Positions 1 to 64,000 of a stretch of DNA of 64,000 nucleotides are shown here, one piece after another. How positions within the stretch are numbered: the first letter of the stretch is position 1; each line of letters begins with the position of its first letter. This stretch comes from Pseudomonadota bacterium (GTDB lineage: Bacteria > Pseudomonadota > Alphaproteobacteria > Acetobacterales > Acetobacteraceae). The notes below the pieces were generated by a model. It saw nothing but the letters and a program-made list of their open reading frames with translations, did not search any database and had not been told where the DNA came from. The stretch covers positions 2,364-66,363 of the forward strand of contig JAKAWQ010000009.1 of the NCBI GenBank assembly GCA_021816925.1. The letters are read 5' to 3'. The translations under genes were made by a program, and so were the position numbers.

Positions 1-50
1 TGGCCGTTCGTCACCGGATCGAACGTCCCGGGATAGACGCCGGCGCGCAT
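1..50 (-). CDS. coaD: phosphopantetheine adenylyltransferase, 5' end only (gene runs off the window)
   Basis: Reverse-strand ATG at 50..48 translates MRAGVYPGTFDPVTNG, which matches the conserved N-terminal GxFDPxTxGH nucleotidyltransferase motif of CoaD. Only 16 codons are visible. Confidence 0.6.
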   Translation of the reverse strand, partial: MRAGVYPGTFDPVTNG

Positions 51-67
51 GGCACCGTCCCGTTCAC

Positions 68-2818
68 TCATCGCCGGCTTCGATCATCGCCCCCCTCGTC
101 CACGCCCGCCTCCTCGGCCCCGGCTTCTACCACCGGGAAGACGCTCGTCACGGATTCCCCGTTATCGAGGCGGAACAGCCTCACCCCCATCGCCTGCCGC
201 CCGGTGATGCGCACCTGGTCCGCCGGCACGCGGATCAGTCGCCCGGCATCCGTCACCAGCATCACATCGTCGCCCTCACGCACCGGAAAGCTCGCCACCA
301 CCGCGCGCCCGCTGCGTGCCGAGAGGGCGATATTGGCAATCCCCTGCCCGCCCCGCCCGGTCGTGCGATACTCGTAGGCGGAGCTCCGCTTGCCGAACCC
401 CGCATCCGTCACCGTGAGCAGAAATTCCTCGGTCGCGGCCAGCGCGGCGTACCGCTCTGGCGCGAGCGCAATCCCGGGCGCGCCCTCCTCCCCCTCGGGA
501 GCCTCCTCCCCCACGCCCGAAAGCGCACGCCGCCGTTGTCCGGCCACCCGCACATAGGCCGCCCGCTCCTCTCCGTCCACGGCCACATGCGCGAGCACCG
601 AGAGGCTCATCACCTCGTCGCCGGCCGCAAGGCGGATGCCGCGCACGCCCGGGCTCTCGCGGCCCGCGAACACGCGCAACGTCTCCCCGGTGATCGGAAA
701 GCGCACGCAGCGGCCGAGCCGGCTCGCCAGCAGCACATCCTCGCCCTCCCGGCAGGTGGCAACGCCGATCAGCCGGTCGTCCGCGTCGAGCTTCATGGCG
801 ATCAGCCCGCTTGCGCGCAGATTGCGGAAATCCGAAAGCCGGTTGCGCCGCACATTGCCGCGCGCGGTCGCGAACACGAGATGGAGGTTCTCCCAAAGCG
901 CCTCTTCCTGCGGCAGCGGCAGCACTGCCGTCACGCCGTCGGCGCCAAGCTCGGGCAGCAGGTTGACGAGCGCGCGGCCCTTGGCACCCGGGCCCGCCTC
1001 CGGCAGGCGCCAGACCTTCTCGCGAAACACCTTGCCGCCGCTCGAGAAGAACAGCACCCACTGGTGCGTATGCGCATTGAAGCTGCGCGTGACGATATCG
1101 TCCCCGCGCGTCGTCGCCGCACTGCGCCCGCGCCCGCCGCGGTTCTGTGCGCGGAACGTTTCGAGGGTAGTGCGCTTGATGAACCCCTCGCGCGTGATCG
1201 TCACCACCATCTGGCCGGGTTCGATCAGGCTTTCGTCGTCCGCCTCGGCATCGCCTTCGACGATCTCGGTCTGCCGCGGCGCGGCAATCCCGGCACGCAC
1301 CGCCGCCAGCTCCTCGCGCACCACCTCAAGCCGGCGCGGCCGCGAAGCGATGATCGCCAGCAGCTCGCCGATGCGGGCGGAAACCTCCTTCAGCTCCTCC
1401 TCGATCTTCTCGCGCTCGAGCCCGGTCAGCCGCTGCAGGCGTATCTCCAGGATGCCGCGTGCCTGCGTCTCGGTCAGGTGCACCGTGCCGCCGGCATCGA
1501 TCCGGTTCCCGGCATCCTCGATCAACCCGAGCAGCGGCTCCAGCCCCGCCGCCGACCAGGCCCGCGCCATCAGCGCCGCCCGTGCCGCCGCGCCGTCGCG
1601 GCTGGCGCGGATCAGCGCGATCACTGCGTCGATGTCGCCGAGCGCGATGGCAAGCCCCACCAGCAAGTGCCCCCGCTCTCGCGCGCGCCCCAGCTCGAAA
1701 CGGCTGCGCCGCAGCACCACCTCCTCGCGAAAGGCGAGGAAGGCCGCGAGCGCGTCACGGAGCCCCATCAACCGTGGCTGCCCGCCGTCCAGCGCCAGCA
1801 TGTTCACGCCGAAGCTCGTCTGCAGTTGCGTGAACCGGAAGAGCTGGTTCAGCACCACCTCCGCCGTCGCCTCGCGCTTCAGCTCGATCACGATCCGCAT
1901 GCCGTCGCGGTCGCTCTCATCGCGCAGATCGGAGATGCCCTCGATCGTCTTGTGCCGCACCAGCTCGGCGATCCGTTCGAGCAGGCTCGCCTTGTTCACC
2001 TGGTAGGGAATCTCGGTCACCACGATCGCCTGACGGTCGCGCCGGATCTCCTCGATCATGCTCCTGGCACGCAGGATGATCGCCCCACGCCCCGTTTCGT
2101 ACGCCGCGCGGATGCCGCCGCGCCCGCGAATGAGGCCCCCGGTCGGAAAATCCGGGCCCGGCACCAGCCGCAGCAACGCCTCGAGCGGCGCGTCGGGATC
2201 AGCGAGAAGGGCGAGCGCGGCATCGACGATCTCGCCCGGATTGTGCGTCGGAATGTTGGTCGCCATGCCGACCGCGATACCACTCGCCCCGTTGACCAGG
2301 AGGTTCGGGAACCACGCCGGCAGTACGCGCGGCTCTTCGGCGCTCTCATCGTAGTTCGGCTGGAAATCCACCGTCTCGCGGTCGATATCCTCGAGAAGAA
2401 GGCCCGCCGCGCGCGCCAGCCTGACCTCGGTGTAGCGCATCGCCGCCGGCGGATCGCCGTCCACCGAGCCGAAATTGCCCTGCCCGTCGATCAACGGGAG
2501 CCGCATGGCGAACGGCTGCGCCATGCGCACCATCGCGTCGTAGATCGCCGCATCCCCGTGCGGATGGTACTTGCCCATCACATCGCCCACCACGCGCGCG
2601 GACTTCCGGTACGGCTTGTCCGCCGTGTAGCCCGCCTCGTGCATGGAAAAAAGGATGCGCCGGTGCACCGGCTTCAGCCCGTCCCTCACGTCGGGCAGCG
2701 CGCGCGCGACGATCACCGACATCGCATAATCGAGGTAGGAGCGGCGCATCTCCTCCTCGAGCGTCACCGGCACGAGATGCGAGGGCGGCGGCGCGCCCGC
2801 CTCGGGTCTGTCGCTCAA
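68..2818 (-). CDS. gyrA: DNA gyrase subunit A
   Basis: 916-aa ORF. The N-terminus reads ...[37 protein letters not shown]...[22 protein letters not shown], the GyrA catalytic/QRDR region, followed by C-terminal beta-pinwheel repeats. Confidence 0.97.
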
Positions 2819-2858
2819 GGGCGCCTCGGATAACTCGGATCAGGCGCGATCGGAGCGG

Positions 2859-3353
2859 TCAGAACGGAATCTCGTCGTCGATCTCCCCGCCGGCCTTGCC
2901 GCCCTCCCAGGAGGCTCCCCCGGCGGTCCCGGCGCCGCGCGCCGCCCGCGCCGGGCCGGTACTCCTTGCTTCGGCGCCCTCGCCCGCGCCGCCCGGGGCG
3001 CCGCCGGAATCGAGCAGTGTCAGATCCCCGCGGAAACGGCTGATCACCACCTCGGTCGTGTATTTCTCCTGGCCCGACTGGTCGGTCCATTTGCGCGTCT
3101 GCAACGCGCCCTCGACATAGACCTTGCGCCCCTTGCGCAGGAAGCGCTCAGCCACGTCGGCCAGCCGGTCGTTGAAGATTACCACCCGGTGCCACTCGGT
3201 GCGCTCCTTGCGTTCGCCCGAGGCGCGGTCGTTCCAGCTCTCGCTCGTCGCGAGCGAGAGCTGCACGATCTTCTGGCCCTCCTGCGTTGTCCTAACCTCG
3301 GGGTCCCGGCCGAGATTACCGACGAGAATGACCTTGTTGACGCTGCCCGCCAT
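2859..3353 (-). CDS. ssb: single-stranded DNA-binding protein
   Basis: The ORF track extends to 3479, but the SSB sequence starts at the internal ATG at 3353 ([21 protein letters not shown]...). It has an OB-fold core, a Gly-rich tail and the canonical acidic C-terminus DDEIPF. Confidence 0.95.
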
Positions 3354-3470
3354 TCGCCCGATCCTCAAAAAGCCGCCGGCCCGCACCACCATAGAGACGG
3401 ACCGGGACGGAAGCCACCCCATCGCGCAGAGATGCCCTTCACAACCCGCCCGGCTTTGCCATAGACACGC

Positions 3471-3485
3471 GAACAACACAAGAAC
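3471..3485. promoter_or_regulatory. putative LexA (SOS) operator in the ssb-uvrA divergent intergenic region
   Basis: The sequence GAACaacacaaGAAC is a GAAC-N7-GAAC direct repeat, the alphaproteobacterial LexA-box consensus. It lies about 40 nt upstream of the uvrA ATG. Confidence 0.65.
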
Positions 3486-3523
3486 ATCATCGCCCTTTCC
3501 GCAGCCCTTCTCCCGGGGAGATC

Positions 3524-6382
3524 ATGGCCGGCTTCATCCACGTGCGCGGCGCGCGCGAGCACAATCTCAAGAACGTGGATGTCGCGATTCCGCGTGATTC
3601 GCTCACGGTCATCACCGGCCTCTCGGGCTCCGGCAAATCCTCGCTCGCCTTCGACACCATCTATGCCGAGGGCCAGCGCCGCTACGTCGAAAGCCTCTCC
3701 GCCTACGCCCGCCAGTTCCTCGAACTCGCCGGCAAGCCCGATGTCGATCAGATCGAAGGGCTCTCGCCCGCGATCTCGATCGAGCAGAAAACCACCAGCC
3801 ACAATCCCCGCTCCACCGTCGGCACGGTCACCGAGATCCACGACTACATGCGCCTGCTCTGGGCGCGCGTCGGCGTGCCCTATTCGCCCGCCACGGGCTT
3901 GCCCATCGAGGCGCAGACGGTGAGCCAGATGGTCGATCGCGCGCTCGCCATGCCAGAAGGCACGCGGCTTCTTCTGCTCGCACCCGTGGTGCGCGGCCGC
4001 AAGGGCGAATACCGCAAGGAGCTGGCCGAACTCTCCCGCAAGGGCTTCACGCGCGTGAAGGTGGACGGCACGCTCTACGAAATCGGCGAGGCACCGGCGC
4101 TCAACCGCAAGCTCAACCACGACATCGAGGCGGTGGTCGATCGCATCGTCGTCCGCCCGGGCCTTGAAACCCGACTTGCCGACAGCTTCGAGACCGCGCT
4201 CGGGCTGGCCGACGGCGTCGTTTATGCCGAGAACGCCGAGTCGGGCGAGCGCACCATCTTCTCCTCCCGCTTCGCCTGCCCGGTGAGCGGCTTCTCGATT
4301 GCCGAGATCGAGCCGCGCCTTTTCAGCTTCAACAGCCCGCACGGCGCCTGCCCGGCGTGCGACGGGCTCGGCACGGAGCAGTTCTTCGACCCTGCGCTCG
4401 TCGTGCCGGACGAACGCCTTGGCCTCGGCAAGGGCGCCATCGCGCCCTGGATCGGCGCGCACTCCCCCTACTACGACCAGACGCTGCAAAGCCTCGCCCG
4501 GCACTTGCGTATCAGCACGAACACCGCCTGGCGAGACCTCCCCGAAAAGACGCGCCACGCCGTCCTCTTCGGCACCGGCGAGGAGGAGGTCGCCTTCGCC
4601 TACAAGGACGGCGTGAAGAGCTACACCGTTCGCAAGCCCTTCGAAGGCGTGATCCGCAATCTCGAGCGCCGCTTCTCCGAGACCAACAGCGCCTGGGTGC
4701 GCGAGGAACTCTCCCGCTACCAGGCCGAGAAGCCCTGCGCGGCCTGCCACGGCGCGCGCCTTAAGCCGGAGGCGCTCGCGGTCAGGGTCGGCGGCAAGAA
4801 CATTGCCGAGGCCTCAGATCTTTCCATCCGCGCCGCCCACGACTGGTTCGCCAATGTCGGCTCGACCCTCAACGTCCAGCGCGCCGAGATCGCGCGCCGC
4901 ATCCTGCGCGAGATCGTCGAGCGGCTGCAGTTCCTCGTCGATGTCGGGCTCGACTACCTCACTCTCGCCCGCGGCTCGGCCACCCTCTCGGGCGGCGAGA
5001 GCCAGCGCATCCGCCTCGCGAGTCAGATCGGCTCCGGCCTCACCGGCGTGCTCTACGTGCTCGACGAACCCTCGATCGGGCTGCATCAGCGCGACAATGC
5101 CCGCCTGCTCACGACGCTCCAGCGCCTCAAGCGCCTCGGCAACACCGTCCTCGTGGTCGAGCATGACGAAGAGGCGATGCGTGCGGCCGACCATCTGATC
5201 GACATGGGGCCGGGCGCCGGGCTCGCCGGCGGCACCGTCGTCGCCGCGGGCATGCCGGCGGATGTCGAGGCCAATCCTGCCTCGCTCACCGGCGCCTATC
5301 TCGCCGGCCGCCGCCGCATCGAGATTCCGCCGCTCCGCCGCCCCGCGCAGAAGAACCGCGAGGTGCGCGTGATCGGCGCGCGCGGCAACAACCTCAAGAA
5401 CATCACCGCCACCTTCCCGGTCGGCACCTTCATCTGCGTCACCGGCGTTTCGGGAGGCGGCAAATCGACCCTCGTTGTCGATACGCTCTACAAGGCCGCA
5501 GCGCGGCGGTTGATGGGCGCGGGCACGGTGCCCGCACCGCACGAGCGCATCGAGGGGCTCGAACTCCTCGACAAGATCATCGATATCGACCAGTCCCCGA
5601 TCGGCCGCACCCCACGTTCCAACCCCGCCACGTACACGGACCTCTTCGCGCCGATCCGCGACTGGTTCGCGGAACTTCCCGAATCCCGCGCTCGCGGCTA
5701 CAAGCCCGGCCGCTTCAGCTTCAACGTCAAGGGCGGACGCTGCGAGGCCTGCCAGGGCGACGGCGTGCTGAAGATCGAGATGCACTTCCTGCCCGACATC
5801 TTCGTCACCTGCGATACCTGCAAAGGCAAGCGCTACAACCGCGAAACGCTCGAAGTGAAATATCGCGGCAAGTCGATCGCGGACATCCTGGCGATGACGG
5901 TGGACGAGGCGCTGCCGTTTTTCGCGGCACAGACGCGCATCGCCGACCGCCTCGGCGTGCTCCAGCGCGTCGGGCTCGGCTATATCAGCCTCGGCCAGCA
6001 GGCGACCACGCTTTCTGGCGGCGAGGCACAGCGCATCAAGCTCGCCAAGGAACTTGGCCGCCGTGCCACCGGACGCACGCTCTACATCCTCGACGAGCCG
6101 ACCACCGGCCTCCATTTCGAGGACGTGCGCAAGCTCCTGGACGTGCTGCACGCCCTCGTGGACCAGGGCAACACCATCGTCGTCATCGAGCACAATCTCG
6201 AAATCATCAAGACGGCCGACTGGATCCTCGACCTCGGCCCCGAAGGCGGCGACGCCGGCGGAAGCATCGTCGCCGCCGGCACACCCGAAACGATCGTCGC
6301 GACTCCCGAAAGCCACACCGGACGGTTCCTTGCGCCGCTGCTGCCGCCCGCCGAAGCGAGACGCTCCCGCCGCCGCGCGTAA
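3524..6382 (+). CDS. uvrA: excinuclease ABC subunit A
   Basis: 952-aa ORF beginning [65 protein letters not shown]. It has two ABC ATPase modules and zinc-finger Cys motifs ([16 protein letters not shown]). Confidence 0.98.
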
Positions 6383-6384
6383 GG

Positions 6385-6405
6385 CCAAGGGGCTCTGCCC
6401 CTTGG
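6385..6405 (+). terminator. stem-loop immediately after the uvrA stop
   Basis: ccaaggggc-tct-gccccttgg forms a perfect 9-bp stem with a 3-nt loop, 3 nt after the stop. There is no clear T-tract, so terminator function is uncertain. Confidence 0.45.
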
Positions 6406-6449
6406 ATCCCCGCCGGGGCCACCGGTCCCGGCCCCCATCCCTCGGAGGA

Positions 6450-6502
6450 GGCACGGGGGCCTGAGGCTCGTGCGGTACGCGCGAGCCTCAGCCCCCCGTG
6501 CC
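6450..6502. repeat. long imperfect inverted repeat (REP-like hairpin)
   Basis: ggcacgggggcctgaggctcg (6450-6470) pairs with cgagcctcagccccccgtgcc (6482-6502). The arms are 21 bp with 1 mismatch and an 11-nt loop. Confidence 0.5.
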
Positions 6503-6661
6503 GCAACCCATCAGGACGCCCACCCTGCCGACCGCAATTCCCTCGACACCGCCATCATGCTCCGAAGACCGGTGCGCATTTCCTACTATCCCGCGCCGCT
6601 GATCCGCATCGAAAGATCTTCGCCGTCATTTCCTGCCGAGTCGCTCTTACGCGCTGCTATT

Positions 6662-7231
6662 TTACGAGGCTTTGCCAAGCCATGCGACGGGTGGAAATTC
6701 CTTCCATCGACTTTCAATTTTCTCCCGTAGCCTCTCGTTGGCCGCAGCATCCACAATTTTTTTGATGACACATTTAATATCATCGCAAAAATCCTCAAGC
6801 ACAAACAGCGCCGCATCAATTTTCTCGCCGCCCGCCTCGTCTTTGCAGTCTAGCCTCGAAACGAGCTTGAGGTGTGGTCCTTCCTGGTTTCCCCTATGCG
6901 TCAGTACAATCGAGCGTTTCCTCCCGCCCTTGTTCCTGTCCGGGAAAAGACTGAAGTTGTGCACGAGGCCATTCCTCATTATTTGCTTCATTTGCTCGGG
7001 CAAATCGGCGCATCGAGAACCATATTGGAAGTTCCTATATCGCGGCGGGAACTTGTCCTTTATGAAAGCGACATAGTCACCACCACCGGCAAGTTTTGAA
7101 AGATACTCGATCATCGCTGCAGCACACAGAAATGGAAGGGGCGTCGGCTCCATCTTCTGGATGGCTTCGACCAAGCCCAGAAGGCAATCCCTCTTCTTCC
7201 ATAAATCTGCTGCTATTTGCCCGTTCCCCAT
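6662..7231 (-). CDS. hypothetical protein, low-G+C orphan, with a possible HEPN-like RNxxxH motif
   Basis: 189-aa ORF in a stretch visibly more A+T-rich than its surroundings (by eye, not computed). It contains ...QIMRNGLVHNF... (R-x4-H). I recognise no family. Confidence 0.6.
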   Translation of the reverse strand: MGNGQIAADLWKKRDCLLGLVEAIQKMEPTPLPFLCAAAMIEYLSKLAGGGDYVAFIKDKFPPRYRNFQYGSRCADLPEQMKQIMRNGLVHNFSLFPDRNKGGRKRSIVLTHRGNQEGPHLKLVSRLDCKDEAGGEKIDAALFVLEDFCDDIKCVIKKIVDAAANERLREKIESRWKEFPPVAWLGKAS

Positions 7232-7363
7232 CCCTGGCGTTCCCTACGCCAAGTTCTCGTATCAGGTTCCTTTGCTTCGCACTACGCTCTTTCGGCGCCC
7301 CGGCCGCGGGGGCAAAGGCCCGTAACCTCATCGGCGGTCGGCCCGCTCCCCGCCACGGGCCGC

Positions 7364-7729
7364 CTAAAGGGCCAACCGCGTCTCTATCCGCACCGTCTCG
7401 TAGTCGGCATGCAAGCCACCCTCGTCCCGATCCAGTAGGCCGGCATGCACCAGCGCCCGCACGCCTTCATGGGCCCGCCGGTAATCCCGCCCAAGCGCCT
7501 GCGCCAAGGCCCGCACGCTTCGAGCGGGCTGCCTATGCACCTGTCGGAGCAGTTCCATTCGCCGAGGAGTCATTACGCGCACTAACAGCTCGAGGCTCTC
7601 GAACCCGACATGCCGTTCCGCGTTCTCATCGCTGAGCTCACCGCGCTCCGCCCGATGCCAGGTATCGACGAACCGCCGGCCCATATCATCGAGGCGGTCC
7701 CCAACATGCACCTGCAGCTCCTTGCTCAT
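7364..7729 (-). CDS. winged-HTH DNA-binding protein, putative antitoxin
   Basis: 121 aa. The segment ...RRMELLRQVHRQPARSVRALAQALGRDYRRAHEGVRALVHAGLL... is a typical wHTH. The start overlaps the upstream ORF's stop as ATGA (7726-7729), as in toxin-antitoxin pairs. Confidence 0.75.
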   Translation of the reverse strand: MSKELQVHVGDRLDDMGRRFVDTWHRAERGELSDENAERHVGFESLELLVRVMTPRRMELLRQVHRQPARSVRALAQALGRDYRRAHEGVRALVHAGLLDRDEGGLHADYETVRIETRLAL

Positions 7730-7953
7730 GATCCTTCCCGCCTCGCGTCCCTGACGGCCGCTTTGAAATCCTCGATCAACCTCTCCGGCCCCTCGAAGCG
7801 ATAAGAGCTCTCGATGCCGCGAACATGCTTGTGATCTCCTTTGCCACGCTCATTGTCGAACAGAACAATCCGTTCATCCGCCCGGCCGTAGAACAGCGAA
7901 TATTTGAACCGATGGCGCGACGGCGGAACCGGCGACGGCAGGCCGCCCGGCAC
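7726..7953 (-). pseudogene. DUF6516/TumE-like toxin fragment with an unclear or truncated N-terminus
   Basis: The C-terminal part reads ...PVPPSRHRFKYSLFYGRADERIVLFDNERGKGDHKHVRGIESSYRFEGPERLIEDFKAAV, resembling the F-K-Y...FDNERGKGDH-H core I recall for this toxin family. The frame stays open to 8256, but the upstream residues look non-native. The nearest plausible start is GTG at 7953. Confidence 0.5.
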
Positions 7954-8252
7954 TGCTCTCGGCGATCCGCGACGGCCTTGCCCGGGCCATCCAGCTCCTG
8001 AACGACCGTCGGTCCTAGCCGCCAGGCTGAAAACTCCAGCCGAAGCCCGAGAAGACGCCACCGGTCCACGCGGCCGAGAAGTGCGCACTCCAGGAACACG
8101 ATTCCGGCACAGCCGAGCCCGCAACTGAATCGCCCGCCTCGGTGAACCGACGCCGGGGCTTCCCAATGCGGTCGCGGGACACATAATGCTGCATCGCCAA
8201 CCCCGCGCCCCATGGCAGCATGGGCCACGCATCCCCGCCGCCGCCCCGGCAC

Positions 8253-8891
8253 TCACACGAACGGCGCCGCAATCCCCTCCGCGTTGAGCGCCGCCTGCAC
8301 GGCCGGCCGCGCCGGAACCCGTTCCGCATGTTCACCGAGCGAGGGTACGTCGCGCGGCGGATGCGGCATCGCGCGTCCCCAGCGTACCAGCATGAAAAGA
8401 AAAAGATCGGCCGCCGAAAACCCTGACTCCAGCAACCACTCCCGCCCGTCCAACTGGGCGGCGATGCGCGCGAACATCGCCTCCAGCCGCTGGCGCGCCG
8501 CCTCCTTCACCGCCGGCGCGGCGGCCGGATCGGCAACATGCTCCTCCGGATAGAACCAGGCGCGATACTCCGCCTGCGGCGTGTTCGTCAGATGCACCAC
8601 CCATTTGTAGAACTGCGCCCGCTCGCGCGCGCCGAACGCCGGTGCAAGCCCGGCCTCGGGATGCCGGTCCGCCAGGTGCATCGCGATCGCCGCCGTCTCG
8701 AACAGCATGAGATCGCCGTCGAGCAGCACAGGAATCCGCCCGTTCGGATTGAGCCTGAGATACTCCGCACTCTTCTGCGCATTCTTCGCCCGATCGACCA
8801 GCCGGAGCTCGAATGCCGCGCCGATCTCGCAGAGCATCATGTGCGGCAGCAGGCTTACATTACCAGGATAGTAGTAGAGAGCATAGCTCAT
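8253..8891 (-). CDS. glutathione S-transferase family protein
   Basis: 212 aa. It has an N-terminal thioredoxin-like GST fold (MSYALYYYPGNVSLLPHMML...RIPVLLDGDLMLFETAAIAMHLA) and a helical C-domain. Confidence 0.88.
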   Translation of the reverse strand: MSYALYYYPGNVSLLPHMMLCEIGAAFELRLVDRAKNAQKSAEYLRLNPNGRIPVLLDGDLMLFETAAIAMHLADRHPEAGLAPAFGARERAQFYKWVVHLTNTPQAEYRAWFYPEEHVADPAAAPAVKEAARQRLEAMFARIAAQLDGREWLLESGFSAADLFLFMLVRWGRAMPHPPRDVPSLGEHAERVPARPAVQAALNAEGIAAPFV

Positions 8892-8907
8892 CGCGCTGCT
8901 TCCACCC

Positions 8908-9669
8908 TCAGAACTGCACGCCTCGCGTCAGGGCGCCGTCCACCACTAGGTTCGTCCCGGTGATGAAACTCGCCGCCGGGCTCGCCAGGAAAACCGCTGC
9001 CCGCGCCATCTCCTCTGGCTTTCCCATCCGGCCGGTCGGGTTGAGCGCCAGCGCCTTCGCGAATAGCTCCGGATTGCCGTGCTCGATCTTGTGCCACACG
9101 CCACCCGGGAAATAGGTATTGCCCGGCGAAACCGAATTCACGCGGATCCCCTTCCCCGCAAGCTGATACGAAAGCCCCTTCGCGTAATGAATGAGCGCCG
9201 CCTTGAAAACCCCATACGGCCCGGCCGCGAAATCCACCTCCCGCCCCGAAACCGAGGAAATGACAACGATCGACGCCGCGTCCGATCGCGTAAGGAACGG
9301 CATCGCCGCCTCCACGGCCTTCACCGTGCCCATGAGGTCCGTCTCGAACTCCGCCCGCCAGTTCGCCTCCTCCCGTCCGATCGCCAGCGCCGAGACGTTC
9401 GAGACCACGATATCGAGCCCGCCGAACTCGTGCCCGACCCCCGCAACCCAACGCCCGAGCGCCGCATGATCGGCGACATCAACCGCCCGCCCGCTCGCCC
9501 GAACACCCTTGCCCTTGAGCGCCGTCACCGTCGCCGCAACCTCCGCGGCCCCGCGCGCGCAAATCGCAACGTCCGCGCCCTCCGCCGCCAGGTGCTCCGC
9601 GATCGCTCGCCCGATCCCGCGCGTCGCACCGGTCACCAGCGCACGCCGCTCCTTGAGCCCCAGGTCCAT
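8908..9669 (-). CDS. SDR family oxidoreductase
   Basis: 253 aa. It carries the TGATRGIGRAIA Rossmann motif and the SDR catalytic region (...SSVSG...YGVFKAAL...). Confidence 0.92.
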   Translation of the reverse strand: MDLGLKERRALVTGATRGIGRAIAEHLAAEGADVAICARGAAEVAATVTALKGKGVRASGRAVDVADHAALGRWVAGVGHEFGGLDIVVSNVSALAIGREEANWRAEFETDLMGTVKAVEAAMPFLTRSDAASIVVISSVSGREVDFAAGPYGVFKAALIHYAKGLSYQLAGKGIRVNSVSPGNTYFPGGVWHKIEHGNPELFAKALALNPTGRMGKPEEMARAAVFLASPAASFITGTNLVVDGALTRGVQF

Positions 9670-9673
9670 GTTG

Positions 9674-10699
9674 CTACTCCTTCTTCGCTGCCGCCGGCTC
9701 GAGGCACCGCTTCGCGATCCCGGCCCCCACCGTGTATTTCGGATCGACGAAATTGCCGAGCCTGACGCGCCCGCATTGGCTCAGCATCATATAAGCGTCC
9801 CACCGCTCGAACCCGTATTCCGCCTCCATCCACAGCACGAGCTCGCGATAGGCAATCCGCGCAGCATCCTCGAGCGGCCGCGCGCTGCCGATCGCCATGA
9901 TGAAATCCGCCCGCTCCAGCCGCGGCCATTCGATGCCCCAGCCCTTGATCACGTCCACTCGGATCGTCGTCGTCGAGCCGTATTCCACCGCCGTTCCGCA
10001 CACCTCCCCGTCGCCCTGGCAGGCATGCGCATCGCCGATGAAAAGCCTCGCCCCTTTTGTCTTCACCGGCAGATAGGTGATGCTCCCCGGCCCCATGTCC
10101 GGCAGGTCCATGTTCCCGCCATGCTGATCCGGCGTCAGCGAGTTGATCGAATCGATCTCGGGTGAGGTGCTGAGCGTGCCGATATGCGGGTTGTAGGGCA
10201 GCACCACGCGCGCGCTCCAGCGCACCTCCTTCTCATCCAAATCGATCTTCCGCGTCACCTCCGGCAGCGGCGGTTGCAGCATCGCCGTCAACCCCGTTCC
10301 GGTCAGCGCCCCGAAATGTGGAATCATGCAGCACGTGCCGCGCGGATTCGCTCCCCTCGGCCGCATGCTCTCGATTTGAACAGCGAGCGCATCGCCAGGC
10401 TCCGCGCCCTCCACCAAAATAGGCCCGTTTTGCGGATTGACGAACGGCATCCGAAGCCGCCGCGTCGGCTTGTCCCGCTCCGTCCGGATCGCGCCCTCGA
10501 AGGCATCGCGCGTCTCGATCCGGATCCGGTCTCCCGCCGTCACGCTCAGCACCGGCTCCGAATAGGGCCCAATCGTGTAATGATATTTGCCCTGCGCCGC
10601 TTCCGTCAGCTCGTGCAGCACCGGCTTCCTCGCCCAGCCCAATCCGCGCCGTGCCGCAATCGACTCCGCAAGCCACCGCCCCGCCGCCGCTTTCGCCAT
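9674..10699 (-). CDS. acetamidase/formamidase family protein
   Basis: 341 aa with the FmdA/AmdA-type segment ...HGGNMDLPDMGPGSITYLPVKTKGARLFIGDAHACQGDGEVCGTAVE... Confidence 0.85.
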   Translation of the reverse strand: MAKAAAGRWLAESIAARRGLGWARKPVLHELTEAAQGKYHYTIGPYSEPVLSVTAGDRIRIETRDAFEGAIRTERDKPTRRLRMPFVNPQNGPILVEGAEPGDALAVQIESMRPRGANPRGTCCMIPHFGALTGTGLTAMLQPPLPEVTRKIDLDEKEVRWSARVVLPYNPHIGTLSTSPEIDSINSLTPDQHGGNMDLPDMGPGSITYLPVKTKGARLFIGDAHACQGDGEVCGTAVEYGSTTTIRVDVIKGWGIEWPRLERADFIMAIGSARPLEDAARIAYRELVLWMEAEYGFERWDAYMMLSQCGRVRLGNFVDPKYTVGAGIAKRCLEPAAAKKE

Positions 10700-10732
10700 C
10701 GTCGCCTCCCCAGGCCGCCGCCTCGCCCCGCC

Positions 10733-11542
10733 TCAGCCCTTCACCGCACCCGCCGTCAGCCCGCTCACCAGGAATCGCCGCACCGCGAGCGAGAACACCA
10801 GCACCGGCAGCATCACCATCACGCCGCCGGCGGCGATCCGCCCCCACTGCCAGCCGACGTAGTTCATGAAGTTCACCACTGCTACCGGCGCGGTCATCGC
10901 ACGCGTCCGCGTCAGGATCAGCGCGAAGAAGAAATCGTTCCAGGAGAAAACGAAGCAGAGGATGGCCGTCGCCGCCAGTCCCGGCGCCGCGCTCGGCAGC
11001 ACCACCCGAACCAGCGCCTGCCAGAACCCCGCCCCGTCGATCCACGCCGCTTCCTCGAGCGCCCGTGGCGCCGTCTCGAAGAACGGCCGCATCAGCCACA
11101 CCACGAGCGAAAGATCGAACGTGAGATAGATGATGATGAGCCCGATCCGGGTATCGAGCAGCCCGAGATGCCGGTAGGCCAGAAAATACGGGATCGCGAA
11201 GGCGGTCGGCGGCGCGAGCCGGCTCGCCACGATCCAGAGGCTGAGCGCGTCCGACCGCCGCCGCATCCTGGCGAGCGCATAGGCCGCCGGCACGCCGAGC
11301 AGCATCGCCAGCACCGTCGAGGCAGTGCTGGTCACCGCGCTGTTCATGAACGAGCGCGTGAATTCCCCTTCCCACAACGCAGCGTAATTGGCGCCCGTCG
11401 GCCGGAACCAGAGATGCGGCGGGAATGCGAAGATCTGTGCGTTGGTCTGGAAGGACATCCTGACTAGCCACAGGAACGGCGCGAGCACGAGGAGCGAAAG
11501 TCCGATCGCAAGCGCGTAGAGGATCGCCTTGTTCGCCCTCAT
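10733..11542 (-). CDS. carbohydrate ABC transporter permease
   Basis: The track ORF (to 12388) is over-extended. The true start is the ATG at 11542, which overlaps the upstream stop as ATGA. The product (MRANKAILYALAIGL...) has an EAA-loop region (EAAWIDGAGFWQALVRVVLP). Confidence 0.9.
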   Translation of the reverse strand: MRANKAILYALAIGLSLLVLAPFLWLVRMSFQTNAQIFAFPPHLWFRPTGANYAALWEGEFTRSFMNSAVTSTASTVLAMLLGVPAAYALARMRRRSDALSLWIVASRLAPPTAFAIPYFLAYRHLGLLDTRIGLIIIYLTFDLSLVVWLMRPFFETAPRALEEAAWIDGAGFWQALVRVVLPSAAPGLAATAILCFVFSWNDFFFALILTRTRAMTAPVAVVNFMNYVGWQWGRIAAGGVMVMLPVLVFSLAVRRFLVSGLTAGAVKG

Positions 11543-12471
11543 TCGTCCGCTCCCCAACCCGTCAAGCGCACGATCAGCCAGCTCAGCGCCAGGCTGACCG
11601 TTACCAACACCACCGTGATAGCGCTCGCATACCCCACATAGGAAAAATTGAAGGCCTGCTCGAACGCATAGTAGTTCGTCACCTCCGTGACCGATCCCGG
11701 CCCACCGTCGGTCAAAAGATAGATCAGCGGAAATGCCTTGATGCTGTCGATCAGCCGAAAGAGGCCCGCCACCATCAGCGTGCCGCGGACATAAGGAAGC
11801 ACCACGTAAAGCGTCGCCTGCCAGATCCTCGCCCCGTCCACCCTCGCCGCGTCCAGGATCTCCTCCGGCACCGTCTGCAGTGCCGCCAGCACCATCAGCA
11901 TGGTCAGTGGAAACCACTCCCACGTGTCCGCCAGGATGATCGAAGGGAGCGCCCAGGTGGCACTCGTGATCGGCGTCGCCACCTTCCAGCCGAGCGCCTT
12001 GAACGCCCAGAAAGCCGGGCTGATGTCCGGCGTATAGAGCACCTTCCAGATGATCCCGACGACGATCGGCGGCAGCACCATCGGCACCAGGAAGAGGGTC
12101 CGCAGCGCCTTCAGCATCCCCGAGCGCAGGTTGAGGAGGAGCGCAAATCCGATCCCGATCAGCATCTGCAGCCCGACCGTCCAGAAGGAGAGCTTGGCCT
12201 GCACCCAGAGCGAATTGCCGAACCGCCCGTCCGAGAGCATCAGCCGGTAATTCAGAAGCGGCCGTGAGAAATTCCACGCCGTTGCCGGGTTCGTCGGATC
12301 GAGTGGCGTGAAGCTCGTCGCCACCAGATAAAGGATCGGCAGCAGCGTCACCGCCATCAGCACGCCGAGCGTGGGCGCCAGGCACCATACCAGGAACCGC
12401 CGTCGCTGCCGTGCCAGCCGCTCACGTTTCGCCGCGCGCGGGCGCGCCGCCGCCGCGACGGCGAGACTCAT
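11539..12471 (-). CDS. sugar ABC transporter permease
   Basis: 310 aa, multi-TM, with the binding-protein-dependent transport motif (...LDAARVDGARIWQATLYVVLP...). It overlaps both neighbouring genes by 4 nt. Confidence 0.9.
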   Translation of the reverse strand: MSLAVAAAARPRAAKRERLARQRRRFLVWCLAPTLGVLMAVTLLPILYLVATSFTPLDPTNPATAWNFSRPLLNYRLMLSDGRFGNSLWVQAKLSFWTVGLQMLIGIGFALLLNLRSGMLKALRTLFLVPMVLPPIVVGIIWKVLYTPDISPAFWAFKALGWKVATPITSATWALPSIILADTWEWFPLTMLMVLAALQTVPEEILDAARVDGARIWQATLYVVLPYVRGTLMVAGLFRLIDSIKAFPLIYLLTDGGPGSVTEVTNYYAFEQAFNFSYVGYASAITVVLVTVSLALSWLIVRLTGWGADE

Positions 12472-13814
12472 CGCCCGATCTTGTAGCCGCCCATGCGGAT
12501 CGCCTCGATGGCCTGCGCCTCGGCCTCCTTCATCGCCACCGGCGCCGTCTGCTGCCCGGTCGCGATCGCATCGATCGCACGGTTGATCTTGTCGCCCACC
12601 GCCGGGAACACGGGCACCGTCCGGTAGCGCATGTAGGCCCCGTCACCAAGCTGGTCCAGCACCTTGAGATAGAGCGCCGCCACGTCCTGCCCGTTCAGCG
12701 TCAGCGTCTCCTTGAAGACCTCGCTCTCGATCACCGAGCGGCGGCACACGCTCGGATAGCCGTGCTCCTTGACCACCCTGAGCAGCATCTCCTTCGATAG
12801 TGCCCATTTGATGAACTCCCAGGCCGCGCCCTTCTTCTTCGAGCCCTTGGGAATGCCGAAACCATGGCAGGCCACGCCCGGAAAATCCCCCGCCGGTCCG
12901 CCCGGCACCATGCCGTAGCGCACCGTCTTCGCAACCGTGCTGCTCGGATCCTTGGCGAGCGGCAGGCCCCAGGTGATGGAGTTGGTGCGCATGTTGGCTC
13001 GGCCGGAGAGCTGCGAGTGCAGTGCCTGGTCGTCGGTGAACGACAGCACGCCCGGAGGCCCGTATGTCTTCAGCAAACCCGCATACCACGCTGCGGACGC
13101 GACCGCAGGCGGTGTGTCGAGCAGCGGCATCAGGTCCTTCGGCGCGTCGCGGAACACGCGCCCGCCGCTGGCCTCGAGGTAGGGCGGCCAGTTCCAGTGG
13201 TGCAGCTTGTCTGCGGTCCAGGCGGCAACGCCCGCCTTGCCGTGCACAGCCGCGCACACCTTGAGCACCTCGTCCATCGTCGTCGGCAACGCAAGCCCGG
13301 CACGATCGATCAGGTCGGCCCGCCCCGCATAAAGCAGCATCGCACCCGCCTCGACGCCGTAGGCATAGGTATGGCCCTTCGCGTCGCGCATCGAGGCTTC
13401 GACGCCGGGAACGAAGTCCACCGGGTCCCACGAAGCCGGCGTCACGTTCGGATCCTTGGTGAATTCGTCGAGGTCCGTGACCCACCCGGCGCCGATCCAC
13501 TTTCCCTGATAAATGAAGGTGACGATGATGACGTCATAGCTCGAGCCGCCTGTGGAAAGCTCGAGATCCATCCTCTGGTTATAGATCGGGAAGGCTTCGA
13601 TATCGAACGCGACCTTGATCCCGGTTTCCTTCTCGAACTCCGGGAAGTAGGTGCTGAGATACTGGTGGAACGGCAGCGAGAACGCCGCCCCCCGGATCGT
13701 CGTTCCGGCGTATTTCGACGTCGCCTTGCCGAGCACCGCCGGTGCCGGCAGGAGCGCCGCCCCACCGGCAACGCCCGCAAGCATCCGCCGCCGCGTCACG
13801 CTCAGTCTTTGCAT
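12468..13814 (-). CDS. ABC transporter extracellular solute-binding protein (sugar type) with a Tat-like signal
   Basis: An internal ATG at 13814 is preceded by GGGAGGA. The N-terminus MQRLSVTRRRMLAGVAGGAALLPAPAVLG is a twin-arginine signal. Confidence 0.9.
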   Translation of the reverse strand: MQRLSVTRRRMLAGVAGGAALLPAPAVLGKATSKYAGTTIRGAAFSLPFHQYLSTYFPEFEKETGIKVAFDIEAFPIYNQRMDLELSTGGSSYDVIIVTFIYQGKWIGAGWVTDLDEFTKDPNVTPASWDPVDFVPGVEASMRDAKGHTYAYGVEAGAMLLYAGRADLIDRAGLALPTTMDEVLKVCAAVHGKAGVAAWTADKLHHWNWPPYLEASGGRVFRDAPKDLMPLLDTPPAVASAAWYAGLLKTYGPPGVLSFTDDQALHSQLSGRANMRTNSITWGLPLAKDPSSTVAKTVRYGMVPGGPAGDFPGVACHGFGIPKGSKKKGAAWEFIKWALSKEMLLRVVKEHGYPSVCRRSVIESEVFKETLTLNGQDVAALYLKVLDQLGDGAYMRYRTVPVFPAVGDKINRAIDAIATGQQTAPVAMKEAEAQAIEAIRMGGYKIGR

Positions 13815-14324
13815 TCCGTTATCCTCCCGCTTCGGGTTTTCACCCCTTGCGCGCCGCAACGCGCACGCACGCGCGCTCATTCGTTCCATTGACTGCGCCG
13901 ATCTGTCAACGCTTTCATCCTACGCCGTTGCGCCACCCAGCCAACCCACCCGGCCTTACCGTACGCGCCGGCCACGGCCGGCCCGATGCCGGGGCTTCAC
14001 GTCATCGCCAGCCTTTCCGACATTTGCCGGAAGACGTGCGCAGCGATGATCGACACTCCGCCAAGAGTCTGGCATCCTCTTCTGCAACTTCACCGTTGCG
14101 AGGCCAAGAGATTGGCGGTTGGCATGCCCTTCGAACGGGCGGAGAGACCGCGCAGAGGAGCCCGGGAGCATAGACATTGTGGCGCTCCAGCGCCGGAAAC
14201 CGGTCGCACGAATGCCACCGTTCGCGGAGATCATCCGGTTATTCTTAGCGGTCCCTCAATGACGAGCCCACGGCTCCGGATCTGGCCGGCGGCGGCGACA
14301 CGCATCGCCGTCCTCTCCGACTGA

Positions 14325-15065
14325 TTGCCCTTCACCATGCTCACCCGCCGCCGCGTGCTGATCGCCCTCGAGGCTCTCTTCAACTTCGTGCTGCCCTGGG
14401 CTTGCTACCGCCTCACCAAACCGCATTTCGGCGAAGTGCACGCGATCATGGCCTCCGCCGCCCCGCCGATCGCCTGGAGCCTCGCCGAATTTGCGCGCAT
14501 CCGCCGGATCGACGCGCTTTCCCTCCTCGTGCTCGGCGGCATCGCGCTCTCTCTCCTCGGCTTCGCCTTCGGCGGTTCACCCAAGCTCCTCCTGATGCGT
14601 GAATCCCTTGTCACCGGCCTGATCGGCGCCCTCTTCATCGGCTCGACCGCCATCGGCAAGCCGCTCCTCTCCGTGCTCGCCGCCGCGAGCCTCTCCCGCC
14701 GCTCCGAGGCCGAACGCAACGCCTTCGACGTGCACCGCGAAAAGCCCAGGTTTCGCCGGGTGCTCGCCGTCATCACGCTCGTCTGGGGCTTCGGCCTCGT
14801 CGTCGAAACGGGACTGCGCGCCATCCTCGCCTTCACGCTCCCGGTCGGCCGCTTCCTGATCGTGAGTCCGATCATCGGCTACGCGACAATCGGCCTCCTC
14901 ATCCTCTGGGCCTTCCTCTACGGCCGCCGCGCCGGCCATGAAGGCGACCCAATTCGCGCGCCGTCCCTGACGCGCGACTCCCCTCGGCCCGACCCGCGCG
15001 CCGTTGTATCCATCCGGCCGCCCAAGGAGGATTCGCGCGCATGCCGCACCGACCGCACGGAATGA
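14325..15065 (+). CDS. hypothetical integral membrane protein
   Basis: 246 aa with several hydrophobic helices (e.g. LSLLVLGGIALSLLGFAF, VITLVWGFGLVVETGL, IIGYATIGLLILWAFLY). I could not assign a family with confidence. Confidence 0.65.
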   Translation: MPFTMLTRRRVLIALEALFNFVLPWACYRLTKPHFGEVHAIMASAAPPIAWSLAEFARIRRIDALSLLVLGGIALSLLGFAFGGSPKLLLMRESLVTGLIGALFIGSTAIGKPLLSVLAAASLSRRSEAERNAFDVHREKPRFRRVLAVITLVWGFGLVVETGLRAILAFTLPVGRFLIVSPIIGYATIGLLILWAFLYGRRAGHEGDPIRAPSLTRDSPRPDPRAVVSIRPPKEDSRACRTDRTE

Positions 15066-15098
15066 AAGCACGGGCGTGCACCCGCGCGTCGCGCTGAC

Positions 15099-16484
15099 AT
15101 GCCCGATCCCGACATTCTCATCGCCGGCGGCGGCAATGCCGCGCTCTGCGCGGCGATCGCCGCGCGCCGCGCCGGCGCCTCCGTGCTCGTGCTCGAAGCG
15201 GCGCCCCGCTTCTACCGCGGCGGCAACTCGCGGCACACGCGCAACATGCGCCTTGCACACGATACCGCGACCGAGAACCTGACCGGCCCCTACACCGAGG
15301 ACGAGTTCTGGGATGACCTGCTGCTCGTTACCGGCGGCCAAACCGACGAAAATCTCACTCGCCTCATGATCGGGGAATCAAAGGACATGCTCGGCTGGAT
15401 CGCCGAGCAAGGCGTGCGCTTCCAGCCCTCTCTCGGCGGCACGCTTAGCCTCGGCCGCACCAACTCCTTCTTTCTCGGCGGCGGACGGGCAATGCTGAAT
15501 ACGCTCTACCGAACGGCCGAGACGCTCGGCGTCACCGTCCGATACGATTCTGAGGTTGCCGACCTCGACATCGACGACGGCCGTTTTCAATCGGCAACCA
15601 TCCTCGAACGCGGCGAGCGCCGCAGCATCTCCGCCCAAGCCTTCATCGCCGCCTCGGGCGGCTTCGAAGCCAACATCGAATGGCTGAAAACCGCCTGGGG
15701 CCCGGCCGCCGAGAACTTCCTGATCCGCGGCAGCCCTTACAACCGCGGTACTGTCCTCCGTTGCCTGCTCGACAAGGGCGTGGCCGCGGTCGGCGATCCC
15801 ACGCAATGCCACGCGGTAGCCATCGACGCCCGTGCCCCGAAATTCGACGGCGGCATCATCACCCGGCTCGACTGCGTCGTTTTCGGTATCGTCGTCAACA
15901 AGTTCGGAAAGCGCTTCCACGACGAAGGCGAGGATGTCTGGCCGAAGCGTTACGCGATCTGGGGCCGCCTCGTTGCCGCCCAACCCGACCAGATCGCCCA
16001 CATCATTTTCGACGCGCCCTCGCTCACCCTCTTCATGCCCTCGCTCTACCCGCCGATCACCGCGCCCACCATCCGCGAGCTCGCTCCCAAGCTCGATCTC
16101 AATCCCGATGCGCTCGAACGCACCCTCACCGCCTTCAATCATGCCGTCCGCCCCGGCCATTTCGATCCGACAACGCTCGATGACTGCGCGACGGTCGGCC
16201 TCGCGCCTCGCAAATCCCACTGGGCATGCCGAATCGAAACGCCACCCTTCTACGCCTATCCGGTCCGCCCCGGCATCACCTTCACCTATCTCGGCACGCG
16301 CGTGAACCGCGAGACGCGCCTCATCATGCAGAGTGGCCGCCCTTCATCCAACATGTTCGCCGCCGGCGAGATCATGGCCGGCAACGTGCTCGGCCGCGGC
16401 TATGCCGCCGGCGTCGGCATGACCATCGGCAGCGTGTTCGGACGCATCGCCGGAACGGAGGCAGCCCGCCATGCACGCGACTGA
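15099..16484 (+). CDS. tcuA: FAD-dependent tricarballylate dehydrogenase
   Basis: 461 aa. It has an N-terminal FAD motif (ILIAGGGNAALCAAIAARRAGASVLVLE) followed by ...FYRGGNSRHTRNMR..., typical of TcuA. It is followed by a tcuB that overlaps it by 14 nt. Confidence 0.88.
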   Translation: MPDPDILIAGGGNAALCAAIAARRAGASVLVLEAAPRFYRGGNSRHTRNMRLAHDTATENLTGPYTEDEFWDDLLLVTGGQTDENLTRLMIGESKDMLGWIAEQGVRFQPSLGGTLSLGRTNSFFLGGGRAMLNTLYRTAETLGVTVRYDSEVADLDIDDGRFQSATILERGERRSISAQAFIAASGGFEANIEWLKTAWGPAAENFLIRGSPYNRGTVLRCLLDKGVAAVGDPTQCHAVAIDARAPKFDGGIITRLDCVVFGIVVNKFGKRFHDEGEDVWPKRYAIWGRLVAAQPDQIAHIIFDAPSLTLFMPSLYPPITAPTIRELAPKLDLNPDALERTLTAFNHAVRPGHFDPTTLDDCATVGLAPRKSHWACRIETPPFYAYPVRPGITFTYLGTRVNRETRLIMQSGRPSSNMFAAGEIMAGNVLGRGYAAGVGMTIGSVFGRIAGTEAARHARD

Positions 16485-17586
16485 GGCGCTCGCCGAGGCC
16501 GGCCGGCTGATGACCGTCTGCAACTCCTGCCGCTATTGCGAAGGCCTCTGCGCCGTCTTCCCGGCGATGGAGATGCGCCGTGCCTTCCCCGACGGCGATC
16601 TCGCTTATCTCGCCAATCTCTGCCACAACTGCGGCGCCTGCTACTATGACTGCCAGTTCGCCCCGCCGCACGAGTTCAACGTCAACGTGCCCGTCGTGCT
16701 CGCAAAGGTGCGCGCCGAATCCTACGCCCGCAACGCCTGGCCGGGCTTCTTTTCCCCGCTCTTTGCCCGGAACGCCCGCGCCACTTCTCTTGTGGCCGTC
16801 GTTTCGCTCGCCCTCTTCCTCGCCGGTTTCGCGATCGTCGATGCGCAGGGCCTCCTTCTCGTGCACACCTGCCCGGGTGCCTTCTATGTGCTGATGTCCC
16901 ACACCGCGATGGTGCTCGTCTTCGGCTTGGCCTTTCTTGCCGCGCTTGCGGCGCTCGGCGCGGGGCTGGCCAATTTCTGGCGCGGCATCTCCGAACCCTT
17001 GGCGACGCTCACCTCGCCCGCCTTCTTCGCCGAGGCCGCGCGCGACGCCGTGCGACTCCGCTATCTCGACGGCGGCGGCATCGGCTGCATGAACGAAGAC
17101 GAGCGGCCCACCGATCGCCGCGCGCTCTTCCACCATCTCACGTTCTGGGGCTTCATGCTTTGCTTTGCCGCGACCTGCGTCGGCACCTTCTATCATTACG
17201 TTCTTGGACGCGCGGCGCCCTATCCCTGGTGGGATCTCCCGGTTGTGCTCGGCACCGCGGGCGGGCTCGGCCTCCTTGCCGGCACCTCGGGCCTCCTGCA
17301 CGCGAAATTCCGCCGCGACCCCACGCTCCGCGATCCGGAAAATCTCGGCATGGACACCGCCTTCACCGCGTCCCTCTTCCTCACTGCACTCTCCGGTCTG
17401 GCCCTCCTCCTCTTCCGCGCCACGCCCGCCATGGGCATCTTGCTCGCGCTCCATCTCGGGATCGTGCTTGCGCTTTTCCTCACGCTGCCGTACGGAAAAT
17501 TCGTCCACGGCCTCTACCGGTTCGCCGCTCTCGTCCGCTACGCACGCGAACGCCGCGCGCTTGCCGCCGCGGCCGCCGAACCCTGA
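16471..17586 (+). CDS. tcuB: tricarballylate utilization 4Fe-4S membrane protein
   Basis: 371 aa. It has two ferredoxin-type Cys clusters (CNSCRYCEGLC, CHNCGACYYDC) followed by multiple TM helices, which is the TcuB architecture. Confidence 0.88.
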   Translation: MHATEALAEAGRLMTVCNSCRYCEGLCAVFPAMEMRRAFPDGDLAYLANLCHNCGACYYDCQFAPPHEFNVNVPVVLAKVRAESYARNAWPGFFSPLFARNARATSLVAVVSLALFLAGFAIVDAQGLLLVHTCPGAFYVLMSHTAMVLVFGLAFLAALAALGAGLANFWRGISEPLATLTSPAFFAEAARDAVRLRYLDGGGIGCMNEDERPTDRRALFHHLTFWGFMLCFAATCVGTFYHYVLGRAAPYPWWDLPVVLGTAGGLGLLAGTSGLLHAKFRRDPTLRDPENLGMDTAFTASLFLTALSGLALLLFRATPAMGILLALHLGIVLALFLTLPYGKFVHGLYRFAALVRYARERRALAAAAAEP

Positions 17587-17768
17587 AAGGTCCGCCATGC
17601 AGCTGACCGGACTCCTCCACAGCGCCAAGCTTCCCCGCCACGTCGAGTTCCCCGTCACCGAGGTGCTCGGCGACAGCGCCATCATTTCCTCCGATTTCGG
17701 CGGCACCCGGCCTTACGAAAAAATGAAGGAGGTCGCGCGCATCTGCTTCAAACACTGGCTCGCCCAAC

Positions 17769-18150
17769 CTACTGCCGCGTCAGCTGCCAGGCCGCTGCGG
17801 CGCCGACCGCCAGCACCGGCACGAAGCTTGCGAACACCCAGAACCCAGCGGCCTCGGCCGTGGCGCGGCCGATCCCCTCGCCAAGACCGACCGCATTCGC
17901 TGCGATCCCGCTCGCCGAGGAACCGAGCGCATACCCGATCCGCTGCATCGATGATCCAGTTTATGAACGCAACGCCGCCGATCTCTTTGACCGCCGCCCG
18001 CATCGTCGTTGCGGCAAGGAAAAAATCGGCCGCATGCAACCATACGCCGAGACAAAGCACCGTAAACGGCACCAGCCGGCCCGTTGCTGCGATTTCACGC
18101 CATTCTCGGCTGGGCTTGGGCACGACGTTCCCCTTCGTTCCTCTTGGCAC
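17769..18150 (-). pseudogene. MFS transporter remnant (N-terminal piece joined out of frame to a C-terminal piece)
   Basis: The frame of ORF 17713..18150 gives an MFS-like TM1-2 region (...LVPFTVLCLGVWLHAADFFLAATTMRAAVKEIGGVAFINW...) and then degenerates. A different frame downstream reads YALGSSASGIAANAVGLGEGIGRATAEAAGFWVFASFVPVLAVGAAAAWQLTRQ*, with its stop at 17769-17771. Confidence 0.5.
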
Positions 18151-18215
18151 CGCCGGGCGCGAGCCTGCGGTCGCGGAACTCCTTCACCTCGGTCGGTATG
18201 GCAACCGTGCGCCCT

Positions 18216-19221
18216 TCAGCGCGGCAGGCCCAGTGCAAGCTCCTCTCGGATGCAGGCCGAGAAATGCCCGGGCCTGACCTCGCGCAACATTGGCACGGCC
18301 TCGGCGCAGGCCGCCTGCGCATAACGGCAGCGCGAGCGGAACGCACAGCCGGACGGCGGATCGGTCGGGCTCGGCAGGTCGCCTTGCAGCAGAATCCGTG
18401 CCCCTCGCCGCGCCGGATCCGGAACCGGCGCCGCGGCCAGCAGCGCCTCCGTGTAGGGGTGCCTCGGCGTGCCGAACAGCGCCGCCGCCGGTGCCAGCTC
18501 CACCAGCCGGCCGAGATACATCACCGCAATCCGATCCGAGATATGCGCGACCACCGCCAAATCGTGCGTGATGAACAGCATGGCGAGACCGAGCCGCTCG
18601 CGCAGCTCGAGCAGCAGGTTTACTACCTGCGCCTGAATGGAAACGTCGAGCGCCGAGACAGGCTCATCAGCAACCAGGAAATCGGGCCGCAGCATCAGCG
18701 CCCGTGCGATCCCCACCCTCTGGCGCTGCCCGCCCGAGAACTCGTGCGGGTAACGTGCCGCATGACCGGGCGAGAGCCCGACCAGCGCCAGCGCTTCGGC
18801 AACGCGCGCTTCCCGTTCGCGGCCGGAGAGTTCCGGCCGGTGGATGATCAGGGGTGCCGCCAGGATTCGCCCTATCGTCATGCGCGGATTGAGCGAGGCG
18901 AAAGGATCCTGGAACACAAGCTGCATTTTCTGGCGGATCGGACGCAAGGCCCGGCGCGAAAGATGCGTGATCTCGCGCCCCGCGAAGCGGATTGATCCCC
19001 CGCTCGGCTCGGTCAGACGCAGCACCGTGCGCCCGAGGGTGGTCTTGCCCGAACCCGATTCTCCGACCAGCCCCAGCACCTCGCCGGCGCGCATGCGAAA
19101 CGACACGTCATCCACCGCCTTCAACGTTTCGCCAAGACGCGCGAACGGCCCGCTGCCCAGCGGAAACCATTTGCGGAGCCCCTCGACCTCGAGCAGGGCG
19201 GTCCCGGGCGGTGTCATCCCT

Positions 19222-19241
<20 letters not shown>
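18216..19241 (-). CDS. di/oligopeptide ABC transporter ATP-binding protein (DppF/OppF-like)
   Basis: It has a Walker A motif (GESGSGKTT), a signature motif (FSGGQRQR), a Walker B motif and the C-terminal oligopeptide-ATPase Cys motif. The start may instead be the ATG at 19217 ([14 protein letters not shown]). Confidence 0.9.
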
Positions 19242-20243
<1,002 letters not shown>

Positions 20244-20247
<4 letters not shown>

Positions 20248-21128
20248 GACCGCTCGAGCCTGGGGTCGAGTGCGTCGCGCAGCCCGTCGCCCACGAAATT
20301 GAAGCCGCTTACCGCAAGCGCGATCATCACGCCCGGGAAGATCGCAAGCCACGGCGCGGTTACGAGATATTCCTGCGCGTTGTTCAGCATGTTCCCCCAG
20401 CTCGGCGTCGGCGGCTGGATGCCGTAGCCGAGAAAGCTCACATAGGCCTCGAGCAGGATCGCGCGCGCCACGTTGAGCGTTGCCGCAACCACGATCGGCG
20501 CCACGGCGTTGGGCAGGAGCTCGCGAAAGATGATGTGGAAATCCGAGGCGCCGAGCACCTCGGCGGCCAGCGCGAAGTCGCGCTCGCGCAGGCTCTTCAT
20601 CTCCGCCTCGACCACACGCGCGACCTCCATCCAGGCGGTGGCGGCGATCACGAGCGTGATCGAGGCAAGCGTCGGCGTGATAAACGCCGCGAGCGCGAGG
20701 AGGAGAAAAATCTGCGGAAAACAGAGCACCGCATCGACGAAGCGCATCAGCGCCGCGCCCACCGAGCCGCCGAAATAGCCAGCGACCGCCCCGATGAGCG
20801 TCCCCGCCGCCGTGCTGATCAGCATGGCCGCGAACCCGATGGTCAGCGAAACCCGCCCCGCCATCAGGAGCCGCACCAGAAGATCGCGTCCAAGCTGGTC
20901 CGTGCCGAAAAGATGCGGGCCGAGGAACGGCGCGCTGAAGCGCACGCCGAGATCGATGTGCAACGGCCCGTACGGCACCAGATAAGGGCCGAGCCCGCAG
21001 GCTAGCACCAGCAGAAGAACCATCGCGAGGCCGCCGAGCGCCAGCCGATGGCGGCAGAAGCGCCTGAGCGCCCGCTGCCCAGGCCCGGTGCCCGGCGCCG
21101 CTTCGGCGATCCCCGCGGCCGCACTCAT
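20244..21128 (-). CDS. peptide ABC transporter permease (DppC-like)
   Basis: 294 aa, multi-TM, with a binding-protein-dependent permease fold. It overlaps both neighbours by 4 nt. Confidence 0.9.
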
Positions 21129-22075
21129 CGGAGCCGAATGCGCGGATCGGCCACGGCGTAGAGAATGTCCGCGACGAGGTTGCTCCCGATCACCATCAGC
21201 GCCGACAGCATCAGGATCCCCATCACCACCGGATAGTCGCGATAGCCGATCGAATCGAGGAAGAGCCTTCCCATTCCAGGCCAGGTGAACACCGTCTCAG
21301 TGACGAGCGCGCCACCGAGCAGCGTCGGCAATTGCAGTCCGGCGATCGCGATCATCGGCAAGAGTGCGTTGCGCAAGCTGTGGCGCAGCAACACCACCCG
21401 TTGCGGCAGGCCCTTGGCACGCGCGGTGCGCACGAAATCCTGGTTGATCACGTTCAGCATCGAGGAGCGCATGTAGCGGCTCCAGATCGCAACGGTGACG
21501 AGCCCGAGCACCGTCGCCGGCGCGATCAGGTGCCAGGCATAATTGAGGAACGAGGAATTCCCGGTGGTGTGCAGGTTGCCGGGCGGCAGCCAGCCGAGCA
21601 GAACCGAGAAGATGTAGATCACGACGAGGCCGAACCAGAAGGTCGGGATCGAGAGCGCGATCATCGCGCCGACCGTCGCCAGCGAATCGAAGATCGAATA
21701 GCGGCGCACCGCACCCAAAACACCGATCCAGGTGCCGAGAAGAACCGCGATCAACGTCGAGCTGATCATCAGCTCGAGCGTTGCCGGCAGGCGCGCTCCG
21801 ATCTCCCAGAGCACCGGCTGGTTGTCGCGATAGGAGCGGCCCCAGTTGCCCACTACCATGCGCCGGAACCACTCCCAGTACTGCACCGGCAGCGGCCGAT
21901 CGAGGCCCATCTGGTGGGCGATCCGTTTGAGTTCCGCCGCCGTCATGCCCGGTGTCAGCGTGAATTCCGCCAGCGGCCCGCCTGGCGCCAGATGCAGAAC
22001 GGCGAAGCCGATCACCGAGACGAGCCAGAGCAGCAGCAGGCTCTGGCCGAGGCGGCGCAGCAGAAAACCGGTCAC
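21125..22075 (-). CDS. peptide ABC transporter permease (DppB-like)
   Basis: 316 aa. The N-terminus MTGFLLRRLGQSLLLLWLVSVIGFAVLHLAPGGP is typical of DppB/OppB. It also has the segment ...DFVRTARAKGLPQRVVLLRHSLRNALLP... Confidence 0.9.
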   Translation of the reverse strand: MTGFLLRRLGQSLLLLWLVSVIGFAVLHLAPGGPLAEFTLTPGMTAAELKRIAHQMGLDRPLPVQYWEWFRRMVVGNWGRSYRDNQPVLWEIGARLPATLELMISSTLIAVLLGTWIGVLGAVRRYSIFDSLATVGAMIALSIPTFWFGLVVIYIFSVLLGWLPPGNLHTTGNSSFLNYAWHLIAPATVLGLVTVAIWSRYMRSSMLNVINQDFVRTARAKGLPQRVVLLRHSLRNALLPMIAIAGLQLPTLLGGALVTETVFTWPGMGRLFLDSIGYRDYPVVMGILMLSALMVIGSNLVADILYAVADPRIRLR

Positions 22076-22161
22076 GGGGCCCCGGGCATCCCCGTTCGGA
22101 GAGAAAGCCCGCGCGTCGCGGGAATCATCCGTTCTGGCTCATCGCGCCAAGGCGCCGGCGC

Positions 22162-23841
22162 TCAGCTTGTACCCCAGTACCAGTCCTTCACGTTCCAGGT
22201 GTTGCACGAAACATAGACGCTCGGCTGATAGCCGATCAGCCCCTTCTTCGTGCCCTCGATCGTCACGTACTGGAAGATGCACAACTGCGGGAGATCATGC
22301 CGGATGATGTCCTCGAGCTTCCAGTAGACCTTCTGGCGTTTGGCGCGGTCGAACGTGGAAACGCCTTCCTGGAGGAGCTTGTCCACCTCGGGATTGACGT
22401 ACTCCATCGTGTTTTGGCCGGCGCCGCCCTTGGCTGGAATTGCCTTGCTGCTGAAATAGGTGGTCACATCGGGGTCTCCCCCATACATCATGTCTTCGCC
22501 CACCATCACAGAATCGTAGTGCGAGAGGTTGAAATAGTCGCCCCAGATCACGGCCGGGGGCATGTTCTTGATGGTCATCTCGGCGCCGATGTCGCGCCAG
22601 TTCTGCTGCAGGAGCTGCTGGGCGGTCGAGCGCACGTGGTTGCCCGCAGTGGTGGAATTGAGGAAGGCCAACCTGACGCCGTTCTTCTCCCGCACGCCGC
22701 CGGCGCCGGGCTTCCATCCCGCGGCATCCAGCATCGCCTTTGCCTTGGCCGGATCGTATTTCTGCGGGGCGAGGTGCGGGTTGAAGGCCCAGGACTGCCG
22801 CGGCAGGAACGTCACCGTCGGGCTCGGCAGCCCATAATAGACCTGATCGATGATGGCTTTGTTGTCCATCGCCGCATAGAGCGCCTCGCGCACTGCGCGC
22901 TCCTTGAATTGCGGGCGCGAAAGGTTGAGCGTGATGCTCTCCGTGAACGGCGCGGGCCCGACGACGATAGTGCGGTCCTTGAGCTTCTTGGCCTGGTTGT
23001 AGTGATCGGCGGTGATTCCTTGCAGACCGATATAGTCGATCGCGCCGGTCTGGAACTGGGTGAACATCACGGTGAGATCCGGGATGTAGCGGAATACAAC
23101 CGTCTCGAGATAAGGGCCTTTGCCGAAATAATGCGGGTTGGCCGAGAGCGTGATGTGATCGCCGGGCACGCGCTCTTTCCACATGAAGGGGCCGGTGCCC
23201 ACTGGCGCGTTGTTGAAGGGCGACGTGTTCGGGTCGGCCGCCTTCGCCAGGATGTGCTTCGGTACGATGAAGGTCCAGGAAAGAAGTGCCAGGAACGGTG
23301 CATAGGGTTTCGCCATGCGCCAGGAGATCTCGGTCGGGCTTTCCACCTTGATGTCTTGCATCAGATTGAAGCCGTTCCTGAGCCACGCCCGGAAGTTCTT
23401 GTTGTTGATGAGATCGAAGCTGAACTTCACGTCATCGGCGGTGAAGGGCTGACCGTCGTGCCACGTCACGCCCGGGCGCAGCTTCACCCGCCAGGTAAGT
23501 CCGTCTTCCGAAATCCCGCCATTGGCGACCGTCGGCAGCTCAGTGGCGAGTTCCGGCACAAAGTCGCCGCTGGCGTTGGGAAGCCAGAGCGGGCTGAACA
23601 GATTGAGATGAACGCCCTGATCCACCTCGATATGCGGCATCAGCGGATTGAAGACGGTCGGCTCCTGCGAGAAGCCGATCACCACCTGCCCGGTCGGCTT
23701 CGCCGGCGGCGCCGCCCGCGCGACCCCCGGCCTCAAGCCGAGGAGGGCTGCGCCGGCCAGCCCCGCGCCCAGGACGCGTCGCCGCGAGAGCGCCGCCCGC
23801 GCCATCGCGCCACGCAGCAATCCGTCCCACTGATCCGTCAT
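22162..23841 (-). CDS. peptide/nickel ABC transporter substrate-binding protein (family 5) with a Tat-like signal
   Basis: The ATG at 23841 is preceded by GGAGGAGG. The N-terminus ...ALSRRRVLGAGLAGAALLGLRPGVARA is a twin-arginine signal, followed by an SBP_bac_5-like body. Confidence 0.9.
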   Translation of the reverse strand: MTDQWDGLLRGAMARAALSRRRVLGAGLAGAALLGLRPGVARAAPPAKPTGQVVIGFSQEPTVFNPLMPHIEVDQGVHLNLFSPLWLPNASGDFVPELATELPTVANGGISEDGLTWRVKLRPGVTWHDGQPFTADDVKFSFDLINNKNFRAWLRNGFNLMQDIKVESPTEISWRMAKPYAPFLALLSWTFIVPKHILAKAADPNTSPFNNAPVGTGPFMWKERVPGDHITLSANPHYFGKGPYLETVVFRYIPDLTVMFTQFQTGAIDYIGLQGITADHYNQAKKLKDRTIVVGPAPFTESITLNLSRPQFKERAVREALYAAMDNKAIIDQVYYGLPSPTVTFLPRQSWAFNPHLAPQKYDPAKAKAMLDAAGWKPGAGGVREKNGVRLAFLNSTTAGNHVRSTAQQLLQQNWRDIGAEMTIKNMPPAVIWGDYFNLSHYDSVMVGEDMMYGGDPDVTTYFSSKAIPAKGGAGQNTMEYVNPEVDKLLQEGVSTFDRAKRQKVYWKLEDIIRHDLPQLCIFQYVTIEGTKKGLIGYQPSVYVSCNTWNVKDWYWGTS

Positions 23842-24130
23842 ATCCGAGCCTCCTCCGCAGCCATGCCAGCCTCGCCGCAACGGACTTCACGCAGTGCCGC
23901 GCGCACTGCTGTCCCGTCCGGGCACGATCGAGCCCCAAGGTTCGGCCATGACAGGCAACGCTATCCGTTCAGGATCGCGCAATTCCGCCGCCCGGGCAAG
24001 CGTCCCCTTTTTTCGCGCGCGCGATCACAGGCGCGACCGCAAAGCGGGGCCGGCGGCACAAATACCCGACATCCTGCCGCGTCGCTCCGATCCGCGGAAA
24101 GCCACCTCGGCCGAACGCCGCGTGAAACCC

Positions 24131-24475
24131 CTACGGCGCCAGCGGCGAGTAATTGGGCGGCGGCGGCGGGTAATAGGGCTGCGGTGGCGCGTACGAGGGC
24201 TGTTGCGGCGGCGGCGGGTAATAGGGCTGCGGCAGCGGCGGATGCGGCGTCGTCACCGCCCCGCCCACGGCGCCGAGCGCGCCGCCGATCAAGGCACCGG
24301 TCGCTGCGCCGCGCCCGCCACCGGCAATCGCACCGATCGCCGCTCCCGTGCCAGCCCCAAGAGCCGCACCGCCAAGCGCCCGCTGCTGAGGACTGTACGG
24401 GTTGGTGCAACCTCCCAGCATCAGCGCGACACCCAATCCGGCCGCAACCGGCTTCAGCAGACGCATTTGCAGCAT
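24131..24475 (-). CDS. glycine-zipper lipoprotein with a proline/tyrosine-rich tail
   Basis: The ATG at 24475 is preceded by GGAGGA. The product has a lipobox (MLQMRLLKPVAAGLGVALMLGGC), a Gly-zipper (GAALGAGTGAAIGAIAGGG...GALIGGALGAVGG) and a tail (PQPYYPPPPQQPSYAPPQPYYPPPPPNYSP). Confidence 0.75.
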   Translation of the reverse strand: MLQMRLLKPVAAGLGVALMLGGCTNPYSPQQRALGGAALGAGTGAAIGAIAGGGRGAATGALIGGALGAVGGAVTTPHPPLPQPYYPPPPQQPSYAPPQPYYPPPPPNYSPLAP

Positions 24476-24709
24476 CGAATCCTCCAACCGGCCCGTCGCA
24501 TCAGGCCGATGAACTGGTCCGATCAACGCGAGCCAATGCGGCTTTTCTATGTTTCGCGGGCAAACGCCGCATGCGTCCGCCGCCGCCGCCGCGTCCTCTG
24601 CGATGCGATACTGGCCGGCCATCCCCGTTGCGCGCCGCGGCAATCGCCGATCTCACCAATCCGGACCTGTCGGGGCGGCAAAATCGAACAGGGAGCGGGA
24701 TATGCGTCC

Positions 24710-24953
24710 ATGAAGCGCCGAAACTTCCTCCGGGCGGCCGGTGCAATGCCGCTCGCCGCAGCTGCACCGAATGCTGCCCTTGGCAAGCACGCCGCCAGCG
24801 AAACCCGCGCGCGCCACCGCCACGCCGTTTCGCCGCGCCCGCCCCGGAGATCCCGCTTGGCCCGCACCGGCCCGCTGGGAGGCGCTCGATGCCGAGGTCG
24901 CCGACAATCTCATCAAGGCCCTCTGGCAGCATCTGTGCGGAAATTTACGGTAA
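24710..24953 (+). pseudogene. 5' fragment of a Tat-exported FAD-linked oxidase-like gene (frameshifted and truncated)
   Basis: The ATG at 24710 gives MKRRNFLRAAGAMPLAAAAPNAALG, a Tat signal. A second frame continues ...FRRARPGDPAWPAPARWEALDAEVADNLIKAL, resembling the N-termini of FAD/BBE-type oxidases. Nothing follows before merR. Confidence 0.4.
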
Positions 24954-24983
24954 GGGTCGCGGTTCGAGAGAGCAGAACGGCGC

Positions 24984-25445
24984 TCAAGGCGGGAACGCTG
25001 CTGCTTTCGGCTGAGATAGGGCCTCGATCAAAGGGCATTCCGCCGGCCCGCCCGCTTGGCATTGCCGGATGAGCGCCCCCAGAGTGGTCTCGACCGCCCG
25101 GAGATCAGCGATTTTGCGCCGCACGTCCTGGCGATGGCGGATGGCGGCCCGTTTAACGTCCTCGCACGGACGCTCTTCCCCCTCAGCCAGGCTGAGAAGG
25201 CCACGCACCTCGTCGAGAGAAAAGCCGAGTTTCCGGGCACGGTAGATGAAGGTAAGGCGCGCGATTTCACTGGTGCCGTAAACCCGGCGGCCACTCTCGG
25301 TGCGCCGCGGTCGCTGAAGAACACCGACCTTCTCATAGAAGCGGATCGTGTCGATGCCGCAGCCGGTTCGCCGTGCGGCCACGCCGATCGGTACCAACCC
25401 GCCAGCGGACCGGGCAGCCGATGCGCGGGTTCGACGGTCATCCAT
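24984..25445 (-). CDS. merR: MerR family Hg(II)-responsive transcriptional regulator
   Basis: It has an HTH segment (IGVAARRTGCGIDTIRFYEKVGVL) and three Cys positioned as in MerR (...EERPCEDV... and ...QCQAGGPAECPLIEAL). ATG at 25445 is used here; the track starts at an alternative TTG at 25454. Confidence 0.9.
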   Translation of the reverse strand: MDDRRTRASAARSAGGLVPIGVAARRTGCGIDTIRFYEKVGVLQRPRRTESGRRVYGTSEIARLTFIYRARKLGFSLDEVRGLLSLAEGEERPCEDVKRAAIRHRQDVRRKIADLRAVETTLGALIRQCQAGGPAECPLIEALSQPKAAAFPP

Positions 25446-25464
25446 GCGGCTCAACGCATGCCCC

Positions 25465-25495
25465 TTGATCCTGGAGTTACTCCAGCATGCATATA
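25465..25495 (+). promoter_or_regulatory. MerR-type promoter/operator
   Basis: It comprises TTGATC (25465-70), a 19-bp spacer containing the perfect dyad ctggagt-t-actccag (25471-85), and then CATATA (25490-95). The long 19-bp spacer with a central dyad is the MerR-family hallmark. Confidence 0.65.
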
Positions 25496-25684
25496 GAACT
25501 TCGCCAGATGAATTGGAGGGGTCATGAGTTTCAGACTAGGCGATGTTTCTTGCGCGGCCAGCCAAGCGAGGCGCAGCGCCAGTTCTGACGGCGGCCGCGA
25601 CCGGCCACGGGCGGCTCTGGTGTCGGGATTGCATGGGCTTCTGCGCAGTTTTCCTCCCGGGGCGGCAGAAGGAATATTCATCCA

Positions 25685-27736
<2,052 letters not shown>

Positions 27737-27802
27737 ACGCGATGCAGGGTCCAAGCAGGACAGCACGAGAAAGACCTCAGTGAACACGAAAGGGGAATAC
27801 CT

Positions 27803-28396
27803 GTGACAACAGCCAATGACTCCAGTCATCACCGGTTCCAGGCGCGCGGGAGCACCTTGGTTGCCACACTGGCCCTTCTCGGCCTCGCGTCCGCGGCCGC
27901 GGCGGCCGCGCCCACGGGCAAGATGGGGCCGACCAGCGCACCGGCGCCGCAAAACATGGCCGCGCCCAATGCGCCATTCACCATCGACGGGCGCAGCGCC
28001 GAGTTGAAAACCTATATGGGCCATCCGCTCGTGATCTGGCAGGTCGCCACCTGGTGTCCGAGCTGCCGGGCCGGGCTCGAGACCTTCGCGCAGCATCAGG
28101 CGGAGATCGACAAGTCGGACATCACGATCCTCGTGCTGCGCGACTACAAGAACGGCGGCTACCCTGGCGTCGGCATGCACAAATTTGTCGAGCAGGTCGC
28201 GCCGAAGCTCCTGAACGACCCGCATTTCGTGATCGGGAAAGACACGAAGGCGTTGTTCGACCTCTACAATCCGCACCACTTCATCGATGTCTATCAAGTG
28301 ATTGCACCGGACGGGCACATCGTCGTGGTTTCCTCGACCCCCTCCGCCACCTTCAACAAGATCGAAGGCTTCATCAAGCCAAAGACCGGATCATGA
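27803..28396 (+). CDS. exported thioredoxin-like (TlpA/redoxin) protein
   Basis: 197 aa. It has a signal-like N-terminus (LVATLALLGLASAAAAAAP) and a WCPSC active-site motif in a thioredoxin-fold context. Confidence 0.85.
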   Translation: MTTANDSSHHRFQARGSTLVATLALLGLASAAAAAAPTGKMGPTSAPAPQNMAAPNAPFTIDGRSAELKTYMGHPLVIWQVATWCPSCRAGLETFAQHQAEIDKSDITILVLRDYKNGGYPGVGMHKFVEQVAPKLLNDPHFVIGKDTKALFDLYNPHHFIDVYQVIAPDGHIVVVSSTPSATFNKIEGFIKPKTGS

Positions 28397-28914
28397 TCGC
28401 CGTGCTCCATCAGCGCGCGAAGATGGTGCCGCGTGCCCTCCAGATCGCCCTCGGCTCCCGCCGGGCCGTGATGGGGACGGCGGCGCTATTTCTCGTGGCT
28501 CTCGCTTTCTATGCGATGCTCCTGCCCGCAACCAGCACCGGCGGTGCGCTGGGGCTTGTCTCGCTTCGCTTTCTGTCGCCGGCCGAGTTCGTCCTCGCGG
28601 CGATCATGGCCGCGCTTCTTGCGCTGACGGTGGCACTCGGCGTCTACGGCCTCCGCCAGGGATCGCGGATGCACCCGGCCGACACCGTCCTGGGTGCGGT
28701 GCTGGCAACCTTGCCCGCGCTGCTTTGCTGCACGCCGGTCCTGCCGCTGGCGATCGCGACGATCGCCTCCGTGCTGCCGGCGGTCGGACAGTTTGGAGTG
28801 CCGATCCAGGGCTTCATCGCGACTCATGAGGGCGCGATCTACGGGGTAGCGATCGCACTGATGGTCTGGGGCCTCTATGGCAGTGCCCAACGGGCGCTGT
28901 CCTGCGCCTGCTGA
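28393..28914 (+). CDS. membrane protein with a MerF/MerT-like vicinal-Cys helix; putative Hg(II) transporter
   Basis: The ATG at 28393 overlaps the upstream stop as ATGA. The product is multi-TM. The helix LPALLCCTPVLPLAIA resembles the CC(F)TPVL motif of MerF. The C-terminus is ...SCAC. Confidence 0.65.
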   Translation: MIAVLHQRAKMVPRALQIALGSRRAVMGTAALFLVALAFYAMLLPATSTGGALGLVSLRFLSPAEFVLAAIMAALLALTVALGVYGLRQGSRMHPADTVLGAVLATLPALLCCTPVLPLAIATIASVLPAVGQFGVPIQGFIATHEGAIYGVAIALMVWGLYGSAQRALSCAC

Positions 28915-29525
28915 GGTTGAACCGTACCGGGTTTCCCGGAGGCTGTTTGGTTTGAGTCACGCTGCCATGGGTGGCGGCGAGAGCCCGCAGCACGCAATCG
29001 AGGATCTTCCGGCCGAGACGATCGTCTTCCTGCTCGGCAGCCGGTACTGCGAGACCGATCGGCTTTCGGACATCGCCCGAAGCCTGTTCGGCAACATTCC
29101 GGAGGACTTCGCGCTCGTGCAGGCGATCTGCGACTTCGTGCACGGACACCTGACCTTCGGCTAACCAGCACGCGCGCACCACCCGCACCGCCTGGGAGGC
29201 CTACAACGAGCGCGTCGGCGTGTGCCGCGATTTCGCCCGCCTCGCGCTCGCGCTCTGCCGCTGCATGAACATCCCGGCGCGCTACTGCACCGGTTATCTC
29301 GGCGATATCGGCGTACCGGCAGATCCGGCGCCGATGGATTTCTCGGACTGGTTCGAGGTCTTTCTCGACGGGCACTGGCACGTCTTCGATCCGCGCCACA
29401 ACGTGCCGAGAATTGGCCGCGTGCTGATCGGTTACGGCCGCGACGCCGCGGACGTGCCGATCAGCCACGCCTTCGGGCCGAACATACTGACCGGCTTCGA
29501 GGTCTGGACCGACAGGGTGGCTTAA
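28877..29525 (+). pseudogene. transglutaminase-like cysteine protease family gene, 5'-truncated and frameshifted
   Basis: ORF 28877..29164 (...DLPAETIVFLLGSRYCETDRLSD...ICDFVHGHLTFG*) and ORF 29220..29525 (VCRDFARLALALCRCMNIPARYCTGYLGD...) are two halves of one gene. Removing one A near 29163 restores ...FGYQHARTTRTAWEAYNERVGVCRDF. By my recollection of family length, the N-terminal roughly 100 aa are absent. Confidence 0.7.
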
Positions 29526-29652
29526 AGCGTGATTGCGCGAGGCAGAATCGTCGGAGCCCGCGAATCGCGCTCCGGATCAAAAGCTCGCCAAGCATGTGTT
29601 CCGCGGCGCGATCGATCGGGACCCTCCGCAAGCCCGCCGGGCGCAACTGGCG

Positions 29653-29967
29653 TCACCCGATCAGCATCTCGCTCACCGGGTTGAACAGGCAGAGCTTGCG
29701 GGTGTCGATGGCAAATTCCGCGGGCGCACCAGGCGCGAGCCGCGTATCCGGGGCAACTCGGCCCAGCACCTCGTAGTTGGCCAGGCGCAGCAGCACCACG
29801 GTCTCGACGCCCGTCGGCTCGGTCATTTCCACCGGCACCCGCACGAGCGGTCCGGAATGGTCCAGCCGGCAGCTCGGTTCGGCGACGCATACCGGCCGGA
29901 TGTCGAGCACCACGCCCCGGTTCCGGTACTCGCCGGCGCGCGCCGTCTCCGGCACTGACAGCCGCAC
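29653..29967 (-). pseudogene. C-terminal (TOBE/regulatory domain) remnant of a MalK/UgpC-type sugar ABC ATPase
   Basis: The sequence ...GVVLDIRPV...VPVEMTEPTGVETVVLLRLANYEVLGRVAPDTRLAPGAPAEFAIDTRKLCLFNPVSEMLIG matches the C-terminal domain pattern. There is no room upstream for the ABC domain. Confidence 0.55.
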
Positions 29968-30129
29968 CTCGCCCTCGCCGCGCTCGGCGAGGGCTGCTGC
30001 GCGCTCGCCCCGAGGCGCAGCCCGGCTTTCCCGCCGATGGAACCTGAACCACGCCGCCCTCCCCCGCCCCCTGGACTCCGCCTTCGCGCCGGCGCCAAAA
30101 TCCCCTGACCCCGGGAGAAGGCGAAAAGT

Positions 30130-31050
30130 ATGTCAGGAGACCCATGGCAGGCCGGCGCGGCTTATCTCGATGGCCGTTTTCTTCCACTTGCCGAAGCGAA
30201 AATCCCTGTCACCGACTGGGGCTATCGGCGCTCCGACGTCACCTACGACGTCGTCAGCGTCTGGAACGGCGCCTTCTTCCGCCTCGACGATCATCTCCGC
30301 CGCTTCCAGGCCTCGATGGAGCATTTCCGTCTCCACCCAAGCGAAACGATCGACGACCTCCGCGGCATCCTGCACGAGCTCGTCCGCCGCGCCGGTTTGC
30401 GCGAGGCCTATGTTGCAATGGATTGCCTGCGCGCCACGGCGCCGGCCGGCCGGCCCCGCCACCCGGCCAACGCGCGGAGCTATCTCCTCGCCTACGCCGT
30501 CCCCTATGTCTGGTTGATGCCGAGCGAGGTCATCGCCCGCGGCGCCCATCTCATCATCGCGACCAACCGTCGCATCCCGCCTGTCTCGGTCGATCCGCGC
30601 GCCAAGAACTTCCACTGGGCCGACATGACGCAGGCGCTCTTCGAAGCCCGCGACGCCGGCGCCGACAATCCCGTGCTCCTCGATCTCGACGGCAACGTCA
30701 CCGAAGGCCCGGGCTTCAACGTCTTCGCGGTCACCGAAGGCCGCATCGCCACGCCCGATCGCGGCGTGCTCGAGGGCATCACCCGCCTCTCCGTCATCGA
30801 GCTTTGCGCCCGCCTCGGCCTTCCCTGCGAGATCCGCCCCGTCCCTGCCGACGAGCTTCGTGCCGCCGACGAGATCTTCATCTCCTCCACCGCCGGCGGC
30901 GTCATCGGCGCAACACGCCTCGACGGCCGCATCCTCGGCAACGATCGCCCCGGCCCGATCACCGGGCGGCTGCACGAATCCTATTGGCGTCTCCGCTCCG
31001 AAGGCTGGCACGCCGAGCCGATCGACTACGCGCGCGCGGCCGCCGAGTAG
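30130..31050 (+). CDS. class IV (branched-chain/D-amino-acid) aminotransferase family protein
   Basis: 306 aa with fold-type IV hallmarks (...VTDWGYRRSDVTYDVVSVWNG..., ...DGNVTEGPGFNVF..., ...GVLEGITR...). Confidence 0.88.
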   Translation: MSGDPWQAGAAYLDGRFLPLAEAKIPVTDWGYRRSDVTYDVVSVWNGAFFRLDDHLRRFQASMEHFRLHPSETIDDLRGILHELVRRAGLREAYVAMDCLRATAPAGRPRHPANARSYLLAYAVPYVWLMPSEVIARGAHLIIATNRRIPPVSVDPRAKNFHWADMTQALFEARDAGADNPVLLDLDGNVTEGPGFNVFAVTEGRIATPDRGVLEGITRLSVIELCARLGLPCEIRPVPADELRAADEIFISSTAGGVIGATRLDGRILGNDRPGPITGRLHESYWRLRSEGWHAEPIDYARAAAE

Positions 31051-31077
31051 CGCGCGGCGAATCCCGGCCCTGCCTCG

Positions 31078-32031
31078 TCATGTCGCCTGCTCGCGCCCCT
31101 TGGCGAGCGCCAGCACGCCGATGATGATGAGCCCGGTCACGACATAGCGCAGCCCCGCGCCGACGCGCATCACGTTCAGCATCGTCACCACGAGGTCGAG
31201 CAGGATCGCCGCACCCCAAAGCCCGGCCGGGCTCGCCTGCCCGCCGGCGATCGAAGTGCCACCCAGCACCACCACCGCGATGGACATCAGAAGGTAGTCG
31301 GTGCCCATGTCAAGCGCCGCGCCGCCCGAATAGGCAGAGAGCAAAATGCCGGCGACGGCGGCGAGCACAGCCGATGCGAGATAAACAAACCCCAGCGTAC
31401 GGCGCACCGCCAGCCCCGCCAGCCGCGCCGCCCGCGCATTCTGCCCGATCGCCAGCACCGAGCGGCCGAACACCGAACGGCTGAGCGCCACGCTCACCAG
31501 CACCGTCAGCACAATGAAAATGAGCGCGATCACCGGCAAGCCGAGCACGCGCGCCACACTGAACGAAACCAGAAGCGGCGCCGGCGCCGCGTGCGACGTC
31601 CGCGAATAGGCAATCGCCATCGACTGGAACACGAATCCCGCGGCCAGCGTCCCGATCATCGGCGGGATCCGAAGCCCCTGGATCAGCCCAACATTGAACG
31701 CGCCCGCCGCCAGCCCGATCACCACACCCGCCGCGATCCCCGCGGCCAACCCGGCATTGCCGCCGTTCATCATCCCGATCGCGACATAGCCCGCGAACGT
31801 CATCACGCCGGGGATCGAAAGATCGATATTCCCGGGCCCGGCCGCGATCGTGAGCATCTGGCCGATGCCGACAATGGCATAGAAAGTCGCGAACTGCAGC
31901 GCGACCGCCAGCGTCTCCAGCATGCCGCGCCCCTGCACCGCCAGTGCGGTCACCAGCCACACGATCAGCGCCGCTCCGAACGACCACACCCACGGCCGTG
32001 CGTCGAGCCAAGCCCGCACGTTCCCGGTCAC
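31078..32031 (-). CDS. sugar (ribose-type) ABC transporter permease
   Basis: The track ORF is over-extended. The GTG at 32031 overlaps the upstream stop as GTGA. The product has a multi-TM RbsC-like body. Confidence 0.88.
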   Translation of the reverse strand: MTGNVRAWLDARPWVWSFGAALIVWLVTALAVQGRGMLETLAVALQFATFYAIVGIGQMLTIAAGPGNIDLSIPGVMTFAGYVAIGMMNGGNAGLAAGIAAGVVIGLAAGAFNVGLIQGLRIPPMIGTLAAGFVFQSMAIAYSRTSHAAPAPLLVSFSVARVLGLPVIALIFIVLTVLVSVALSRSVFGRSVLAIGQNARAARLAGLAVRRTLGFVYLASAVLAAVAGILLSAYSGGAALDMGTDYLLMSIAVVVLGGTSIAGGQASPAGLWGAAILLDLVVTMLNVMRVGAGLRYVVTGLIIIGVLALAKGREQAT

Positions 32032-33029
32032 GCCGCACTCCACCGGTTGAGCGCGCGCAGCCCCAGCACGACGATCAGGATCCCTCCCTGCACGCTGAGC
32101 TGCCAGTCGGTCGAGATATTGAGGAACGAAAGCAGCGAGCCCGCCAGCAGCATGATCCACGCCCCGATCACCGTGCCGAGCGGCGTCACGATGCCGCCCA
32201 CGAACTCGCCCCCGCCCACGATCACTGCGGCGATCGAGGTCAACGTGTACTGCGCGCCCACGGTCGCATCGCCCGCGGTGTTCAGGCCCGTCAACGCAAG
32301 GCCGGCGATCACGCCGCTCGCGCCGGCGAGCGCATAGAGTGCCATCCGCCCGGCGAGCAGCGACCACCCGGCACGCGCGATCGCCCGCGGATGGCCGCCG
32401 ATCCCGCGCAGGACAACGCCGTATGAGGTGTGCATCAGCAGGAACTGGCCGAGCGCGGCGAGCAGGATCGAGGCAAGCACCGGCAGCGGCACGAACGGCG
32501 GCTGCCACGCAAAGAGCGCCGGCAACCAGCCGGGCGGCGCGCCGCCCGGACTCGGCAGCACCAAGAGCGCGAGGCCGAGCCACACGAACGAAGCCCCGAG
32601 CGTGACAACGATCGAAGGCAGTCGCCGCACATGGATCAGTGCACCCATCCCCGCATAGGCCGCAACCAGCGCCGCCAGCGCAAGCCAGCCGAAAAGCGGG
32701 CGTGTCGCCAGCAGCGTTGCCGCGATGCAATTGACCAGCGAGAGAAACGGCCCGATTCCGAGATCGATGTCGCCGACCGCGATCACCGCCATCTGCGCCA
32801 TCGCCGCGAAGATCGCCGGCAGCGTGAAATTCAGCAGCACGCTAAGCCCGAAATAGCTCATCGCCCGCGGCTGCATCGCGAAGATCACGCTCAGCATCAC
32901 GACCAGCGCCGCCGCCGGCAGCCCGACCCGAAGCGCCGCCGCCCGACGCGCCCCGCGCTCGCCGGCACCGGCCGCGATCCCGGCCGCCATCTCCGCCGTC
33001 ACGTCAGCCGGCAATGGCAGGCTCCGCAC
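32028..33029 (-). CDS. sugar (ribose-type) ABC transporter permease
   Basis: 333 aa, multi-TM, RbsC-like (...IAVGDIDLGIGPFLSLVN...). Confidence 0.88.
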   Translation of the reverse strand: MRSLPLPADVTAEMAAGIAAGAGERGARRAAALRVGLPAAALVVMLSVIFAMQPRAMSYFGLSVLLNFTLPAIFAAMAQMAVIAVGDIDLGIGPFLSLVNCIAATLLATRPLFGWLALAALVAAYAGMGALIHVRRLPSIVVTLGASFVWLGLALLVLPSPGGAPPGWLPALFAWQPPFVPLPVLASILLAALGQFLLMHTSYGVVLRGIGGHPRAIARAGWSLLAGRMALYALAGASGVIAGLALTGLNTAGDATVGAQYTLTSIAAVIVGGGEFVGGIVTPLGTVIGAWIMLLAGSLLSFLNISTDWQLSVQGGILIVVLGLRALNRWSAA

Positions 33030-34482
33030 CGAACGAGGCCCCGATCACCCGCTCTTCACTGAGCTCGGCGTGCGCGATCTCGTCGGTGACAACCCCACGG
33101 TAGAACACGTAGACCCGGTCGCAATTCTCGAGCTCGGCGTTCTCGGTCGTGTACCAAAGAAACGCGCGGCCCGCCTCCGCCGCCCGCCGCACGTGCCGGT
33201 AAAGCTCACGCTTGGTCGCGACATCAACGCCGCGCAGCGGATCGTCGAACAGAATGATGTCCGCGTCTGCCGCGAACGCCCGCGCCACCAGCACCTTCTG
33301 CTGATTACCGCCGGAAAGGCTCAGGATCGGCGTGCCGATATCGGGCGCGCGAATATCGAGCCGCACCCGCCACTCCTCGGCTACCGCCGCCTCCCGCGCC
33401 GGGCTCAGCCAGCCGAACCGCGCCAGCCGGCGCACGCACCCGATGGTCGTGTTCCGCCCGACCGACCAGAGCGGAAAGATGCCCTCGATCCGCCGGTCGC
33501 CGCTTACGCTCGCAACCGTTCCGTTCACCTGAAGAGCGCCCCGCCGATGCCCCGCCGCCTCGAACACCGCCCGCAGCAGCGCGCGCTGCCCGTGCCCGGC
33601 AAGCCCGGCAAGTCCCACCACCTCGCCTGCCCGAACGGTAACCGCAAAGCGCGCATCCGGCCGCGCCGCCGCCGCGACGCGGATCTCGCCACGCCACTCT
33701 CGCGCGCCCGCCATCTGCGCCGGCTCGGCCGCGCGCATCACGCCCATCATCTCAACCAGTTGCGCCTCGGTAAGCTGGCCCGCCGCACCGCTCCCCACCA
33801 CCTGCCCGTCGCGCATCACGATCACCTCATCGGCATGGCCGAGAATCTCCGGCAGCCGATGCGAAATGAAGACAACCGCAATCCCGCGCCCGCGTGCCTC
33901 CGCCGTATAGCCCAGCAACTGCCCGGTCGCCGTCGCATCCAGCGAGGCCGTCGGCTCGTCGAGAATGACAAGCCGCACCTTTCGGTCGGTCTCGGTGAAG
34001 GCCCGCGCCGTCTCGACCATCTGCCGCTGGCCGATCGGAAGATCCCCGACCGGGCGCCTGGGGTCGATCCCGTGGCCGGGGAAGATCGCATCGAGCGCCG
34101 CGCCGATCAGCCGCCGCGCCCGCCGCCGCCAGCCGGGCCCGGCAAGCGCGGAATGAATCACCCGCGTGTTCTCCTCCGCGCTCAGGTTCGGGCAGAGCGA
34201 AAGCTCCTGGAACACAGAGCGAATGCCGAGCGCGCCCGCCCGGCGCACGCCGTAGCCGGCGCCGACCCCGTGCCCGGCCACGCGGATCGTCCCTCCGTCG
34301 GCTGCGAGCGTGCCACCAAGAATCTGCATCAGCGTCGATTTGCCGGCGCCGTTGTGGCCGACGACGCTGACCATCCGGCCGCTCTGGATCTCCAGATCAA
34401 CGCCGGCGAGTGCCTGCACCGCGCCGAAATTCTTGACGATCCCGCGAAGCTCGACGAGCGCCGCGCCCGTTTCCCCCGTCAT
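33004..34482 (-). CDS. sugar ABC transporter ATP-binding protein with duplicated ATPase domains
   Basis: The ATG at 34482 gives MTGETGAALVELRGIVKNF... It has a Walker A motif (GHNGAGKST) and two signature motifs (LPIGQRQMV, LSGGNQQKV). Confidence 0.92.
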   Translation of the reverse strand: MTGETGAALVELRGIVKNFGAVQALAGVDLEIQSGRMVSVVGHNGAGKSTLMQILGGTLAADGGTIRVAGHGVGAGYGVRRAGALGIRSVFQELSLCPNLSAEENTRVIHSALAGPGWRRRARRLIGAALDAIFPGHGIDPRRPVGDLPIGQRQMVETARAFTETDRKVRLVILDEPTASLDATATGQLLGYTAEARGRGIAVVFISHRLPEILGHADEVIVMRDGQVVGSGAAGQLTEAQLVEMMGVMRAAEPAQMAGAREWRGEIRVAAAARPDARFAVTVRAGEVVGLAGLAGHGQRALLRAVFEAAGHRRGALQVNGTVASVSGDRRIEGIFPLWSVGRNTTIGCVRRLARFGWLSPAREAAVAEEWRVRLDIRAPDIGTPILSLSGGNQQKVLVARAFAADADIILFDDPLRGVDVATKRELYRHVRRAAEAGRAFLWYTTENAELENCDRVYVFYRGVVTDEIAHAELSEERVIGASFGAEPAIAG

Positions 34483-34504
34483 GCGGCCGCGGCCGGGCTT
34501 GCCC

Positions 34505-35575
34505 TTACGGCATGCTGGTCGGAACCGGCGAGGGCGGCGGCGCGGTGTGCGCAAGATTCGCTGCCATCAGCCTCTCGGTCCATTGCTGGCTATAGAGCGG
34601 CGTCGATACGCCTCCCGGCGGCACGGCCTTGAGCCAGGCGTCGAGGTCCTTCGACATGATGACGAGCAGCGGCACATTCACGGTCTTCGGCACTTTGGCC
34701 CCGGCCAGGATCCGCTGCGCGACCCAGAACGCAATCGACGAGACGCCGGGCGCGGAAGAGAGCGAAAAGGTCCGATAGCCGCCCGGCGCGGACGCGAGCT
34801 TCTTCCAAAGCGCAAGCTCGTCCTGCCGGTTGCCCATGATGATCAGCGGCGTCGGCCGTCCGGCCGCCTTGAACGCCTCGTAAGTGCCGTAGCCGTCTCC
34901 GCCCTGCGTCACCACCGCGGCCACCTTCGGCAAGGTCGGCAGGATGCCCGCGACCTCTTTCTGGGCGATCGATTGCGTCCAGTTCCCGTGCACCGATCCG
35001 ACGAGCTTGATCCCCGGATACTTGGCGAACCCCTCGACAATACCGCGATGGATGTCATGATCAACCGACGTTCCGGCGATCCCGCGCACCTCAAGCACGT
35101 TGCCTTTGCCGCCGAGCCGCTTCGCCACGTAGTTGGCTTCCATCAGGCCCATATTGACGTAATTGTACGCAACCTTGTAGGCGCAGGGCGCGGTCGCGAG
35201 GCTGTCGAACACCACCACCACGATGTGGGCGCTGCACGCCTGCTGGATCACGCCGTTGAGTGCCGTCGGCGAGGCGGCATCGATCACGATCGCCTTCCAG
35301 CCCTGCAGCGTGAGATCGCCGATCTGCGAAGCCTGCTGCGGGGCGGAGTTGTCGGCGTTCACAACCTTGGTCCGGGCGATCACACCCCTCTTGATCGCGT
35401 CCTTGGAAGCAAGACCCCACATCTTCAGCATCTGCTGTCGCCAGCCGTTGCCGGCGTAGGAGTTGCTGAGCGCGATGCCGTCCTTGGCCGTGCTGGTATC
35501 GCCCGCACGCGCCGGACTTCCCATCAGCGCGAGCGACAACGCCGCCCCGACGACCAGGCATTTTCCGAGCTTCAT
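34505..35575 (-). CDS. sugar ABC transporter periplasmic binding protein
   Basis: The ATG at 35575 is preceded by GGGAGAG. It has a signal peptide (MKLGKCLVVGAALSLALMGSPARA) and a periplasmic-binding-protein type I body. Confidence 0.9.
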   Translation of the reverse strand: MKLGKCLVVGAALSLALMGSPARAGDTSTAKDGIALSNSYAGNGWRQQMLKMWGLASKDAIKRGVIARTKVVNADNSAPQQASQIGDLTLQGWKAIVIDAASPTALNGVIQQACSAHIVVVVFDSLATAPCAYKVAYNYVNMGLMEANYVAKRLGGKGNVLEVRGIAGTSVDHDIHRGIVEGFAKYPGIKLVGSVHGNWTQSIAQKEVAGILPTLPKVAAVVTQGGDGYGTYEAFKAAGRPTPLIIMGNRQDELALWKKLASAPGGYRTFSLSSAPGVSSIAFWVAQRILAGAKVPKTVNVPLLVIMSKDLDAWLKAVPPGGVSTPLYSQQWTERLMAANLAHTAPPPSPVPTSMP

Positions 35576-35878
35576 GGCGTTCTCTCCCTTGGTCCGGCCC
35601 GGCCGCGCCACGCGCCTCGGCCTCGGCCGGAACCGCGAACTTCGCGCACAGGATTGGGTAAACGGACGTTGGGATCATAGCGGAACCACCCGTTATCCGG
35701 CAAGGGACGCGGACCGCGATCGCGAGCCTGCAACCTCGGCGCCCAACCCCGCCGGCGCCGCCGTCGCTCCTCCGCGACCCTTTGCGGCGGCAGACTCGCC
35801 CAACCCGCGCCGAAATCGCGCCGTGCACGCGGCGCGATCTCGCTTCGGGCTTTCGATGAGAAGAAAGACGTAGTGTCC

Positions 35879-35921
35879 TGCCCCCTACGTTCGCTGCCCT
35901 TTGCAGCGAACGTAGGGGGCA
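35879..35921 (-). terminator. perfect 19-bp stem-loop
   Basis: tgccccctacgttcgctgc-ccttt-gcagcgaacgtagggggca. It lies downstream (minus sense) of gene 35999..36445 and is followed by a pyrimidine-rich stretch. Confidence 0.5.
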
Positions 35922-35947
35922 AGCAGGCCACTGAAAATAAAGGGCGA

Positions 35948-35999
35948 GTGTCCCGATTCCGACGATTTGTCATGACCAGGAACTTCGGAATCGGGACAC
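35948..35999 (-). terminator. 15-bp inverted repeat abutting the stop of gene 35999..36445
   Basis: gtgtcccgattccga...22 nt...tcggaatcgggacac. In minus sense it is followed by tcgccctttattttcag (T-rich). Confidence 0.5.
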
Positions 36000-36445
36000 T
36001 AGGCCGCAGCAATGGCGGCATCGAACGCAGCCAGCACCGCGGCATGCGTCGATCCGTCGTTCATGTGCTCCATGTCGCGGAAGCCGTGCTGCCTCGCCAC
36101 CTGCTGCAGAACCCGGTCCGCGTGCTCGAACGTCCGCAAGCCCGCGCGGTGTCGTGCTACCGCCCTGAGCGCGCCAACCGCGCAGTATCGCCGGTCTCGC
36201 GTCTCATAGAACCGCTGCGTCCATCGGGCCTCATCCTCGATCAGCGCACGCGCCATGCGCAGCAGCTCGGCTGGCCACGGCTCGGGCCGAGCCACCGGGC
36301 GACCGCCAAACAAAACCGCGAGGCCGCCCATCCCGGCGGCCACGCACCGCCTTGCGAGCCGCCAAGCCTGGCGTCCGAAAATCGCAGCCCACGGCGTTGG
36401 CACGGCCGTTGCTGGCAGGCGAAACTCAGTACCATCGAACGGCAT
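35999..36445 (-). CDS. hypothetical protein (resembles the DUF6197-type family)
   Basis: The ATG at 36445 is preceded by GAGGAGGA. The segment ...RWTQRFYETRDRRYCAVGALRAV...VLQQVARQHGFRDMEHMNDGSTHAAVLAAFDAAI fits my recollection of that family. No search was run. Confidence 0.55.
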   Translation of the reverse strand: MPFDGTEFRLPATAVPTPWAAIFGRQAWRLARRCVAAGMGGLAVLFGGRPVARPEPWPAELLRMARALIEDEARWTQRFYETRDRRYCAVGALRAVARHRAGLRTFEHADRVLQQVARQHGFRDMEHMNDGSTHAAVLAAFDAAIAAA

Positions 36446-36754
36446 CCTATCCTCCTCTCGCTGTCCCCTGATGGGCTCCGCTCGGAGGGCCCTCCCCACC
36501 CGCGATTCCGCTCGCCCAGGCGCAAGGTCGGCCCACTCGCCGCTGTCGCCCTTCTGTGGTCAGCGCTCTTTCCTTCCTCGCCTTTCGCCGGCATCCGAAG
36601 GCAGGACTCGTGCCTCTCTCATGCCGGAGTTCGGCGATCAGTTCCTCGGTCAGCGGAAAGCCCTCGCAGAGCTTCCAGGCGCGTCGCCGTCATCGGGCGG
36701 AGGGCGCAGAACGTCAAGGAAATACCGTCGGCTGCGCGCCGGAGCGGCGCGCCC

Positions 36755-37477
36755 TCAGCAGCCGAGCTTCGCCGCCAGCTCGCAAAAATCCTTGGCCGTC
36801 ACGTCGAATTTCCGGCCGTGCGGAGCCTCGGCCGTCCCGCCCGGCCCGTGCTCTGCGGGTCGCGGCACGAACGCGGTGCGAAACCCGCGCCCGGCCGCCC
36901 CCGCAAGGTCGCTCGGATGCGCCGCCACCATCATTGAGGCCCCGGGCGCGAGATCGAGCAGCTCTGCGGCCCGGTCATAGACGACCGCATCGGGCTTGTA
37001 CGCGCGCGCGATCTCCGCGCCCAGAATCGCGTCCCACGGCAGCCCCGCGTGCTTCGCGAGGTTGACCATCAGCGCCACGTTGCCGTTCGAGAGCGTGGCG
37101 AGGATGAACCTCCGCTTGAGCCGCCCAAGCCCCTCCACCACATCGGGCAGGGTTCGAGACGATGCCAGGCCCGGTTGAGCTCATCAATCGCCGGCTCATC
37201 GAGCCCGGAGATCGAGAATTCCTCAAGCAGAAAAAAGATTTTCCCGATGGAGATCGTCGAGCTTCACCCACGGCCGCTCGCCCCGGCGCACCTTCTCTAT
37301 CGCCGGCTGATAGCGCGCACGCCAGCGATCGGCGAAGGCGTGCCAATCTCTCTCGAAGCCGCGTGGGCCGAGAGCCGCCCGCGCCTCGCTTGCGATGCTC
37401 TCCCGCCAGTCAACCACCGTCCCGAACACGTCGAAGGTGAGCGCGCCGCCGCCCGTGCCGGGGTTTTGACCAGCCAT
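36755..37477 (-). pseudogene. haloacid dehalogenase type II (HAD superfamily), split by a frameshift in a homopolymer run
   Basis: The N-terminal part (ATG 37477, MAGQNPGTGGGALTFDVFGTVVDW...LHRENLFSA*) and the C-terminal part (36755..37141, ...LATLSNGN...AYKPD...) are in different frames. Deleting one base of the A6 run at 37211-37216 restores ...HRENLFLLEEFSISGLDEPAIDELNRAWHRLEPCP... Confidence 0.75.
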
Positions 37478-37485
37478 CGCCCGCC

Positions 37486-38271
37486 TCAAAATGCCGCCGC
37501 GGCGCGCGCCGCCGCCTCGAGCATCGCCACGTCGAATCCCTTGAGCAGCACCCGATAGCCCGCCGCTTGCTTTGCCCTCGCCGCCTCGGCCGATAGCGCC
37601 ACGCCCGCCATCACGATGCCCGCGCGCCTGATCTTCGCTTCCGCCTCGCCGACCAGCCGGCGCATCTCCGGATGGTCGAACTCGCCGGGGTGGCCGAGGC
37701 AGAGCGAGAGATCGAACGAGGCGATCGCCGCCACGTCGATCCCCGGCACCGCGAGGATCTCGTCGAGCGCCGCGATCGCCTCCGGCGTCTCGATCGTGAT
37801 GATGTTGAGGATCTCCCGATCCGCGATCCGCCAATACTCCTCCCGGCTCACGCCCCAGCGCGCGGCTGCGAACGACGGCGCATAGCCGCGCACCCCCGCC
37901 GGCGGATAACGCACGGCGGCCGTCGTGCGGCGCGCCTCCTCGGCGCTTCCGACCAGCGGGAAATTGATGCCCATCGCGCCGGCATCCAACACCGGCTTGA
38001 CGAGCCATGGCTCGTTCGCCGGCACGCGCACGAGCGGCGCCGTCCCGGTGCCCTGTGTGGCCGCGATCATCGCGTGCAGTGTTGCGAGATCGATCGCGCC
38101 ATGCTCCATGTCGAGGATCAGCGCGTCAATGCCGCTCCGCGCCAGAACCTGCACGAGTGCGGCGCTTGGCGTCGCCACCATGAAGGCGCCGATCGCGCTG
38201 CCTGCGGCAAGGTGCGCCTTCGCAGGATTGAGGAAGCCGCCGGCGATCTGCGGGGAGGATTGCTGAGACAT
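37486..38271 (-). CDS. HpcH/HpaI aldolase/citrate-lyase family protein
   Basis: The segment ...LARSGIDALILDMEHGAIDLATLHAMI...PLVRVPANEPWLVKPVLDAGAMGINFPLV...AVRYPPAGVRG... fits this family. The likely start is the ATG at 38271; the track extends to 38307. Confidence 0.85.
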   Translation of the reverse strand: MSQQSSPQIAGGFLNPAKAHLAAGSAIGAFMVATPSAALVQVLARSGIDALILDMEHGAIDLATLHAMIAATQGTGTAPLVRVPANEPWLVKPVLDAGAMGINFPLVGSAEEARRTTAAVRYPPAGVRGYAPSFAAARWGVSREEYWRIADREILNIITIETPEAIAALDEILAVPGIDVAAIASFDLSLCLGHPGEFDHPEMRRLVGEAEAKIRRAGIVMAGVALSAEAARAKQAAGYRVLLKGFDVAMLEAAARAAAAF

Positions 38272-38722
38272 GCCGCCATCCATGACCGCGTCCGCTCCGC
38301 CCGGCAAGCCGCCCCTTGTCCGCCATCTCCTCGAAACGTCGCTCTACGTCGAAGATCCCGCCCGAGCGCAGGAATTCTACCAGCGCCTGTTCGGCTTCCC
38401 GCTCGCCTTCGCCGATCAGCGCCTTTCCGCGCTTGCCCTCCCGGGCCCTGCCGTGCTGCTGCTCTTCCGCAGGGATGCATTTACAAAACCGGGCCGGACC
38501 CCGGGCGGTCTCGTTCCCGCGCACGGCGGCGCCGGCCACCTCCATCTCTGCTTCGCGATCGACGCCGCCGACCTCGCGGTGTGGCAAGAGCGGCTCACCA
38601 CGCTCGGCGTGCCCATCGAGAGCCGCGTGCATTGGCCACGGGGAAGCGAAAGCCTCTACTTCCGCGACCCCGACAACCACCTTCTCGAGCTCGCCACGCC
38701 CGGCCTCTGGCCCGACTACTGA
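38270..38722 (+). CDS. VOC (glyoxalase/bleomycin-resistance/dioxygenase) family protein
   Basis: 150 aa. The segment ...VRHLLETSLYVEDPARAQEFYQRLFGF...GHLHLCFAI...SLYFRDPDNHLLELATPGLW shows a typical VOC beta-alpha-beta pattern. Confidence 0.8.
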   Translation: MPPSMTASAPPGKPPLVRHLLETSLYVEDPARAQEFYQRLFGFPLAFADQRLSALALPGPAVLLLFRRDAFTKPGRTPGGLVPAHGGAGHLHLCFAIDAADLAVWQERLTTLGVPIESRVHWPRGSESLYFRDPDNHLLELATPGLWPDY

Positions 38723-38750
38723 TCCGCCTGATCCGCGTGCAAGCCTGGGT

Positions 38751-39122
38751 TCAGCGGGTCGCGATCAGCTCCCAGAAATGCGGCACGTTTCCCAGGAGCG
38801 ACGTCACGACGACGCCGACGCCCGCGGAGAGCTCCTGCAGCGAGGCTTCGGCGCCGTTGCCGAACCTCACACCATCATGCCAGGGGCCCTTGTCGAGGCG
38901 GACAAAGCTCGCCTCCTCGATCGCGCCGACACGGAGCCGCCGCTGCACGTCCGCGGGAATCCCCTCGAGTCGAAGCCGTGTGTCGCATTGCACGCAGATC
39001 GGCGTATCCTGTGTGCCCGGCACCGCCAGCCCGATCGTGCCGCTGCGAAACCGCGTCGTCACGTACCGCTCGCCTTCGCGCGCCGGCCGCGTCCCATACA
39101 TTTCAAGCGAATAATCGCACAT
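38751..39122 (-). CDS. hypothetical protein
   Basis: The ATG at 39122 is preceded by GGGGAGGGG. The product begins MCDYSLEMYGTRPAREGERYVTTRF... and looks like a conserved small protein, but I cannot name a family. Confidence 0.6.
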   Translation of the reverse strand: MCDYSLEMYGTRPAREGERYVTTRFRSGTIGLAVPGTQDTPICVQCDTRLRLEGIPADVQRRLRVGAIEEASFVRLDKGPWHDGVRFGNGAEASLQELSAGVGVVVTSLLGNVPHFWELIATR

Positions 39123-39280
39123 TATCCCCTCCCCCACGCCCGCGGGCCCATGCCCCGCCGGGGCGTGCACTCAGCATCTGCGTTGCGCGGCCCTCCGATC
39201 AAGGGGAGCGCAAAAAGTTTGTAGCGCCCCACCCGAACGCGCGGCAAGGAGAGGAATCCGTGCTCCTCACGGCACCCGCC

Positions 39281-39610
39281 TCATCCCGGCCTTCCGGGCC
39301 TGAGCAGCCGGTCCGCCACCAGCCACGCCGCTCCACGCTGCCACGATACATCGTCATCGCCACTGAGATCGACGCTGCCAGACGCGATCACCTGCCCGCC
39401 CGGCACCGCGCGGATCGCGATATTCACGCTCAGGATCAGGGCTGAGACCTTCTGCACGAGGCCAGTTGCAACCGCCTCGGCTCCCACCTCCCGCGCCGGC
39501 GCAACCGCGCACCCGTTGCACCCCGCAAGGTCGTTCCCGGCGATCACGCGCGCGATCGGCTGCACGCTGCTGGCGACATAGGTGCCCGAGTGCTCGAGGA
39601 GCCGCATCAC
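39281..39610 (-). CDS. hypothetical protein; possible last gene (14) of the novel operon
   Basis: 109-aa ORF with GTG/ATG starts at 39610/39607. It is in the same orientation as gene 13 and 135 nt downstream of it. No clear SD or family was found, and its frame stays open upstream without a canonical start. Confidence 0.35.
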   Translation of the reverse strand: MMRLLEHSGTYVASSVQPIARVIAGNDLAGCNGCAVAPAREVGAEAVATGLVQKVSALILSVNIAIRAVPGGQVIASGSVDLSGDDDVSWQRGAAWLVADRLLRPGRPG

Positions 39611-39744
39611 CCGCTCCTGAATCCGCCGGATGCGCGCGAGATCAGCCGGGTTCGGCCGCGCGCCGGGGGCAGGATGGCTCGTGTCTTCGAGCGTGAACGG
39701 AAGGAAGGTGGTTCGGAGCGGCGCTCCCGCCCGCGCCCGCGCCG

Positions 39745-40203
39745 TTACCGGCAGCAGCCCGAGATGCCAGGCTCACAGCACCCGCAACCCATGAGCGCAC
39801 AGCAATCCGTTGCACAGCAGCAATGGCAGCCGCAACCGTATCCGTGTTCACCGCGCCAGCCTTCACCGTGCGGCAACATCTCCGCCGCGCCCCCGAGCGC
39901 GCCCGCACTGCTCGCGAGCACCGCATTGAGGAGTTCGATGCCGAGTCTCACCGTCGTGCCGAGCCCCTCGCCGATTGTGCGCACCCCGCCCGCGCTTCCG
40001 CCGGCCGCCCCACCCGGCGCGCCGAACAGCGCGAGCGAGGGAGGCACCGCCCAACCCGGCATCGCGCCCGGCATCACGCCCCCGGGCGGCATCATCACCG
40101 GCATCATCATCGGTCCCGCTGCCGCCATGCGCGCCTTGTAGCGCGCGAATTCCGCCTCCGCTGCGCTCGAAGGACGTTCCGCACCACCATCCGATCCGCT
40201 CAT
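39745..40203 (-). CDS. novel-operon gene 13: Met/Pro-rich protein with an extreme C-terminal Cys cluster
   Basis: The ATG at 40203 is preceded by GGGAGGGGCGGAG. The product is 152 aa. It has a Met-rich segment (PMMMPVMMPPGGVMPGAMPG), a Gly/Leu amphipathic segment and the tail GCGCHCCCATDCCALMGCGCCEPGISGCCR (12 Cys in 30 aa). Confidence 0.75.
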   Translation of the reverse strand: MSGSDGGAERPSSAAEAEFARYKARMAAAGPMMMPVMMPPGGVMPGAMPGWAVPPSLALFGAPGGAAGGSAGGVRTIGEGLGTTVRLGIELLNAVLASSAGALGGAAEMLPHGEGWRGEHGYGCGCHCCCATDCCALMGCGCCEPGISGCCR

Positions 40204-40219
40204 CTCCGCCCCTCCCTGC

Positions 40220-40798
40220 TCAGCAGCCGCAAATGAAAATCTCGCACCAGCGCACGCGCGCCGTCGCGTTGAGCGCCATCGCGACGAGCTTCGCTCCCGG
40301 CTTGGTCGTGATCACGCCCTCCTTTACGCGATAGGGCGTGCCCGCATTCTCCTGCCGTGCCCATAGCATCGCCGTGCCTTCGCTGTCGGTCACTTCGATC
40401 AGCACGATGAAGGGTTGCGTCGTCACCGACGCCGCGTACTCCACCGAAAGCGAGACACAGCACCCCCCGCCGATGAAGGCGGTGGCGGTCCCCAGGTTCT
40501 GCGTCTGCAGCGCCTGCGGACTCACCTCCGCGCCCGTCGGCTGCACGCGCTCGAGCATCGCCTTCGTCATCGTCGAGAGTTGCCCCACGGCCGCGCCCGG
40601 GGTGGCTCCCGCCGTGTCCCCTTGCTTCGCCGCCGGCTGCACGAGCAGCTCCTTCGCCTCGCGCCTGCACTCCCGGCAGCCGCAGCGGCAGTCCCCGCTC
40701 GGCGCGCCGCAGCGCCGGCAATGCCCCGGTGACCCGTACGTCATCGGTGCCCAGGCGCGCGTGCCCGTGTAGCGGGCCGCCTCGAACGGTCTGAACAT
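40220..40798 (-). CDS. novel-operon gene 12: Cys-rich protein, paralogue of gene 11
   Basis: The ATG at 40798 is preceded by AAGGGAGAGG. The product is 192 aa. It has an N-terminal HCRRCGAPSGDCRCGCRECRRE, a beta-rich core (...VSLSVEYAASV...) and the C-terminus ...NATARVRWCEIFICGC. Confidence 0.75.
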   Translation of the reverse strand: MFRPFEAARYTGTRAWAPMTYGSPGHCRRCGAPSGDCRCGCRECRREAKELLVQPAAKQGDTAGATPGAAVGQLSTMTKAMLERVQPTGAEVSPQALQTQNLGTATAFIGGGCCVSLSVEYAASVTTQPFIVLIEVTDSEGTAMLWARQENAGTPYRVKEGVITTKPGAKLVAMALNATARVRWCEIFICGC

Positions 40799-40817
40799 CG
40801 CAGCCTCTCCCTTTACC

Positions 40818-41219
40818 TCAGCAGCATACCCGCTCGCACCAGCGCACGCGCGCCGTCACGTTCGTCACCGCAAGCGTCACGGTCGATCCCGCCGCCACCG
40901 CACCCAGCCCCTCGTACACATGGTAGCCGGCCGCCGGGCTCGGATCGCTCCAGGTGGTCGCCGTTCCTCCGCTCGAGACAATCGTCACCGTCACCGAGGG
41001 CGTCGTGGCTCCGCTCGCCACCGAATACTCCACCGTGAGCCGGCTTTCTCCCCGGCCGCCCACCATCCCCGAGTTCGTCGGCGCCTTTGCGTCCGCGTCA
41101 ATCTCCTCCACCACCGTCTGCTCGGCCGCGCCCGGCCAGGGCAACACCGGAACCCACATCACGGGATAGCAGCCGCACGGCGGCGGGCCGCCGCATGGCC
41201 TCGGCGAATGCGCGTACAT
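40818..41219 (-). CDS. novel-operon gene 11: Cys-rich protein, paralogue of gene 12
   Basis: The ATG at 41219 is preceded by AAGGAGAGGG. The product is 133 aa. It has an N-terminal PCGGPPPCGC, a core (...SRLTVEYSVAS...) and the C-terminus ...NVTARVRWCERVCC. Confidence 0.75.
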   Translation of the reverse strand: MYAHSPRPCGGPPPCGCYPVMWVPVLPWPGAAEQTVVEEIDADAKAPTNSGMVGGRGESRLTVEYSVASGATTPSVTVTIVSSGGTATTWSDPSPAAGYHVYEGLGAVAAGSTVTLAVTNVTARVRWCERVCC

Positions 41220-41231
41220 CGTCCCTCTCCT

Positions 41232-41432
41232 TCAGCTTTGCGGCGGCTTGCCCGGCGCCGCCTCCGGTTTCGTCAAATCCCGTACGATCCCGAGCACGTC
41301 GTTCACGATTCCGAAGCCTGCGCTGACGAACCCCGTCACACTGTCCGAGATCTTCTGCGGGATCTTGTTGTCGATCAGCGCGGCGGCGGCGTCGTGCACC
41401 AGCTCACCCACCGGTCCCAGGATCCGTGCCAT
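41232..41432 (-). CDS. novel-operon gene 10: small (66 aa) amphipathic protein
   Basis: The ATG at 41432 is preceded by GAGGGAGAAGG. The product is MARILGPVGELVHDAAAALIDNKIPQKISDSVTGFVSAGFGIVNDVLGIVRDL... Confidence 0.65.
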   Translation of the reverse strand: MARILGPVGELVHDAAAALIDNKIPQKISDSVTGFVSAGFGIVNDVLGIVRDLTKPEAAPGKPPQS

Positions 41433-41447
41433 CGCCTTCTCCCTCGC

Positions 41448-42884
41448 TCACGCCCGCGCAGGCGCGGCCATCGCCGCCACTTCGCGCTCGGCGAGCCGGA
41501 GCGCCTTGCTCGCCACTTCAAAGCCCCAGCCGAGCTGCGGCATCGGGTCGCAGAGCGCCGCCCCGCCGGCCCGCGTGAAGCTTTCCGCCGCCCTCCGCGC
41601 GAGACCCCGCTCGCCCTCGTGCCAACGCAAAACCGCTTGCCACGCTCCGAGATCCTTCGGAAACGCCCGCCGGAGCGCCGCCGGCGAAACCGCCAGACGC
41701 TGCGCCAGCACGCCGCTGAACACGCCCGCCGCGAAGGCGCGGAAGCCGGCATCTCCCGCCGTCAGCCGCCCGATCCGCTCCAGCACCAGCAGGCAGAAAT
41801 CGCGGATCGCCGGGTTCTTCGCGATCGTCAGGAAAAGCTCCGCCGTCTGCCAGTCCGCACCTGTTTCACTCTCCCAGAGGCGGCGGTACAGGGCCAGCGT
41901 GCGCCGGGAAAAATCCCCCGCTGCGAACGCCGCTTCCGCCGCCCGCGCCGCATAGAAGGCGCTCTCCATCGCCTTGTGGATGCCGCCGCCGTTCAGCGGA
42001 TCCGCCTGGTTCGCGGCATCCCCCACCAGCATCACCCGCTCATCGAAGATCTTGTCCGGCCGGAAGAACGCCGAAGAGCCGCCGGCAACTGCGCCCAACC
42101 GTTCCGCCCCAGAAAGAACCTCGGCAAGCTCACGCCTCAGAAATCGCCGGAACGTGGCGCCCGGCGCTTCGGGGAGCGGGAAAGCGGGGTCGAGCGCATA
42201 GCCGAGCCCGATATTCGCGAACCCCGTCTCGTCGGCGAAGAGCCACCCGTAGCCCGGAAAATAGGAGCGGTCGAAATAGACCTTGATCGGCGCGCCCTCG
42301 CATTTCACGCCGGTGAAATAGGCGCGTACCGAAACCGCCATCACGCCCGTCTTCAGCCGGTTGCCGATCGCCCGTGACACCGCGGAGGAAACGCCGTCCG
42401 CGCCGATCACGATGCGGCCGCGAAACTCCTCGCTTTTTCCGCCGCTCCTCGCGAACACGCTCGCGTATCCCCGCTCGCGTGACACGCCGCGCACCACCGG
42501 GCCGGCCCGGAATTGCGCGCCGTTGGCAAGTGCATTGCGAAGCAGGATATGGTCGAAGCGCCGCCGGTCGAGCAGCACGGCGAAGTCCGGATAGAGCGTG
42601 CGTTGCGGAAATCCCGCGCTCAGCGTTTTTCTTCCGTTGATGTAAAGATCGCACGCCTTGATGCAGCCCTTGGTCTCGGCCAGCACTTCCTCTGCGCAGC
42701 CGAGCCGGTCGAGCCAGGCGATCGCTTGCGGCGTGAGCCCGTCCCCGCACACCTTCTCGCGCGGGAAGTCCGCCTTGTCGAGAACGAGCACGTCCATCCC
42801 ACGACCCGCAAGAAAGCTCGCGGCCGCGGCCCCGCCCGGCCCCGCACCCACCACGATCACGTCATGCAGGGCCGCCGCGTTCAT
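41448..42884 (-). CDS. novel-operon gene 9: FAD-dependent geranylgeranyl-reductase family (MenJ-like) oxidoreductase with a roughly 100-aa C-terminal extension
   Basis: 478 aa. It has an FAD motif (VIVVGAGPGGAAAASFLAGRGMDVLVLDK) followed by FPREKVCGDGLTPQA, characteristic of the GGR family, then later GDAANQADPLNGGGI. The ATG overlaps the gene 8 stop as ATGA. Confidence 0.85.
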   Translation of the reverse strand: MNAAALHDVIVVGAGPGGAAAASFLAGRGMDVLVLDKADFPREKVCGDGLTPQAIAWLDRLGCAEEVLAETKGCIKACDLYINGRKTLSAGFPQRTLYPDFAVLLDRRRFDHILLRNALANGAQFRAGPVVRGVSRERGYASVFARSGGKSEEFRGRIVIGADGVSSAVSRAIGNRLKTGVMAVSVRAYFTGVKCEGAPIKVYFDRSYFPGYGWLFADETGFANIGLGYALDPAFPLPEAPGATFRRFLRRELAEVLSGAERLGAVAGGSSAFFRPDKIFDERVMLVGDAANQADPLNGGGIHKAMESAFYAARAAEAAFAAGDFSRRTLALYRRLWESETGADWQTAELFLTIAKNPAIRDFCLLVLERIGRLTAGDAGFRAFAAGVFSGVLAQRLAVSPAALRRAFPKDLGAWQAVLRWHEGERGLARRAAESFTRAGGAALCDPMPQLGWGFEVASKALRLAEREVAAMAAPARA

Positions 42885-43549
42885 CCGCTCGCCTCCACCG
42901 AAAGGAGCACAGGAATGCGTATCGTCCCCTCGCCCAGCACCACTACGCTGCCCCGATAGAGATCGGGCGGCAGTGCGTCGGGAATCATTCCTTCCAGCAA
43001 AAATTTCTCGAAATCCATCGGCGCGATCGCGATCTCCGGCGGCGTGACGCCGAGCGCGCCCTCGGGCAAAGTCGCGCCGGTCCGCTCACCCGCGAACGCC
43101 TCGACGAGAAGGCGCACGGGCTTCGCCGCCTCGGCCGATTCGTTATTGATCGAGAATGAAATGCGCACCGCACCGCCGGGCCGGAGCGGCAGGCGGTTGG
43201 TGATGCCGTAGGAGGGCGTCGCCGCGGCCGCGCCGGGCGCCATCGCGGCCAGAGGCCCCGGAGCCGCCGCCCCAGGTGCAACGCCCGGCGCCGCCGGCGG
43301 TTCCTCCGCTTGAGGGCTCAGCATCCGCTCGATGATCTTCGTCTGCGCCGCACTGCCGATCGTGCCGAGCATGGTAAGACCGAGCGAGAGCCCCGCCTCC
43401 GCGAGATCGAGCCCGCGCGCGAGCAACTCCCCGAACCGGTCGAGCCGCGCCTTGAGGTCAAGCGTGTCCTCCGGCGGCTGCGCTGGTGCCGCCTCGGACG
43501 GCGCCGCTCCGCCGGGTGCGGCCGCGCTGCCGTTGCCCCGCTCAGCCAC
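42881..43549 (-). CDS. novel-operon gene 8: hypothetical protein (amphipathic N-region, Pro/Ala linker, beta-sandwich-like C-domain)
   Basis: 222 aa with a GTG start at 43549 that overlaps the end of gene 7 by 8 nt. The C-terminal segment ...AVRISFSINNESAEAAKPVRLLVEAF...YRGSVVVLGEGTIRIPVLLSVE looks like an Ig/CARDB-type beta-sandwich (inference). Confidence 0.6.
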   Translation of the reverse strand: MAERGNGSAAAPGGAAPSEAAPAQPPEDTLDLKARLDRFGELLARGLDLAEAGLSLGLTMLGTIGSAAQTKIIERMLSPQAEEPPAAPGVAPGAAAPGPLAAMAPGAAAATPSYGITNRLPLRPGGAVRISFSINNESAEAAKPVRLLVEAFAGERTGATLPEGALGVTPPEIAIAPMDFEKFLLEGMIPDALPPDLYRGSVVVLGEGTIRIPVLLSVEASG

Positions 43550-43778
43550 GGCACCGGCACCCGTAGCAGGGCGGCTCGCAGCGGATGCACCATTCCTCGT
43601 GCATGCACGGGCGGGCCGGACATTCCAGGCCCCACACGATTCCCTCCGCCGTCTCGCGGATCATGCGCATCTCCCGGCGCGCAAGATGCACCGCCATATG
43701 CCCGAGCCGGACCGCGAGCACCGGCAACACCCCCGCCAGAAGCGCGAGCCCATCCGTCGCCGGCGGCCGACGCCGCAT
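43542..43778 (-). CDS. novel-operon gene 7: small (78 aa) single-TM protein with a Cys-rich C-terminus
   Basis: The ATG at 43778 is preceded by GGGAGG and lies 1 nt after the gene 6 stop. It has a hydrophobic helix (LALLAGVLPVLAV) and the tail ECPARPCMHEEWCIRCEPPCYGCRCRG (7 Cys). It is hidden inside the longer track ORF 43542..44099. Confidence 0.6.
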   Translation of the reverse strand: MRRRPPATDGLALLAGVLPVLAVRLGHMAVHLARREMRMIRETAEGIVWGLECPARPCMHEEWCIRCEPPCYGCRCRG

Positions 43779-43779
43779 C

Positions 43780-44385
43780 TCAGCCTCCCGCCCGATAGGC
43801 AAAGCCGGGCGGGCCGCAGCGCAGCGCGCGCGCCGGCGCCACCGGCACCGCCCGCGCACACCCCTCCTCGAGCCGGCTCGGAATTGCCGGATTGCCGAGG
43901 GCCGCCACATCGGCAAAGCTCCTCTCGTGCGCATGCGATTCCTCGCGCCGCGCGCACTCCCGCGGCACCACCCGCGTCCGGCCCGCGATCTCCACCCGCA
44001 GCACCTCGAAGCCCAGGAGCCGCGCCCGCGCCGTGTATTGCGAAGGCAGATCGAACACCTGATGAATGCCGATCGCGACCGGAGGGATCCGCGTGACATC
44101 GATCTCCACCCCCGGCACCCGGCTCACCGAGAGATTGACCATGGGCAAGCGCGTCACGTTCAGTTGCTCGACATGCAGCGGATCGATTTCCCGCACCCGA
44201 TCGACTGAGAGCGATTCGATCAGCAGCGGCTCGATCTGGTTCAGCTCCTTCACATGCACCGCAACCGGGGCGACCTTCTCGACCGCCGCGATCGTCACCG
44301 GCGCGATGTTGTCCACTTCCTCGATCGTGACCGGATTGAGCGTGATCGGATCGACGCCCGTGACCTGTTTGATATTGACGTCCAC
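43780..44385 (-). CDS. novel-operon gene 6: protein with a periodic V/I-x-P repeat region
   Basis: The GTG at 44385 is preceded by AAGGGAG. The product is 201 aa. Residues about 8-110 form roughly 9 degenerate 11-13-residue units (VDPITLNPVTIEE / VDNIAPVTIAA / VEKVAPVAVHVKE / LNQIEPLLIES ...). Confidence 0.7.
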   Translation of the reverse strand: MDVNIKQVTGVDPITLNPVTIEEVDNIAPVTIAAVEKVAPVAVHVKELNQIEPLLIESLSVDRVREIDPLHVEQLNVTRLPMVNLSVSRVPGVEIDVTRIPPVAIGIHQVFDLPSQYTARARLLGFEVLRVEIAGRTRVVPRECARREESHAHERSFADVAALGNPAIPSRLEEGCARAVPVAPARALRCGPPGFAYRAGG

Positions 44386-44398
44386 GTCTTTTCTCCCT

Positions 44399-45094
44399 TC
44401 AGAGTCCCGGCCAGACGTAATTGAGTACGATCACCTTCGCGGTGTCCGCCACCTGCGGCATGCCCGGGATTTGCACCGTCACACTGTGCTCGGCCGTGCC
44501 GCCGCTCGGCGGCGGCCGATAGAGGAACCAGACTTCGCTGCCCCCCTGCACCGCCCCGTCCACGAGCCAGATCACGCCCGTAGCAGGGCTGTTCCTCGGA
44601 AACGCCCGGAACAGCTGCATCTTGTTCCGCTCGTCGATATACGCATTGTCGTCACCCGAGGCGTAGTAGAGCGTTCGGCTCTTCGGCCAGAGCTCGATCG
44701 TCGGCGCGGGCACGGGCAACGGTCCCACGCCGATGAGCGTCACGAACGCGAACGCCTTGCGCAGCGGATCCGCCCGCGCCGTCGCCACCACGAGATCGGT
44801 GGTGCCGCTGGCAAAGAGCCCCTTGTCCGGCGCCCGATAGAGCCCCGTCTGATCGATCGTGCCGGCCCCCGGCGATCCGTCCGGGGCGATCACCGCGAAG
44901 TTCACGCCGGTATCGGCGTTGCACACGAGAGCCCGGAAGCGGATCTCCGTGTTCGCCCGATCCGTCCAGCGCTCGTCACGGAAATAGAGCTCTGCCTCCG
45001 CCGGCCGAATCTCCACCTCCACGCGGTGCCGCCACACGCCCTCGCGGAGGATACGCCAGTCCTCCCCTCGGCCCGCGTGCACCCGATGCCTCAT
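44399..45094 (-). CDS. novel-operon gene 5: hypothetical protein with an Ig-like segment
   Basis: 231 aa. The ATG overlaps the gene 4 stop as ATGA. The segment ...VNFAVIAPDGSPGAGTIDQTGLYRAPD... resembles bacterial Ig-like (Big) domain signatures. There is no signal peptide. Confidence 0.7.
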   Translation of the reverse strand: MRHRVHAGRGEDWRILREGVWRHRVEVEIRPAEAELYFRDERWTDRANTEIRFRALVCNADTGVNFAVIAPDGSPGAGTIDQTGLYRAPDKGLFASGTTDLVVATARADPLRKAFAFVTLIGVGPLPVPAPTIELWPKSRTLYYASGDDNAYIDERNKMQLFRAFPRNSPATGVIWLVDGAVQGGSEVWFLYRPPPSGGTAEHSVTVQIPGMPQVADTAKVIVLNYVWPGL

Positions 45095-45492
45095 TCCTCG
45101 AACGCCCCCTCGACCGCGGCCTTGAGCAGCCGGCCCGGCACCTCGCCCGTGAGATCGACCTCAACCGTCCCCCGCGCGCTCCCTTCCAGCGCGCATCCGC
45201 CCTCGCCGTCGCCGATCCTGCCCTCCACCCCGACACCGTGGGCGCGGATCGTTGCATTGGCCGGCTTGATATGAATGCGGAACGGACCCACCGATCCCGC
45301 CGCCACGCCCCGCGAGGGTGACAGAAACGGAATCCGCATCAGCAAAGGAATCGCCGCCACCTCGGCCTGAATCGTTCCTGTTGCGATTTCAAGCGCACCC
45401 TCCCCGTTCAGCGCGAAGGAAAGCGGCGCCATCTGCGTGCGCAGCCGGAACTCCGGCGCGCCGGCAAGCGTCACGTGCGCGGCGAATTTCAT
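45091..45492 (-). CDS. novel-operon gene 4: hypothetical protein
   Basis: 133 aa. The ATG overlaps the gene 3 stop as ATGA. I recognise no family. Confidence 0.65.
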   Translation of the reverse strand: MKFAAHVTLAGAPEFRLRTQMAPLSFALNGEGALEIATGTIQAEVAAIPLLMRIPFLSPSRGVAAGSVGPFRIHIKPANATIRAHGVGVEGRIGDGEGGCALEGSARGTVEVDLTGEVPGRLLKAAVEGAFEE

Positions 45493-45683
45493 GGCGCCTT
45501 CTCCTGCGCCTCTTCTCCTCCCTCCGGATAGACGCGCCGCGCGAGGTCGGTGAACATCGCATCCACCGTCTGGTTCAACCGTTCGAACCCGTCCAGCGCC
45601 TTGGCGATCTCCTCGCAGTTCTGCCCCTGCACCTCGAAGTGCACCATCGGCCCGAGGCGGATCGAAAGATTGATGCGCGCCAT
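45489..45683 (-). CDS. novel-operon gene 3: small (64 aa) hypothetical protein
   Basis: The ATG at 45683 is preceded by GGGGAGA. The product is MARINLSIRLGPMVHFEVQGQNCEEIAKALDGFERLNQTVDAMFTDLARRVYP... It is hidden in the longer track ORF 45489..46025. Confidence 0.6.
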   Translation of the reverse strand: MARINLSIRLGPMVHFEVQGQNCEEIAKALDGFERLNQTVDAMFTDLARRVYPEGGEEAQEKAP

Positions 45684-45700
45684 TGTCCCCGTCTCCCCGC

Positions 45701-46291
45701 TCAGCCGTTGCGCCGCCCGCGCCCGGTCTTCACCTGCTGCTCGGCCTCGCGCACCCGCCCGATCAGCAGTTCGAGCGAGGTCAGCACGGTGTCCAGCACC
45801 TCCCGCTCGCGCTGCCCGAGCGCCCGATAGAAGCGCGCCAGCTCCGCCCCGATCTTCCGCCCCTCCTCCGTCTTCCGGTAATCCTTGCCCCGCTCCTGCA
45901 AGACGCTCCCGAACTGATCCAGAACCGAAACCAGCCCGAACAGGAGGTCCGGCCCGGCCTTCGCCTCCGACTTCACCTCCTCGTCCCTCGCCTGGCTCTC
46001 CGGCATCGGCCTGCACCGCCTGCATCTCTTGATCCCGTCCTCAGGCCCGATCCGCCAGAGCCCGTAGGAGGCGGAGCACGCATCCTCGGGAATGGCCCTG
46101 CAGCCGCGCCGGTGCACCACGCCGCGCACGGCATCGAACCGGTAGGGCGCCGCCTCGGTCTCCTCGCGGTTGTCGATCCGAAGGAGCGTGTTCCATTCGC
46201 CGCGCCCCCGTTCCCGATAGAGCGCCTGGATGGCGATCGCCGCCTGCTCGACGAGCGGCCGCCCGCCTTCCCCGCTCATTCCCCACTGCAT
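45701..46291 (-). CDS. novel-operon gene 2: hypothetical protein with a 4-Cys (zinc-ribbon-like) motif and a helical C-terminal half
   Basis: 196 aa. The ATG directly abuts the gene 1 stop (TGAATG). It has CRAIPEDAC...24 aa...CRRC, then a charged helical region (...KDYRKTEEGRKIGAELARFYRALGQREREVLD...). Confidence 0.65.
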   Translation of the reverse strand: MQWGMSGEGGRPLVEQAAIAIQALYRERGRGEWNTLLRIDNREETEAAPYRFDAVRGVVHRRGCRAIPEDACSASYGLWRIGPEDGIKRCRRCRPMPESQARDEEVKSEAKAGPDLLFGLVSVLDQFGSVLQERGKDYRKTEEGRKIGAELARFYRALGQREREVLDTVLTSLELLIGRVREAEQQVKTGRGRRNG

Positions 46292-47212
46292 TCATTCATA
46301 GACATCCCACGCCCCACCGTCCTGCCGCTGCCGGCGATGCTTCTCCAGCCGGGTCGCGTAGTAGCGCCCGAGGAAGCCGAGCAAGAGCGAGCGCCCCGGC
46401 CCCGGCTCGAGACTCGCCTCGATCCGCCGGCGATGCCTCGCGTAGATACGACCGAGTGCGCGCTCCGGAGCATTGAGCCGGTTCATGTATGTCACCCGCC
46501 CCTCCTTGCGGTCGGCGTGGCAGTCGCCGTGATCGTCGATGAACATGATCAGGGCGCCCGCGCTGAAGAGCCCCGCAAGATACGAAAGGGCAACATTTTG
46601 CACAAGGAATATCGCCAGCACCAGGATCGCGTGTCCGCTCCGGTTGCGTGCCGAGCGGCGAAGCACCGCAAGTTCCCGCGCCCGCGTGAGACCCGTCACC
46701 CGCGCCGGCTCGAGCCGCAGCATCACGTCCTCCGCCTGCGCCGCGTGCAGGTGAACGATCGCCTGGCGAAGCAGCGGCGCGAGCACGTCGCGCTCGATGA
46801 ACATGGAGGCCACGATCACGTAGAACAGCCGCTCGCGCGCGTTTCGGATCTCGAACCAGCCGGTTGCCAGCAGCCGCTCGAACCGCGCGAGATACTCGCG
46901 CGCCGCGCTCTCGCCGAAGTCGTCGAGGAAGCTGTCCGCCAGGAAGCAGCAGCAGCCGAACAGGATGGCAAGCCGCCGCCGGCCGGCATCGAAGGTTTCA
47001 CCCGCAATCTCCGTGCAGGCGTGCCCGACCAGCGCCATCTTCGCGCTGAGTTCCAGCATCTTGCGGTATTCCGGCCCGTTCGCGGCCGCCAGTGCCGGGT
47101 AATAGGCCCCGACCAGCGGCGCGAGAACTTCCTTCACCTCGCCGCGATAGCGCCGCGAGAGTTCTTCGAGGCGAGCCGCGTCGGCCCCTTCGCCCGCCGC
47201 CAACCCGGCCAT
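46292..47212 (-). CDS. novel-operon gene 1: helical protein with two Asp-rich motifs (isoprenoid-synthase-like; inference)
   Basis: The likely start is the ATG at 47212, with GGAG 5 nt upstream; the track extends to 47374. The product is 306 aa. It has DSFLDD at residues 93-98 (46919-46936) and DDHGDCHAD at residues 226-234 (46511-46537), about 133 residues apart. Confidence 0.65.
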   Translation of the reverse strand: MAGLAAGEGADAARLEELSRRYRGEVKEVLAPLVGAYYPALAAANGPEYRKMLELSAKMALVGHACTEIAGETFDAGRRRLAILFGCCCFLADSFLDDFGESAAREYLARFERLLATGWFEIRNARERLFYVIVASMFIERDVLAPLLRQAIVHLHAAQAEDVMLRLEPARVTGLTRARELAVLRRSARNRSGHAILVLAIFLVQNVALSYLAGLFSAGALIMFIDDHGDCHADRKEGRVTYMNRLNAPERALGRIYARHRRRIEASLEPGPGRSLLLGFLGRYYATRLEKHRRQRQDGGAWDVYE

Positions 47213-47784
47213 AGCCACTCCGTTCCCCCCGTCCGCTGCTTGCGAGGAGCGAACGCCTCTCTCCCGCGCCGCCACGCCGGCACCGAAACAGAAATTGAGC
47301 TTACGACCGCGCAACCATCGCATGCAACGGAAACCCGCGCTTGCCCGGCAAACCGCCTCCCCCCGGGCGGCCACGCTGCTGGCATGCCCGCTCCGCCGGC
47401 AGATCGAGCGAACGCCGGAGTGCCGTCGCCGCGCTCACCATACCCATGAAATGATGCGTGAAATCATCCGGCCCGTAGCCGCCGAAATCGCCGGGCAGGT
47501 CGGCAAGCCGTGTCTCCGGGCCCGCCAGCCCGCCTGGTGCAGCACGCGACCGCGACCGCACCAGTTACCTTAGCCGACGCAGCGGGCTTCGAGTTACAAG
47601 GGTCTCGCGCGTGCTCTGGTCCCATCGCTGACGCGCGGTGGGACCCTGCGGCTGGTGGCCGGCCACGCGCAAGATCAACGAGAACACCAGCGGCCTCACC
47701 CTCGTTCGAAGAGGCAGGAATTGAAGCCGCGGGTGTGACGCGTCTCACACCGCTCAGCCGCAAGCCCCGCTATTCTCGCGTCCC

Positions 47785-48132
47785 GTGATGCACCCGCCCG
47801 CCGACACGGATCCCGAGAAGGACGCCGCCATGCTTGCCGAGGCCGCTCTCGCCCCATCCCGCCCGCGCACGCTGCCCCCCGGCCTCGCGCGCCTGCCCAC
47901 GGAGCATCTTGCCTTCGCCGGCCGCCTGCTCGCCTTCACCTACGACGATCGCGGCCGCTGCGACGGCTTCGTGCTCGAGCTGCAGGGCGGCGAAGAACGT
48001 TGTTTCGAAACCCGCGAGCCAGGGATCGAGGCCGCACTCCGCCGCGCGCTCGCCTCCGGCGCGCGGATGACGATCCTCACCGCCGCCGCCCAGCCCCGCC
48101 GCCCGCTCGCGATCCTCCCCGGCGAGGACTGA
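47785..48132 (+). CDS. hypothetical protein
   Basis: 115-aa ORF (GTG 47785 or ATG 47788), divergent from the novel operon. It has a plausible globular C-terminal half (...LLAFTYDDRGRCDGFVLELQGGEERCFETREPGIEAAL...). I recognise no family. Confidence 0.4.
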   Translation: MMHPPADTDPEKDAAMLAEAALAPSRPRTLPPGLARLPTEHLAFAGRLLAFTYDDRGRCDGFVLELQGGEERCFETREPGIEAALRRALASGARMTILTAAAQPRRPLAILPGED

Positions 48133-48232
48133 GGCTGCCTTCCCCTCCGCCGGCTCGGCTCGCCTCGGATTTCGTGCTGTGATCACGCGTCGTTCTGCTT
48201 GTTTGTTGCCCGGCGCAAGCGTCTTTCCGGCC

Positions 48233-49003
48233 TCACGCCTCCATCAGGTGGCGGAGAAAGATGCGCGTGCTCTCCTGCCGCGGCTCGGCCAGCACGATCT
48301 CGGGCGGCCCTTCCTCGGCGATCACGCCCTCGTTCATGAACACCACGCGGTCGGCAACGCCCTTCGCGAACCCCATCTCGTGCGTCACCACCACCATCGT
48401 CATGCCGTCCTCGGCAAGCTCGCGCATCACTGCCAGAACCTCGCGCACAAGCTCGGGGTCGAGCGCCGAGGTCACCTCGTCGAACAGCATCACCTCGGGT
48501 CGCATCGCGAGCGCGCGTGCGATCGCCACACGCTGCTGCTGCCCGCCCGAAAGTTGCCAGGGAAAACGGTCGCGGAACCCGGCGAGCCCAACCCGCGCCA
48601 GCACCTCGGCCGCACGCGCCTCCGCCGCCTCCGCGCTCAACCGCCGCACCAGCTGAAGCGCCAACGAAACATTCCGCCCGACGCGGAGATGCGGAAAGAG
48701 GTTGAAGTCCTGGAACACCATGCCGACGCGTCGCTGCGCCTCTGCCGTCGCGGCGCGCGAAAGCCGCGCGGCCGGATCCTGGACGGTCACGCCTTGCACC
48801 CGGATCCTTCCTGCATCGATCCGCGTGAGTCCCGCGACGCACCGCACCAGCGTTGATTTGCCGCTGCCGCTCCGCCCGATCAACACCATCACCTCGCCGC
48901 ACGCCACGCCGAGGTCGATGCCCTTGAGCACCGCCTGCGCGCTGAACGCCTTGCACACGCCTTCGAGCAGGATCGCCGGTCCCTGAGGCCCCGGCCCACT
49001 CAC
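48233..49003 (-). CDS. amino acid ABC transporter ATP-binding protein
   Basis: 256 aa. It has a Walker A motif (GRSGSGKST), a signature motif ([15 protein letters not shown]) and a Walker B motif ([11 protein letters not shown]). The GTG start overlaps the permease stop as GTGA. Confidence 0.93.
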
Positions 49004-49668
49004 GTCACGTGGAACCGCCGCTCGACCGCGCTCGAAAGCAACGACAGCGGATAGGTGAGCAGGAAATAGACCACCGCGAGCGCCGTATAGAACTCGAACG
49101 GCCGGTAGGTCTGCGCCACCGCCGCCTCGGCGCGGTAGGTCATGTCCGCAACCGCAATGATCGAGACGAGCGAGGAATCCTTCACCACCACGATCAGCAC
49201 GTTGACCACCGCCGGCAGCACGCGCCGGAGCGCCTGCGGCACGATGATATGCAAGAGCGCCTGCGCGCGCGAGAGCCCCAGTACCTGCGCCGCGTCACGC
49301 TGCCCCTGCCCGATCGAGACCAGCCCGCCACGGAAAATCTCGGAAAGAAAGGCACCGCTGTTGAGGCCGATCGTCAGCACCCCGGCCATCCAGGCCGAGA
49401 GATTGATCCCCGAAAGCACCGGCAGCACGTAGAACACCCAGATGAGCTGCACCAGGATGGGTGTGGTGCGGAAGAAATCCACGTAGGCATAGACGAGCTG
49501 CGAGGCGACCGGCACCTTCGCCGCGCGCGGCACCGCGGTCGCAAGCCCGAGCGCAAGCCCGAGTGCCAGCCCCGCGAACGACACCTCCGCCGTGATCGCA
49601 ACGCCGTTCCCGAAGCTCGCCAGCGTGTGGGCGTTGAAGACGACCGCCCAGTCCCACTTGTAGGCCAC
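49000..49668 (-). CDS. amino acid ABC transporter permease (His/Glu/Gln/Arg/opine family)
   Basis: 222 aa, multi-TM, with the segment ...[17 protein letters not shown]... and an EAA-like loop. The GTG start is preceded by GGAGG. Confidence 0.9.
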
Positions 49669-49725
49669 CCCGGCGCCTCCTTCGCGCCGCGCCTTGCGCA
49701 GCCCCGCCGGCGGACCTTTCCGGGC

Positions 49726-50577
49726 CTAGGTTCCGAGCCCGGAGTTCGCCGGCGTCACCTCTTTCGCATAGAGCGCCGCAACCGCGCCGCTCTTGTTCTC
49801 TTTGGCGAGGAAGCTGTTGAGCGCCGCCAGAAGCTCGGGATCGCTCTTGCGCACGCCCCAGGCGACCGGCGTCGCATTCACGCCTTCATCCGTGTCCGGA
49901 ATCGCCCGCGCCCAGGAAAACTTGGCCAGGATCGGCCGGCGCAGCGTGCTCGTGATCGCGAAGGCGTCCGAGCGGCCCGACACCACTTCGGCGACGAGAT
50001 TGCCGACGCTCGAACTCAAGAGCCCGCGCTCCTTCGCCTTCGGCAGGAGCTTCCGCGTGATCTCGCCCTCGATCGTGTTCTGCGTGAAGGCGACGGTGAC
50101 GTTCGGGCTGTCCAGGCTAGCGAGCGAGTCGAGCTTCTTCGGATTGTCCTTGCTGACGATGAAGATCTGCCCCGCCTTGAAATAGGGCACCGTGAAGTCG
50201 ATCACCTCCTTGCGAAGTGCGGTCGCCGAAATCGAGGCACCGATCATGTCGTACTTGTGTGCCAGCAGCCCGGGCACAATCGTTGCCCAGGTCGCACCCA
50301 CGAAGTCGATCTTGACCCCCCACTCCTTGCCCAGCATGCGCACAAGGTCCGGGTTGAAGCCGTACCACGTGCCGTTCGTGTGCTGCAGCACCATCGGCGG
50401 ATTGAGCGCCATCGCGACCCGCATCAGCCTAGTGCGCCTGATGCGCGCGAGCGCGCCTTCCGAGGCCGCTGCGCGCGCCGGCCCGGCGGTGAACACCGGA
50501 GCCAACGCGCCTCCGCCCGCGATCAGCCTGAGCGCTTGCCGGCGTGTCTTCACTGAAAGGTTCCTCTCTCGCGTCAT
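49726..50577 (-). CDS. amino acid ABC transporter substrate-binding protein (family 3) with a Tat-like signal
   Basis: 283 aa. The N-terminus ...KTRRQALRLIAGGGALAPVFTAGPARA is a twin-arginine signal, followed by an SBP_bac_3-type body. Confidence 0.9.
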   Translation of the reverse strand: MTRERNLSVKTRRQALRLIAGGGALAPVFTAGPARAAASEGALARIRRTRLMRVAMALNPPMVLQHTNGTWYGFNPDLVRMLGKEWGVKIDFVGATWATIVPGLLAHKYDMIGASISATALRKEVIDFTVPYFKAGQIFIVSKDNPKKLDSLASLDSPNVTVAFTQNTIEGEITRKLLPKAKERGLLSSSVGNLVAEVVSGRSDAFAITSTLRRPILAKFSWARAIPDTDEGVNATPVAWGVRKSDPELLAALNSFLAKENKSGAVAALYAKEVTPANSGLGT

Positions 50578-50700
50578 CGTTCTCTTCCTCCGCCGCCCTG
50601 ATGCGCTGAAAGCGCAATCACGATTGCTAACGCCGCTCCGCCGCCACCGTCAACCGAACCTCCCCCGCGCGAGGATTTGACGCCGTCGCACCGCCGGGTT

Positions 50701-51981
50701 TCAGCCCGGCACGGCACTCGCCGCAGCCTCCCCCCTCGGCCGGCGCGCGCCCGCCGCGCGCGGTTCCCCGATCGGTTCGGACGCCACTCCGAAATGCCGC
50801 ATATAAGGCCGGAATTTCGCCCGCTCCTCCTCCGGATCGAGGCCGTGTTCCTCGAAGCGGTAGTGGCGCAGCCCGTACCCGCCGTTGGGCTCGGCCTCGA
50901 GCGCCGTTGCGATGGCCTCTGCAGCGGCCTCCGGCAGCGCCAGCCCGAAATGCCGGTACACGCCCGCGACCGTCGCCACCGGATCCGCAATGAGGTCGAG
51001 ATAATGCACGTGGCAGATCGGCTCCTGCCAGCCGCTGCCTCCTTGGCTCTCCGCCACCATCCGCAACGCTCCCTCGAGCCAGCGCGCGCTTTCCCCTCGC
51101 CCGATCGCCTGCGCATCGACGCGGCGGCTGAACGCCCGGCGCAGCACCTCGGTCAGCTTGGCGACGGAGAGCAGAACCTTGAGCGGATCGCGGTGCACGA
51201 ACACCACCCGCGCGTCCGGATAGACCTCCTGGAGCGCCGCGAGCGCAAACACGTGGTCGGGGCACTTCAGAACCCACTGCGGGCGCTGCCCCGTCACACC
51301 CGGCCGGTATTGCAGATATTGCAGGAAGCGCTTTTGCAGCCGATAGGCTGGCCGGTGCCCCTCGGCATCCGCCTCGAGCCAGGTTCGATAGGAGGGAATC
51401 CGATACGTCGTGTCGAAACGGAGGCTGCGGAAGGTATGCGCGAGCACCTCCGTGCATTCCTGCGGCGAGGTTGCGCCGAGCGGGTGCAGATCACGGAACT
51501 CCGGCGCCAGCCGCCCGAACATCCTAAGCTGGCGCTCCACACGCGCCGCGCGGCGCTCCGGCGCCCCGTTCACCGCCCCGTCCGGAAACGGAAAGATCGT
51601 CTCCCACACCAGCGGTGCGCGGTTGGCCGGATCGCACACCATCAGTTGGTGCAGGAAGGTCGTGCCGCTGCGCGGCAGGCCGGTGATGACGATCGGCGCG
51701 GCGATCTCCTCCCGTGCGATGGCCGGTTCGCTCCTTCCGGCCGCCTCGAGGCGGAGCCGATTGGTGAGGAAGCGGAGTGCGTCCCACCTGAGCGCGAGCC
51801 ACCCGACCGCGCTGAGCGAGGCCTCCGCCGCGCAGGCGTCGAGCAGCCGCTGCAGCGGCTCTGCGATCTCCTCGGCGCCGAAATCTGCGAACCCGGTGCG
51901 CCGGCTCGCCGCCGCCAAAAGCCGTTCCGCGGCGAGGGGCCGGCTGAGGAGCCCGGCACGGTCGGCGAAGAAATCCGCCAT
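50701..51981 (-). CDS. sulfotransferase family protein
   Basis: It has a PAPS-binding 5'-PSB-like motif (ITGLPRSGTTFLHQLM) and a later region ...VVFVHRDPLKVLLS... The start is taken at ATG 51981 (MADFFADR...); the track extends to 52047. Confidence 0.8.
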   Translation of the reverse strand: MADFFADRAGLLSRPLAAERLLAAASRRTGFADFGAEEIAEPLQRLLDACAAEASLSAVGWLALRWDALRFLTNRLRLEAAGRSEPAIAREEIAAPIVITGLPRSGTTFLHQLMVCDPANRAPLVWETIFPFPDGAVNGAPERRAARVERQLRMFGRLAPEFRDLHPLGATSPQECTEVLAHTFRSLRFDTTYRIPSYRTWLEADAEGHRPAYRLQKRFLQYLQYRPGVTGQRPQWVLKCPDHVFALAALQEVYPDARVVFVHRDPLKVLLSVAKLTEVLRRAFSRRVDAQAIGRGESARWLEGALRMVAESQGGSGWQEPICHVHYLDLIADPVATVAGVYRHFGLALPEAAAEAIATALEAEPNGGYGLRHYRFEEHGLDPEEERAKFRPYMRHFGVASEPIGEPRAAGARRPRGEAAASAVPG

Positions 51982-52402
51982 GCCGAACGCAAGGCTTCGG
52001 ATCTTCACAGCCCTGCTCCGCTGCCCGCAGGCAAAACGCGCCGGCAAGACGCGCGCCGGGCGCGCACGTCAGTTGTGCCGGGTTCGCCCGCGCTCATCGT
52101 CCCAAGGCAGCGGCTCTCTCGCCGCCGGTCATTCATAGAAGAAGACCGCACGCAGAACTCCCGCCCGGCATCCTCAGCGCTCGCGCGCTCCCATGAGCGG
52201 CGTGCCCCGGAAACGCGCCTCCCCCGGGGCGGACCGGCCCCGGCGCGTGAACCGGCGCCTGGCGCCCGAGACGCTAACCCCGCCCGGCGGCCCTGCCTAG
52301 ACGGCCGCGGGCCCGGCTCCGGGGTATGGGCGCCGGAGAGGACAGCTATGCGGATCTGTGCCAGGATACGTGCAACGTCCAGGGAACCGAGACGAGCGGG
52401 AG

Positions 52403-52927
52403 ATGCTCCAGCTTCTGCTTCTGCGCCACGCCAAGTCGGCGTGGGACGATCCCAAGGCCGCCGACCGCACGCGGCCGCTCAGCCGGCGCGGCGAACGCGC
52501 GGCGGCGGCGATCGGCCGGGCGATGGCGGAGCGCGGACTGGCGCCCGACCTCATCCTCGCCTCCCCGGCGCGGCGCAGCCTGCAAACGTTGGCCGCGCTC
52601 GCGCCGCTCCCGCCGAGCACCCGGATCGAGACACCTGAGGCGCTCTACCTCGCCGAGGCTGAAACCCTGCTGGCGGTGCTGCGCGAGCTTCCCAATCAGG
52701 TCACGAGTGTGCTCGCGATCGGCCACAATCCCGGCTTGCATGAACTCGCCGTGAAGCTCGCCGGCGCTGGCGCGGAGCGCCCCGACGTGCTCCGCCTCGC
52801 ACAGAGCTTTCCCACCGCCGCGCTCGCCGAATTTGCGCTCAACGGGCGATGGGCCGATCTCGGCCGCCGCCCCAGCCGTCTGGTACGCTTCCTGCTGCCG
52901 CGCGACCTACCCGAGCTCGCCGCCTGA
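52403..52927 (+). CDS. histidine phosphatase family protein (SixA-like)
   Basis: The ATG at 52403 gives MLQLLLLRHAKSAWDD... with the RHA/G catalytic motif, then ...RPLSRRGE... and ...GHNPGLHELA... Confidence 0.85.
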   Translation: MLQLLLLRHAKSAWDDPKAADRTRPLSRRGERAAAAIGRAMAERGLAPDLILASPARRSLQTLAALAPLPPSTRIETPEALYLAEAETLLAVLRELPNQVTSVLAIGHNPGLHELAVKLAGAGAERPDVLRLAQSFPTAALAEFALNGRWADLGRRPSRLVRFLLPRDLPELAA

Positions 52928-52944
52928 ACGAGACGATCCCCAAG

Positions 52945-52988
52945 GCCGAACCGGGTGCGGAACCGGGCGCGGAACCGGGCGCGGAATT
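52945..52988. repeat. 12-bp tandem repeat, about 3.6 copies
   Basis: gccgaaccgggt gcggaaccgggc gcggaaccgggc gcggaatt, in the intergenic region between the SixA-like gene and gltA. Confidence 0.85.
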
Positions 52989-53141
52989 GCTGCATAGGCG
53001 AAGGTTGCGCCGGACGTATTTCCGCCCTTATTTATTGCACCGCGGGAAACGCGGCCGGCCGACGCTCTCTCCTCACGGCGGGAACCGCCGCGTCGGGTGC
53101 GCGGGCGGCTCCGCCGCCTGCGTTGCATAAGGAGAGAGCGC

Positions 53142-54449
53142 ATGAGCGGCATGGCCAACGGCTCCGTCACCATCAGTTTGGACGGCACCAATAAATCGCT
53201 CACCTTGCCGCTTTTGAACGGCAGTCTCGGCCCCCCGGTTGCCGACATCCGCAAGCTCTACGGCAATCTCGGCATCTTCACTTACGACCCCGGATACGGC
53301 GAGACTGCAAGCTGCGAGAGCAAGATCACCTATATCGACGGCGATCTCGGCATCCTCCTCTATCGCGGCTATCCGATCGAGGAGCTGGCCGAGCACGCAA
53401 GCTTCATCGAGGTCGCCTATCTCCTGCTCAACGGGGATCTGCCGAACCCGGCCGAGCTTGCCGAGTTCGACCAAGGCGTGCGCCGCCACACCATGCTGCA
53501 CGAGCAGCTCCGCCGGTTCTATGAAGGCTTCCGGCGCGACGCCCATCCGATGGCGGTGATCTGCGGCGTGGTCGGCGCGCTCTCCGCCTTCTACCACGAC
53601 AGCCTCGACATCACGAACCCCGGGCATCGCCGCATCAGCGCCTTCCGGCTGATCGCCAAGATGCCGACGATCGCCGCCTGGGCGTACAAGTACGCCACCG
53701 GCCAGCCCTTCGTCTATCCGAACAACGAATTGGGCTATGCCGAGAACTTCCTCTACATGATGAACGCGGTGCCGGCCGAGCCCTTCAAGGGCAGCCCCGT
53801 GCTCGCCCGCGCGATGGACCGCATCCTCACGCTGCACGCCGACCACGAGCAGAACGCTTCGACGAGCACCGTCCGCCTCGCCGGCTCGACGGGCGCCAAC
53901 CCCTTCGCCTGCATCGCTGCCGGCATCGCGAGCCTCTGGGGGCCGGCCCACGGTGGCGCCAACGAAGCGGTGCTCAGGATGCTGGGCGAGATCGGCAACG
54001 TGACGGCGATCCCCGATTTCATCGCCAAGGTGAAGGACCGCCACAGCAACGTCCGCCTGATGGGCTTCGGCCACCGCGTTTACAAGAACTACGACCCGCG
54101 GGCCAAGATCATGCAGCGCACCTGCCACGAGGTGCTCGAGGAGCTCGGCATCAAGGACGATCCCCTCCTCGACCTCGCGGTCGAGCTCGAGAAGATCGCG
54201 CTCGAGGACGATTATTTCGTCAGCCGCAAGCTCTATCCGAACGTCGATTTCTACTCGGGCATCATCCTCAAGGCGATGGGCTTCCCGACCAGCATGTTCA
54301 CCGTCCTGTTCGCGGTTGCGCGCACCGTCGGCTGGATCAGCCAGTGGAAGGAGATGATCGAGGATCCCTCGCAGCGCATCGGCCGCCCGCGCCAGCTCTA
54401 TACCGGCTCCGTCGAGCGCCACTACCTGCCGATCGAAAAGCGCGGCTGA
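53142..54449 (+). CDS. gltA: citrate synthase (type II)
   Basis: The ATG at 53142 is preceded by AAGGAGAGAG. The segments ...[23 protein letters not shown]..., ...[25 protein letters not shown]... and ...[14 protein letters not shown]... are citrate synthase signatures. Confidence 0.96.
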
Positions 54450-54613
54450 CCCGCCTTCCCTGCGCCCCGGCCCGCGCTGAGAAAGGCCGCCGCCGGGGCC
54501 TTCATCCGTGCCGGCTCAGCGCCGCGGCCGCGGCCCTCGGATGGTGCGGGCCGAAACGCATCGTGACTCCGCCGGCCTCCAGGTCCCGTTTCGCTCTGCT
54601 CTCGCTGATCCCC

Positions 54614-55009
54614 TCAGGGCTTCTTCTCAACCGTCTCGACCGGTCCGCCCGCCTTCCGCCAGGCCGTCAATCCACCCCGGATATGAGCGACGTTCTCGAG
54701 CCCCATGTCCTGCGCGGTCTTGGCCGCCAAAGCGGAACGCCAGCCGCTCGCGCAGTAGAACACGAACCGCCTCGGCTTGCTGAACTGGGGCTTCGCGTAG
54801 GGGCTCTCCGGGTCGATCCAGAATTCGAGCATGCCGCGCGGGCACGAGAACGCCCCGGGGATTCGCCCCTCGCGCGCGATCTCGCGTGGATCGCGCAGAT
54901 CGACGAACAGCACGCCCTCCTCACCGTGCAATCCGAGCGCTTCCTCGATCGCCAGCGTCATCACCTCGGCCTCCGCCTCGGCCAGCAGATCCCTGTACCC
55001 CCTTTTCAT
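54614..55009 (-). CDS. rhodanese-like sulfurtransferase domain protein
   Basis: 131 aa with an active-site loop (FYCASGWRSALAA) in a rhodanese fold context. Confidence 0.88.
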   Translation of the reverse strand: MKRGYRDLLAEAEAEVMTLAIEEALGLHGEEGVLFVDLRDPREIAREGRIPGAFSCPRGMLEFWIDPESPYAKPQFSKPRRFVFYCASGWRSALAAKTAQDMGLENVAHIRGGLTAWRKAGGPVETVEKKP

Positions 55010-55364
55010 CGGCCGCCCCTCTCACCCCGCGCCGGCCGGCGCGCCCTTGGTTACCACGCGCGCGAGACCTGCGGAAACGCCGCTTCCCTCCCCCATCTCG
55101 CCATTTTTCTTCTGAGGGGGCCGTCCCATCCTCACCCCGCCATCGCGAGGGCCCGCGGCTCGCCTTTCTCGCCCCTTGTATGTCCCCTGTGCTCCCGGTC
55201 GGCGGTAAGCTGAAGGGGGCGACGGCGGACGGAAGCCTGATCCACCCCAGGGTTAGCGAGCCCGCGGGAGAGCATGGTGCTCTCTCTTGCGCGCTCCGCG
55301 CGTGCGAGAGGAACGGCGAGGGCAACGCGCCAATCTCGATCGGCCCACCCGCGTGCCCGCTGCC

Positions 55365-55838
55365 TCAGCACTGCTTGACCTCGGCAATCTTGCCGCCGCT
55401 GATCCGCGCAAGCTCCTCCGCACTCGTGCGAAAGACATGCGCGGGCGAGCCGGCCGCCGCCCAGATCGGATCGAGATCGAAAAGATCTGCATCGAGCAGC
55501 AGAAGCGGCGGGCTGAGATGCCCCACCGGCGCCACCCCGCCGATCGCGAACCCCGTCGTCTCGCGCACGAACTCCGCATCCGCGCGCGCCAGCGCCACGC
55601 CGAGCGCCGCCCCCGCCTTCGCCGGATCCACCCGGTTTGCCCCTGAGGTTATCACCACCGCCGCCCGTCCTCCCGCACGGAAAACGATCGACTTGGCGAT
55701 CTGCGCCACCGTGCAGCCGACCGCGGCCGCCGCCTCGGCAGCCGTGCGCGTACCCACCGGAAAGACCGTGATCGTGTCCGGATGCCCCGCCGCCGTGAGC
55801 GCGGCACGCACGCGTTCCACCGATCCCGCCCCGCTCAT
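55365..55838 (-). CDS. YbaK/EbsC-type aminoacyl-tRNA deacylase domain protein
   Basis: The real gene is the last 157 aa of track ORF 55365..56924 (ATG 55838, preceded by GAGAGAGAGGG). It reads ...CTVAQIAKSIVFRAGGRAAVVITSGANRVD...GFAIGGVAPVGH... Confidence 0.82.
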   Translation of the reverse strand: MSGAGSVERVRAALTAAGHPDTITVFPVGTRTAAEAAAAVGCTVAQIAKSIVFRAGGRAAVVITSGANRVDPAKAGAALGVALARADAEFVRETTGFAIGGVAPVGHLSPPLLLLDADLFDLDPIWAAAGSPAHVFRTSAEELARISGGKIAEVKQC

Positions 55839-55895
55839 GCCCTCTCTCTCGCTTGCCTTGCCAAAGCCGCCACCGGCGGCCCACATGCCGGCGCG

Positions 55896-57044
55896 ATGGA
55901 CCCGCTCGCCCTCTATATCCACTGGCCGTTCTGCCTCGCCAAGTGCCCCTATTGCGACTTCAACAGCCACGTCCGCGAGCGCATCCCGGAGCCTCGCTTC
56001 CGCGCCGCTCTTCTCGCCGAACTTGCCTGGGAGGCCGCGCGCCTCGGCCCTCGCCCGCTCGGTTCGATCTTCTTCGGCGGCGGCACTCCGAGCCTCATGT
56101 CGCCCGAGACCGCCGCCAGCCTCATCGAGACCGCCACCCGCCTTTTTCCGCCCTTGCCCGATCTCGAGACCACGCTCGAAGCGAACCCGACCAGCGTCGA
56201 GCGGGAAAAGCTCGCCGCCTTTCGCAAGGCCGGCGTCAACCGCCTCTCGCTCGGCGTCCAGAGCCTCGATGAGGCGGCGCTCCGTTTCCTCGGCCGCCGC
56301 CATTCCGCGGCCGAGGCGCGCGCGGCGCTGGACGCCGCCCGGCACGTCTTTCCCCGCCTCTCCTTCGACCTGATCTACGCCCGCCCCGTCCAAGCCCTCT
56401 CCGCTTGGCGCGCCGAGCTTGCCGAGGCGCTTTCCCTCGGCCCCGATCATCTCTCGCTCTATCAGCTCACGATCGAACCCGGCACCGCCTTCGCCGCCCT
56501 CCACGCCCAAGGCGCCCTCGGCCTGCCGCCCGCCCGCACCCAGGCCGCCCTCTATGCCGCAACCGCGCAAGCGGCGGCACGCCACGGCCTCTTTGCCTAC
56601 GAAATCTCCAATTATGCCCGCCCCGGCGCGGAAAGCCGGCACAACCTCGCCTACTGGCGCTACACGGACTACGCGGGCATCGGCCCCGGCGCTCACGGAC
56701 GCCTCACGCTCGGCCCCTCCCTCTTCGCCACTCGCCGACGCCGCGCCCCCGAGGCCTGGGCCGCCCGCGTCGAGGCCGCCGGCCACGGAACGGACGAACA
56801 GGAGGCGCTTTCGCCCGCTGCCCGTGGCCGCGAGATGCTGCTGATGGGGCTGCGCCTCGCCGAAGGGATCGATCCCGCCCGCTTCGCCGCCCGCACCGGC
56901 CTCGCCCTCCAAGAGGCACTCCACTCCGAGGTCCTCGAGCAGCTCCTCGACGAAAACTACCTTGCCTGGCGTGGAGAAAAACTCGCCGCCACGCCCGCCG
57001 GCCGTCTCCGGCTCGATGCCCTCCTTCCCCGCCTCCTGCGCTGA
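55896..57044 (+). CDS. hemW: radical SAM family heme chaperone HemW
   Basis: The ATG at 55896 gives MDPLALYIHWPFCLAKCPYCDFNSHV (CxxxCxxC radical-SAM motif), followed by a HemN-like body and a HemN_C region. Confidence 0.92.
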   Translation: MDPLALYIHWPFCLAKCPYCDFNSHVRERIPEPRFRAALLAELAWEAARLGPRPLGSIFFGGGTPSLMSPETAASLIETATRLFPPLPDLETTLEANPTSVEREKLAAFRKAGVNRLSLGVQSLDEAALRFLGRRHSAAEARAALDAARHVFPRLSFDLIYARPVQALSAWRAELAEALSLGPDHLSLYQLTIEPGTAFAALHAQGALGLPPARTQAALYAATAQAAARHGLFAYEISNYARPGAESRHNLAYWRYTDYAGIGPGAHGRLTLGPSLFATRRRRAPEAWAARVEAAGHGTDEQEALSPAARGREMLLMGLRLAEGIDPARFAARTGLALQEALHSEVLEQLLDENYLAWRGEKLAATPAGRLRLDALLPRLLR

Positions 57045-57103
57045 AAGAAACCGGTGCCCGCGCCAAATGCTCGGCCGATCCGTCCGCGCCTCCCCATGCT
57101 GCG

Positions 57104-58828
57104 CTATTTCCGCGCCAGCACCTTGCGCAACGCGCCGAGCGGGCGCGTATTGAGCACGTCATCGGCCTCGATCCAGCCCCGCCGCGCCTGATCGACGCCG
57201 TAGCGGATCAAACCGAATTGCCCCGGATCGTGCGCATCCGTCGAAATCGCAAGCCGGAGCCCAAGCTCCTTCGCCGCCCGGCAATGGTGCGCATCGAGAT
57301 CGAGCCGATCCGGCTGCGCGTTCACTTCCAGATGACAGCCGCGCTCGAGGGCGCCCCGCATCACCCGCTCCATATCAACCCCGTAAGGAGCCCGCCCGTT
57401 GATCAGCCGCCCCGTCGGGTGCGCCACGATATTGAGCAGCCGGTTGTCCATCGCCCACAAAAGCCGCTCTGTCTGCTTCTCCTCGGCAAGCTCGAAGTGA
57501 GAATGGATCGCGCCCACCACGAGATCGAGCCGGCCCAGGATCGAATCCGGCAGGTCGAGCGTACCGCCCTCCAGGATATCCACCTCGATCCCCGCAAGCA
57601 CCGTGATGCCCGAAAGGGTCCGGTTCAGCCGCTCGATCGCCGTGATCTGCTCGCCGAGCCGCCTCGCATCGAGCCCGTGCACCATCGCCATGCGCCGGCT
57701 GTGGTCCGTCACCGCCACATACTCGTAGCCGCGCGCCTGCGCCGCCGCGGCCATCACCGCGAGGCTCGCGTGGCCATCGCTCGCATCGGTGTGCACATGG
57801 AGATCGCCGCGGATATCACCGATCGCGACCAGCCGCGGCAGCCGCCCCTCGCGCGCCGCCGCGATCTCCCCCTCGTCCTCGCGCAGCTCCGGCGGCATGG
57901 TGGCAAGCCCGAGCCTTTCGTAGATCTCGGCCTCGGTTCGCCCGGCCACCCGCCGCGCGCCCTTGAACAAGCCATACTCGTTGAGCTTGAGGCCGCGATC
58001 GATCGCGATCTGCCGGAGCGCAATGTTGTGCGCCTTCGATCCGGTGAAATAAAGGAGCGCCGCGCCGTAGCTCGCCTCGCCCACCACCCGAAGATCCACT
58101 TGCAGCCTGGCCGCGCGCAGCACCACACTCGAACGCGTCGTCCCCTTCTCCAGCACCTCCGTCACATCCTCACAGCCGAGGAAGCGCTGCATCACCGGCC
58201 GCGGATCTTCCGCTGACACAACGAGATCGAGATCGCCCACGGTCTCCCGCCGCCGCCGGGAGCTTCCGGCAACCTCCGCCCTCGCCACACCCGTCGCACC
58301 CCTGAGTGCCGCCAGGAGCGGCGCCACGACCTCATCCGCCACCGCAAGCTTCATCCGCGGCTTCTGTCCCGCGCCATGCTTGAGCGCCTCCACGAGCTTC
58401 GCCGCCGTCACGGTCCCGAAACCTGGCAAGCGCGCCACGTCTCCTGCCGCCAGCGCCGCCGATAATTTCGTAACAGAATCTATCCCGAGCGCCTCGTGCA
58501 ACTTGTGCACCCGCTTCGGGCCGAGCCCCGGCAGGCCGAGCAGCGCCGTGATCCCGGCCGGCGTCTTGCCGCTGAGCCCCTCCAGAAGCGGCAGCCTTTC
58601 CCCGCGCGCCAGCGTCGCGATCTTCTCCGCAAGGTCCGCGCCGATCCCCGGCAGCGCATCCAGCCGCTCGCCCGCCGCCAGCATCTCGGCGACGCCGCGC
58701 GCGAGCCCGCCCACGGTTCGCGCCGCCTGCCGGTAGGCCCGCACGCGGAACGGATTCGCCTGATCGATCTCCAGGAGGTCGGCAATCTCCTCGAGCGCCG
58801 CGGCGATCTCGGCGTTGGCAACCGGCAT
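57104..58828 (-). CDS. polX: family X DNA polymerase with a C-terminal PHP domain (PolX)
   Basis: 574 aa. The N-terminal region NAEIAAALEEIADLLEIDQANPFRVRAYRQAAR contains HhH motifs. It also has Pol-beta-like palm residues (...GDLDLVV...) and PHP His/Asp motifs (...GDLHVHT..., ...VAVTDHS...). Confidence 0.9.
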   Translation of the reverse strand: MPVANAEIAAALEEIADLLEIDQANPFRVRAYRQAARTVGGLARGVAEMLAAGERLDALPGIGADLAEKIATLARGERLPLLEGLSGKTPAGITALLGLPGLGPKRVHKLHEALGIDSVTKLSAALAAGDVARLPGFGTVTAAKLVEALKHGAGQKPRMKLAVADEVVAPLLAALRGATGVARAEVAGSSRRRRETVGDLDLVVSAEDPRPVMQRFLGCEDVTEVLEKGTTRSSVVLRAARLQVDLRVVGEASYGAALLYFTGSKAHNIALRQIAIDRGLKLNEYGLFKGARRVAGRTEAEIYERLGLATMPPELREDEGEIAAAREGRLPRLVAIGDIRGDLHVHTDASDGHASLAVMAAAAQARGYEYVAVTDHSRRMAMVHGLDARRLGEQITAIERLNRTLSGITVLAGIEVDILEGGTLDLPDSILGRLDLVVGAIHSHFELAEEKQTERLLWAMDNRLLNIVAHPTGRLINGRAPYGVDMERVMRGALERGCHLEVNAQPDRLDLDAHHCRAAKELGLRLAISTDAHDPGQFGLIRYGVDQARRGWIEADDVLNTRPLGALRKVLARK

Positions 58829-58833
58829 GCCGC

Positions 58834-59757
58834 CTACGCGCCGCCCCTGGGCACATTACCCCTGGGCACATTACCCCTGGGCACATTACCCCTGGGCGTG
58901 CCGCCCCTCGCCGCCTCGCCCTCCGGCGCCGCCCCGCCCACCACCAGCACCGGCACGCCGGCCGCGGCTAGCAGGCGCGCAACGAACCCCTCCGCATCCT
59001 CGGGCAGCCGCGCCCGGTCGAGCACCGCAAGCCGCGCCCCCGCCGCCCGCAGCGCCTCCGCGATCGCCCCCGCCTCGGCGCTCCTGAGACGGCGCCTTTG
59101 CACCCGCGCCGGCGGCACCCCGGCCTCGCGGAGCACTCCCTCCAGCCGCGCCTCGCTCCCCTCCTCCGGCGCGACCAGCACCAGATCCTCCGCAGCAGCG
59201 CGCGCGATCGCCGCACCGATCTCGAGACCGCCGTCCTCCTCCCCGGGCAGCACCACCGCAACACTCCCGCGCCTCACCCAGGGCCGCGACGGTACCAGCA
59301 GCACTCCCGCGCCGTCCCGCCAGAAAATCTCCCCGCCCGTTCCCCGAAATCCGGCAAGCCGCGCCGCCACGGATTCGACCATCACCAGGATATCCCGAGC
59401 CCCCGCACGCTCGGCGAGCGCGCCCGCCGGATCCCCGCGCAGCACCGAAAAGGCGCTCGGCACCCCAAGCGCGCCCGCGGCCACCTCCAGCATCCGCCGC
59501 GCCTCTTCCGCCGCCAGGCGGAAATCCTCCAGCATCTGCCCCGCATCGAGCGCCCGCCAGGTGTGGCCTGGCAGCCGAAGCTCGCGCGCGAACGGCAAGC
59601 CAGCCAGCGTCAGCAACGCCTCGTTCTCGACGAAGAGGCCCTCGAGATCGAGCGCGAGCAGGTGCGCAAGCTCCGCCGCCAGCCGGAACGCCGGGGCTTC
59701 CGCCCCACCCTCCCGCGCCATCACCAGAACCCGCCGGTAGCGGGGCAGCCTTGCCAT
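58834..59757 (-). CDS. hypothetical protein (alpha/beta, possibly tandem USP-like) with a C-terminal PRGNV repeat
   Basis: 307 aa. The ATG lies 2 nt after the Lon-like gene's stop, suggesting an operon. It ends ...GGTPRGNVPRGNVPRGNVPRGGA. The family assignment is uncertain. Confidence 0.55.
   Translation of the reverse strand: MARLPRYRRVLVMAREGGAEAPAFRLAAELAHLLALDLEGLFVENEALLTLAGLPFARELRLPGHTWRALDAGQMLEDFRLAAEEARRMLEVAAGALGVPSAFSVLRGDPAGALAERAGARDILVMVESVAARLAGFRGTGGEIFWRDGAGVLLVPSRPWVRRGSVAVVLPGEEDGGLEIGAAIARAAAEDLVLVAPEEGSEARLEGVLREAGVPPARVQRRRLRSAEAGAIAEALRAAGARLAVLDRARLPEDAEGFVARLLAAAGVPVLVVGGAAPEGEAARGGTPRGNVPRGNVPRGNVPRGGA
58844..58897. repeat. 15-bp tandem repeat, about 3.6 copies
   Basis: The unit cccctgggcacatta occurs three times plus a partial copy. 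In-frame it encodes (PRGNV)x3 at the C-terminus of ORF 58834..59757. It begins 16 nt upstream of the polX start codon. Confidence 0.9.
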
Positions 59758-59759
59758 GG

Positions 59760-62183
59760 TCAGGACTCCTCCCGATCGGCATCCGCCCGCGCCGCCTCGC
59801 GCCGCACCCGCGCGAACTCACCCAGCCGATCCTCGACCAGCCGGTTCACGCTCCCTTCCGGCCACGCTCCGTCCGCACCCCGTTCGCCCGCATCCCTCCC
59901 GGTCAGGAGCGCAATCCCCTCGTCGATCGTACTAATCGGATAAATGGCGAACCGCCCCGCCGCCGCCGCCGCCACCACATCCTCGCGCAGCATCAGATGC
60001 TGCACGTTCGAAGCAGGGATCAGCACGCCCTCCGTCCCGCTGAGCCCGCGCGCCTTGCAGATGTCGAAGAACCCCTCGATCTTCTCGTTCACCCCGCCGA
60101 TCGCCTGCACGACGCCGTGCTGGTTCACCGAGCCTGTCACCGCAAGGTCCTGGCGGAGCGCCAGGCCCGAGAGCGCGGAAAGCAGCGCATAAAGCTCCGC
60201 CGACGAAGCGCTGTCACCCTCCACGCCCCCGTAGGATTGCTCGAACACGAGGCTCGCCGAAACCGACATCGGCCGGTCGAGCGCATACCGCCCGGCAAGA
60301 AACCCGGAGAGAATCAGCACACCCTTCGAGTGCAGCGGCCCGCCCAGCTCCACTTCGCGCTCGATATCGACGATACGCCCCGCCCCCGGCCGCACCCGGC
60401 AGGTGATGCGCGAGGGCCGGCCGAACGCGTGCGCCCCGAGGCCGAGCACGCTCAACCCGTTCACCTGCCCGACCCGGCTGCCCGTTGTGTCCACGAGCGC
60501 AATTCCGCGCAGGATCATCTCCCGGCCGCGATCCTCGATCCGCCCGGCGCGGCGGATCTGCCGGCCGATCGCTGCCGTCACATCCGCGCGCACCACCGCC
60601 GCGCGGCCGGCGGCGCGGGCACAATGATCCGCCTCGGCCATCACGTCGCGCACGCGATCCACAAGCAGCGAGAGCCTCTCCGAATCCTCCGCGAGCCTTG
60701 CCGCGTGCTCGACCACCCGCGCCACCGCCGCACGCTCGAAGGGATGCAATCCCGCCCGCGCGGCCAGCCCGGCGATCAGCCGCGCCATCGCCGCCTCGGC
60801 CGGCGCCGAACGCGGCGTGTCATCCTCGAAATCGGCAAGAACCTTGAAGAGAGCAGGAAAATCCGGATCGAGCGCGGAGAGGAGATAGTAGAGCATCCGC
60901 TCGCCGAACAGCACCACCTTGACATCGAGCGGAATGGGATCCGGCTCCAGCGTCATCGTCATCGCCAGACCCAAGAACCGCCCGGCATCCTCGATCACGA
61001 TCTCCCCGCGCAAGAGCGCCCGCTTGAGCGCTTCCCAGCTGAACGGCTCAACCAGCAGGCTCCTTGCATCGATCAGGATCATCCCGCCGTTGGCGCGGTG
61101 CAGCGCGCCCGCCTTGATCAGCTGGAAGTTCGTCACCAGCGCACCCTGCTGCGAAAGATACTCGACCCGCCCGACCAGATTCCCGAGTGTCGGATGCAGC
61201 TCCTCGATCACCGGCGCGCGTGCCTCCGCCCCCGTGCAGCTCACCAGCACGTTCACCTGATAACGCTCGAGGAAGGCACCCCGCATGGCCCCGAGCGGTG
61301 CCTCCTCCTCACCTCCTGCGCTGGCGAAAAGCTGCACGTTGTCGAGCAGGTCCGCACGTACCCGATCGAGATGCGCGAGCACCTTCTCGAGCCCGGCGAA
61401 CGGCGCCCGCACGTCTTCGATCAGTTGGCCGAGCGCGAACTCCGCCATCTCGCGGTCGAGCGTACGCACCGCCTCCCGCCGTTCCCGATCAAGGCGCGGA
61501 ATGGCCCGGAGCGTCTGCTCGAGCTCTCGTTCCACCTCCAGGATCACCGCCTGCGCCTCGCGCTTCCGCTCCTCCGGCCAGGCATTGAACTCCTCCGGCG
61601 GTACCACCTTGCCCTCGCGCGCAGGTGCGACGGCAAAGCCGGCCGGCGTGCGCAGGATCGCCGTCCCCTTCGCCTCCGCCTTCTCGCCGAGCGCCTGGAA
61701 CGCGCGCTCGTTCCTGCCCCGGAACTGTCCCTCGATCGCCCCGCGCCGGCGCTGATAATCCTCGCCCTCGAACACCGCCGTCAGCGCGCCACGCAGATCT
61801 TCGGCCAGCCGGCGCATCGCCTTCTCGAAGTCCGGCGCCCGGCCGGGCGGCAACGCGATCGCGCTCGGCCGGTTCGGTGTGCCGAAATCGTTCACGTAAA
61901 CCCAGTCGGGCGGGCAGACGCGGAGCTGGCTCGCTTCCCTGAGCATCGCCCCGACCGAGGCGCGGATCTGCGCGGCACTCAGACCGATCGCAAAAATGTT
62001 GAACCCGCGCCCGCCGATTTCGGTGCCGAAGCGGATCGCCTCGCTCGCCCGCTCCTGGCCCAGAAGGCCGGAGAGCGGCTCGAGTTCCGCCGTGGTCTTG
62101 AACTCGAGACCCGAAAGGTCGGCCGGCCGGTAGAGCTTCTCCGCCGGCAGCGCCGGCACCCCGGTCGATTGGCCCGTTGCCAT
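59760..62183 (-). CDS. Lon-related ATP-dependent protease (AAA_32 N-domain plus Lon_C/S16 protease domain)
   Basis: 807 aa. The N-terminal segment ...YRPADLSGLEFKTTAELEPLSGLLGQERASEAIRFGTEIGGRGFNIFAIG... is typical of this Lon-like family. The C-terminal protease region reads ...GPSAGVE-like (YGGVEGDSASSAELYALLSALSGL...). Confidence 0.88.
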   Translation of the reverse strand: MATGQSTGVPALPAEKLYRPADLSGLEFKTTAELEPLSGLLGQERASEAIRFGTEIGGRGFNIFAIGLSAAQIRASVGAMLREASQLRVCPPDWVYVNDFGTPNRPSAIALPPGRAPDFEKAMRRLAEDLRGALTAVFEGEDYQRRRGAIEGQFRGRNERAFQALGEKAEAKGTAILRTPAGFAVAPAREGKVVPPEEFNAWPEERKREAQAVILEVERELEQTLRAIPRLDRERREAVRTLDREMAEFALGQLIEDVRAPFAGLEKVLAHLDRVRADLLDNVQLFASAGGEEEAPLGAMRGAFLERYQVNVLVSCTGAEARAPVIEELHPTLGNLVGRVEYLSQQGALVTNFQLIKAGALHRANGGMILIDARSLLVEPFSWEALKRALLRGEIVIEDAGRFLGLAMTMTLEPDPIPLDVKVVLFGERMLYYLLSALDPDFPALFKVLADFEDDTPRSAPAEAAMARLIAGLAARAGLHPFERAAVARVVEHAARLAEDSERLSLLVDRVRDVMAEADHCARAAGRAAVVRADVTAAIGRQIRRAGRIEDRGREMILRGIALVDTTGSRVGQVNGLSVLGLGAHAFGRPSRITCRVRPGAGRIVDIEREVELGGPLHSKGVLILSGFLAGRYALDRPMSVSASLVFEQSYGGVEGDSASSAELYALLSALSGLALRQDLAVTGSVNQHGVVQAIGGVNEKIEGFFDICKARGLSGTEGVLIPASNVQHLMLREDVVAAAAAGRFAIYPISTIDEGIALLTGRDAGERGADGAWPEGSVNRLVEDRLGEFARVRREAARADADREES

Positions 62184-62216
62184 CCTCGCCCCATCCCCGC
62201 CGAAAGCCCGACAATA

Positions 62217-63137
62217 CTATGACCGGCCCGCCCCCTCGCGTAAGCGGCGGTGGATCGTGAGCGCCTGCGCGTAAACCTCCCGCCGCGGCCGGCCGCTCTC
62301 GCCGGCCACCCGCGCCACCGCCTCCCTGACACTCATTCCGCCCCCAAGCAGCGCCTCAAGCCGTGCTTCCGTCCCCCCGCCCGAAACACCCTGACCCTCC
62401 GCCGCCAGCGGTCCCACCACCAGCGTGATCTCGCCCCGCGCCGCCGCCTCCCGGTAATGCGCCGCCAACTCGCCGAGCCTGCCTCGCCGCACTTCCTCGA
62501 ACCGCTTGGTAAGCTCGCGCGCCACTGCCGCCTCGCGCTCGCCGAACGCCGCCGCAAGGTCCGCAAGTGTCGCCGCCAGCCGATGCGGCGCCTCGTGCCA
62601 CACCAGCGTCGCCGCAAGCCCCGCCCGCTCCAGCGCCGCAATGCGCGCGAACGCCGCCCGCCTCGCCCCCGCGCGCCCCGGCGGAAAGCCGAGAAAAAGA
62701 AAGGGCTGCGGCGGCAGGCTCGAAAGCGCGAGCGCCATTACCGCCGCGTTCGGCCCGGGCACCGCCGACACCGGAAGTCCAGCCCCGGCCGCCGCACGCA
62801 CCAGCCGGAAGCCGGGGTCGGAGATCAGCGGCGTCCCCGCATCCGCAACGAGCGCCACCCGCCGCCCTTCGCCGAGCAGCCGCAAAATCTCCGGAACGCG
62901 GCGCTCCTCGTTGTGCTCGTGCAGCGCGGAAAGCCGCGCCGAGATTCCGAAAGCACGCGCGAGCACCCGCGTCACGCGCGTATCCTCGCACAGCACGAGA
63001 TCCGCCGCCCGTAACGTCGCAATGGCGCGCGCACCCATATCGCCGAGGTTGCCGATCGGCGTGGAAACCAGCACAAGACCGTCCGGGACATTCGTGCTCG
63101 GCCGGTCGAGGGAAGGATGAGATGAGTCGTCGGTCAT
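62217..63137 (-). CDS. rsmI: 16S rRNA (cytidine1402-2'-O)-methyltransferase
   Basis: The true start is the ATG at 63137; the track is over-extended to 63347. The product reads ...LVLVSTPIGNLGDMGARAIATLRAADLVLCEDTRVTRVL...VALVADAGTPLISDPGFRLV... Confidence 0.92.
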   Translation of the reverse strand: MTDDSSHPSLDRPSTNVPDGLVLVSTPIGNLGDMGARAIATLRAADLVLCEDTRVTRVLARAFGISARLSALHEHNEERRVPEILRLLGEGRRVALVADAGTPLISDPGFRLVRAAAGAGLPVSAVPGPNAAVMALALSSLPPQPFLFLGFPPGRAGARRAAFARIAALERAGLAATLVWHEAPHRLAATLADLAAAFGEREAAVARELTKRFEEVRRGRLGELAAHYREAAARGEITLVVGPLAAEGQGVSGGGTEARLEALLGGGMSVREAVARVAGESGRPRREVYAQALTIHRRLREGAGRS

Positions 63138-64000
63138 GGCTGGTCCTGCTCTTGAGCCTGGGGCTTGCCGCCTGCACGGTCCAGAGCCCGCTCTACGCGC
63201 CCGGCCAGCCCGCCGGCCTCTATCCCGGCGCGGCGGCCGCGCCCGCACCGGCAAGCCGCAAGGTCGCTCTCCTCCTGCCGCTCTCGGGGCCGCTCGCCCC
63301 GGTCGGCCAGGACATGCTCCAGGCGGCCGAACTCGTCCTCTCGGCACCCGGCTCGCCGCCCTTCCACGCCTACGACACCACCGGCACGCCCGCCGGCGCG
63401 GCCGCCGCCGCCGGCCGCGCCATCGCCGGCGGCGCCGGCATCATCCTCGGCCCGTTGACCGCGCCAGATACCGCCGCCGCCGCGCCACTCGCCCGCCAGG
63501 CCGGCGTGTCGATGCTCGCCTTCACCAACGACGACGCAGAAGCTCGTCCCGGCGTCTGGATTCTCGGCGTCACGCCCGGCCAGCAGGTTCGCCGGCTGGT
63601 CGCGCTCCTGCAAGCCAAGGGGAAGACGCGCCTTGCCGCCCTCGTTCCCGAAAACGCGTTCGGCTCCGCCATGCAGGCCGCGCTGCAATCCGCCGCCGGC
63701 GCCGCTGGCGACCCCCCGCCCACCATCCAGAGTTACACCTCCGGCATGGCGAACCTGAACCAGGCCGTACGCATCCTTTCCGATTACGCCAACCGGCGCG
63801 GCCCGATCGAGGCGCAAATGCGCGCCGCCCGCGCCCTCGACAACGCCGCCGGCCGCGCGCGCATGCATCAGCTGAACCGCCTGCCGATCCCCCCGCCGCC
63901 TTTCGATGCACTGCTGCTGGCCGCCACCGGCACACCCTTGCAGGAGATCGCGGCGCTGCTCCCCTACTACGACATCTATCCGAACCAAGTGCAGATCCTC
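63122..64000 (+). CDS. LpoA-like penicillin-binding-protein activator lipoprotein (partial, runs off the window)
   Basis: It is absent from the ORF track because there is no stop within the window. The ATG at 63122 is preceded by GGAAGGA. It has a lipoprotein signal (MSRRSWLVLLLSLGLAAC) and then a type I periplasmic-binding-fold-like sequence (...KVALLLPLSGPLAPVGQDMLQAAEL...). The divergent position next to rsmI matches the E. coli rsmI-lpoA arrangement. Confidence 0.78.
   Translation, partial: MSRRSWLVLLLSLGLAACTVQSPLYAPGQPAGLYPGAAAAPAPASRKVALLLPLSGPLAPVGQDMLQAAELVLSAPGSPPFHAYDTTGTPAGAAAAAGRAIAGGAGIILGPLTAPDTAAAAPLARQAGVSMLAFTNDDAEARPGVWILGVTPGQQVRRLVALLQAKGKTRLAALVPENAFGSAMQAALQSAAGAAGDPPPTIQSYTSGMANLNQAVRILSDYANRRGPIEAQMRAARALDNAAGRARMHQLNRLPIPPPPFDALLLAATGTPLQEIAALLPYYDIYPNQVQIL

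Follow-up and report, generated by a model that had tools for sequence, protein, structure and literature searches.

To our knowledge, the geranylgeranyl reductase (GGR) family has few proven substrates: besides archaeal lipids and menaquinone, these are chlorophyll, tocopherol and, as a recent addition, bacterial sterols. The catalytic features of the family have been defined as YxWxFP-x7-8-GxG, a GGG motif, replaced by REG or GEG in the enzymes of bacteria and phototrophs, and an active-site cysteine behind the isoalloxazine ring, which is Cys45 in TaGGR and Cys47 in SaGGR (PMC6309074 and its numbering). Two bacterial systems are particularly relevant to the present work. Bsr, the sterol C-24 reductase of Myxococcota, is a GGR homologue with a new isoprenoid substrate that has been recruited to a dedicated gene cluster, where it saturates one isoprenoid-derived double bond (PMC12004948). 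LipT, a flavoprotein of the LipS1/LipS2 lipoate assembly operon, retains the GGR cysteine, serves a pathway for a protein-borne cofactor and has been described as a likely electron donor (PMC10332631). The superfamily model (GG-red-SF, TIGR02032) also takes in enzymes that do not act on prenyl groups.

The 64,000-nucleotide stretch of Acetobacteraceae DNA analysed here (the window) carries a 13-gene operon whose ninth gene encodes a GGR-superfamily flavoprotein, hereafter the reductase. As was the case with Bsr (PMC12004948), its function is first approached through gene context; Bsr groups with MenJ and lies among recognisable sterol genes, whereas the reductase belongs to a separate clade and is accompanied by unknown proteins.

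Coding region, family membership and catalytic motifs

The reductase is encoded by an uninterrupted reading frame with GC1, GC2 and GC3 values of 0.71, 0.53 and 0.82, as expected of genuine genes in a window of 68% GC. A reading made from the sequence only had described it as a mid-operon gene translationally coupled to its upstream neighbour, and both points were confirmed. The gene is the ninth of 13, all on the minus strand, with -8 to +19 nt between successive genes. The stop codon of gene 8 and the start codon of the reductase share the sequence ATGA, and a GGAGG Shine-Dalgarno sequence lies immediately 5' of that start. All strings cited in that reading were likewise located in the translation, namely GAGPGG (residues 13-18), FPREKVCGDGLTPQA (residues 40-54) and AKNPAIRDF...GVFSG (residues 355-391). 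No transmembrane segment was found in the reductase, whose 19-residue hydropathy maximum (1.58) falls at the FAD motif. The features of the gene are as follows.

41448..42884, minus strand: gene 9, FAD flavoprotein of the GGR superfamily, 478 aa (TIGR02032 match, AF2 and Foldseek)
42881..42884, minus strand: ATGA, in which the stop of gene 8 overlaps the reductase start
42831..42848, minus strand: GxGxxG dinucleotide (FAD) binding motif GAGPGG (from invariance in the family)
42723..42767, minus strand: FPREKVCGDGLTPQA with the GGR active-site residue Cys46 (from alignment)
42201..42251, minus strand: YGWLFA-x8-GLG, residues 212-228, a variant of YxWxFP-x7-8-GxG (motif per PMC6309074)
41973..42023, minus strand: GDAANQADPLNGGGIHK, residues 288-304, with the GD flavin motif, the archaeal-type GGG and His303-Lys304
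41451..41894, minus strand: clade-specific all-helical C-terminal domain, residues 331-478 (AF2 secondary structure)

Placement in the GGR family, as originally proposed, proved correct. The reductase scored 197.2 bits against TIGR02032, above the curated cutoff of 158.8, with a match spanning residues 8-315 and model positions 2-296 of 297; its cysteine aligns with the Thermoplasma active-site cysteine and its predicted fold resembles that of 3oz2. Residues G13, G15, P16 and G18 of the FAD motif are invariant among 98 family members, as is Cys46 within KVCGDGL (98/98), which is aligned to the cysteine of VRCGEGL/CGEGL in TaGGR (3oz2) and of KPCGDAV in SaGGR. The catalytic motif (Y212-G-W214-L-F216-A217-x8-G226-L-G228) keeps all positions except the proline of YxWxFP, which is replaced by alanine in the reductase and by valine in the family consensus; MenJ-like proteins have glycine there. 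This replacement counts against prenyl reduction by the enzyme. The GGG motif (G299-G300-G301) is invariant or nearly so in the family and is followed by His303-Lys304, an invariant pair specific to the clade of the reductase (the island clade), while GEG takes the place of GGG in MenJ-like proteins, in BchP and in a second tailed clade described below.

Predicted structure and C-terminal domain

The AF2 model of the reductase (pLDDT 88.9, pTM 0.89) has the three-domain architecture of GGRs, with FAD-binding, catalytic and helical C-terminal domains. By sequence profile its best relative of solved structure is TaGGR (E 1e-39), which also gave the best TMt in the Foldseek comparison (TMq 0.69, TMt 0.82), and SaGGR entries (3atq) returned TMq values of 0.64-0.69. 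TaGGR and SaGGR share with the reductase the three domains, the active-site cysteine, GGG and YxWxF...GxG, but their identity to it is 20-22%, their sequence alignment stops at about residue 339, and the alanine or valine in YxWxFP and the invariant His-Lys past GGG set the reductase apart from them.

The C-terminal extension claimed in the sequence-only reading exists, although its size had been overestimated at about 100 residues; it amounts to roughly 70 residues over MenJ-like proteins and TaGGR and to roughly 25 over SaGGR. Measured past the GD...GGG motif, the tail of the reductase has 177 aa, with a family median of 183 aa; the corresponding lengths are 109 aa for a set of 56 actinobacterial MenJ-like proteins and approximately 101 and 152 aa for TaGGR and SaGGR, respectively. 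The domain itself is some 76 aa larger than that of TaGGR and 25 aa larger than that of SaGGR, and it superposes poorly (rmsd of 9-11 Å for SaGGR). Its last two long helices are modelled at residues 424-445 and 447-473, with block pLDDT values of 72-92 up to residue 470 and of 63 over the final eight residues. The 120 best relatives align over 94-100% of the length of the reductase, and invariant residues of the tail reach as far as W453. A profile of the domain matched GGRs of the island clade and of the second tailed clade only, with no match to MenJ-like proteins, and among 1.84 billion cluster representatives it was found in only 39 clusters, at the C-terminal end every time. The domain of these long-tailed GGRs is therefore conserved and common only to the two clades.

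Phylogeny and distribution

In a tree of the core domain the reductase family forms its own clade outside all clades of known function. The placement within such a clade that would have contradicted the sequence-only reading was not found. The MenJ-like, BchP and archaeal clades are each monophyletic without the reductase (UFBoot 100, 100 and 77), and the island clade stands apart from the branch of TaGGR and LipT-like proteins. The second tailed clade (hereafter the long clade) comes from Bacteroidota, Chloroflexota and Acidobacteriota. The core-domain tree does not group it with the island clade, deep nodes having 20-66% support, so that the link between the two rests on the shared C-terminal domain. 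The reductase founds a separate, hitherto undescribed clade of the GGR superfamily, one that keeps the active-site cysteine, YxWxF...GxG and GGG and adds the His-Lys pair and a helical domain that is about 70 residues longer. The gene is absent from the 400 other alphaproteobacterial species sampled; within the genus, three of the 11 further genomes have it and eight lack it. The distribution of the island is rare and patchy.

The conserved island and its counterpart in other phyla

Gene order in the operon is identical, gene for gene, in nine full loci (the window, L001-L004, L119 and L121-L123) from Acetobacteraceae, Rhizomicrobium, Caulobacter, Reyranella, Hypericibacter and Paraburkholderia, and the order recurs in two partial loci from Nitrospira. 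Wherever it was examined, the island-clade reductase lay within this same operon. The neighbours most relevant to its function are listed here.

46292..47212, minus strand: gene 1, with two invariant Asp-rich motifs, candidate isoprenoid source or transferase (from alignment)
43542..43778, minus strand: gene 7, 78 aa, with a Cys-rich C-terminus (..CIRCEPPCYGCRCRG)
42881..43549, minus strand: gene 8, conserved upstream partner of the reductase, 222 aa (AF2, Foldseek and homologue positions)
41232..41432, minus strand: gene 10, amphipathic, 66 aa, beginning 15 nt past the reductase stop
39745..41219, minus strand: genes 11, 12 and 13, candidate acceptors of small size with the C-terminal ends CC, CGC and a 12-Cys tail

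Pfam and NCBIfam scans covered eight other operon genes (genes 1, 2, 4-6, 8, 11 and 12) and a downstream DUF3280 gene, and DUF3280 was the only match obtained. No quinone, chlorophyll or ether-lipid gene is therefore recognisable next to the reductase among the scanned neighbours, which agrees with the original reading, and for the same reason genes of the qhp or lodA/goxA type are not recognisable among them. These scans also revealed no radical-SAM or recognisable Fe-S enzyme among the scanned operon genes. The operon encodes no reductant partner, and its remaining genes look more like a protein assembly than a lipid pathway; both observations count against prenyl reduction.

Gene 8 is predicted by AF2 and Foldseek to consist of a disordered N-terminus, a long helix (residues 29-77), a linker and a PapD-like/ASH-type Ig beta-sandwich. 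A gene of 62-76 aa occupies the position of gene 10 in all island loci, and one of the size of gene 7 takes the corresponding place in L119 and L121-L123. Gene 1 is linked to the reductase in all nine full island contexts and carries two invariant motifs, FLADSFxDDF and IDDHGDCxxD, at a distance of about 130 residues. It gave no sequence-level match in Pfam, NCBIfam or the PDB. Its identity as a divergent polyprenyl synthase of the PF00348 family was rejected, hhalign finding no similarity (probability 0.1) and a PDB profile search returning a chance match only. That gene 1 lacks a sequence-detectable relation to known isoprenoid synthases counts against the prenyl interpretation.

In the long clade, a PF00348 polyprenyl synthase (104-200 bits) directly adjoins the long-tailed GGR in six of six loci from Bacteroidota, Chloroflexia and Terriglobia, and an IPPS-like reading frame lies 2-3 kb away in three further loci. 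Among NCBIfam models, the synthase matches those of short-chain IdsA and GGPP synthases best, without reaching the curated cutoff of any. Since gene 1 has no similarity to PF00348, the isoprenoid-type enzymes of the two module versions (gene 1 being the candidate in the island) are unrelated by sequence. When HMMs derived from genes 1-13 of the window were run against the long-clade loci, gene 8 alone was detected, together with gene 6 in one locus (L063); iterated searching lifted the gene-8-like matches to between 1e-38 and 1e-58. Homologues of the Ig protein adjoin the GGR in both kinds of locus. Cys-Glu-Pro motifs also recur in module proteins across phyla.

Alternative functions

The possibility that the reductase is an ordinary housekeeping prenyl reductase of the MenJ, BchP/ChlP, archaeal or CbrA-like type, present in the operon by chance with its pathway encoded elsewhere, draws on its resemblance to MenJ, the menaquinone beta-isoprene reductase of Mycobacterium. 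The reductase has the FAD fold in common with MenJ and with actinobacterial MenJ-like proteins and ScGGR, and it shares with MenJ and its relatives the GYGWxF core and a nearly identical FPR(D/E)KVCGDGLTP(Q/R)A segment around the active-site cysteine (FPREKVCGDGLTPQA versus FPREKVCGDGLTPRA in actinobacteria). The MenJ model (NF045655) is moreover the top-scoring NCBIfam model of known function. The earlier description of the protein as MenJ-like therefore holds for the motif, while orthology with MenJ does not: the score is 118.3 bits against a cutoff of 700, the reductase lies outside the MenJ-like clade, the genome (98.4% complete) contains no MenA above cutoff (best 84.3 bits against 102.15), and the enzyme differs from MenJ and its relatives in its GGG and longer tail and in being encoded in an operon of 13 genes whose other products are unknown proteins. 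The reductase reached the cutoff of no NCBIfam family model of known function, which also counts against prenyl reduction. BchP/ChlP (TIGR02023) reached 92.9 of 343.3 bits and was rejected on this score, on GGG in place of GEG and on the tree, and no BchP was detected in the genome at E <= 1e-60. The archaeal DGGGPL reductase models NF041080, NF041160 and NF041385 were likewise rejected at 109, 81 and 85 bits against cutoffs of 580, 780 and 700; in contrast to the archaeal enzymes, the reductase has a bacterial host and no ether-lipid genes nearby. PRK11445, labelled only 'FAD-binding protein' and which we take to be CbrA, gave 52 bits against 303. The housekeeping function is already contradicted by these scores, by the tree, by the missing pathways and by a patchy distribution in which the gene always remains within its operon, and we regard it as highly improbable.

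A second proposal is that the protein is a protein-modifying flavoenzyme (a monooxygenase, an oxidase or a halogenase-like enzyme) acting on Cys, Trp or Tyr of the Cys-rich operon proteins, in which case it would resemble QhpG, LodB, GoxB or carrier-protein-dependent halogenases rather than an isoprenoid reductase. It gains from neighbours that are structural and Cys-rich with no lipid enzyme recognisable by sequence, and from the Cys-Glu-Pro motifs of the module proteins. QhpG scored 106.9 bits, and LodB and GoxB 55.5 and 53.7, values that were counted in the range of MenJ and archaeal GGRs; the near parity of QhpG with MenJ and the archaeal reductase counts against prenyl reduction. All three nevertheless fall far below their cutoffs (240, 400 and 400) and were rejected as identities. 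The halogenases PltA (5dbj), Mpy16 (5buk) and ChlB4 (7fco), which have helical C-terminal regions, are, together with Bmp2, among the best Foldseek E-values and act on protein-tethered substrates. That these E-values equal those of GGRs is a further observation against prenyl reduction. The halogenases, however, lack the GGR cysteine, with a gap at this position in the aligned halogenase, and carry WxWxIP and a Lys-bearing loop, and the reductase shows the reverse, with YGWLFA instead of TWMWQIP, no ChlB4 'pkkyga' insertion and Cys46, GGG and YxWxF-GxG all kept; the CmlS model reached 78.5 of 900 bits. Protein modification would also leave the strict association with isoprenoid-synthase-type genes (gene 1 as candidate), in two independent module versions, unexplained, and we consider it unlikely. 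Electron delivery by an accessory flavoprotein, as proposed for LipT, to another part of the module, metal or Fe-S centres of the Cys-rich proteins for example, with no lipid reduction by the flavoprotein itself, appears to us quite improbable. The Cys clusters of the operon could bind metals, no lipid acceptor enzyme is obvious in it, and the only other GG-red-SF member of the genome is a LipT-like protein on contig C153 that adjoins a LipS1-like gene. The lipS1-lipT-lipS2-slpl(AB) context belongs to that gene and is absent around the reductase, which excluded LipT as an identity, and LipT is of a different clade, 378 aa long and short-tailed. The LipT-like protein is itself Cys-bearing, a point against prenyl reduction. 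Electron delivery is further weakened by the lack of a radical-SAM or recognisable Fe-S enzyme among the scanned operon genes and by the separation of the island clade from the TaGGR/LipT-like branch, and the large conserved helical domain and the polyprenyl synthase linkage would have no explanation.

Proposed function and significance

The reading we favor, with a probability of roughly 55%, is that the enzyme is an isoprenoid reductase that saturates C=C bonds of a C15-C20 prenyl group, which its own module would make or transfer. Bsr provides a precedent for a cluster-embedded GGR homologue that has taken on a new isoprenoid substrate. The clade travels with an isoprenoid-building enzyme (gene 1 as candidate) and with Cys-rich proteins, so the reductase probably hydrogenates a lipid made by the operon. 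The suggestion from the sequence only that the operon itself probably makes or presents the substrate gains comparative support from the linkage to gene 1 (9/9) and from the PF00348 neighbour in the long-clade loci (6/6). Under this proposal, the enzyme would hydrogenate double bonds of a short isoprenoid chain whose source in the window would be gene 1, with its two Asp-rich motifs, and in the long-clade version the canonical short-chain polyprenyl-diphosphate synthase. The extended C-terminal helices would probably serve as a lipid-binding lid, as a docking surface for the gene 8 Ig protein or gene 10, or as both. The saturated prenyl chain may occur as a free lipid or be attached to the operon's Cys-rich proteins.

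The second of these carriers leads to a more specific and rather doubtful scenario of endogenous bacterial protein lipidation. Either gene 1 or, in other phyla, the ComQ-like homologue of polyprenyl synthases would prenylate the Cys-rich proteins by placing farnesyl or geranylgeranyl groups onto cysteines of genes 7, 11, 12 and 13, and the reductase, docked via the additional helices of its C-terminus and the Ig protein of gene 8, would saturate the bound chain. The product would be a saturated, phytanyl-like protein anchor in a bacterial cytoplasmic assembly.

These results add another deep clade to the GGR family, one with a domain and a set of motifs that are diagnostic of it and with a substrate that must differ from the proven ones. 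Within the widespread and otherwise unannotated 13-gene island, the reductase is the sole component with guessable chemistry and therefore the most practical starting point for experiments on the island. Should the lipid sit on the Cys-rich proteins, the module would constitute an endogenous bacterial system for protein prenylation and saturation.

The reductase gene and its conserved island

The flavoprotein gene is the ninth of thirteen genes on the minus strand of an operon whose junctions span -8 to +19 nt. The features of the gene and its immediate neighbors are as follows:

41448-42884, minus strand: reductase ORF, open, 478 residues
42881-43549, minus strand: gene 8, directly upstream of the reductase
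41232-41432, minus strand: gene 10, a 66-aa ORF beginning 15 nt past the reductase stop
Reductase residues 13-18: GAGPGG
Reductase residues 40-54: FPREKVCGDGLTPQA
Reductase residues 355-391: AKNPAIRDF...GVFSG

The codon-position GC of the reductase frame (0.71/0.53/0.82) resembles that of real genes in the window (68% GC), while that of an overlapping plus-strand ORF (0.83/0.56/0.67) does not. All sequence strings cited in the sequence-only reading were found in the translation, and the overlap it described is visible in the DNA, with the gene 8 stop and the reductase ATG overlapping as ATGA and GGAGG lying a few bases upstream. Among loci carrying a homologous island, the two genes overlap by 4 nt in L119, 1 nt in L121 and 4 nt in L122, and are separated by 31 nt in L123.

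Gene 8 belongs to an unannotated family of 180 proteins. In its AlphaFold2 model a disordered N-terminus leads into a long helix (29-77), which a flexible linker connects to an Ig-like beta-sandwich modelled with very high confidence (pLDDT 97-98), the closest structures being the PapD-like, ASH and MSP domains of HYDIN, CEP192 and the pilus chaperones Caf1M and FimC. The C-terminal half is a PapD-like/ASH-type Ig domain of the pilus-chaperone fold following a Gly/Ala-rich helix. Several homologues are labelled 'ATP synthase subunit c' by JGI, apparently a mis-annotation brought about by this helix.

The order of eight genes, reductase and four genes is common to nine full loci (the window, L001-L004, L119 and L121-L123) from Acetobacteraceae, Rhizomicrobium, Caulobacter, Reyranella, Hypericibacter and one betaproteobacterium, and the downstream half also occurs on two partial Nitrospira contigs. 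A DUF3280 (DUF2380) gene (39281-39772) follows the operon in the window and its closest relatives, L119 and L120; its absence after the operon in L121-L123 makes it an improbable member of the module. In L001-L004 a tandem reductase paralogue of 483-484 aa (L002:11458-12909) lies right after the island reductase, and it is missing from the window, L119 and L121-L123. This paralogue retains the FAD motif and the long C-terminal domain, scores slightly below the cutoff of the superfamily model TIGR02032 (152.9 against 158.8) and carries a replaced active-site Cys (KVCGDGL to TVR[S/C]DGL), GGG to RGG and IHK to IHT. Being nested within the island clade, it is a lineage-specific duplication and possibly a pseudo-enzyme partner.

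Family assignment and phylogeny

The placement in the geranylgeranyl reductase (GGR) family proposed from sequence was borne out, as the protein passed TIGR02032, the NCBI curated GGR superfamily model (197.2 bits, cutoff 158.8), and largely keeps the motif set of the family. In a scan of curated models it fell below the cutoff of each one that represents a known function, and the matches to the five models listed stop at residues 316-346.

Scores of the reductase against curated models (bits, with cutoff)
MenJ: 118 (700)
Archaeal DGGGPL reductase: 109 (580)
QhpG: 107 (240)
BchP-ChlP: 93 (343)
CmlS halogenase: 79 (900)

Among solved structures, a profile of 98 family members matched 3oz2, the Thermoplasma lipid reductase (TaGGR), best (E 1e-39 over residues 2-339), followed by flavin halogenases and the Sulfolobus GGR (SaGGR). 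AlphaFold2 modelled the protein with confidence (pLDDT 88.9, pTM 0.89), and Foldseek matched the model to 3oz2 with a TMt of 0.82, giving similar E-values for SaGGR and the carrier-protein-dependent halogenases Mpy16, PltA and ChlB4.

A tree of 334 core columns (IQ-TREE, LG+G4, 1000 ultrafast bootstraps) was built from the window protein, 17 island-type relatives, 17 'long' GGRs (long-tailed proteins of Bacteroidota, Chloroflexota and Acidobacteriota), 4 short bacterial and 15 MenJ-like proteins, 4 BchP of alphaproteobacterial phototrophs, a LipT-like paralogue and the TaGGR and SaGGR cores; ChlB4 was the only outgroup, so the exact root is not to be trusted. The island proteins form a single clade outside the MenJ-like (UFBoot 100), BchP (100), archaeal-plus-LipT (77) and the two long clades (100 each). 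Support is 89% for the branch that joins all non-island GGRs and poor (20-66%) at the remaining deep nodes. Within this core-domain comparison, the exclusion of the island clade from all clades of known function is robust, and the reductase falls in none of them.

Catalytic motifs

All GGRs proven on prenyl substrates share an active-site Cys behind the flavin, a YxWxFP-x7-8-GxG motif and a GGG motif, the last replaced by REG or GEG in the enzymes of bacteria and phototrophs (Meadows et al., PMC6309074). Cys46 of the reductase is family-invariant and aligned to the Cys of TaGGR and SaGGR. Its GGG is the archaeal form, with GEG found in all MenJ-like, BchP and long-clade proteins compared. The second motif reads YGWLFA-x8-GLG, with Pro to Ala as the sole change; this position is Val in most relatives and Gly in MenJ-like proteins. 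The halogenase reference, in contrast, lacks the GGR Cys and has TWMWQIP and an inserted Lys-bearing loop, both of which are absent from the reductase family, arguing against a halogenase identity. Because the Cys, the GGG and a nearly complete second motif are kept and the halogenase features are missing, the chemistry-defining motifs favor a GGR-type reductase.

The C-terminal tail

The C-terminal extension described in the sequence-only reading is real, although its size was overestimated: the surplus is about 70 residues relative to MenJ-like proteins or TaGGR and about 25 relative to SaGGR, rather than about 100.

Tail lengths, counting the residues after the GD...GGG motif
Window reductase: 177 aa
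119 close relatives: median 183 aa
56 actinobacterial MenJ-like proteins: 109 aa
Short bacterial group: 82 aa
TaGGR: about 101 aa
SaGGR: about 152 aa

In the AlphaFold2 model the tail is all-helical, its surplus part being essentially two long helices (424-445 and 447-473). Invariant residues extend as far as W453, and no transmembrane-like segment was found in it. A profile of residues 340-478 gave full-length matches only in island proteins and the 'long' GGRs of other phyla; none of the 56 MenJ-like proteins matched, and the sole BchP match was noise (E 2.1, 0.8 bits). Searched alone in 1.84 billion representative proteins, the domain returned only 39 clusters, all of them 469-506-aa proteins with the domain at the C-terminus or gene fragments. 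Given this limited distribution, the tail is a rare, clade-defining domain rather than a fused module borrowed from elsewhere.

Linkage to isoprenoid-type enzymes

Gene 1 has no detected sequence relative in Pfam, NCBIfam or PDB; two Asp-rich motifs in it are invariant, FLADSFxDDF and IDDHGDCxxD, with about 130 residues between them. The long clade offers independent support: a genuine PF00348 polyprenyl synthase (104-200 bits) directly adjoins the long-tailed reductase in Chitinophaga, Segetibacter, Aequorivita (3-nt gap), two Chloroflexia and one Terriglobia, and a gene 8 homologue adjoins the pair. For these synthases the best NCBIfam matches were to short-chain IdsA and GGPP synthases, each below its cutoff, and in three further long-clade loci an IPPS-like ORF lies 2-3 kb from the reductase. 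As gene 1 and PF00348 have no sequence-level relation, each of the two long-tailed reductase clades is coupled to an isoprenoid-type enzyme of a different kind. It is mainly for this reason that an isoprenoid substrate produced within the module is favored, and the comparative linkage lends support to the earlier suggestion that the operon makes or presents the substrate.

Short Cys-Glu-Pro or Cys-Pro-Pro motifs recur across phyla in otherwise unrelated module proteins:

43545-43622: window gene 7, ..RCEPPC..
39748-39837: window gene 13, ..GCCEPG..
Bacteroidota module proteins: ..CCEPD / YCEPD and (F/Y)YCEP(Q/N)
Chloroflexia and Chitinophaga module proteins: LCEPICAES
Terriglobia module protein: GCCCEIPPPCWEP
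Sites outside the window: L029:5525-7539; L011:5587-7567; L007:13378-13716; L010:13221-13562; L063:7290-7904

In the Bacteroidota/Chloroflexia version, a small Cys-motif protein lies beside a very large protein of 851-1168 aa (L010:5610-9116, L007:13717-17311) with repeated beta domains and one hydrophobic segment, which has no counterpart in the window's island.

Proposed function and alternatives

The reductase is a GGR-superfamily flavoprotein of a new clade, with a clade-specific helical tail and strict linkage to its module. We propose that it would saturate a C15-C20 prenyl chain by hydrogenating its double bonds, the chain coming from gene 1 here and from the IPPS in the sister module, and that the tail may enlarge the lipid tunnel and/or dock a partner. 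Overall, the initial interpretation is supported. In an unlikely variant of this proposal, the prenyl groups would be saturated while bound to Cys-rich proteins that the operon encodes, and it is similarly unlikely that the enzyme is a protein-modifying flavoenzyme.

The window's genome (98.4% complete) contains only two genes of the superfamily, no BchP and no MenA above cutoff. The second gene, of 378 aa (contig C153:16002-20545), lies between a LipS1-like gene (201 bits, cutoff 230) and a lipoate-protein ligase, with Hdr-like genes adjoining. Compared with the LipT clusters in PMC10332631, this is a LipT-type lipoate-assembly cluster, and the organism therefore probably has an sHdr sulfur-oxidation system. 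This LipT-like paralogue also retains the GGR Cys, so the motif set is no proof of a prenyl substrate. That the island reductase is itself a LipT-like electron donor is improbable. A housekeeping reductase is very improbable given the patchy distribution: of 11 further genomes of the genus, 3 carry the island type (4 of 12 including the window's own), none of 13 further genera of the family has it, and a sample of 400 other alphaproteobacterial species from 308 genera yielded no copy. Such a distribution is that of an accessory, mobile module. Together with the DDE transposase and phage-integrase gene downstream of the island in Paraburkholderia sp. CI3 (L122:12677-14031), the presence in 4 of 12 genus genomes and the absence from the 400 species suggest horizontal mobility. 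The reductase is of interest mostly because it can be assayed and so offers a way into a gene module that spans several phyla and is so far undescribed.

Follow-up and report, generated by a model that had tools for sequence, protein, structure and literature searches.

The protein encoded by gene 6 of the operon studied here is probably a building block of an undescribed bacterial protein assembly. This prediction draws on the occurrence in one protein of a Pro-punctuated repeat array and a C-terminal hairpin, on its membership in an undescribed family and on a genomic neighborhood that encodes Ig-like proteins and a prenyl reductase. As judged from alignments, gene 6 is the long form of an unnamed repeat-plus-hairpin family. 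It is unusual in that it combines conservation at the level of enzymes across at least four or five phyla with an unnamed repeat type, in having no structural relative and in carrying repeats that lie beyond current structure prediction; such proteins usually bear load within larger machines. The features of gene 6 and its immediate neighbors are listed in Table 1, with positions given in the window, by which we mean the whole stretch of 64,000 nucleotides of DNA that was analyzed.

Table 1. Coordinates of gene 6, its parts and the adjoining genes in the window
Feature	Coordinates	Strand	Description	Basis
Gene 6 coding sequence	43780..44385	minus	201 aa; GTG start; TGA stop at 43780-43782	ORF list and sequence
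Gene 6 Shine-Dalgarno AGGGAG	44393..44398	minus	7-8 nt upstream of GTG	Sequence read directly
Gene 5 stop	44399-44401		Adjoins the gene 6 Shine-Dalgarno	Sequence
Gene 6 N-terminal repeat units	44284..44364	minus	Residues 8-34; VTGVDPITL / NPVTIEE / VDNIAPVTIAA	
Gene 6 fixed repeat core	44044..44283	minus	Residues 35-114; units given in the text	
Long amphipathic beta-hairpin (predicted)	43969..44076	minus	Residues 104-139; common to the short sister family	AlphaFold2
Long-family-specific motif RRExSHxHERSFxxVAAxGNPAIPS	43876..43950	minus	Residues 146-170	Alignment of orthologues
Conserved C-terminal tail L-x-x-G-x-P-R/G-F-x-Y ... G	43783..43824	minus	Residues 188-201	Orthologue alignment
Gene 7	43542..43778	minus	Small ORF rich in Cys, flanked by genes 6 and 8; starts 1 nt past the gene 6 stop	
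Gene 8	42881..43549	minus	N-terminal amphipathic helix and Ig-like beta-sandwich; candidate gene 6 partner	
Gene 9	41448..42884	minus	Geranylgeranyl-reductase-family flavoprotein	TIGR02032, 197 bits vs cut-off 158.8

The original prediction described about nine degenerate, Pro-punctuated repeats between positions 44056 and 44364, which correspond to gene 6 residues 8-110, and comparisons with shuffled sequences for motif, spacing and self-score bear this out. The region contains nine Pro-centered units with a spacing of 10-16 residues; the prolines lie at residues 13, 18, 29, 40, 53, 69, 81, 91, 101/102 and 114, and the coefficient of variation of the gaps between them (0.25) was equalled in 0.06% of random-placement trials. 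The pattern [VL]xx[IV]xP[VL]x[IV] was counted 5 times where 0.04 would be expected, a number reached in 0 of 5000 shuffles; for a looser Pro-centered hexamer the count is 9 and the expectation 1.1 (maximum of 6 in 5000 shuffles), and for phi-x-phi-[ST]-R-phi-P-x-phi they are 3 and 0.002 (5000 shuffles). The best off-diagonal Smith-Waterman self-score is 97, compared with 31 ± 6.5 in shuffles.

The repeats are regular in their Pro spacing and motif counts, but the units themselves are heterogeneous. There are two kinds, six of the form phi-x-P-phi-x-phi (~11 aa) and three of the form V-[ST]-R-phi-P (10 aa); the 10-aa units can be counted as three or four, and the total array as nine or ten units. 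The core begins with the units VEKVAPVAVHVKE, LNQIEPLLIES and LSVDR+VREIDPLHVEQ and continues with LNVTRLPMVN, LSVSRVPGVE, IDVTRIPPVA and IGIHQVFDLP. Pairwise likeness among these core units was not significant, and the hhalign self-comparison of the family profile gave a weak off-diagonal signal (P ~0.014). The periodic signal in the core consists of the Pro spacing and of a phi.phi..phi..phi.. hydrophobic pattern with a period of 2.6-2.7 (power 126 vs a shuffle 99th percentile of 95). A search of the gene 6 DNA for tandem or direct repeats underlying the pattern found none, and the periodicity is thus kept at the protein level only, as had been proposed. With 40% V/I/L, 2.9% Gly, no aromatic residues and a hydropathy of 0.546 against a disorder boundary of 0.438, the composition of the repeat region is, by these indices, that of a buried sequence and not of a disordered linker.

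We identified 173 homologues of gene 6, every one of them named 'hypothetical', and 41 syntenic genome loci from several phyla. Cultured bacteria that carry the island include Caulobacter sp. BK020, Paraburkholderia panacisoli DCY113 and Rhodospirillales bacterium URHD0017. In 105 of 106 long-family sequences the core that runs from VHxKELN to SxY measures exactly 72 aa. The part that precedes VHxKELN is 27-55 aa long, with 1-6 Pro clusters among orthologues, and the orthologue alignment places whole-unit indels in this N-terminal segment, where single 11-aa length steps are common. In the alignment, the repeats that vary in copy number among orthologues are the N-terminal units only.

The invariant core residues include P40, H44, K46, E47, N49, P53, P69, T78, P81, P91, P101, P102 and Q109, together with the polar residues R60, D62, D68 and N84. 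Nearly all core positions are conserved, polar ones included and not merely an inward-facing set, and the per-unit consensus frequency in the fixed core is 0.61-0.85. Over the 41 loci the median identity of gene 6 is 51.5%, compared with 55% for g1 and 58% for g9, and it exceeds the medians of g2, g4, g8 and g10-g13. By this comparison the gene 6 repeats are under strong selection. Beyond the hairpin, the long-family motif contains the invariant residues R147, E148, S156, F157, V160, A161, G164, P166 and I168, and a variable linker then leads to the C-terminal tail, in which P193 and G200 are kept at at least 90%. All hallmarks of the long family are present in gene 6, namely the VH[IVL]KELN anchor, the 72-aa core with five or six invariant Pro, the SxY-hairpin-PR(D/E)C segment and the HERSF...GNPxIP motif.

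A profile search that covered 1.84 billion proteins exhaustively returned only 72 clusters, among them a short sister family. Its members are 92-195 aa long and consist of 3-10 near-identical decapeptides of the form phi-x-phi-K/T-E-phi-P-x-phi-x followed by the same C-terminal hairpin; they stop right after the hairpin and are missing the motif of residues 146-170. The gene 6 profile matches short-family proteins with E values down to 1.5e-15. The unit PSSM of the sister family recognizes just VHVKELNQIE and IDVTRIPPVA in gene 6, the remaining units being too diverged for this test. The genome of the window contains no second, short-form copy. Three further candidates were rejected as compositional matches, P0181 (6837 aa, E/K-rich) and P0183 and P0186, which carry low-complexity SVSVRQCP repeats.

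The genomic organization around both families contains recurring elements. The 13 genes of the operon (g1-g13) are collinear over the 41 loci, gene 8 is collinear with gene 6 in 39 of the 41, and gene 7 is detectable by tblastn in only four. The contigs of the operon are absent from the metatranscriptomes of the same mine-drainage study, an observation that is uninformative. In the short module, the repeat gene has exactly three paralogous beta-sandwich genes (B, C and D) directly downstream at 24 of the 25 loci whose sequence extends far enough. Homology to the C and D genes was detected for gene 8 (hmmsearch 6e-9; hhalign 96.6% and 95.3%), the B gene has no detectable relation to gene 5 (hhalign probability <1%), and of genes 5 and 8 only the latter relates to B, C and D. 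Ig-like beta-sandwich genes of the gene 8 / B-C-D type thus follow the repeat gene in the long and the short family alike. Homologues of gene 9 (E ~1e-70) adjoin short-family genes in 23 metagenome loci, and a geranylgeranyl reductase (GGR) is present in 9 of 29 eligible short-module loci; both repeat families are, by gene order, linked to GGR homologues. This conserved neighborhood fits the structural role in an assembly that was originally suggested for gene 6 and would be compatible with it. The two families mark two related modules that combine a repeat protein with Ig-like proteins and often a prenyl reductase. These modules offer a small and tractable entry to the 13-gene island, with a core of three or four genes that is amenable to expression and imaging.

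Single-chain AlphaFold2 models were made with the family alignments, using 26 sequences for gene 6 and 88 for P0197, a member of the sister family. In the gene 6 model the hairpin has strands at residues 104-123 and 126-139 with a pLDDT of about 80-88, and the homologous hairpin of P0197 has a pLDDT of 84-95; in both families only this C-terminal hairpin is modeled with confidence. The repeats of both proteins have a pLDDT <50 and no regular secondary structure, a value to be read with the long-family Neff of 2.3 in mind, as a shallow alignment can also lower AlphaFold2 confidence. P0197 carries near-perfect decapeptides, and its repeats are folded no better. A buried-type composition together with repeats of such low confidence beside a confident hairpin is what would be expected of a protein that is an obligate oligomer or part of a complex.

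The original prediction also stated that the periodicity belongs to no named repeat family, and our searches agree. When gene 6 and its neighbors were scanned against Pfam, NCBIfam and PADLOC, the sole match was GGR for gene 9; PDB sequences searched with profiles of the two family alignments gave nothing significant, and a search of the published literature found no description of the gene 6 family or the island. The database scans detected no catalytic family signature, signal peptide or defense-system match in gene 6. On the basis of these searches, the repeat type is unnamed in databases and gene 6 is without a structural relative in the PDB.

Several known families were compared with gene 6 individually and rejected. 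The pentapeptide repeat (PF00805, Rfr fold) consists of tandem A(D/N)LXX with a 5-residue period and four units per coil; gene 6 lacks this pattern, gives no Pfam match at E <= 0.1 and differs in its Pro spacing (10-16) and hydrophobic period. The hexapeptide left-handed beta-helix (PF00132) is built of [LIV]-G-x4 hexads with 18 residues per coil, which gene 6 does not fit, given the absence of a Pfam or NCBIfam match and the low Gly content of the repeat region. The RTX beta-roll resembles gene 6 in the very short length of its GGxGxDxUx units (9 vs 10-11) and in that their number varies, and two of these calcium-binding nonapeptides form one turn of a two-sheet solenoid. There is, however, no HemolysinCabind match, no gene 6 unit contains the Gly-Gly and Asp motif, and gene 6 has no calcium motif, no secretion signal or system and no roll in AlphaFold2. 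The hydrophobic spacing of gene 6, read as phi..phi.phi..phi.., can be rotated onto the 11-residue LxxLxLxxNxL segment of leucine-rich repeats (LRR), but these have 20-30 residues per repeat with a variable 9-18-residue segment in each coil, whereas the whole period of gene 6 is 10-11, with no Asn ladder and no Pfam LRR match. LRRC8 LRR domains were the only profile matches of the repeat family in the PDB, and they were not significant (E = 1.6 and 7.3).

The Decapeptide family PF25296 shares its 10-residue period with the repeats of the sister family. Gene 6 has no match to it, 3 of 33 sister-family proteins have weak matches (best E = 4e-4; P0184 14.5 bits), and the best score in the genome of the window is 12.4 bits, outside gene 6. 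Because all of these matches fall far below the curated cut-off of 45 bits, assignment to this family was rejected. GvpC, with 33-residue repeats, and CsoS2, with N/M/C repeats containing [IV][ST]G motifs, gave no Pfam or NCBIfam match and differ from gene 6 in period and composition. As a type of scaffold, CsoS2 and the encapsulin cargo-loading domains are similar to gene 6 in having short repeated motifs, low predicted order and a variable number of motifs, and the gene 6 operon encodes candidate shell-like proteins, with Ig-like proteins present. Gene 6 differs from such scaffolds in that its repeats are rich in V/I/L and lie above the order/disorder boundary, in its enzyme-level conservation, in its predicted folded hairpin and in the lack of sequence similarity.

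The explanation that we favor, to which we give a probability of roughly 0.4, is that gene 6 encodes a subunit of an assembly and that its repeats gain order only through inter-chain beta-pairing, either with itself or with the neighboring beta-sandwich proteins. We infer the inter-chain pairing, the partnership with gene 8 and the structural role. Gene 6 would be a non-enzymatic subunit of an assembly encoded by the isoprenoid-linked operon, and its C-terminal amphipathic hairpin would act as a folded anchor or oligomerization element. Each Pro-punctuated unit would be a short beta-strand module whose hydrophobic residues cannot be buried within one chain and which would become ordered by pairing with other chains, either further copies of gene 6 to give a fiber or sheet, or Ig-like proteins of the gene 8 family. 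One gene 6 molecule could in this way tie several subunits together, with the variable number of N-terminal units setting its reach or valency, and the extra C-terminal motifs of the long family may dock partners specific to the larger island. In the short module the repeat number of 3-10 does not track the constant number of three beta-sandwich genes, which makes a simple stoichiometry of one unit per partner unlikely.

The triple beta-spiral of the adenovirus fiber shaft and reovirus sigma-1 offers a comparison for such behavior. It is a homotrimer with intertwined repeats, built of short pseudo-repeats with patterned hydrophobics and a conserved Pro or Gly at the turn, and related proteins differ in how many repeats they have. 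Folding of the array requires oligomerization, with a folded C-terminal domain setting the register, and for this reason prediction of a monomer fails. The arrangement of gene 6 in the single-chain models, in which repeats are followed by a folded C-terminal element, would be compatible with an oligomeric fiber of the triple beta-spiral or triple beta-helix type. The differences are a period of 15 vs 10-11, the lack of a sequence, profile or fold match, and the setting of gene 6, whose cytoplasmic product is encoded in a bacterial operon together with isoprenoid enzymes. A more specific version of our preferred reading is rather unlikely to hold in full: the array would represent a new architecture of fibers or sheets that exists only when assembled, registered by the hairpin, and that forms with the Ig-like proteins the framework of a cytoplasmic, isoprenoid-associated structure, a protein-coated body or lattice around the products of the operon enzymes, GGR among them. 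Such a structure would occur sporadically, in Alphaproteobacteria, Burkholderiales, Nitrospira, Methylomirabilis and Actinobacteria. If the repeats do form a new oligomeric beta architecture, they would represent a new class of tandem-repeat folds, and if they organize an isoprenoid-linked structure, bacteria would have a subcellular assembly of a new kind. The invariant polar core residues H44, K46, E47, N49, R60, D62, D68, T78, N84 and Q109 could instead point to ligand or cofactor binding in place of scaffolding.

The original prediction favored a beta-solenoid or stacked beta-hairpin scaffold, and a self-contained structure of this kind is not what the models predict. An autonomous solenoid or beta-roll, in which successive units would each contribute one coil or half a coil to a stacked, monomeric parallel beta-helix with the hairpin as its cap, would agree with the regular Pro spacing, with the hydrophobic pattern and with the dominance of beta-branched residues in the repeats. 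In the sister family the decapeptides are highly regular and contain a conserved K/T-E pair, and sequences that may resemble hairpins are present at both ends of the protein. AlphaFold2 usually recovers solenoids, however, and the repeats were irregular and of low confidence in both families. Ten or 11 residues are also too few for a closed coil; to our knowledge the shortest solenoid coil is that of TmAFP, which has 12 residues and needs disulfides. Coils made of two units predict length steps of 20-22 aa, and the common steps of a single 11-aa unit among orthologues argue against coils built of several units. The conservation of nearly all positions and the absence of a match to a solenoid family in Pfam or the PDB point in the same direction, and we regard this alternative as unlikely.

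Similarly improbable is an amphipathic beta belt, in which repeats and hairpin would lie on or around a body of the isoprenoid product of the operon and the Ig-like proteins would form an outer coat, by analogy with the gas-facing hairpin of GvpA or the beta-belt of ApoB. The linkage of both repeat families to GGR, the V/I/L-rich repeats free of aromatics, the predicted long amphipathic hairpin and the conserved amphipathic N-terminal helix of gene 8 would suit such a belt, as would the PHA synthase gene that follows the short module in two Acetobacteraceae loci. GvpA is likewise a small protein whose conserved structural element is a long two-stranded amphipathic hairpin, but the Foldseek match to it (7r1c) was not significant (E = 7.1), gene 6 has no flanking helices and the operon contains no gvp genes; a Foldseek search of the PDB with the P0197 model retrieved only long hairpins, none of them significant. 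The belt is further disfavored by the lack of a known lipid body in these organisms, by a hydrophobic period of 2.6-2.7 in place of the 2 of a simple amphipathic strand, by a strict conservation of polar residues that is unusual for a purely lipid-contacting surface, and by the many short-module loci without GGR.

It is very improbable that gene 6 is a substrate and not a scaffold, with repeats that are modified by, or are multi-core precursor segments for, the GGR-like flavoprotein or other enzymes of the operon. Proteins are indeed modified by some GGR-fold flavoproteins, gene 9 gives additional scores against QhpG (1e-30) and the LodB/GoxB maturases, invariant polar residues recur in the gene 6 core, and members of the sister family differ in how many near-identical units they carry. 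Gene 9 nevertheless scores far better as a true GGR, above the family cut-off, the modules are without a protease, cyclase or transporter, GGR is missing at many module loci, and a conserved hairpin of 35 residues and a core of fixed length are unlike precursor peptides. Finally, the possibility that a Val/Pro-rich stretch in a high-GC genome (67-70% GC, which enriches Val, Ala, Pro and Arg) merely looks periodic would be in line with the dissimilar core units and weak profile self-alignment, but this artefact is refuted by the composition-preserving shuffles, which never attain the observed motif counts or self-score, and by the family comparisons, in which Pro positions are invariant across phyla, whole units are gained and lost among orthologues, and a distant sister family has the same architecture with clean decapeptides.

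The repeat region named in the original prediction corresponds to residues 8-110 of gene 6, which is number six of 13 collinear minus-strand genes. Its GTG lies 13 nt past the stop codon of the upstream gene, and the ATG of a small Cys-rich ORF follows 1 nt beyond its own stop. Prolines are found at residues 13, 18, 29, 40, 53, 69, 81, 91, 101/102 and 114, and just 0.06% of random placements are as evenly spaced. Against a null of 5000 composition-preserving shuffles, the motif [VL]xx[IV]xP[VL]x[IV] occurs 5 times (0.04 expected) and a looser Pro-centred hexamer 9 times (1.1 expected), and no shuffle reached either count. The top off-diagonal score of the self-alignment was 97, compared with 31 ± 6.5 in shuffles. 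The proposed Pro-marked repeats are thus real by spacing, motif count and self-alignment. Neither Tandem Repeats Finder nor a direct-repeat search detected DNA repeats beneath them, so the periodicity is maintained at protein level, also as proposed. The sole tandem DNA repeat near the gene is a weak 9-nt CCGGCGCCA array, which falls within the C-terminal linker, variable and rich in Ala/Pro, and has no relation to the protein repeats.

Coordinates of gene 6 and associated features (window numbering unless a locus, L0xx, is given)
Feature	Position	Strand	Remarks
Gene 6 CDS	43780-44385	minus	201 aa, GTG start
AGGGAG ribosome-binding site	8 nt upstream of gene 6 GTG	minus	from sequence
CCGGCGCCA array	43833-43862		3.2 copies, score 30
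Gene 8	42881-43549	minus	
Operon	39745-47212	minus	
Tandem GGR paralogue	L021:~11040-12496		right after gene 9
PHA synthase gene	L046:11228-13030; L047:11228-13030	same as short module	after the four-gene short module
661-aa called gene	L043:10241-12226		

The region contains two kinds of units: six of about 11 residues with the pattern phi-x-P-phi-x-phi (VDPITL, LNPVTI, IAPVTI, VAPVAV, IEPLLI and IDPLHV) and three of 10 residues with the pattern phi-x-V-[ST]-R-phi-P-x-V (LNVTRLPMV, LSVSRVPGV and IDVTRIPPV), the latter expected 0.002 times by chance. The hydrophobic pattern phi.phi..phi..phi.. is family-wide, with a main period of 2.6-2.7, and the hydrophobic periodicity of the core exceeds the 99th percentile of shuffles. 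Because the core units show no significant likeness when compared pairwise and the self-alignment of the family profile is weak, the core is an old, diverged repeat in which every unit has gained a conserved identity of its own.

HMMER, run exhaustively against 1.84 billion representative proteins, returned only 72 clusters. For the long family (gene 6 and its orthologues) there are 173 homologues; every one is annotated 'hypothetical', and no Pfam domain is present in any. Across an alignment of 26 diverse members, all core prolines, H44, K46, E47, N49, T78 and Q109 are invariant, while R60, D62, D68 and N84 are at least 90% conserved. Alignment depth for the long family is low (Neff 2.3). 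In 105 of 106 sequences, 72 residues separate VHxKELN from the SxY that opens the C-terminal hairpin; the segment upstream of VHxKELN varies from 27 to 55 residues and from 1 to 6 Pro units, commonly in steps of 11. Units 1-3 of gene 6 are thus true copy-number-variable repeats and the next six a fixed core. With a median identity of 51.5%, gene 6 is conserved on par with the operon enzymes (g1, 55%; g9, 58%); the values for g2, g4, g8 and g10-g13 are 35-46%. In one 397-aa metagenome protein, P0147, the C-terminal half of a gene 5 homologue is fused in frame with a complete gene 6 homologue; this is probably a frameshift or gene-calling artefact, but it confirms that genes 5 and 6 are adjacent.

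The weakest genuine matches of the same search were small proteins of 92-195 aa with very regular decapeptides, such as IGITELPKLE and FAVKELPRIE. A dedicated search collected 86 members of this short sister family, which the gene 6 profile detects with E values down to 1.5e-15. Each carries 3-10 units of consensus [IVFL]-[AG..]-[VIL]-[KT]-E-[LIV]-P-x-[IVL]-x, followed by a C-terminal stretch (VRAHxPxxYxxGLSxFGxExxxxSLCGExQVITEKYVPRxxExC) alignable with residues ~100-148 of gene 6, and unit 1, DNIHVKELP, is the counterpart of the invariant VHVKELN of gene 6. This independent family shows that the array is a genuine tandem repeat that expands and contracts. The short family also has a near-invariant Cys in LCGE of hairpin strand 2 (residue 126 of the member P0197; alignments A2 and A3) and a second 1-3 residues from the C-terminus (ExC, ExCR; residue 144), a pair reminiscent of the Cys tails at the C-termini of the long island's genes 7 and 11-13. 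Gene 6 retains only C144 (PRECARRE), which is not invariant.

AlphaFold2, given a 26-sequence alignment, modelled gene 6 with a mean pLDDT of 50. Residues 1-101 had pLDDT below 50 and no secondary structure, and the only confident part was a long hairpin (strands 104-123 and 126-139, pLDDT 80-88). For P0197, with 88 sequences, the repeats (34-85) again fell below 50 and the hairpin reached 84-95; Foldseek of this model gave no significant match, nor did profile searches of PDB sequences. The repeat region contains 40% V/I/L, 10% Pro and no aromatics, and at 0.546 its mean hydropathy clearly exceeds the charge-hydropathy boundary (0.438); this is not a disordered composition. Hydrophobic, tightly constrained repeats that monomer prediction leaves unfolded point to an obligate oligomer or complex.

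The 13-gene order recurs in 41 genome loci labelled Acetobacteraceae, other Alphaproteobacteria, Paraburkholderia panacisoli, Caulobacter sp. BK020, Nitrospira, Methylomirabilis, Solirubrobacterales and others. In the window's own family the island is confined to 4 of 151 genomes and is thus an accessory, patchily distributed element; gene 6 was present in only 3 of 143 genera sampled in that family. Gene 9 encodes a geranylgeranyl-reductase (GGR) family flavoprotein (TIGR02032, 197 bits against a cut-off of 158.8). In the short module exactly three paralogues, B, C and D, come after the repeat gene in 24 of the 25 loci with enough downstream sequence, and these have weak, sub-threshold matches to the Ig-like folds FixG_C and fn3_5. 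Homology links gene 8 of the window to C and D (hmmsearch, 6e-9; hhalign, 96.6% and 95.3%), and homologues of gene 9 (E ~1e-70) adjoin the short module in 23 loci. A repeat protein, a gene-8-type beta-sandwich and a GGR are therefore linked in two gene arrangements, and this is the strongest functional clue available. At two Acetobacteraceae metagenome contigs a class I PHA synthase gene (PhaC_N + Abhydrolase_1) stands beside the short module of repeat protein and three beta-sandwich genes, which hints at a link with storage-granule biology.

Our preferred, still tentative reading (probability about 0.4) is that gene 6 is a candidate structural subunit of an assembly, with repeats ordered by inter-chain beta-pairing. 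The hairpin would serve as an anchor or oligomerisation element, and the units would become beta-strands only once paired with other chains, either more gene 6 copies or the neighbouring Ig-like proteins. A single molecule could in this way link several subunits of an assembly connected with prenyl-chain chemistry, and two motifs specific to the long family (HERSF...GNPAIPS and, at the C-terminus, GxPRFxY) may dock partners exclusive to the larger island. Against this reading, repeat count and partner-gene count do not agree. The monomeric solenoid originally predicted is unlikely: the models of gene 6 and P0197 lend it no support, known solenoid coils require at least 12 residues each, longer than these units, and a coil of two units would give length steps of 22 aa where single steps of 11 are seen. 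An amphipathic beta belt on an isoprenoid or lipid body draws on the GGR linkage and the neighbouring PHA synthase genes, and we consider it similarly improbable. That gene 6 is a substrate of the GGR-like enzyme seems very unlikely, and the shuffles together with the family comparisons refute a chance pattern.

Gene 6 was tested for membership of the pentapeptide, hexapeptide, RTX, LRR, GvpC, CsoS2 and Pfam 'Decapeptide' families and matched none, in line with the expectation that it belongs to no named repeat family. In logic its closest analogues are oligomer-dependent fibre repeats and multivalent compartment scaffolds. One fibre example, the adenovirus shaft triple beta-spiral, has 15-residue repeats with Pro/Gly at their turns and is registered by a C-terminal domain; gene 6 differs from the fibre repeats in period and sequence and, unlike the compartment scaffolds, is hydrophobic and highly conserved. 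For gene 6 as a sequence family, as a repeat type and in its genomic context, the libraries and literature searched offered no described counterpart; the mechanism of gene 6 is inferred.

Several observations concern the neighbouring genes. Residues ~30-75 of gene 8 form a helix-like N-terminal segment, LDLAEAGLSLGLT..., strongly conserved among homologues; a Pro/Ala-rich linker lies between it and the Ig-like domain (ITNRLPLxPG...FSINND...MDFEKFVL...IPV), a layout shared by the D genes of the short module. The tandem GGR paralogue of L021 also occurs between g9 and g10 in L010, L014, L015, L018, L024, L026 and L040; it has PPRDTVRSDG in place of the FPRxKVCGDG cysteine motif, so the presumed catalytic Cys is lost, and the paralogue may be a partner that lacks catalytic activity or acts differently. 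In L043 the called gene runs C-like and D-like beta-sandwich proteins together with a LolA-like DUF2092 region, inside which lies a signal-peptide-like segment; here the gene caller has probably merged two or three genes. The organism originates from mine-drainage metagenomes. No operon contigs were found in the metatranscriptomes of the mine-drainage study, which is uninformative. Four mine-drainage metagenome runs of one study contained 96-100% of the sampled words of the operon and sediment metagenomes 59%; the host is probably an acidophilic Acetobacteraceae MAG.

Follow-up and report, generated by a model that had tools for sequence, protein, structure and literature searches.

A predicted class I isoprenoid-synthase-fold protein heads a conserved and largely unannotated bacterial gene cluster

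Class I isoprenoid synthases carry their metal-binding motifs on helices D and H (PMC10563020). In type I terpene synthases these motifs read DDXX(X)D and ND(L,I,V)XSXX(K,R)E and lie about 140 residues apart, with a sensor Arg that generally lies 46 residues upstream from the second motif and a conserved Asn 8-9 positions downstream from the NSE triad (PMC8450962). Other members of the superfamily act on peptides: ComQ, PalQ and the P domain of ChrPC attach C5-C20 prenyl groups to ribosomal peptides encoded alongside them (PMC10853753; PMC13290415). A conserved Gln just upstream of the SARM region underlies Trp recognition in these enzymes, and no enzyme of the fold that modifies Cys is known (PMC13290415).

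Class I isoprenoid synthases have been heavily mined with hidden Markov models (HMMs), and the protein family described here is invisible to those models. Its member g1 is the first gene of an operon in a 64,000-nucleotide stretch of alphaproteobacterial DNA, hereafter the window. The g1 family is new and unannotated, and it falls within the known class I fold. We consider it likely that g1 belongs to this fold as a soluble and catalytically competent enzyme and that it founds a family unrecognised by curated databases. Very probably, g1 is a Mg2+-dependent enzyme that ionises prenyl diphosphates; prenyl transfer to proteins of the operon, formation of a free terpene and condensation are its candidate chemistries.

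Predicted fold of the first gene product

Translation of positions 46292-47212 (minus strand) reproduced the 306-aa product that a first-pass annotation, made from the sequence alone, had given for this gene, with both Asp-rich motifs at the same nucleotides. The reading frame stays open in the 5' direction as far as a GTG at 47374. Homologues measure 305-316 aa, with N-termini that align close to the ATG at 47212, which is preceded by the purine run GGGGGGAACGGAG. The AlphaFold2 (AF2) model (pLDDT 91.9, pTM 0.90) is all-helical, where the annotation had anticipated a largely helical protein, and has 13 helices. Its single hydrophobic stretch was located by hydropathy window at residues 195-213 (KD 2.18).

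All 50 of the 50 best Foldseek matches of the model in the PDB have the class I isoprenoid-synthase fold (IPR008949-type; prob 1.00), the fold that had been proposed from the motifs. They include FPP and GGPP synthases, OPPS, CrtM-like enzymes and bacterial type I di- and sesterterpene synthases. The scores are modest (E ~1e-3, TM 0.5-0.62); the lowest E-value is to E. coli FPPS (1rqi, 7.6e-4) and the highest query TM-scores are to the bacterial type I diterpene synthases 7e4n (0.62) and 7e4o (0.61). The fold of CaaX-type protein prenyltransferases was not among these 50 matches.

UbiA-type prenyltransferases have seven to nine transmembrane helices, with their Asp-rich motifs in cytoplasmic loops. 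We reject this reading for g1, as the annotation had already been inclined to do, because the modelled protein is soluble, its helical bundle has a single hydrophobic segment, and UbiA is absent from the top 50 structural matches.

Motif 1 (DSFLDD, residues 93-98; 46919-46936, minus strand) closes the fourth long helix of the model (76-97), and motif 2 (DDHGDCHAD, residues 226-234; 46511-46537, minus strand) closes the helix spanning 209-229. By helix order and length, rather than by superposition, these helices are the equivalents of D and H. From this topology, the two motifs are predicted to line a pocket. From D93 to D226 the distance is 133 residues, as the annotation had noted, and such a spacing is usual for bacterial cyclases. 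Chance cannot account for the pair. The window has 136 stretches that run for at least 200 aa without a stop, and of these the g1 frame itself is the only one with both motif types 110-160 residues apart; the pair arises in just 3 of 20,000 shuffles of the protein. Seven of the 13 Asp residues of g1 fall within the two motifs.

Conserved residues and candidate chemistries

Conservation was counted over 55 gap-free g1 orthologues from metagenome-assembled genomes (MAGs) and isolates that carry the labels of many phyla. As the reading given in the annotation required, the motif Asp residues are conserved: D93, D97, D226, D227, D230 and D234 are present in 55/55, accompanied by S94 (54/55), D98 (53/55), H228 (54/55) and C231 (50/55). 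Other invariant positions are G193, R239, T241, Y284, R288 and K291. Six Asp together with several Arg, Lys and Tyr, a full catalytic-type set for class I enzymes, persist under different phylum labels, a pattern that is hard to explain without diphosphate and Mg2+ chemistry.

This bears on the possibility that g1 is a non-catalytic or non-isoprenoid bundle, in other words a metal-binding or scaffold subunit whose Asp, His and Cys residues bind a structural or sensing metal. Many invariant charged residues do suggest extensive protein-protein contacts, the conserved H228, C231, C88 and C89 adjoin the Asp motifs, and metallothionein-like Cys tails are abundant among the operon's proteins. The C-terminal tail AW(D/A)VYE (46295-46312, minus strand), in which W302 is found in 55/55 and the final residues are predicted to be disordered (pLDDT ~52), resembles a docking peptide, a role on which we can only speculate. 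Given the catalytic-type residue set and the co-conservation of a genuine geranylgeranyl-reductase (GGR)-family enzyme described below, we regard a purely structural g1 as very improbable.

Several features recall the conventional type I terpene synthases and cyclases, which would ionise FPP or GGPP and release a free hydrocarbon or alcohol. Motif 2 can be read either as DDxxD or as (N/D)Dxx(S/T)xxxE with Asp at every metal-binding position, and the family has an NSE/DTE-like DDxxDxxxD. On the helix 177-203, the equivalent of helix G, the segment R189-N-R191-S-G193-H194 (46631-46648, minus strand) contains an R-x-x-S-G pattern, and R189 (52/55), R191 (54/55) and G193 (55/55) are candidates for the diphosphate-sensor Arg and the helix-G effector Gly. 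The last helix bears R283-Y284-Y285 (46358-46366, minus strand), which resembles the RY pair as defined in PMC8450962: Y284 is found in 55/55, R (43) or K (12) occupies position 283, and R288 and K291 follow. N244 (46481-46483, minus strand; 54/55) lies ten residues past D234 and is a near match only to the conserved Asn after the NSE triad. Counter to this, R189 and R191 are 37 and 35 residues upstream of motif 2 and not 46, with S192-G193 next to them; Leu replaces the Trp expected six residues before the RY-like pair; and motif 1 lacks the Pro and Leu anchors expected upstream of it. The best TM-scores, to Sat1646 (7e4n) and 7e4o and also to LrdC, BjKS, CyS and SmTS1, favour a terpene synthase.

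Other features suit a condensing enzyme, acting by IPP elongation or by head-to-head joining in the manner of CrtM and the squalene and phytoene synthases, with the reductase of the operon reducing the long chain. The lowest Foldseek E-values are to FPP, GGPP, solanesyl and octaprenyl diphosphate synthases and a CrtM-like enzyme, the second motif of g1 is a perfect DDxxD, and the pairs D93xxxD97 and D226xxxD230 would also serve a DxxxD-type head-to-head synthase. In trans-prenyl synthases, small residues four and five positions before motif 1 allow long products. The small residues C88 and C89 (46946-46951, minus strand) occupy what we take to be these chain-length-setting positions. They belong to the sequence LFGCCCF (residues 84-90), which is present as the annotation had described, although the Cys triplet that it singled out is conserved only as a pair: C89 is found in 55/55 and C88 in 52/55, whereas position 87 is Cys in 9/55 and G or A in most. 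Against condensation, M223-F/Y/H224-I225 directly precedes D226 in every aligned member, so that MF in g1 stands where prenyl synthases have FQ, and no Lys/Arg-rich IPP-site motif is recognisable in the family alignment.

Sequence searches place the g1 family apart. Neither Pfam (E<=0.1), NCBIfam, PADLOC nor PHROGs matched g1, the terpene-synthase HMMs of Pfam and NCBIfam included, which counts against a terpene synthase. Even at E<=10, Pfam returned no more than scattered single matches across 35 aligned members; PF00348 and PF00494, the families expected of a condensing enzyme, were absent. PDB sequences gave nothing relevant with g1 alone or with the family profile, and hhalign of the family alignment against E. 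coli IspA aligned just 17 columns at a probability of 0.1%. An exhaustive HMMER search of the profile against 1.84 billion representatives found no bridge to known families: at 50% identity the full-length members form essentially one cluster, and the other matches are fragments and two remote proteins with weak scores. Those two proteins (P0163 and P0164) have no Pfam domain and carry FQxIDDxxD as in the prenyl-synthase SARM region, which lends something to condensation; the gene context of P0164 is unrelated to the g1 cluster. A plasmid collection held no g1 homologue. More than 348 homologues exist, all named 'hypothetical' and none with a Pfam domain. Judged by these searches, the family is a tight sequence island.

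The absence of a tie to any isoprenoid-synthase family in Pfam, PDB-profile and IspA hhalign comparisons argues against the class I assignment, as do the modest Foldseek E-values and TM-scores and motif 1, which reads DSxxDD and not the canonical DDxxD. Weighing these points against the fold and the invariant residues, we retain the assignment. We consider condensation distinctly unlikely.

Terpene cyclases normally diverge fast. Counter to a terpene synthase, orthologues of g1 under different phylum labels are 46-80% identical. Such constraint, with essentially one full-length 50%-identity cluster, is unusual for a terpene synthase and fits an enzyme that is obliged to dock with partner proteins.

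A conserved thirteen-gene cluster

At least 58 genomes and MAGs contain the g1 family; their phylum spread, as given in the record labels, takes in Alpha-, Beta- and Gammaproteobacteria, Nitrospirota, Nitrospinota, Methylomirabilis, Desulfobacterota, Acidobacteriota, Actinomycetota and Calditrichota. In nearly every case g1 heads the same 13-gene cluster, of which 12 genes lack annotation, and 38 loci that reach g13 keep this gene set in an unchanged order. One locus (L041) has g1 and g2 together without g3-g13 downstream, and one related locus lacks g9. The cluster is widespread and apparently horizontally mobile, and given its gene-for-gene recurrence under many phylum labels, the operon probably marks an undescribed isoprenoid-dependent system. 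Our literature search found no published description of the cluster, and promoter, terminator and Rfam scans around the operon gave nothing informative. Cultured carriers include Caulobacter sp. BK020, Paraburkholderia panacisoli DCY113 and Nitrospira sp. T9, which make the system directly testable. Recognition of the g1 fold offers a first biochemical handle, a prenyl diphosphate with Mg2+, on this 'dark' system.

Across the operon's proteins, Pfam, NCBIfam, PADLOC and PHROGs matched only g9 (41448-42884, minus strand), a geranylgeranyl-reductase-family flavoprotein. This confirms the GGR-like gene that the annotation had reported: g9 scores 197.2 bits against TIGR02032 (cut-off 158.8), and among PDB sequences it matches the Thermoplasma lipid reductase 3oz2 best (1.1e-24, residues 6-338). 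It has the FAD-binding GxGxxG, and alignment with 3oz2 pairs VCGDGL with RCGEGL at the CG(D/E)GL Cys motif and GYGWLFA..NIGLG with GYIWVFP..NVGIG at YxWxF...GxG. Of 42 loci, 39 have a full-length copy and 10 carry the gene in duplicate. Set against these likenesses to archaeal and bacterial GGRs, g9 has about 140 extra C-terminal residues, and the Cys is shifted in some orthologues (TVRCDGL). Flavin-dependent halogenases score nearly equally (3e1t, 9.4e-24), and QhpG/LodB-type Trp-modifying flavoproteins match below their cut-offs.

The remaining genes all lie on the minus strand. The g2 product (45701-46291, 196 aa) combines an N-terminal four-Cys arrangement (C...C...CxxC) with a C-terminal part that is helical. 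The ATG of g2 comes immediately after the g1 stop, in the same frame, and g2 adjoins g1 in nearly all related loci, L026 being the exception. Next come g3 (45489-45683), g4 (45091-45492), g5 (44399-45094) and g6 (43780-44385), whose order is conserved in related loci and which matched nothing in Pfam, NCBIfam, PADLOC or PHROGs; PDB sequences gave nothing relevant for g5 and g6. The same holds for the order of g7 (43542-43778, start uncertain), which has a Cys-rich C-terminus and no Pfam match in the orthologue scanned (L001). In g8 (42881-43549, 222 aa), an amphipathic Gly/Ala-rich helix precedes a beta-rich C-terminal domain, and the gene keeps its syntenic place in related loci. Downstream of g9, g10 (41232-41432), g11 (40818-41219, ending RVRWCERVCC), g12 (40220-40798, ending RVRWCEIFICGC) and g13 (39745-40203, with a Cys-rich tail ending GCCR) are candidate acceptors or structural proteins.

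In the mechanism that we propose, D93/D97 (and perhaps D98) and D226 (D227)/D230/D234, at the helix-D and helix-H equivalents, would hold the Mg2+ cluster, as the fold and the motifs together suggest. The substrate whose diphosphate this Mg2+ cluster would bind is an all-trans prenyl diphosphate that the cell already makes; its length is probably C15-C20, because the operon encodes no chain-elongating enzyme. R191, R239, R/K283-Y284, R288 and K291 may help to bind and release the diphosphate, and the allylic cation left by ionisation would lie in the hydrophobic core. We take g1 to act within the conserved cluster, with g9 saturating double bonds of the prenyl chain.

What captures the cation is a much less certain matter. 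Our preferred guess, a tentative one, is a nucleophile on an operon-encoded protein, by a ComQ/PalQ-like prenyl transfer. The likely acceptor would be the exposed terminal Cys of the ...RWCExxCC and ...RWCEVFSC tails of g11 and g12, perhaps also g7 and g13. Arguing for transfer, peptide-prenylating enzymes of the superfamily exist, g1 is unusually constrained, and four operon proteins (g7, g11, g12 and g13) keep Cys-rich C-termini with motifs conserved over about 40 loci; in g11 and g12 these include R-W-(C)-E, which is invariant and lies seven to eight residues before the end of the chain. In the AF2 model of g12, a beta-sandwich, the terminal Cys tail (the last five residues) is unstructured. 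The cluster also lacks P450s, methyltransferases and other usual terpenoid-tailoring genes as searched with Pfam and NCBIfam. Arguing against it, the conserved Trp of g11 and g12 is predicted to lie within the last beta-strand of the sandwich and not at a free end, g11 has lost every C-terminal Cys in two loci, and the invariant Cys of g12 (C113, C114, C185 and C190) might just as well make up a metal or disulfide site. The locus without g9 and the one with only g1 and g2 also count against transfer.

The alternative of a free terpene, partly saturated by g9 and then bound, coated or used by the remaining proteins, is likewise possible while doubtful. It has the structural matches and motif features in its favour; it sits poorly with a cluster that is dominated by small structural-looking and Cys-rich proteins, and with the lack of tailoring enzymes and of any prenyl-diphosphate synthase, none being found in the window or in 60 related loci.

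A broader reading of the operon, which we think rather improbable as a whole, is a bacterial protein-prenylation and lipid-anchored shell or body system. Here g1, possibly with the Zn-ribbon-like g2, would move a C15-C20 chain onto operon proteins. The targets would be the C-terminal Cys (Rab-like -CC, -SC or -CGC) or the nearby Trp of jelly-roll g11 and g12 and the Cys-rich tails of g7 and g13, and the GGR-like g9 would saturate the chain. The lipidated proteins, together with g3-g8 and g10, would then form a lipid-anchored intracellular shell or body.

Comparison with known systems

The bacterial type I terpene synthases, (terpene cyclase-like 2), represented by the pimarane-type diterpene synthase Sat1646 (7e4n) with selinadiene synthase as the motif reference, have in common with g1 an all-alpha fold of about 300 aa, a helix-D Asp motif with the second motif some 133 residues on at helix H, a last helix with a pair resembling RY, and an Asn soon after the triad. 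The g1 family differs from them in its lack of HMM similarity, its DSxxDD, its all-Asp triad, the spacing of its candidate sensor Arg, the absence of Trp before RY and its extreme conservation, and in being set in a 13-gene operon that does not look biosynthetic. If the product is nonetheless a free lipid, g1 would stand for a terpene-synthase clade that is new and keeps unusual company among its neighbouring proteins.

With the trans-isoprenyl diphosphate synthases (IspA/FPPS 1rqi, PF00348), g1 shares the best structural E-value, comparable motif positions and a DDxxD. It differs in being unmatched by their HMM and without an hhalign link to IspA, in a motif 1 that is not DDx2-4D, in MFI rather than FQ before DDHGD, and in having no recognisable basic motifs for IPP binding. 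The head-to-head synthases (PF00494; CrtM-like 8is8) appear at Foldseek ranks 5, 11, 28 and 38, and the i/i+4 Asp pairs of g1 (D93/D97 and D226/D230), at a spacing of about 125-135 residues, recall their two DxxxD motifs. In contrast to them, g1 is unmatched by PF00494, so that its likeness to CrtM-like and dehydrosqualene synthase structures is one of fold only, and it offers no evidence of a second prenyl site.

For prenyl transfer, the reading that we prefer, the closest systems are ComQ, PalQ and ChrPC. Here the comparison cuts both ways. The Gln that marks these Trp-prenylating enzymes upstream of the SARM is absent from g1, where M223 and F224 take its place; the candidate acceptors are folded proteins of 130-190 aa with the Trp in a beta-strand, and not short RiPP precursors; and the g1 cluster includes no protease or exporter. 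The acceptor, if there is one, may also be Cys. If the protein-prenylation reading is true, g1 would be the first enzyme with the class I isoprenoid-synthase fold to carry out S-prenylation, and its operon the first endogenous bacterial machinery for protein prenylation. With a protein as acceptor, the known range of protein prenylation would grow to include bacteria and an enzyme fold new to it. Like ComQ, PalQ and ChrPC with their peptides, g1 is co-conserved with proteins that have an invariant Trp, and also Cys, near the C-terminus.

Motifs, predicted fold and sequence family of g1

The 306-aa protein g1, reproduced by translating the minus strand of the window at 46292-47212, carries two Asp-rich motifs that the first-pass annotation had likened to those of class I isoprenoid synthases. 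Translation places both where they had been reported: motif 1 (DSFLDD) at residues 93-98 (nt 46919-46936, minus strand) and motif 2 (DDHGDCHAD) at residues 226-234 (nt 46511-46537, minus strand), with the motif 2 triad 133 residues downstream of motif 1. Upstream of 47212 the reading frame runs without a stop as far as a GTG at 47374; in the alignment the homologues, of 305-316 aa, begin close to the ATG at 47212, and a purine-rich run precedes this ATG. A gap of about 1 kb (47213-48232) separates g1 from upstream amino-acid ABC-transporter genes (48233-50577, minus strand). No sigma-70 consensus or Rfam family was found in this gap, which holds a 115-aa ORF on the plus strand (47785-48132).

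The motif pair is not an effect of composition. We looked for an Asp-rich motif paired with a (N/D)Dxx(S/T/D)xxx(E/D) motif at a distance of 110-160 residues. In the six frames of the window, 136 stretches run for 200 aa or more without a stop; of these, g1 alone has such a pair, which arose in 3 of 20,000 shuffles of its protein sequence. Seven of the 13 Asp residues of g1 fall within the two motifs.

Conservation was counted over 55 full-length orthologues from 58 genomic loci. D93, D97, D226, D227, D230, D234, C89, G193, R239, T241, Y284, R288 and K291 are invariant, and D98 (53/55), R191, H228 and N244 (54/55 each) are nearly so. The CCC triplet singled out earlier (within LFGCCCF, residues 84-90, minus strand) stands in part: C88 and C89 are conserved, whereas 9 of 55 orthologues have Cys at position 87. 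The C-terminal tail AW(D/A)VYE (46295-46312, minus strand) is conserved, with W302 in all 55, but has no ordered structure in the model; docking or targeting is a possible role.

The AlphaFold2 model built from a 35-sequence alignment is all-helical and confident (mean pLDDT 91.9, pTM 0.90). All of the 50 best Foldseek matches in the PDB have the class I isoprenoid-synthase fold. They include E. coli FPP synthase (1rqi, E 7.6e-4), other FPP, GGPP, solanesyl, octaprenyl and decaprenyl diphosphate synthases, a CrtM-like enzyme, dehydrosqualene synthase, and type I synthases of sesqui-, di- and sesterterpenes from bacteria and fungi. By TM-score (0.61-0.62) the closest structures are two pimarane-type diterpene synthases from actinomycetes, 7e4n and 7e4o. 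Motif 1 ends the fourth long helix of the model (76-97) and motif 2 ends helix 209-229. By order and length, their counterparts in class I enzymes are helices D and H, where the two metal-binding motifs lie (PMC10563020). The model shows a class I fold with metal-binding-type motifs at the helix ends where such enzymes carry them, and its topology suggests that the Asp motifs line a pocket. That g1 is instead a non-catalytic scaffold or metal-binding subunit seems to us highly unlikely. A UbiA-type protein was rejected on the basis of the one hydrophobic segment, the soluble-bundle model and the lack of a UbiA structure among the top Foldseek matches.

By sequence, g1 is matched by nothing in Pfam, NCBIfam, PADLOC or PHROGs, nor by any PDB sequence, whether searched alone or as a profile, and Pfam scans of all 35 aligned members at E<=10 returned scattered single matches only. 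Its homologues number more than 348, every one labelled 'hypothetical'. An exhaustive HMMER profile search of 1.84 billion 50%-identity representatives yielded one full-length cluster, fragments and two weak remote matches, so the family is a tight sequence island. The remote matches (P0163 and P0164) are AT-rich proteins of ~195 aa, related to the C-terminal half of g1, that carry FQxIDDxxDxxxD...(Y/V)xNQ and have no Pfam domain; the P0164 gene adjoins NUDIX and PRPP synthetase genes, a context unrelated to the g1 cluster. In two further database proteins (P0139 and P0136), the C-terminal 85-120 residues of g1, starting at ...FIDDHGDC, are joined to unrelated N-terminal sequences; these proteins may be recombinants, or artefacts of assembly or gene calling.

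A conserved operon and its distribution

The g1 gene heads a 13-gene minus-strand operon (about 39745-47212; g1 to g13). Of 60 related loci, 38 extend far enough to include g13, and in these the same genes stand in identical order. In Pfam, NCBIfam, PADLOC and PHROGs, 12 of the 13 products have no match, g9 being the exception, and a literature search found no description of the cluster. The g2 ATG directly follows the g1 TGA in frame (46289-46294, minus strand), a 461-aa database protein (P0122) reads g1 into g2, and one locus (L041) has g1 and g2 alone (1029-2616) ahead of unrelated genes. Together these suggest that g1 and g2 are a functional pair.

Record labels, taken as given, place the loci in Alpha-, Beta- and Gammaproteobacteria, many in Nitrospirota, and others in Nitrospinota, Methylomirabilis, Desulfobacterota, Acidobacteriota, Actinomycetota and Calditrichota. 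Cultured carriers include Caulobacter sp. BK020, Paraburkholderia panacisoli DCY113 and Nitrospira sp. T9. The genes flanking the cluster vary from locus to locus, and in L001 they include remnants of a DDE transposase and a phage-type integrase (2634-3083 and 20468-20933), which suggests a mobile, self-contained module that moves horizontally. A search of a plasmid collection found no g1 homologue. In a Gammaproteobacteria-labelled MAG contig (L026), g1 is displaced from the cluster head to ~2.7 kb downstream of g12.

Reductase and Cys-rich partners

The GGR-like (geranylgeranyl reductase-like) protein previously noted in the operon is borne out: g9 (41448-42884, minus strand) scores 197 bits on TIGR02032 (cut-off 158.8). 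Among PDB sequences it matches Thermoplasma GGR (3oz2) best, in an alignment that covers the Cys motif and the YxWxF...GxG stretch; g9 is a genuine GGR-family flavoprotein. Weaker relatives are flavin halogenases and QhpG/LodB-type Trp-modifying flavoproteins. Of 42 loci, 39 have a full-length g9 and 10 carry it as a tandem duplication (for example, L001 14695-17704); L047 lacks it (15985-16542) and L022 keeps a 55-aa remnant (about 15265). Some copies have TVRCDGL or TVRSDGL in place of KVCGDGL in the GGR Cys motif.

Four other products have strikingly conserved C-termini across about 40 loci. On the minus strand, g11 (40818-41219) ends in ...ARLRWCExxCC, g12 (40220-40798) in ...ARVRWCEVFSC, at times with an added C or GC, g13 (39745-40203) in ...P(S/G)VGxCC after a Cys run, and g7 (43542-43778) in ...CEPPCYGC.... 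In L018 and L048 the g11 Cys residues are lost and RW-E is kept. The AlphaFold2 model of g12 begins with a Cys knuckle (CxxC...CxCGCRxC; invariant C27, C30, C39 and C44) and a variable linker, followed by a well-predicted jelly-roll-like beta-sandwich (residues 100-187, pLDDT about 90) with the invariant strands FIGGGCC and RxRWCE. The last strand is RVRWCE; the five C-terminal residues lack structure. Foldseek found generic likeness to jelly-roll, CBM, C1q/TNF and tail-knob proteins, with nothing below E 1e-3. The operon proteins show no obvious signal peptide; g1 and g7 alone have a strongly hydrophobic stretch, g10 marginally.

The -CC/-CXC ends resemble Rab prenylation signals, while longer Cys runs, as in g13, resemble metallothionein or keratin-associated proteins. 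The Cys motifs of these four proteins could equally serve metal binding or cross-linking.

Proposed chemistry and comparison with known class I enzymes

The isoprenoid-type reading first proposed is supported as far as computation allows by the class I fold, the invariant motifs at the expected helix ends, the co-conserved GGR-family reductase and the strictly conserved 13-gene context. In the mechanism we propose, g1 would use a Mg2+ cluster to bind a prenyl diphosphate, which it would ionise. The chain would be drawn from the cellular FPP/GGPP pool, because the cluster has no elongating enzyme, and g9 would saturate it.

For the fate of the cation we have a slight and tentative preference for transfer to an operon protein. 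Arguing for this, g1 orthologues are 46-80% identical across different phylum labels, unlike terpene cyclases, which are fast-evolving. Further arguments are that g1 has many invariant polar and charged residues and a tail that is conserved though disordered, that the cluster has no tailoring enzymes, that neighbouring operon proteins have invariant C-terminal Cys/Trp motifs, and that ComQ, PalQ and ChrPC set a precedent. Counter to that precedent, the Gln upstream of the second motif that defines these peptide prenyltransferases (PMC13290415) is absent from the g1 alignment.

Comparison with trans-prenyl synthases bears on whether g1 is a condensing enzyme, which we consider improbable. Motif 2 contains a perfect DDxxD, yet MF replaces the preceding FQ, and motif 1 does not fit DDx2-4D. 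Pfam scans of the family gave no PF00348 signal, and hhalign of the g1 profile against IspA was negative.

Release of a free terpene is possible, if doubtful; in its favour are the enzymes that g1 most resembles in structure, and its RY and NSE-like features. Measured against the hallmarks of bacterial type I terpene synthases (PMC8450962), motif 1 (DSxxDD) is a variant with an i/i+4 Asp pair and a third Asp, and the NSE/DTE-like triad, 133 residues downstream, is all-Asp (DDxxDxxxD). The conserved Asn lies 10 residues past the triad rather than 8-9, and R189-x-R191-S-G193, on the helix-G equivalent, lies 35-37 residues before it rather than 46. An R/K-Y pair on the last helix resembles the RY pair, but g1 has neither the Trp that precedes RY nor the Pro/Leu anchors ahead of motif 1. 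On these comparisons g1 has the bundle and motif placement of the fold superfamily and could be assigned to no sequence-defined subfamily. It is a new, unannotated sequence family inside a known fold, and its main interest is that it offers a first way into the biochemistry of an operon that is widespread and entirely 'dark'.
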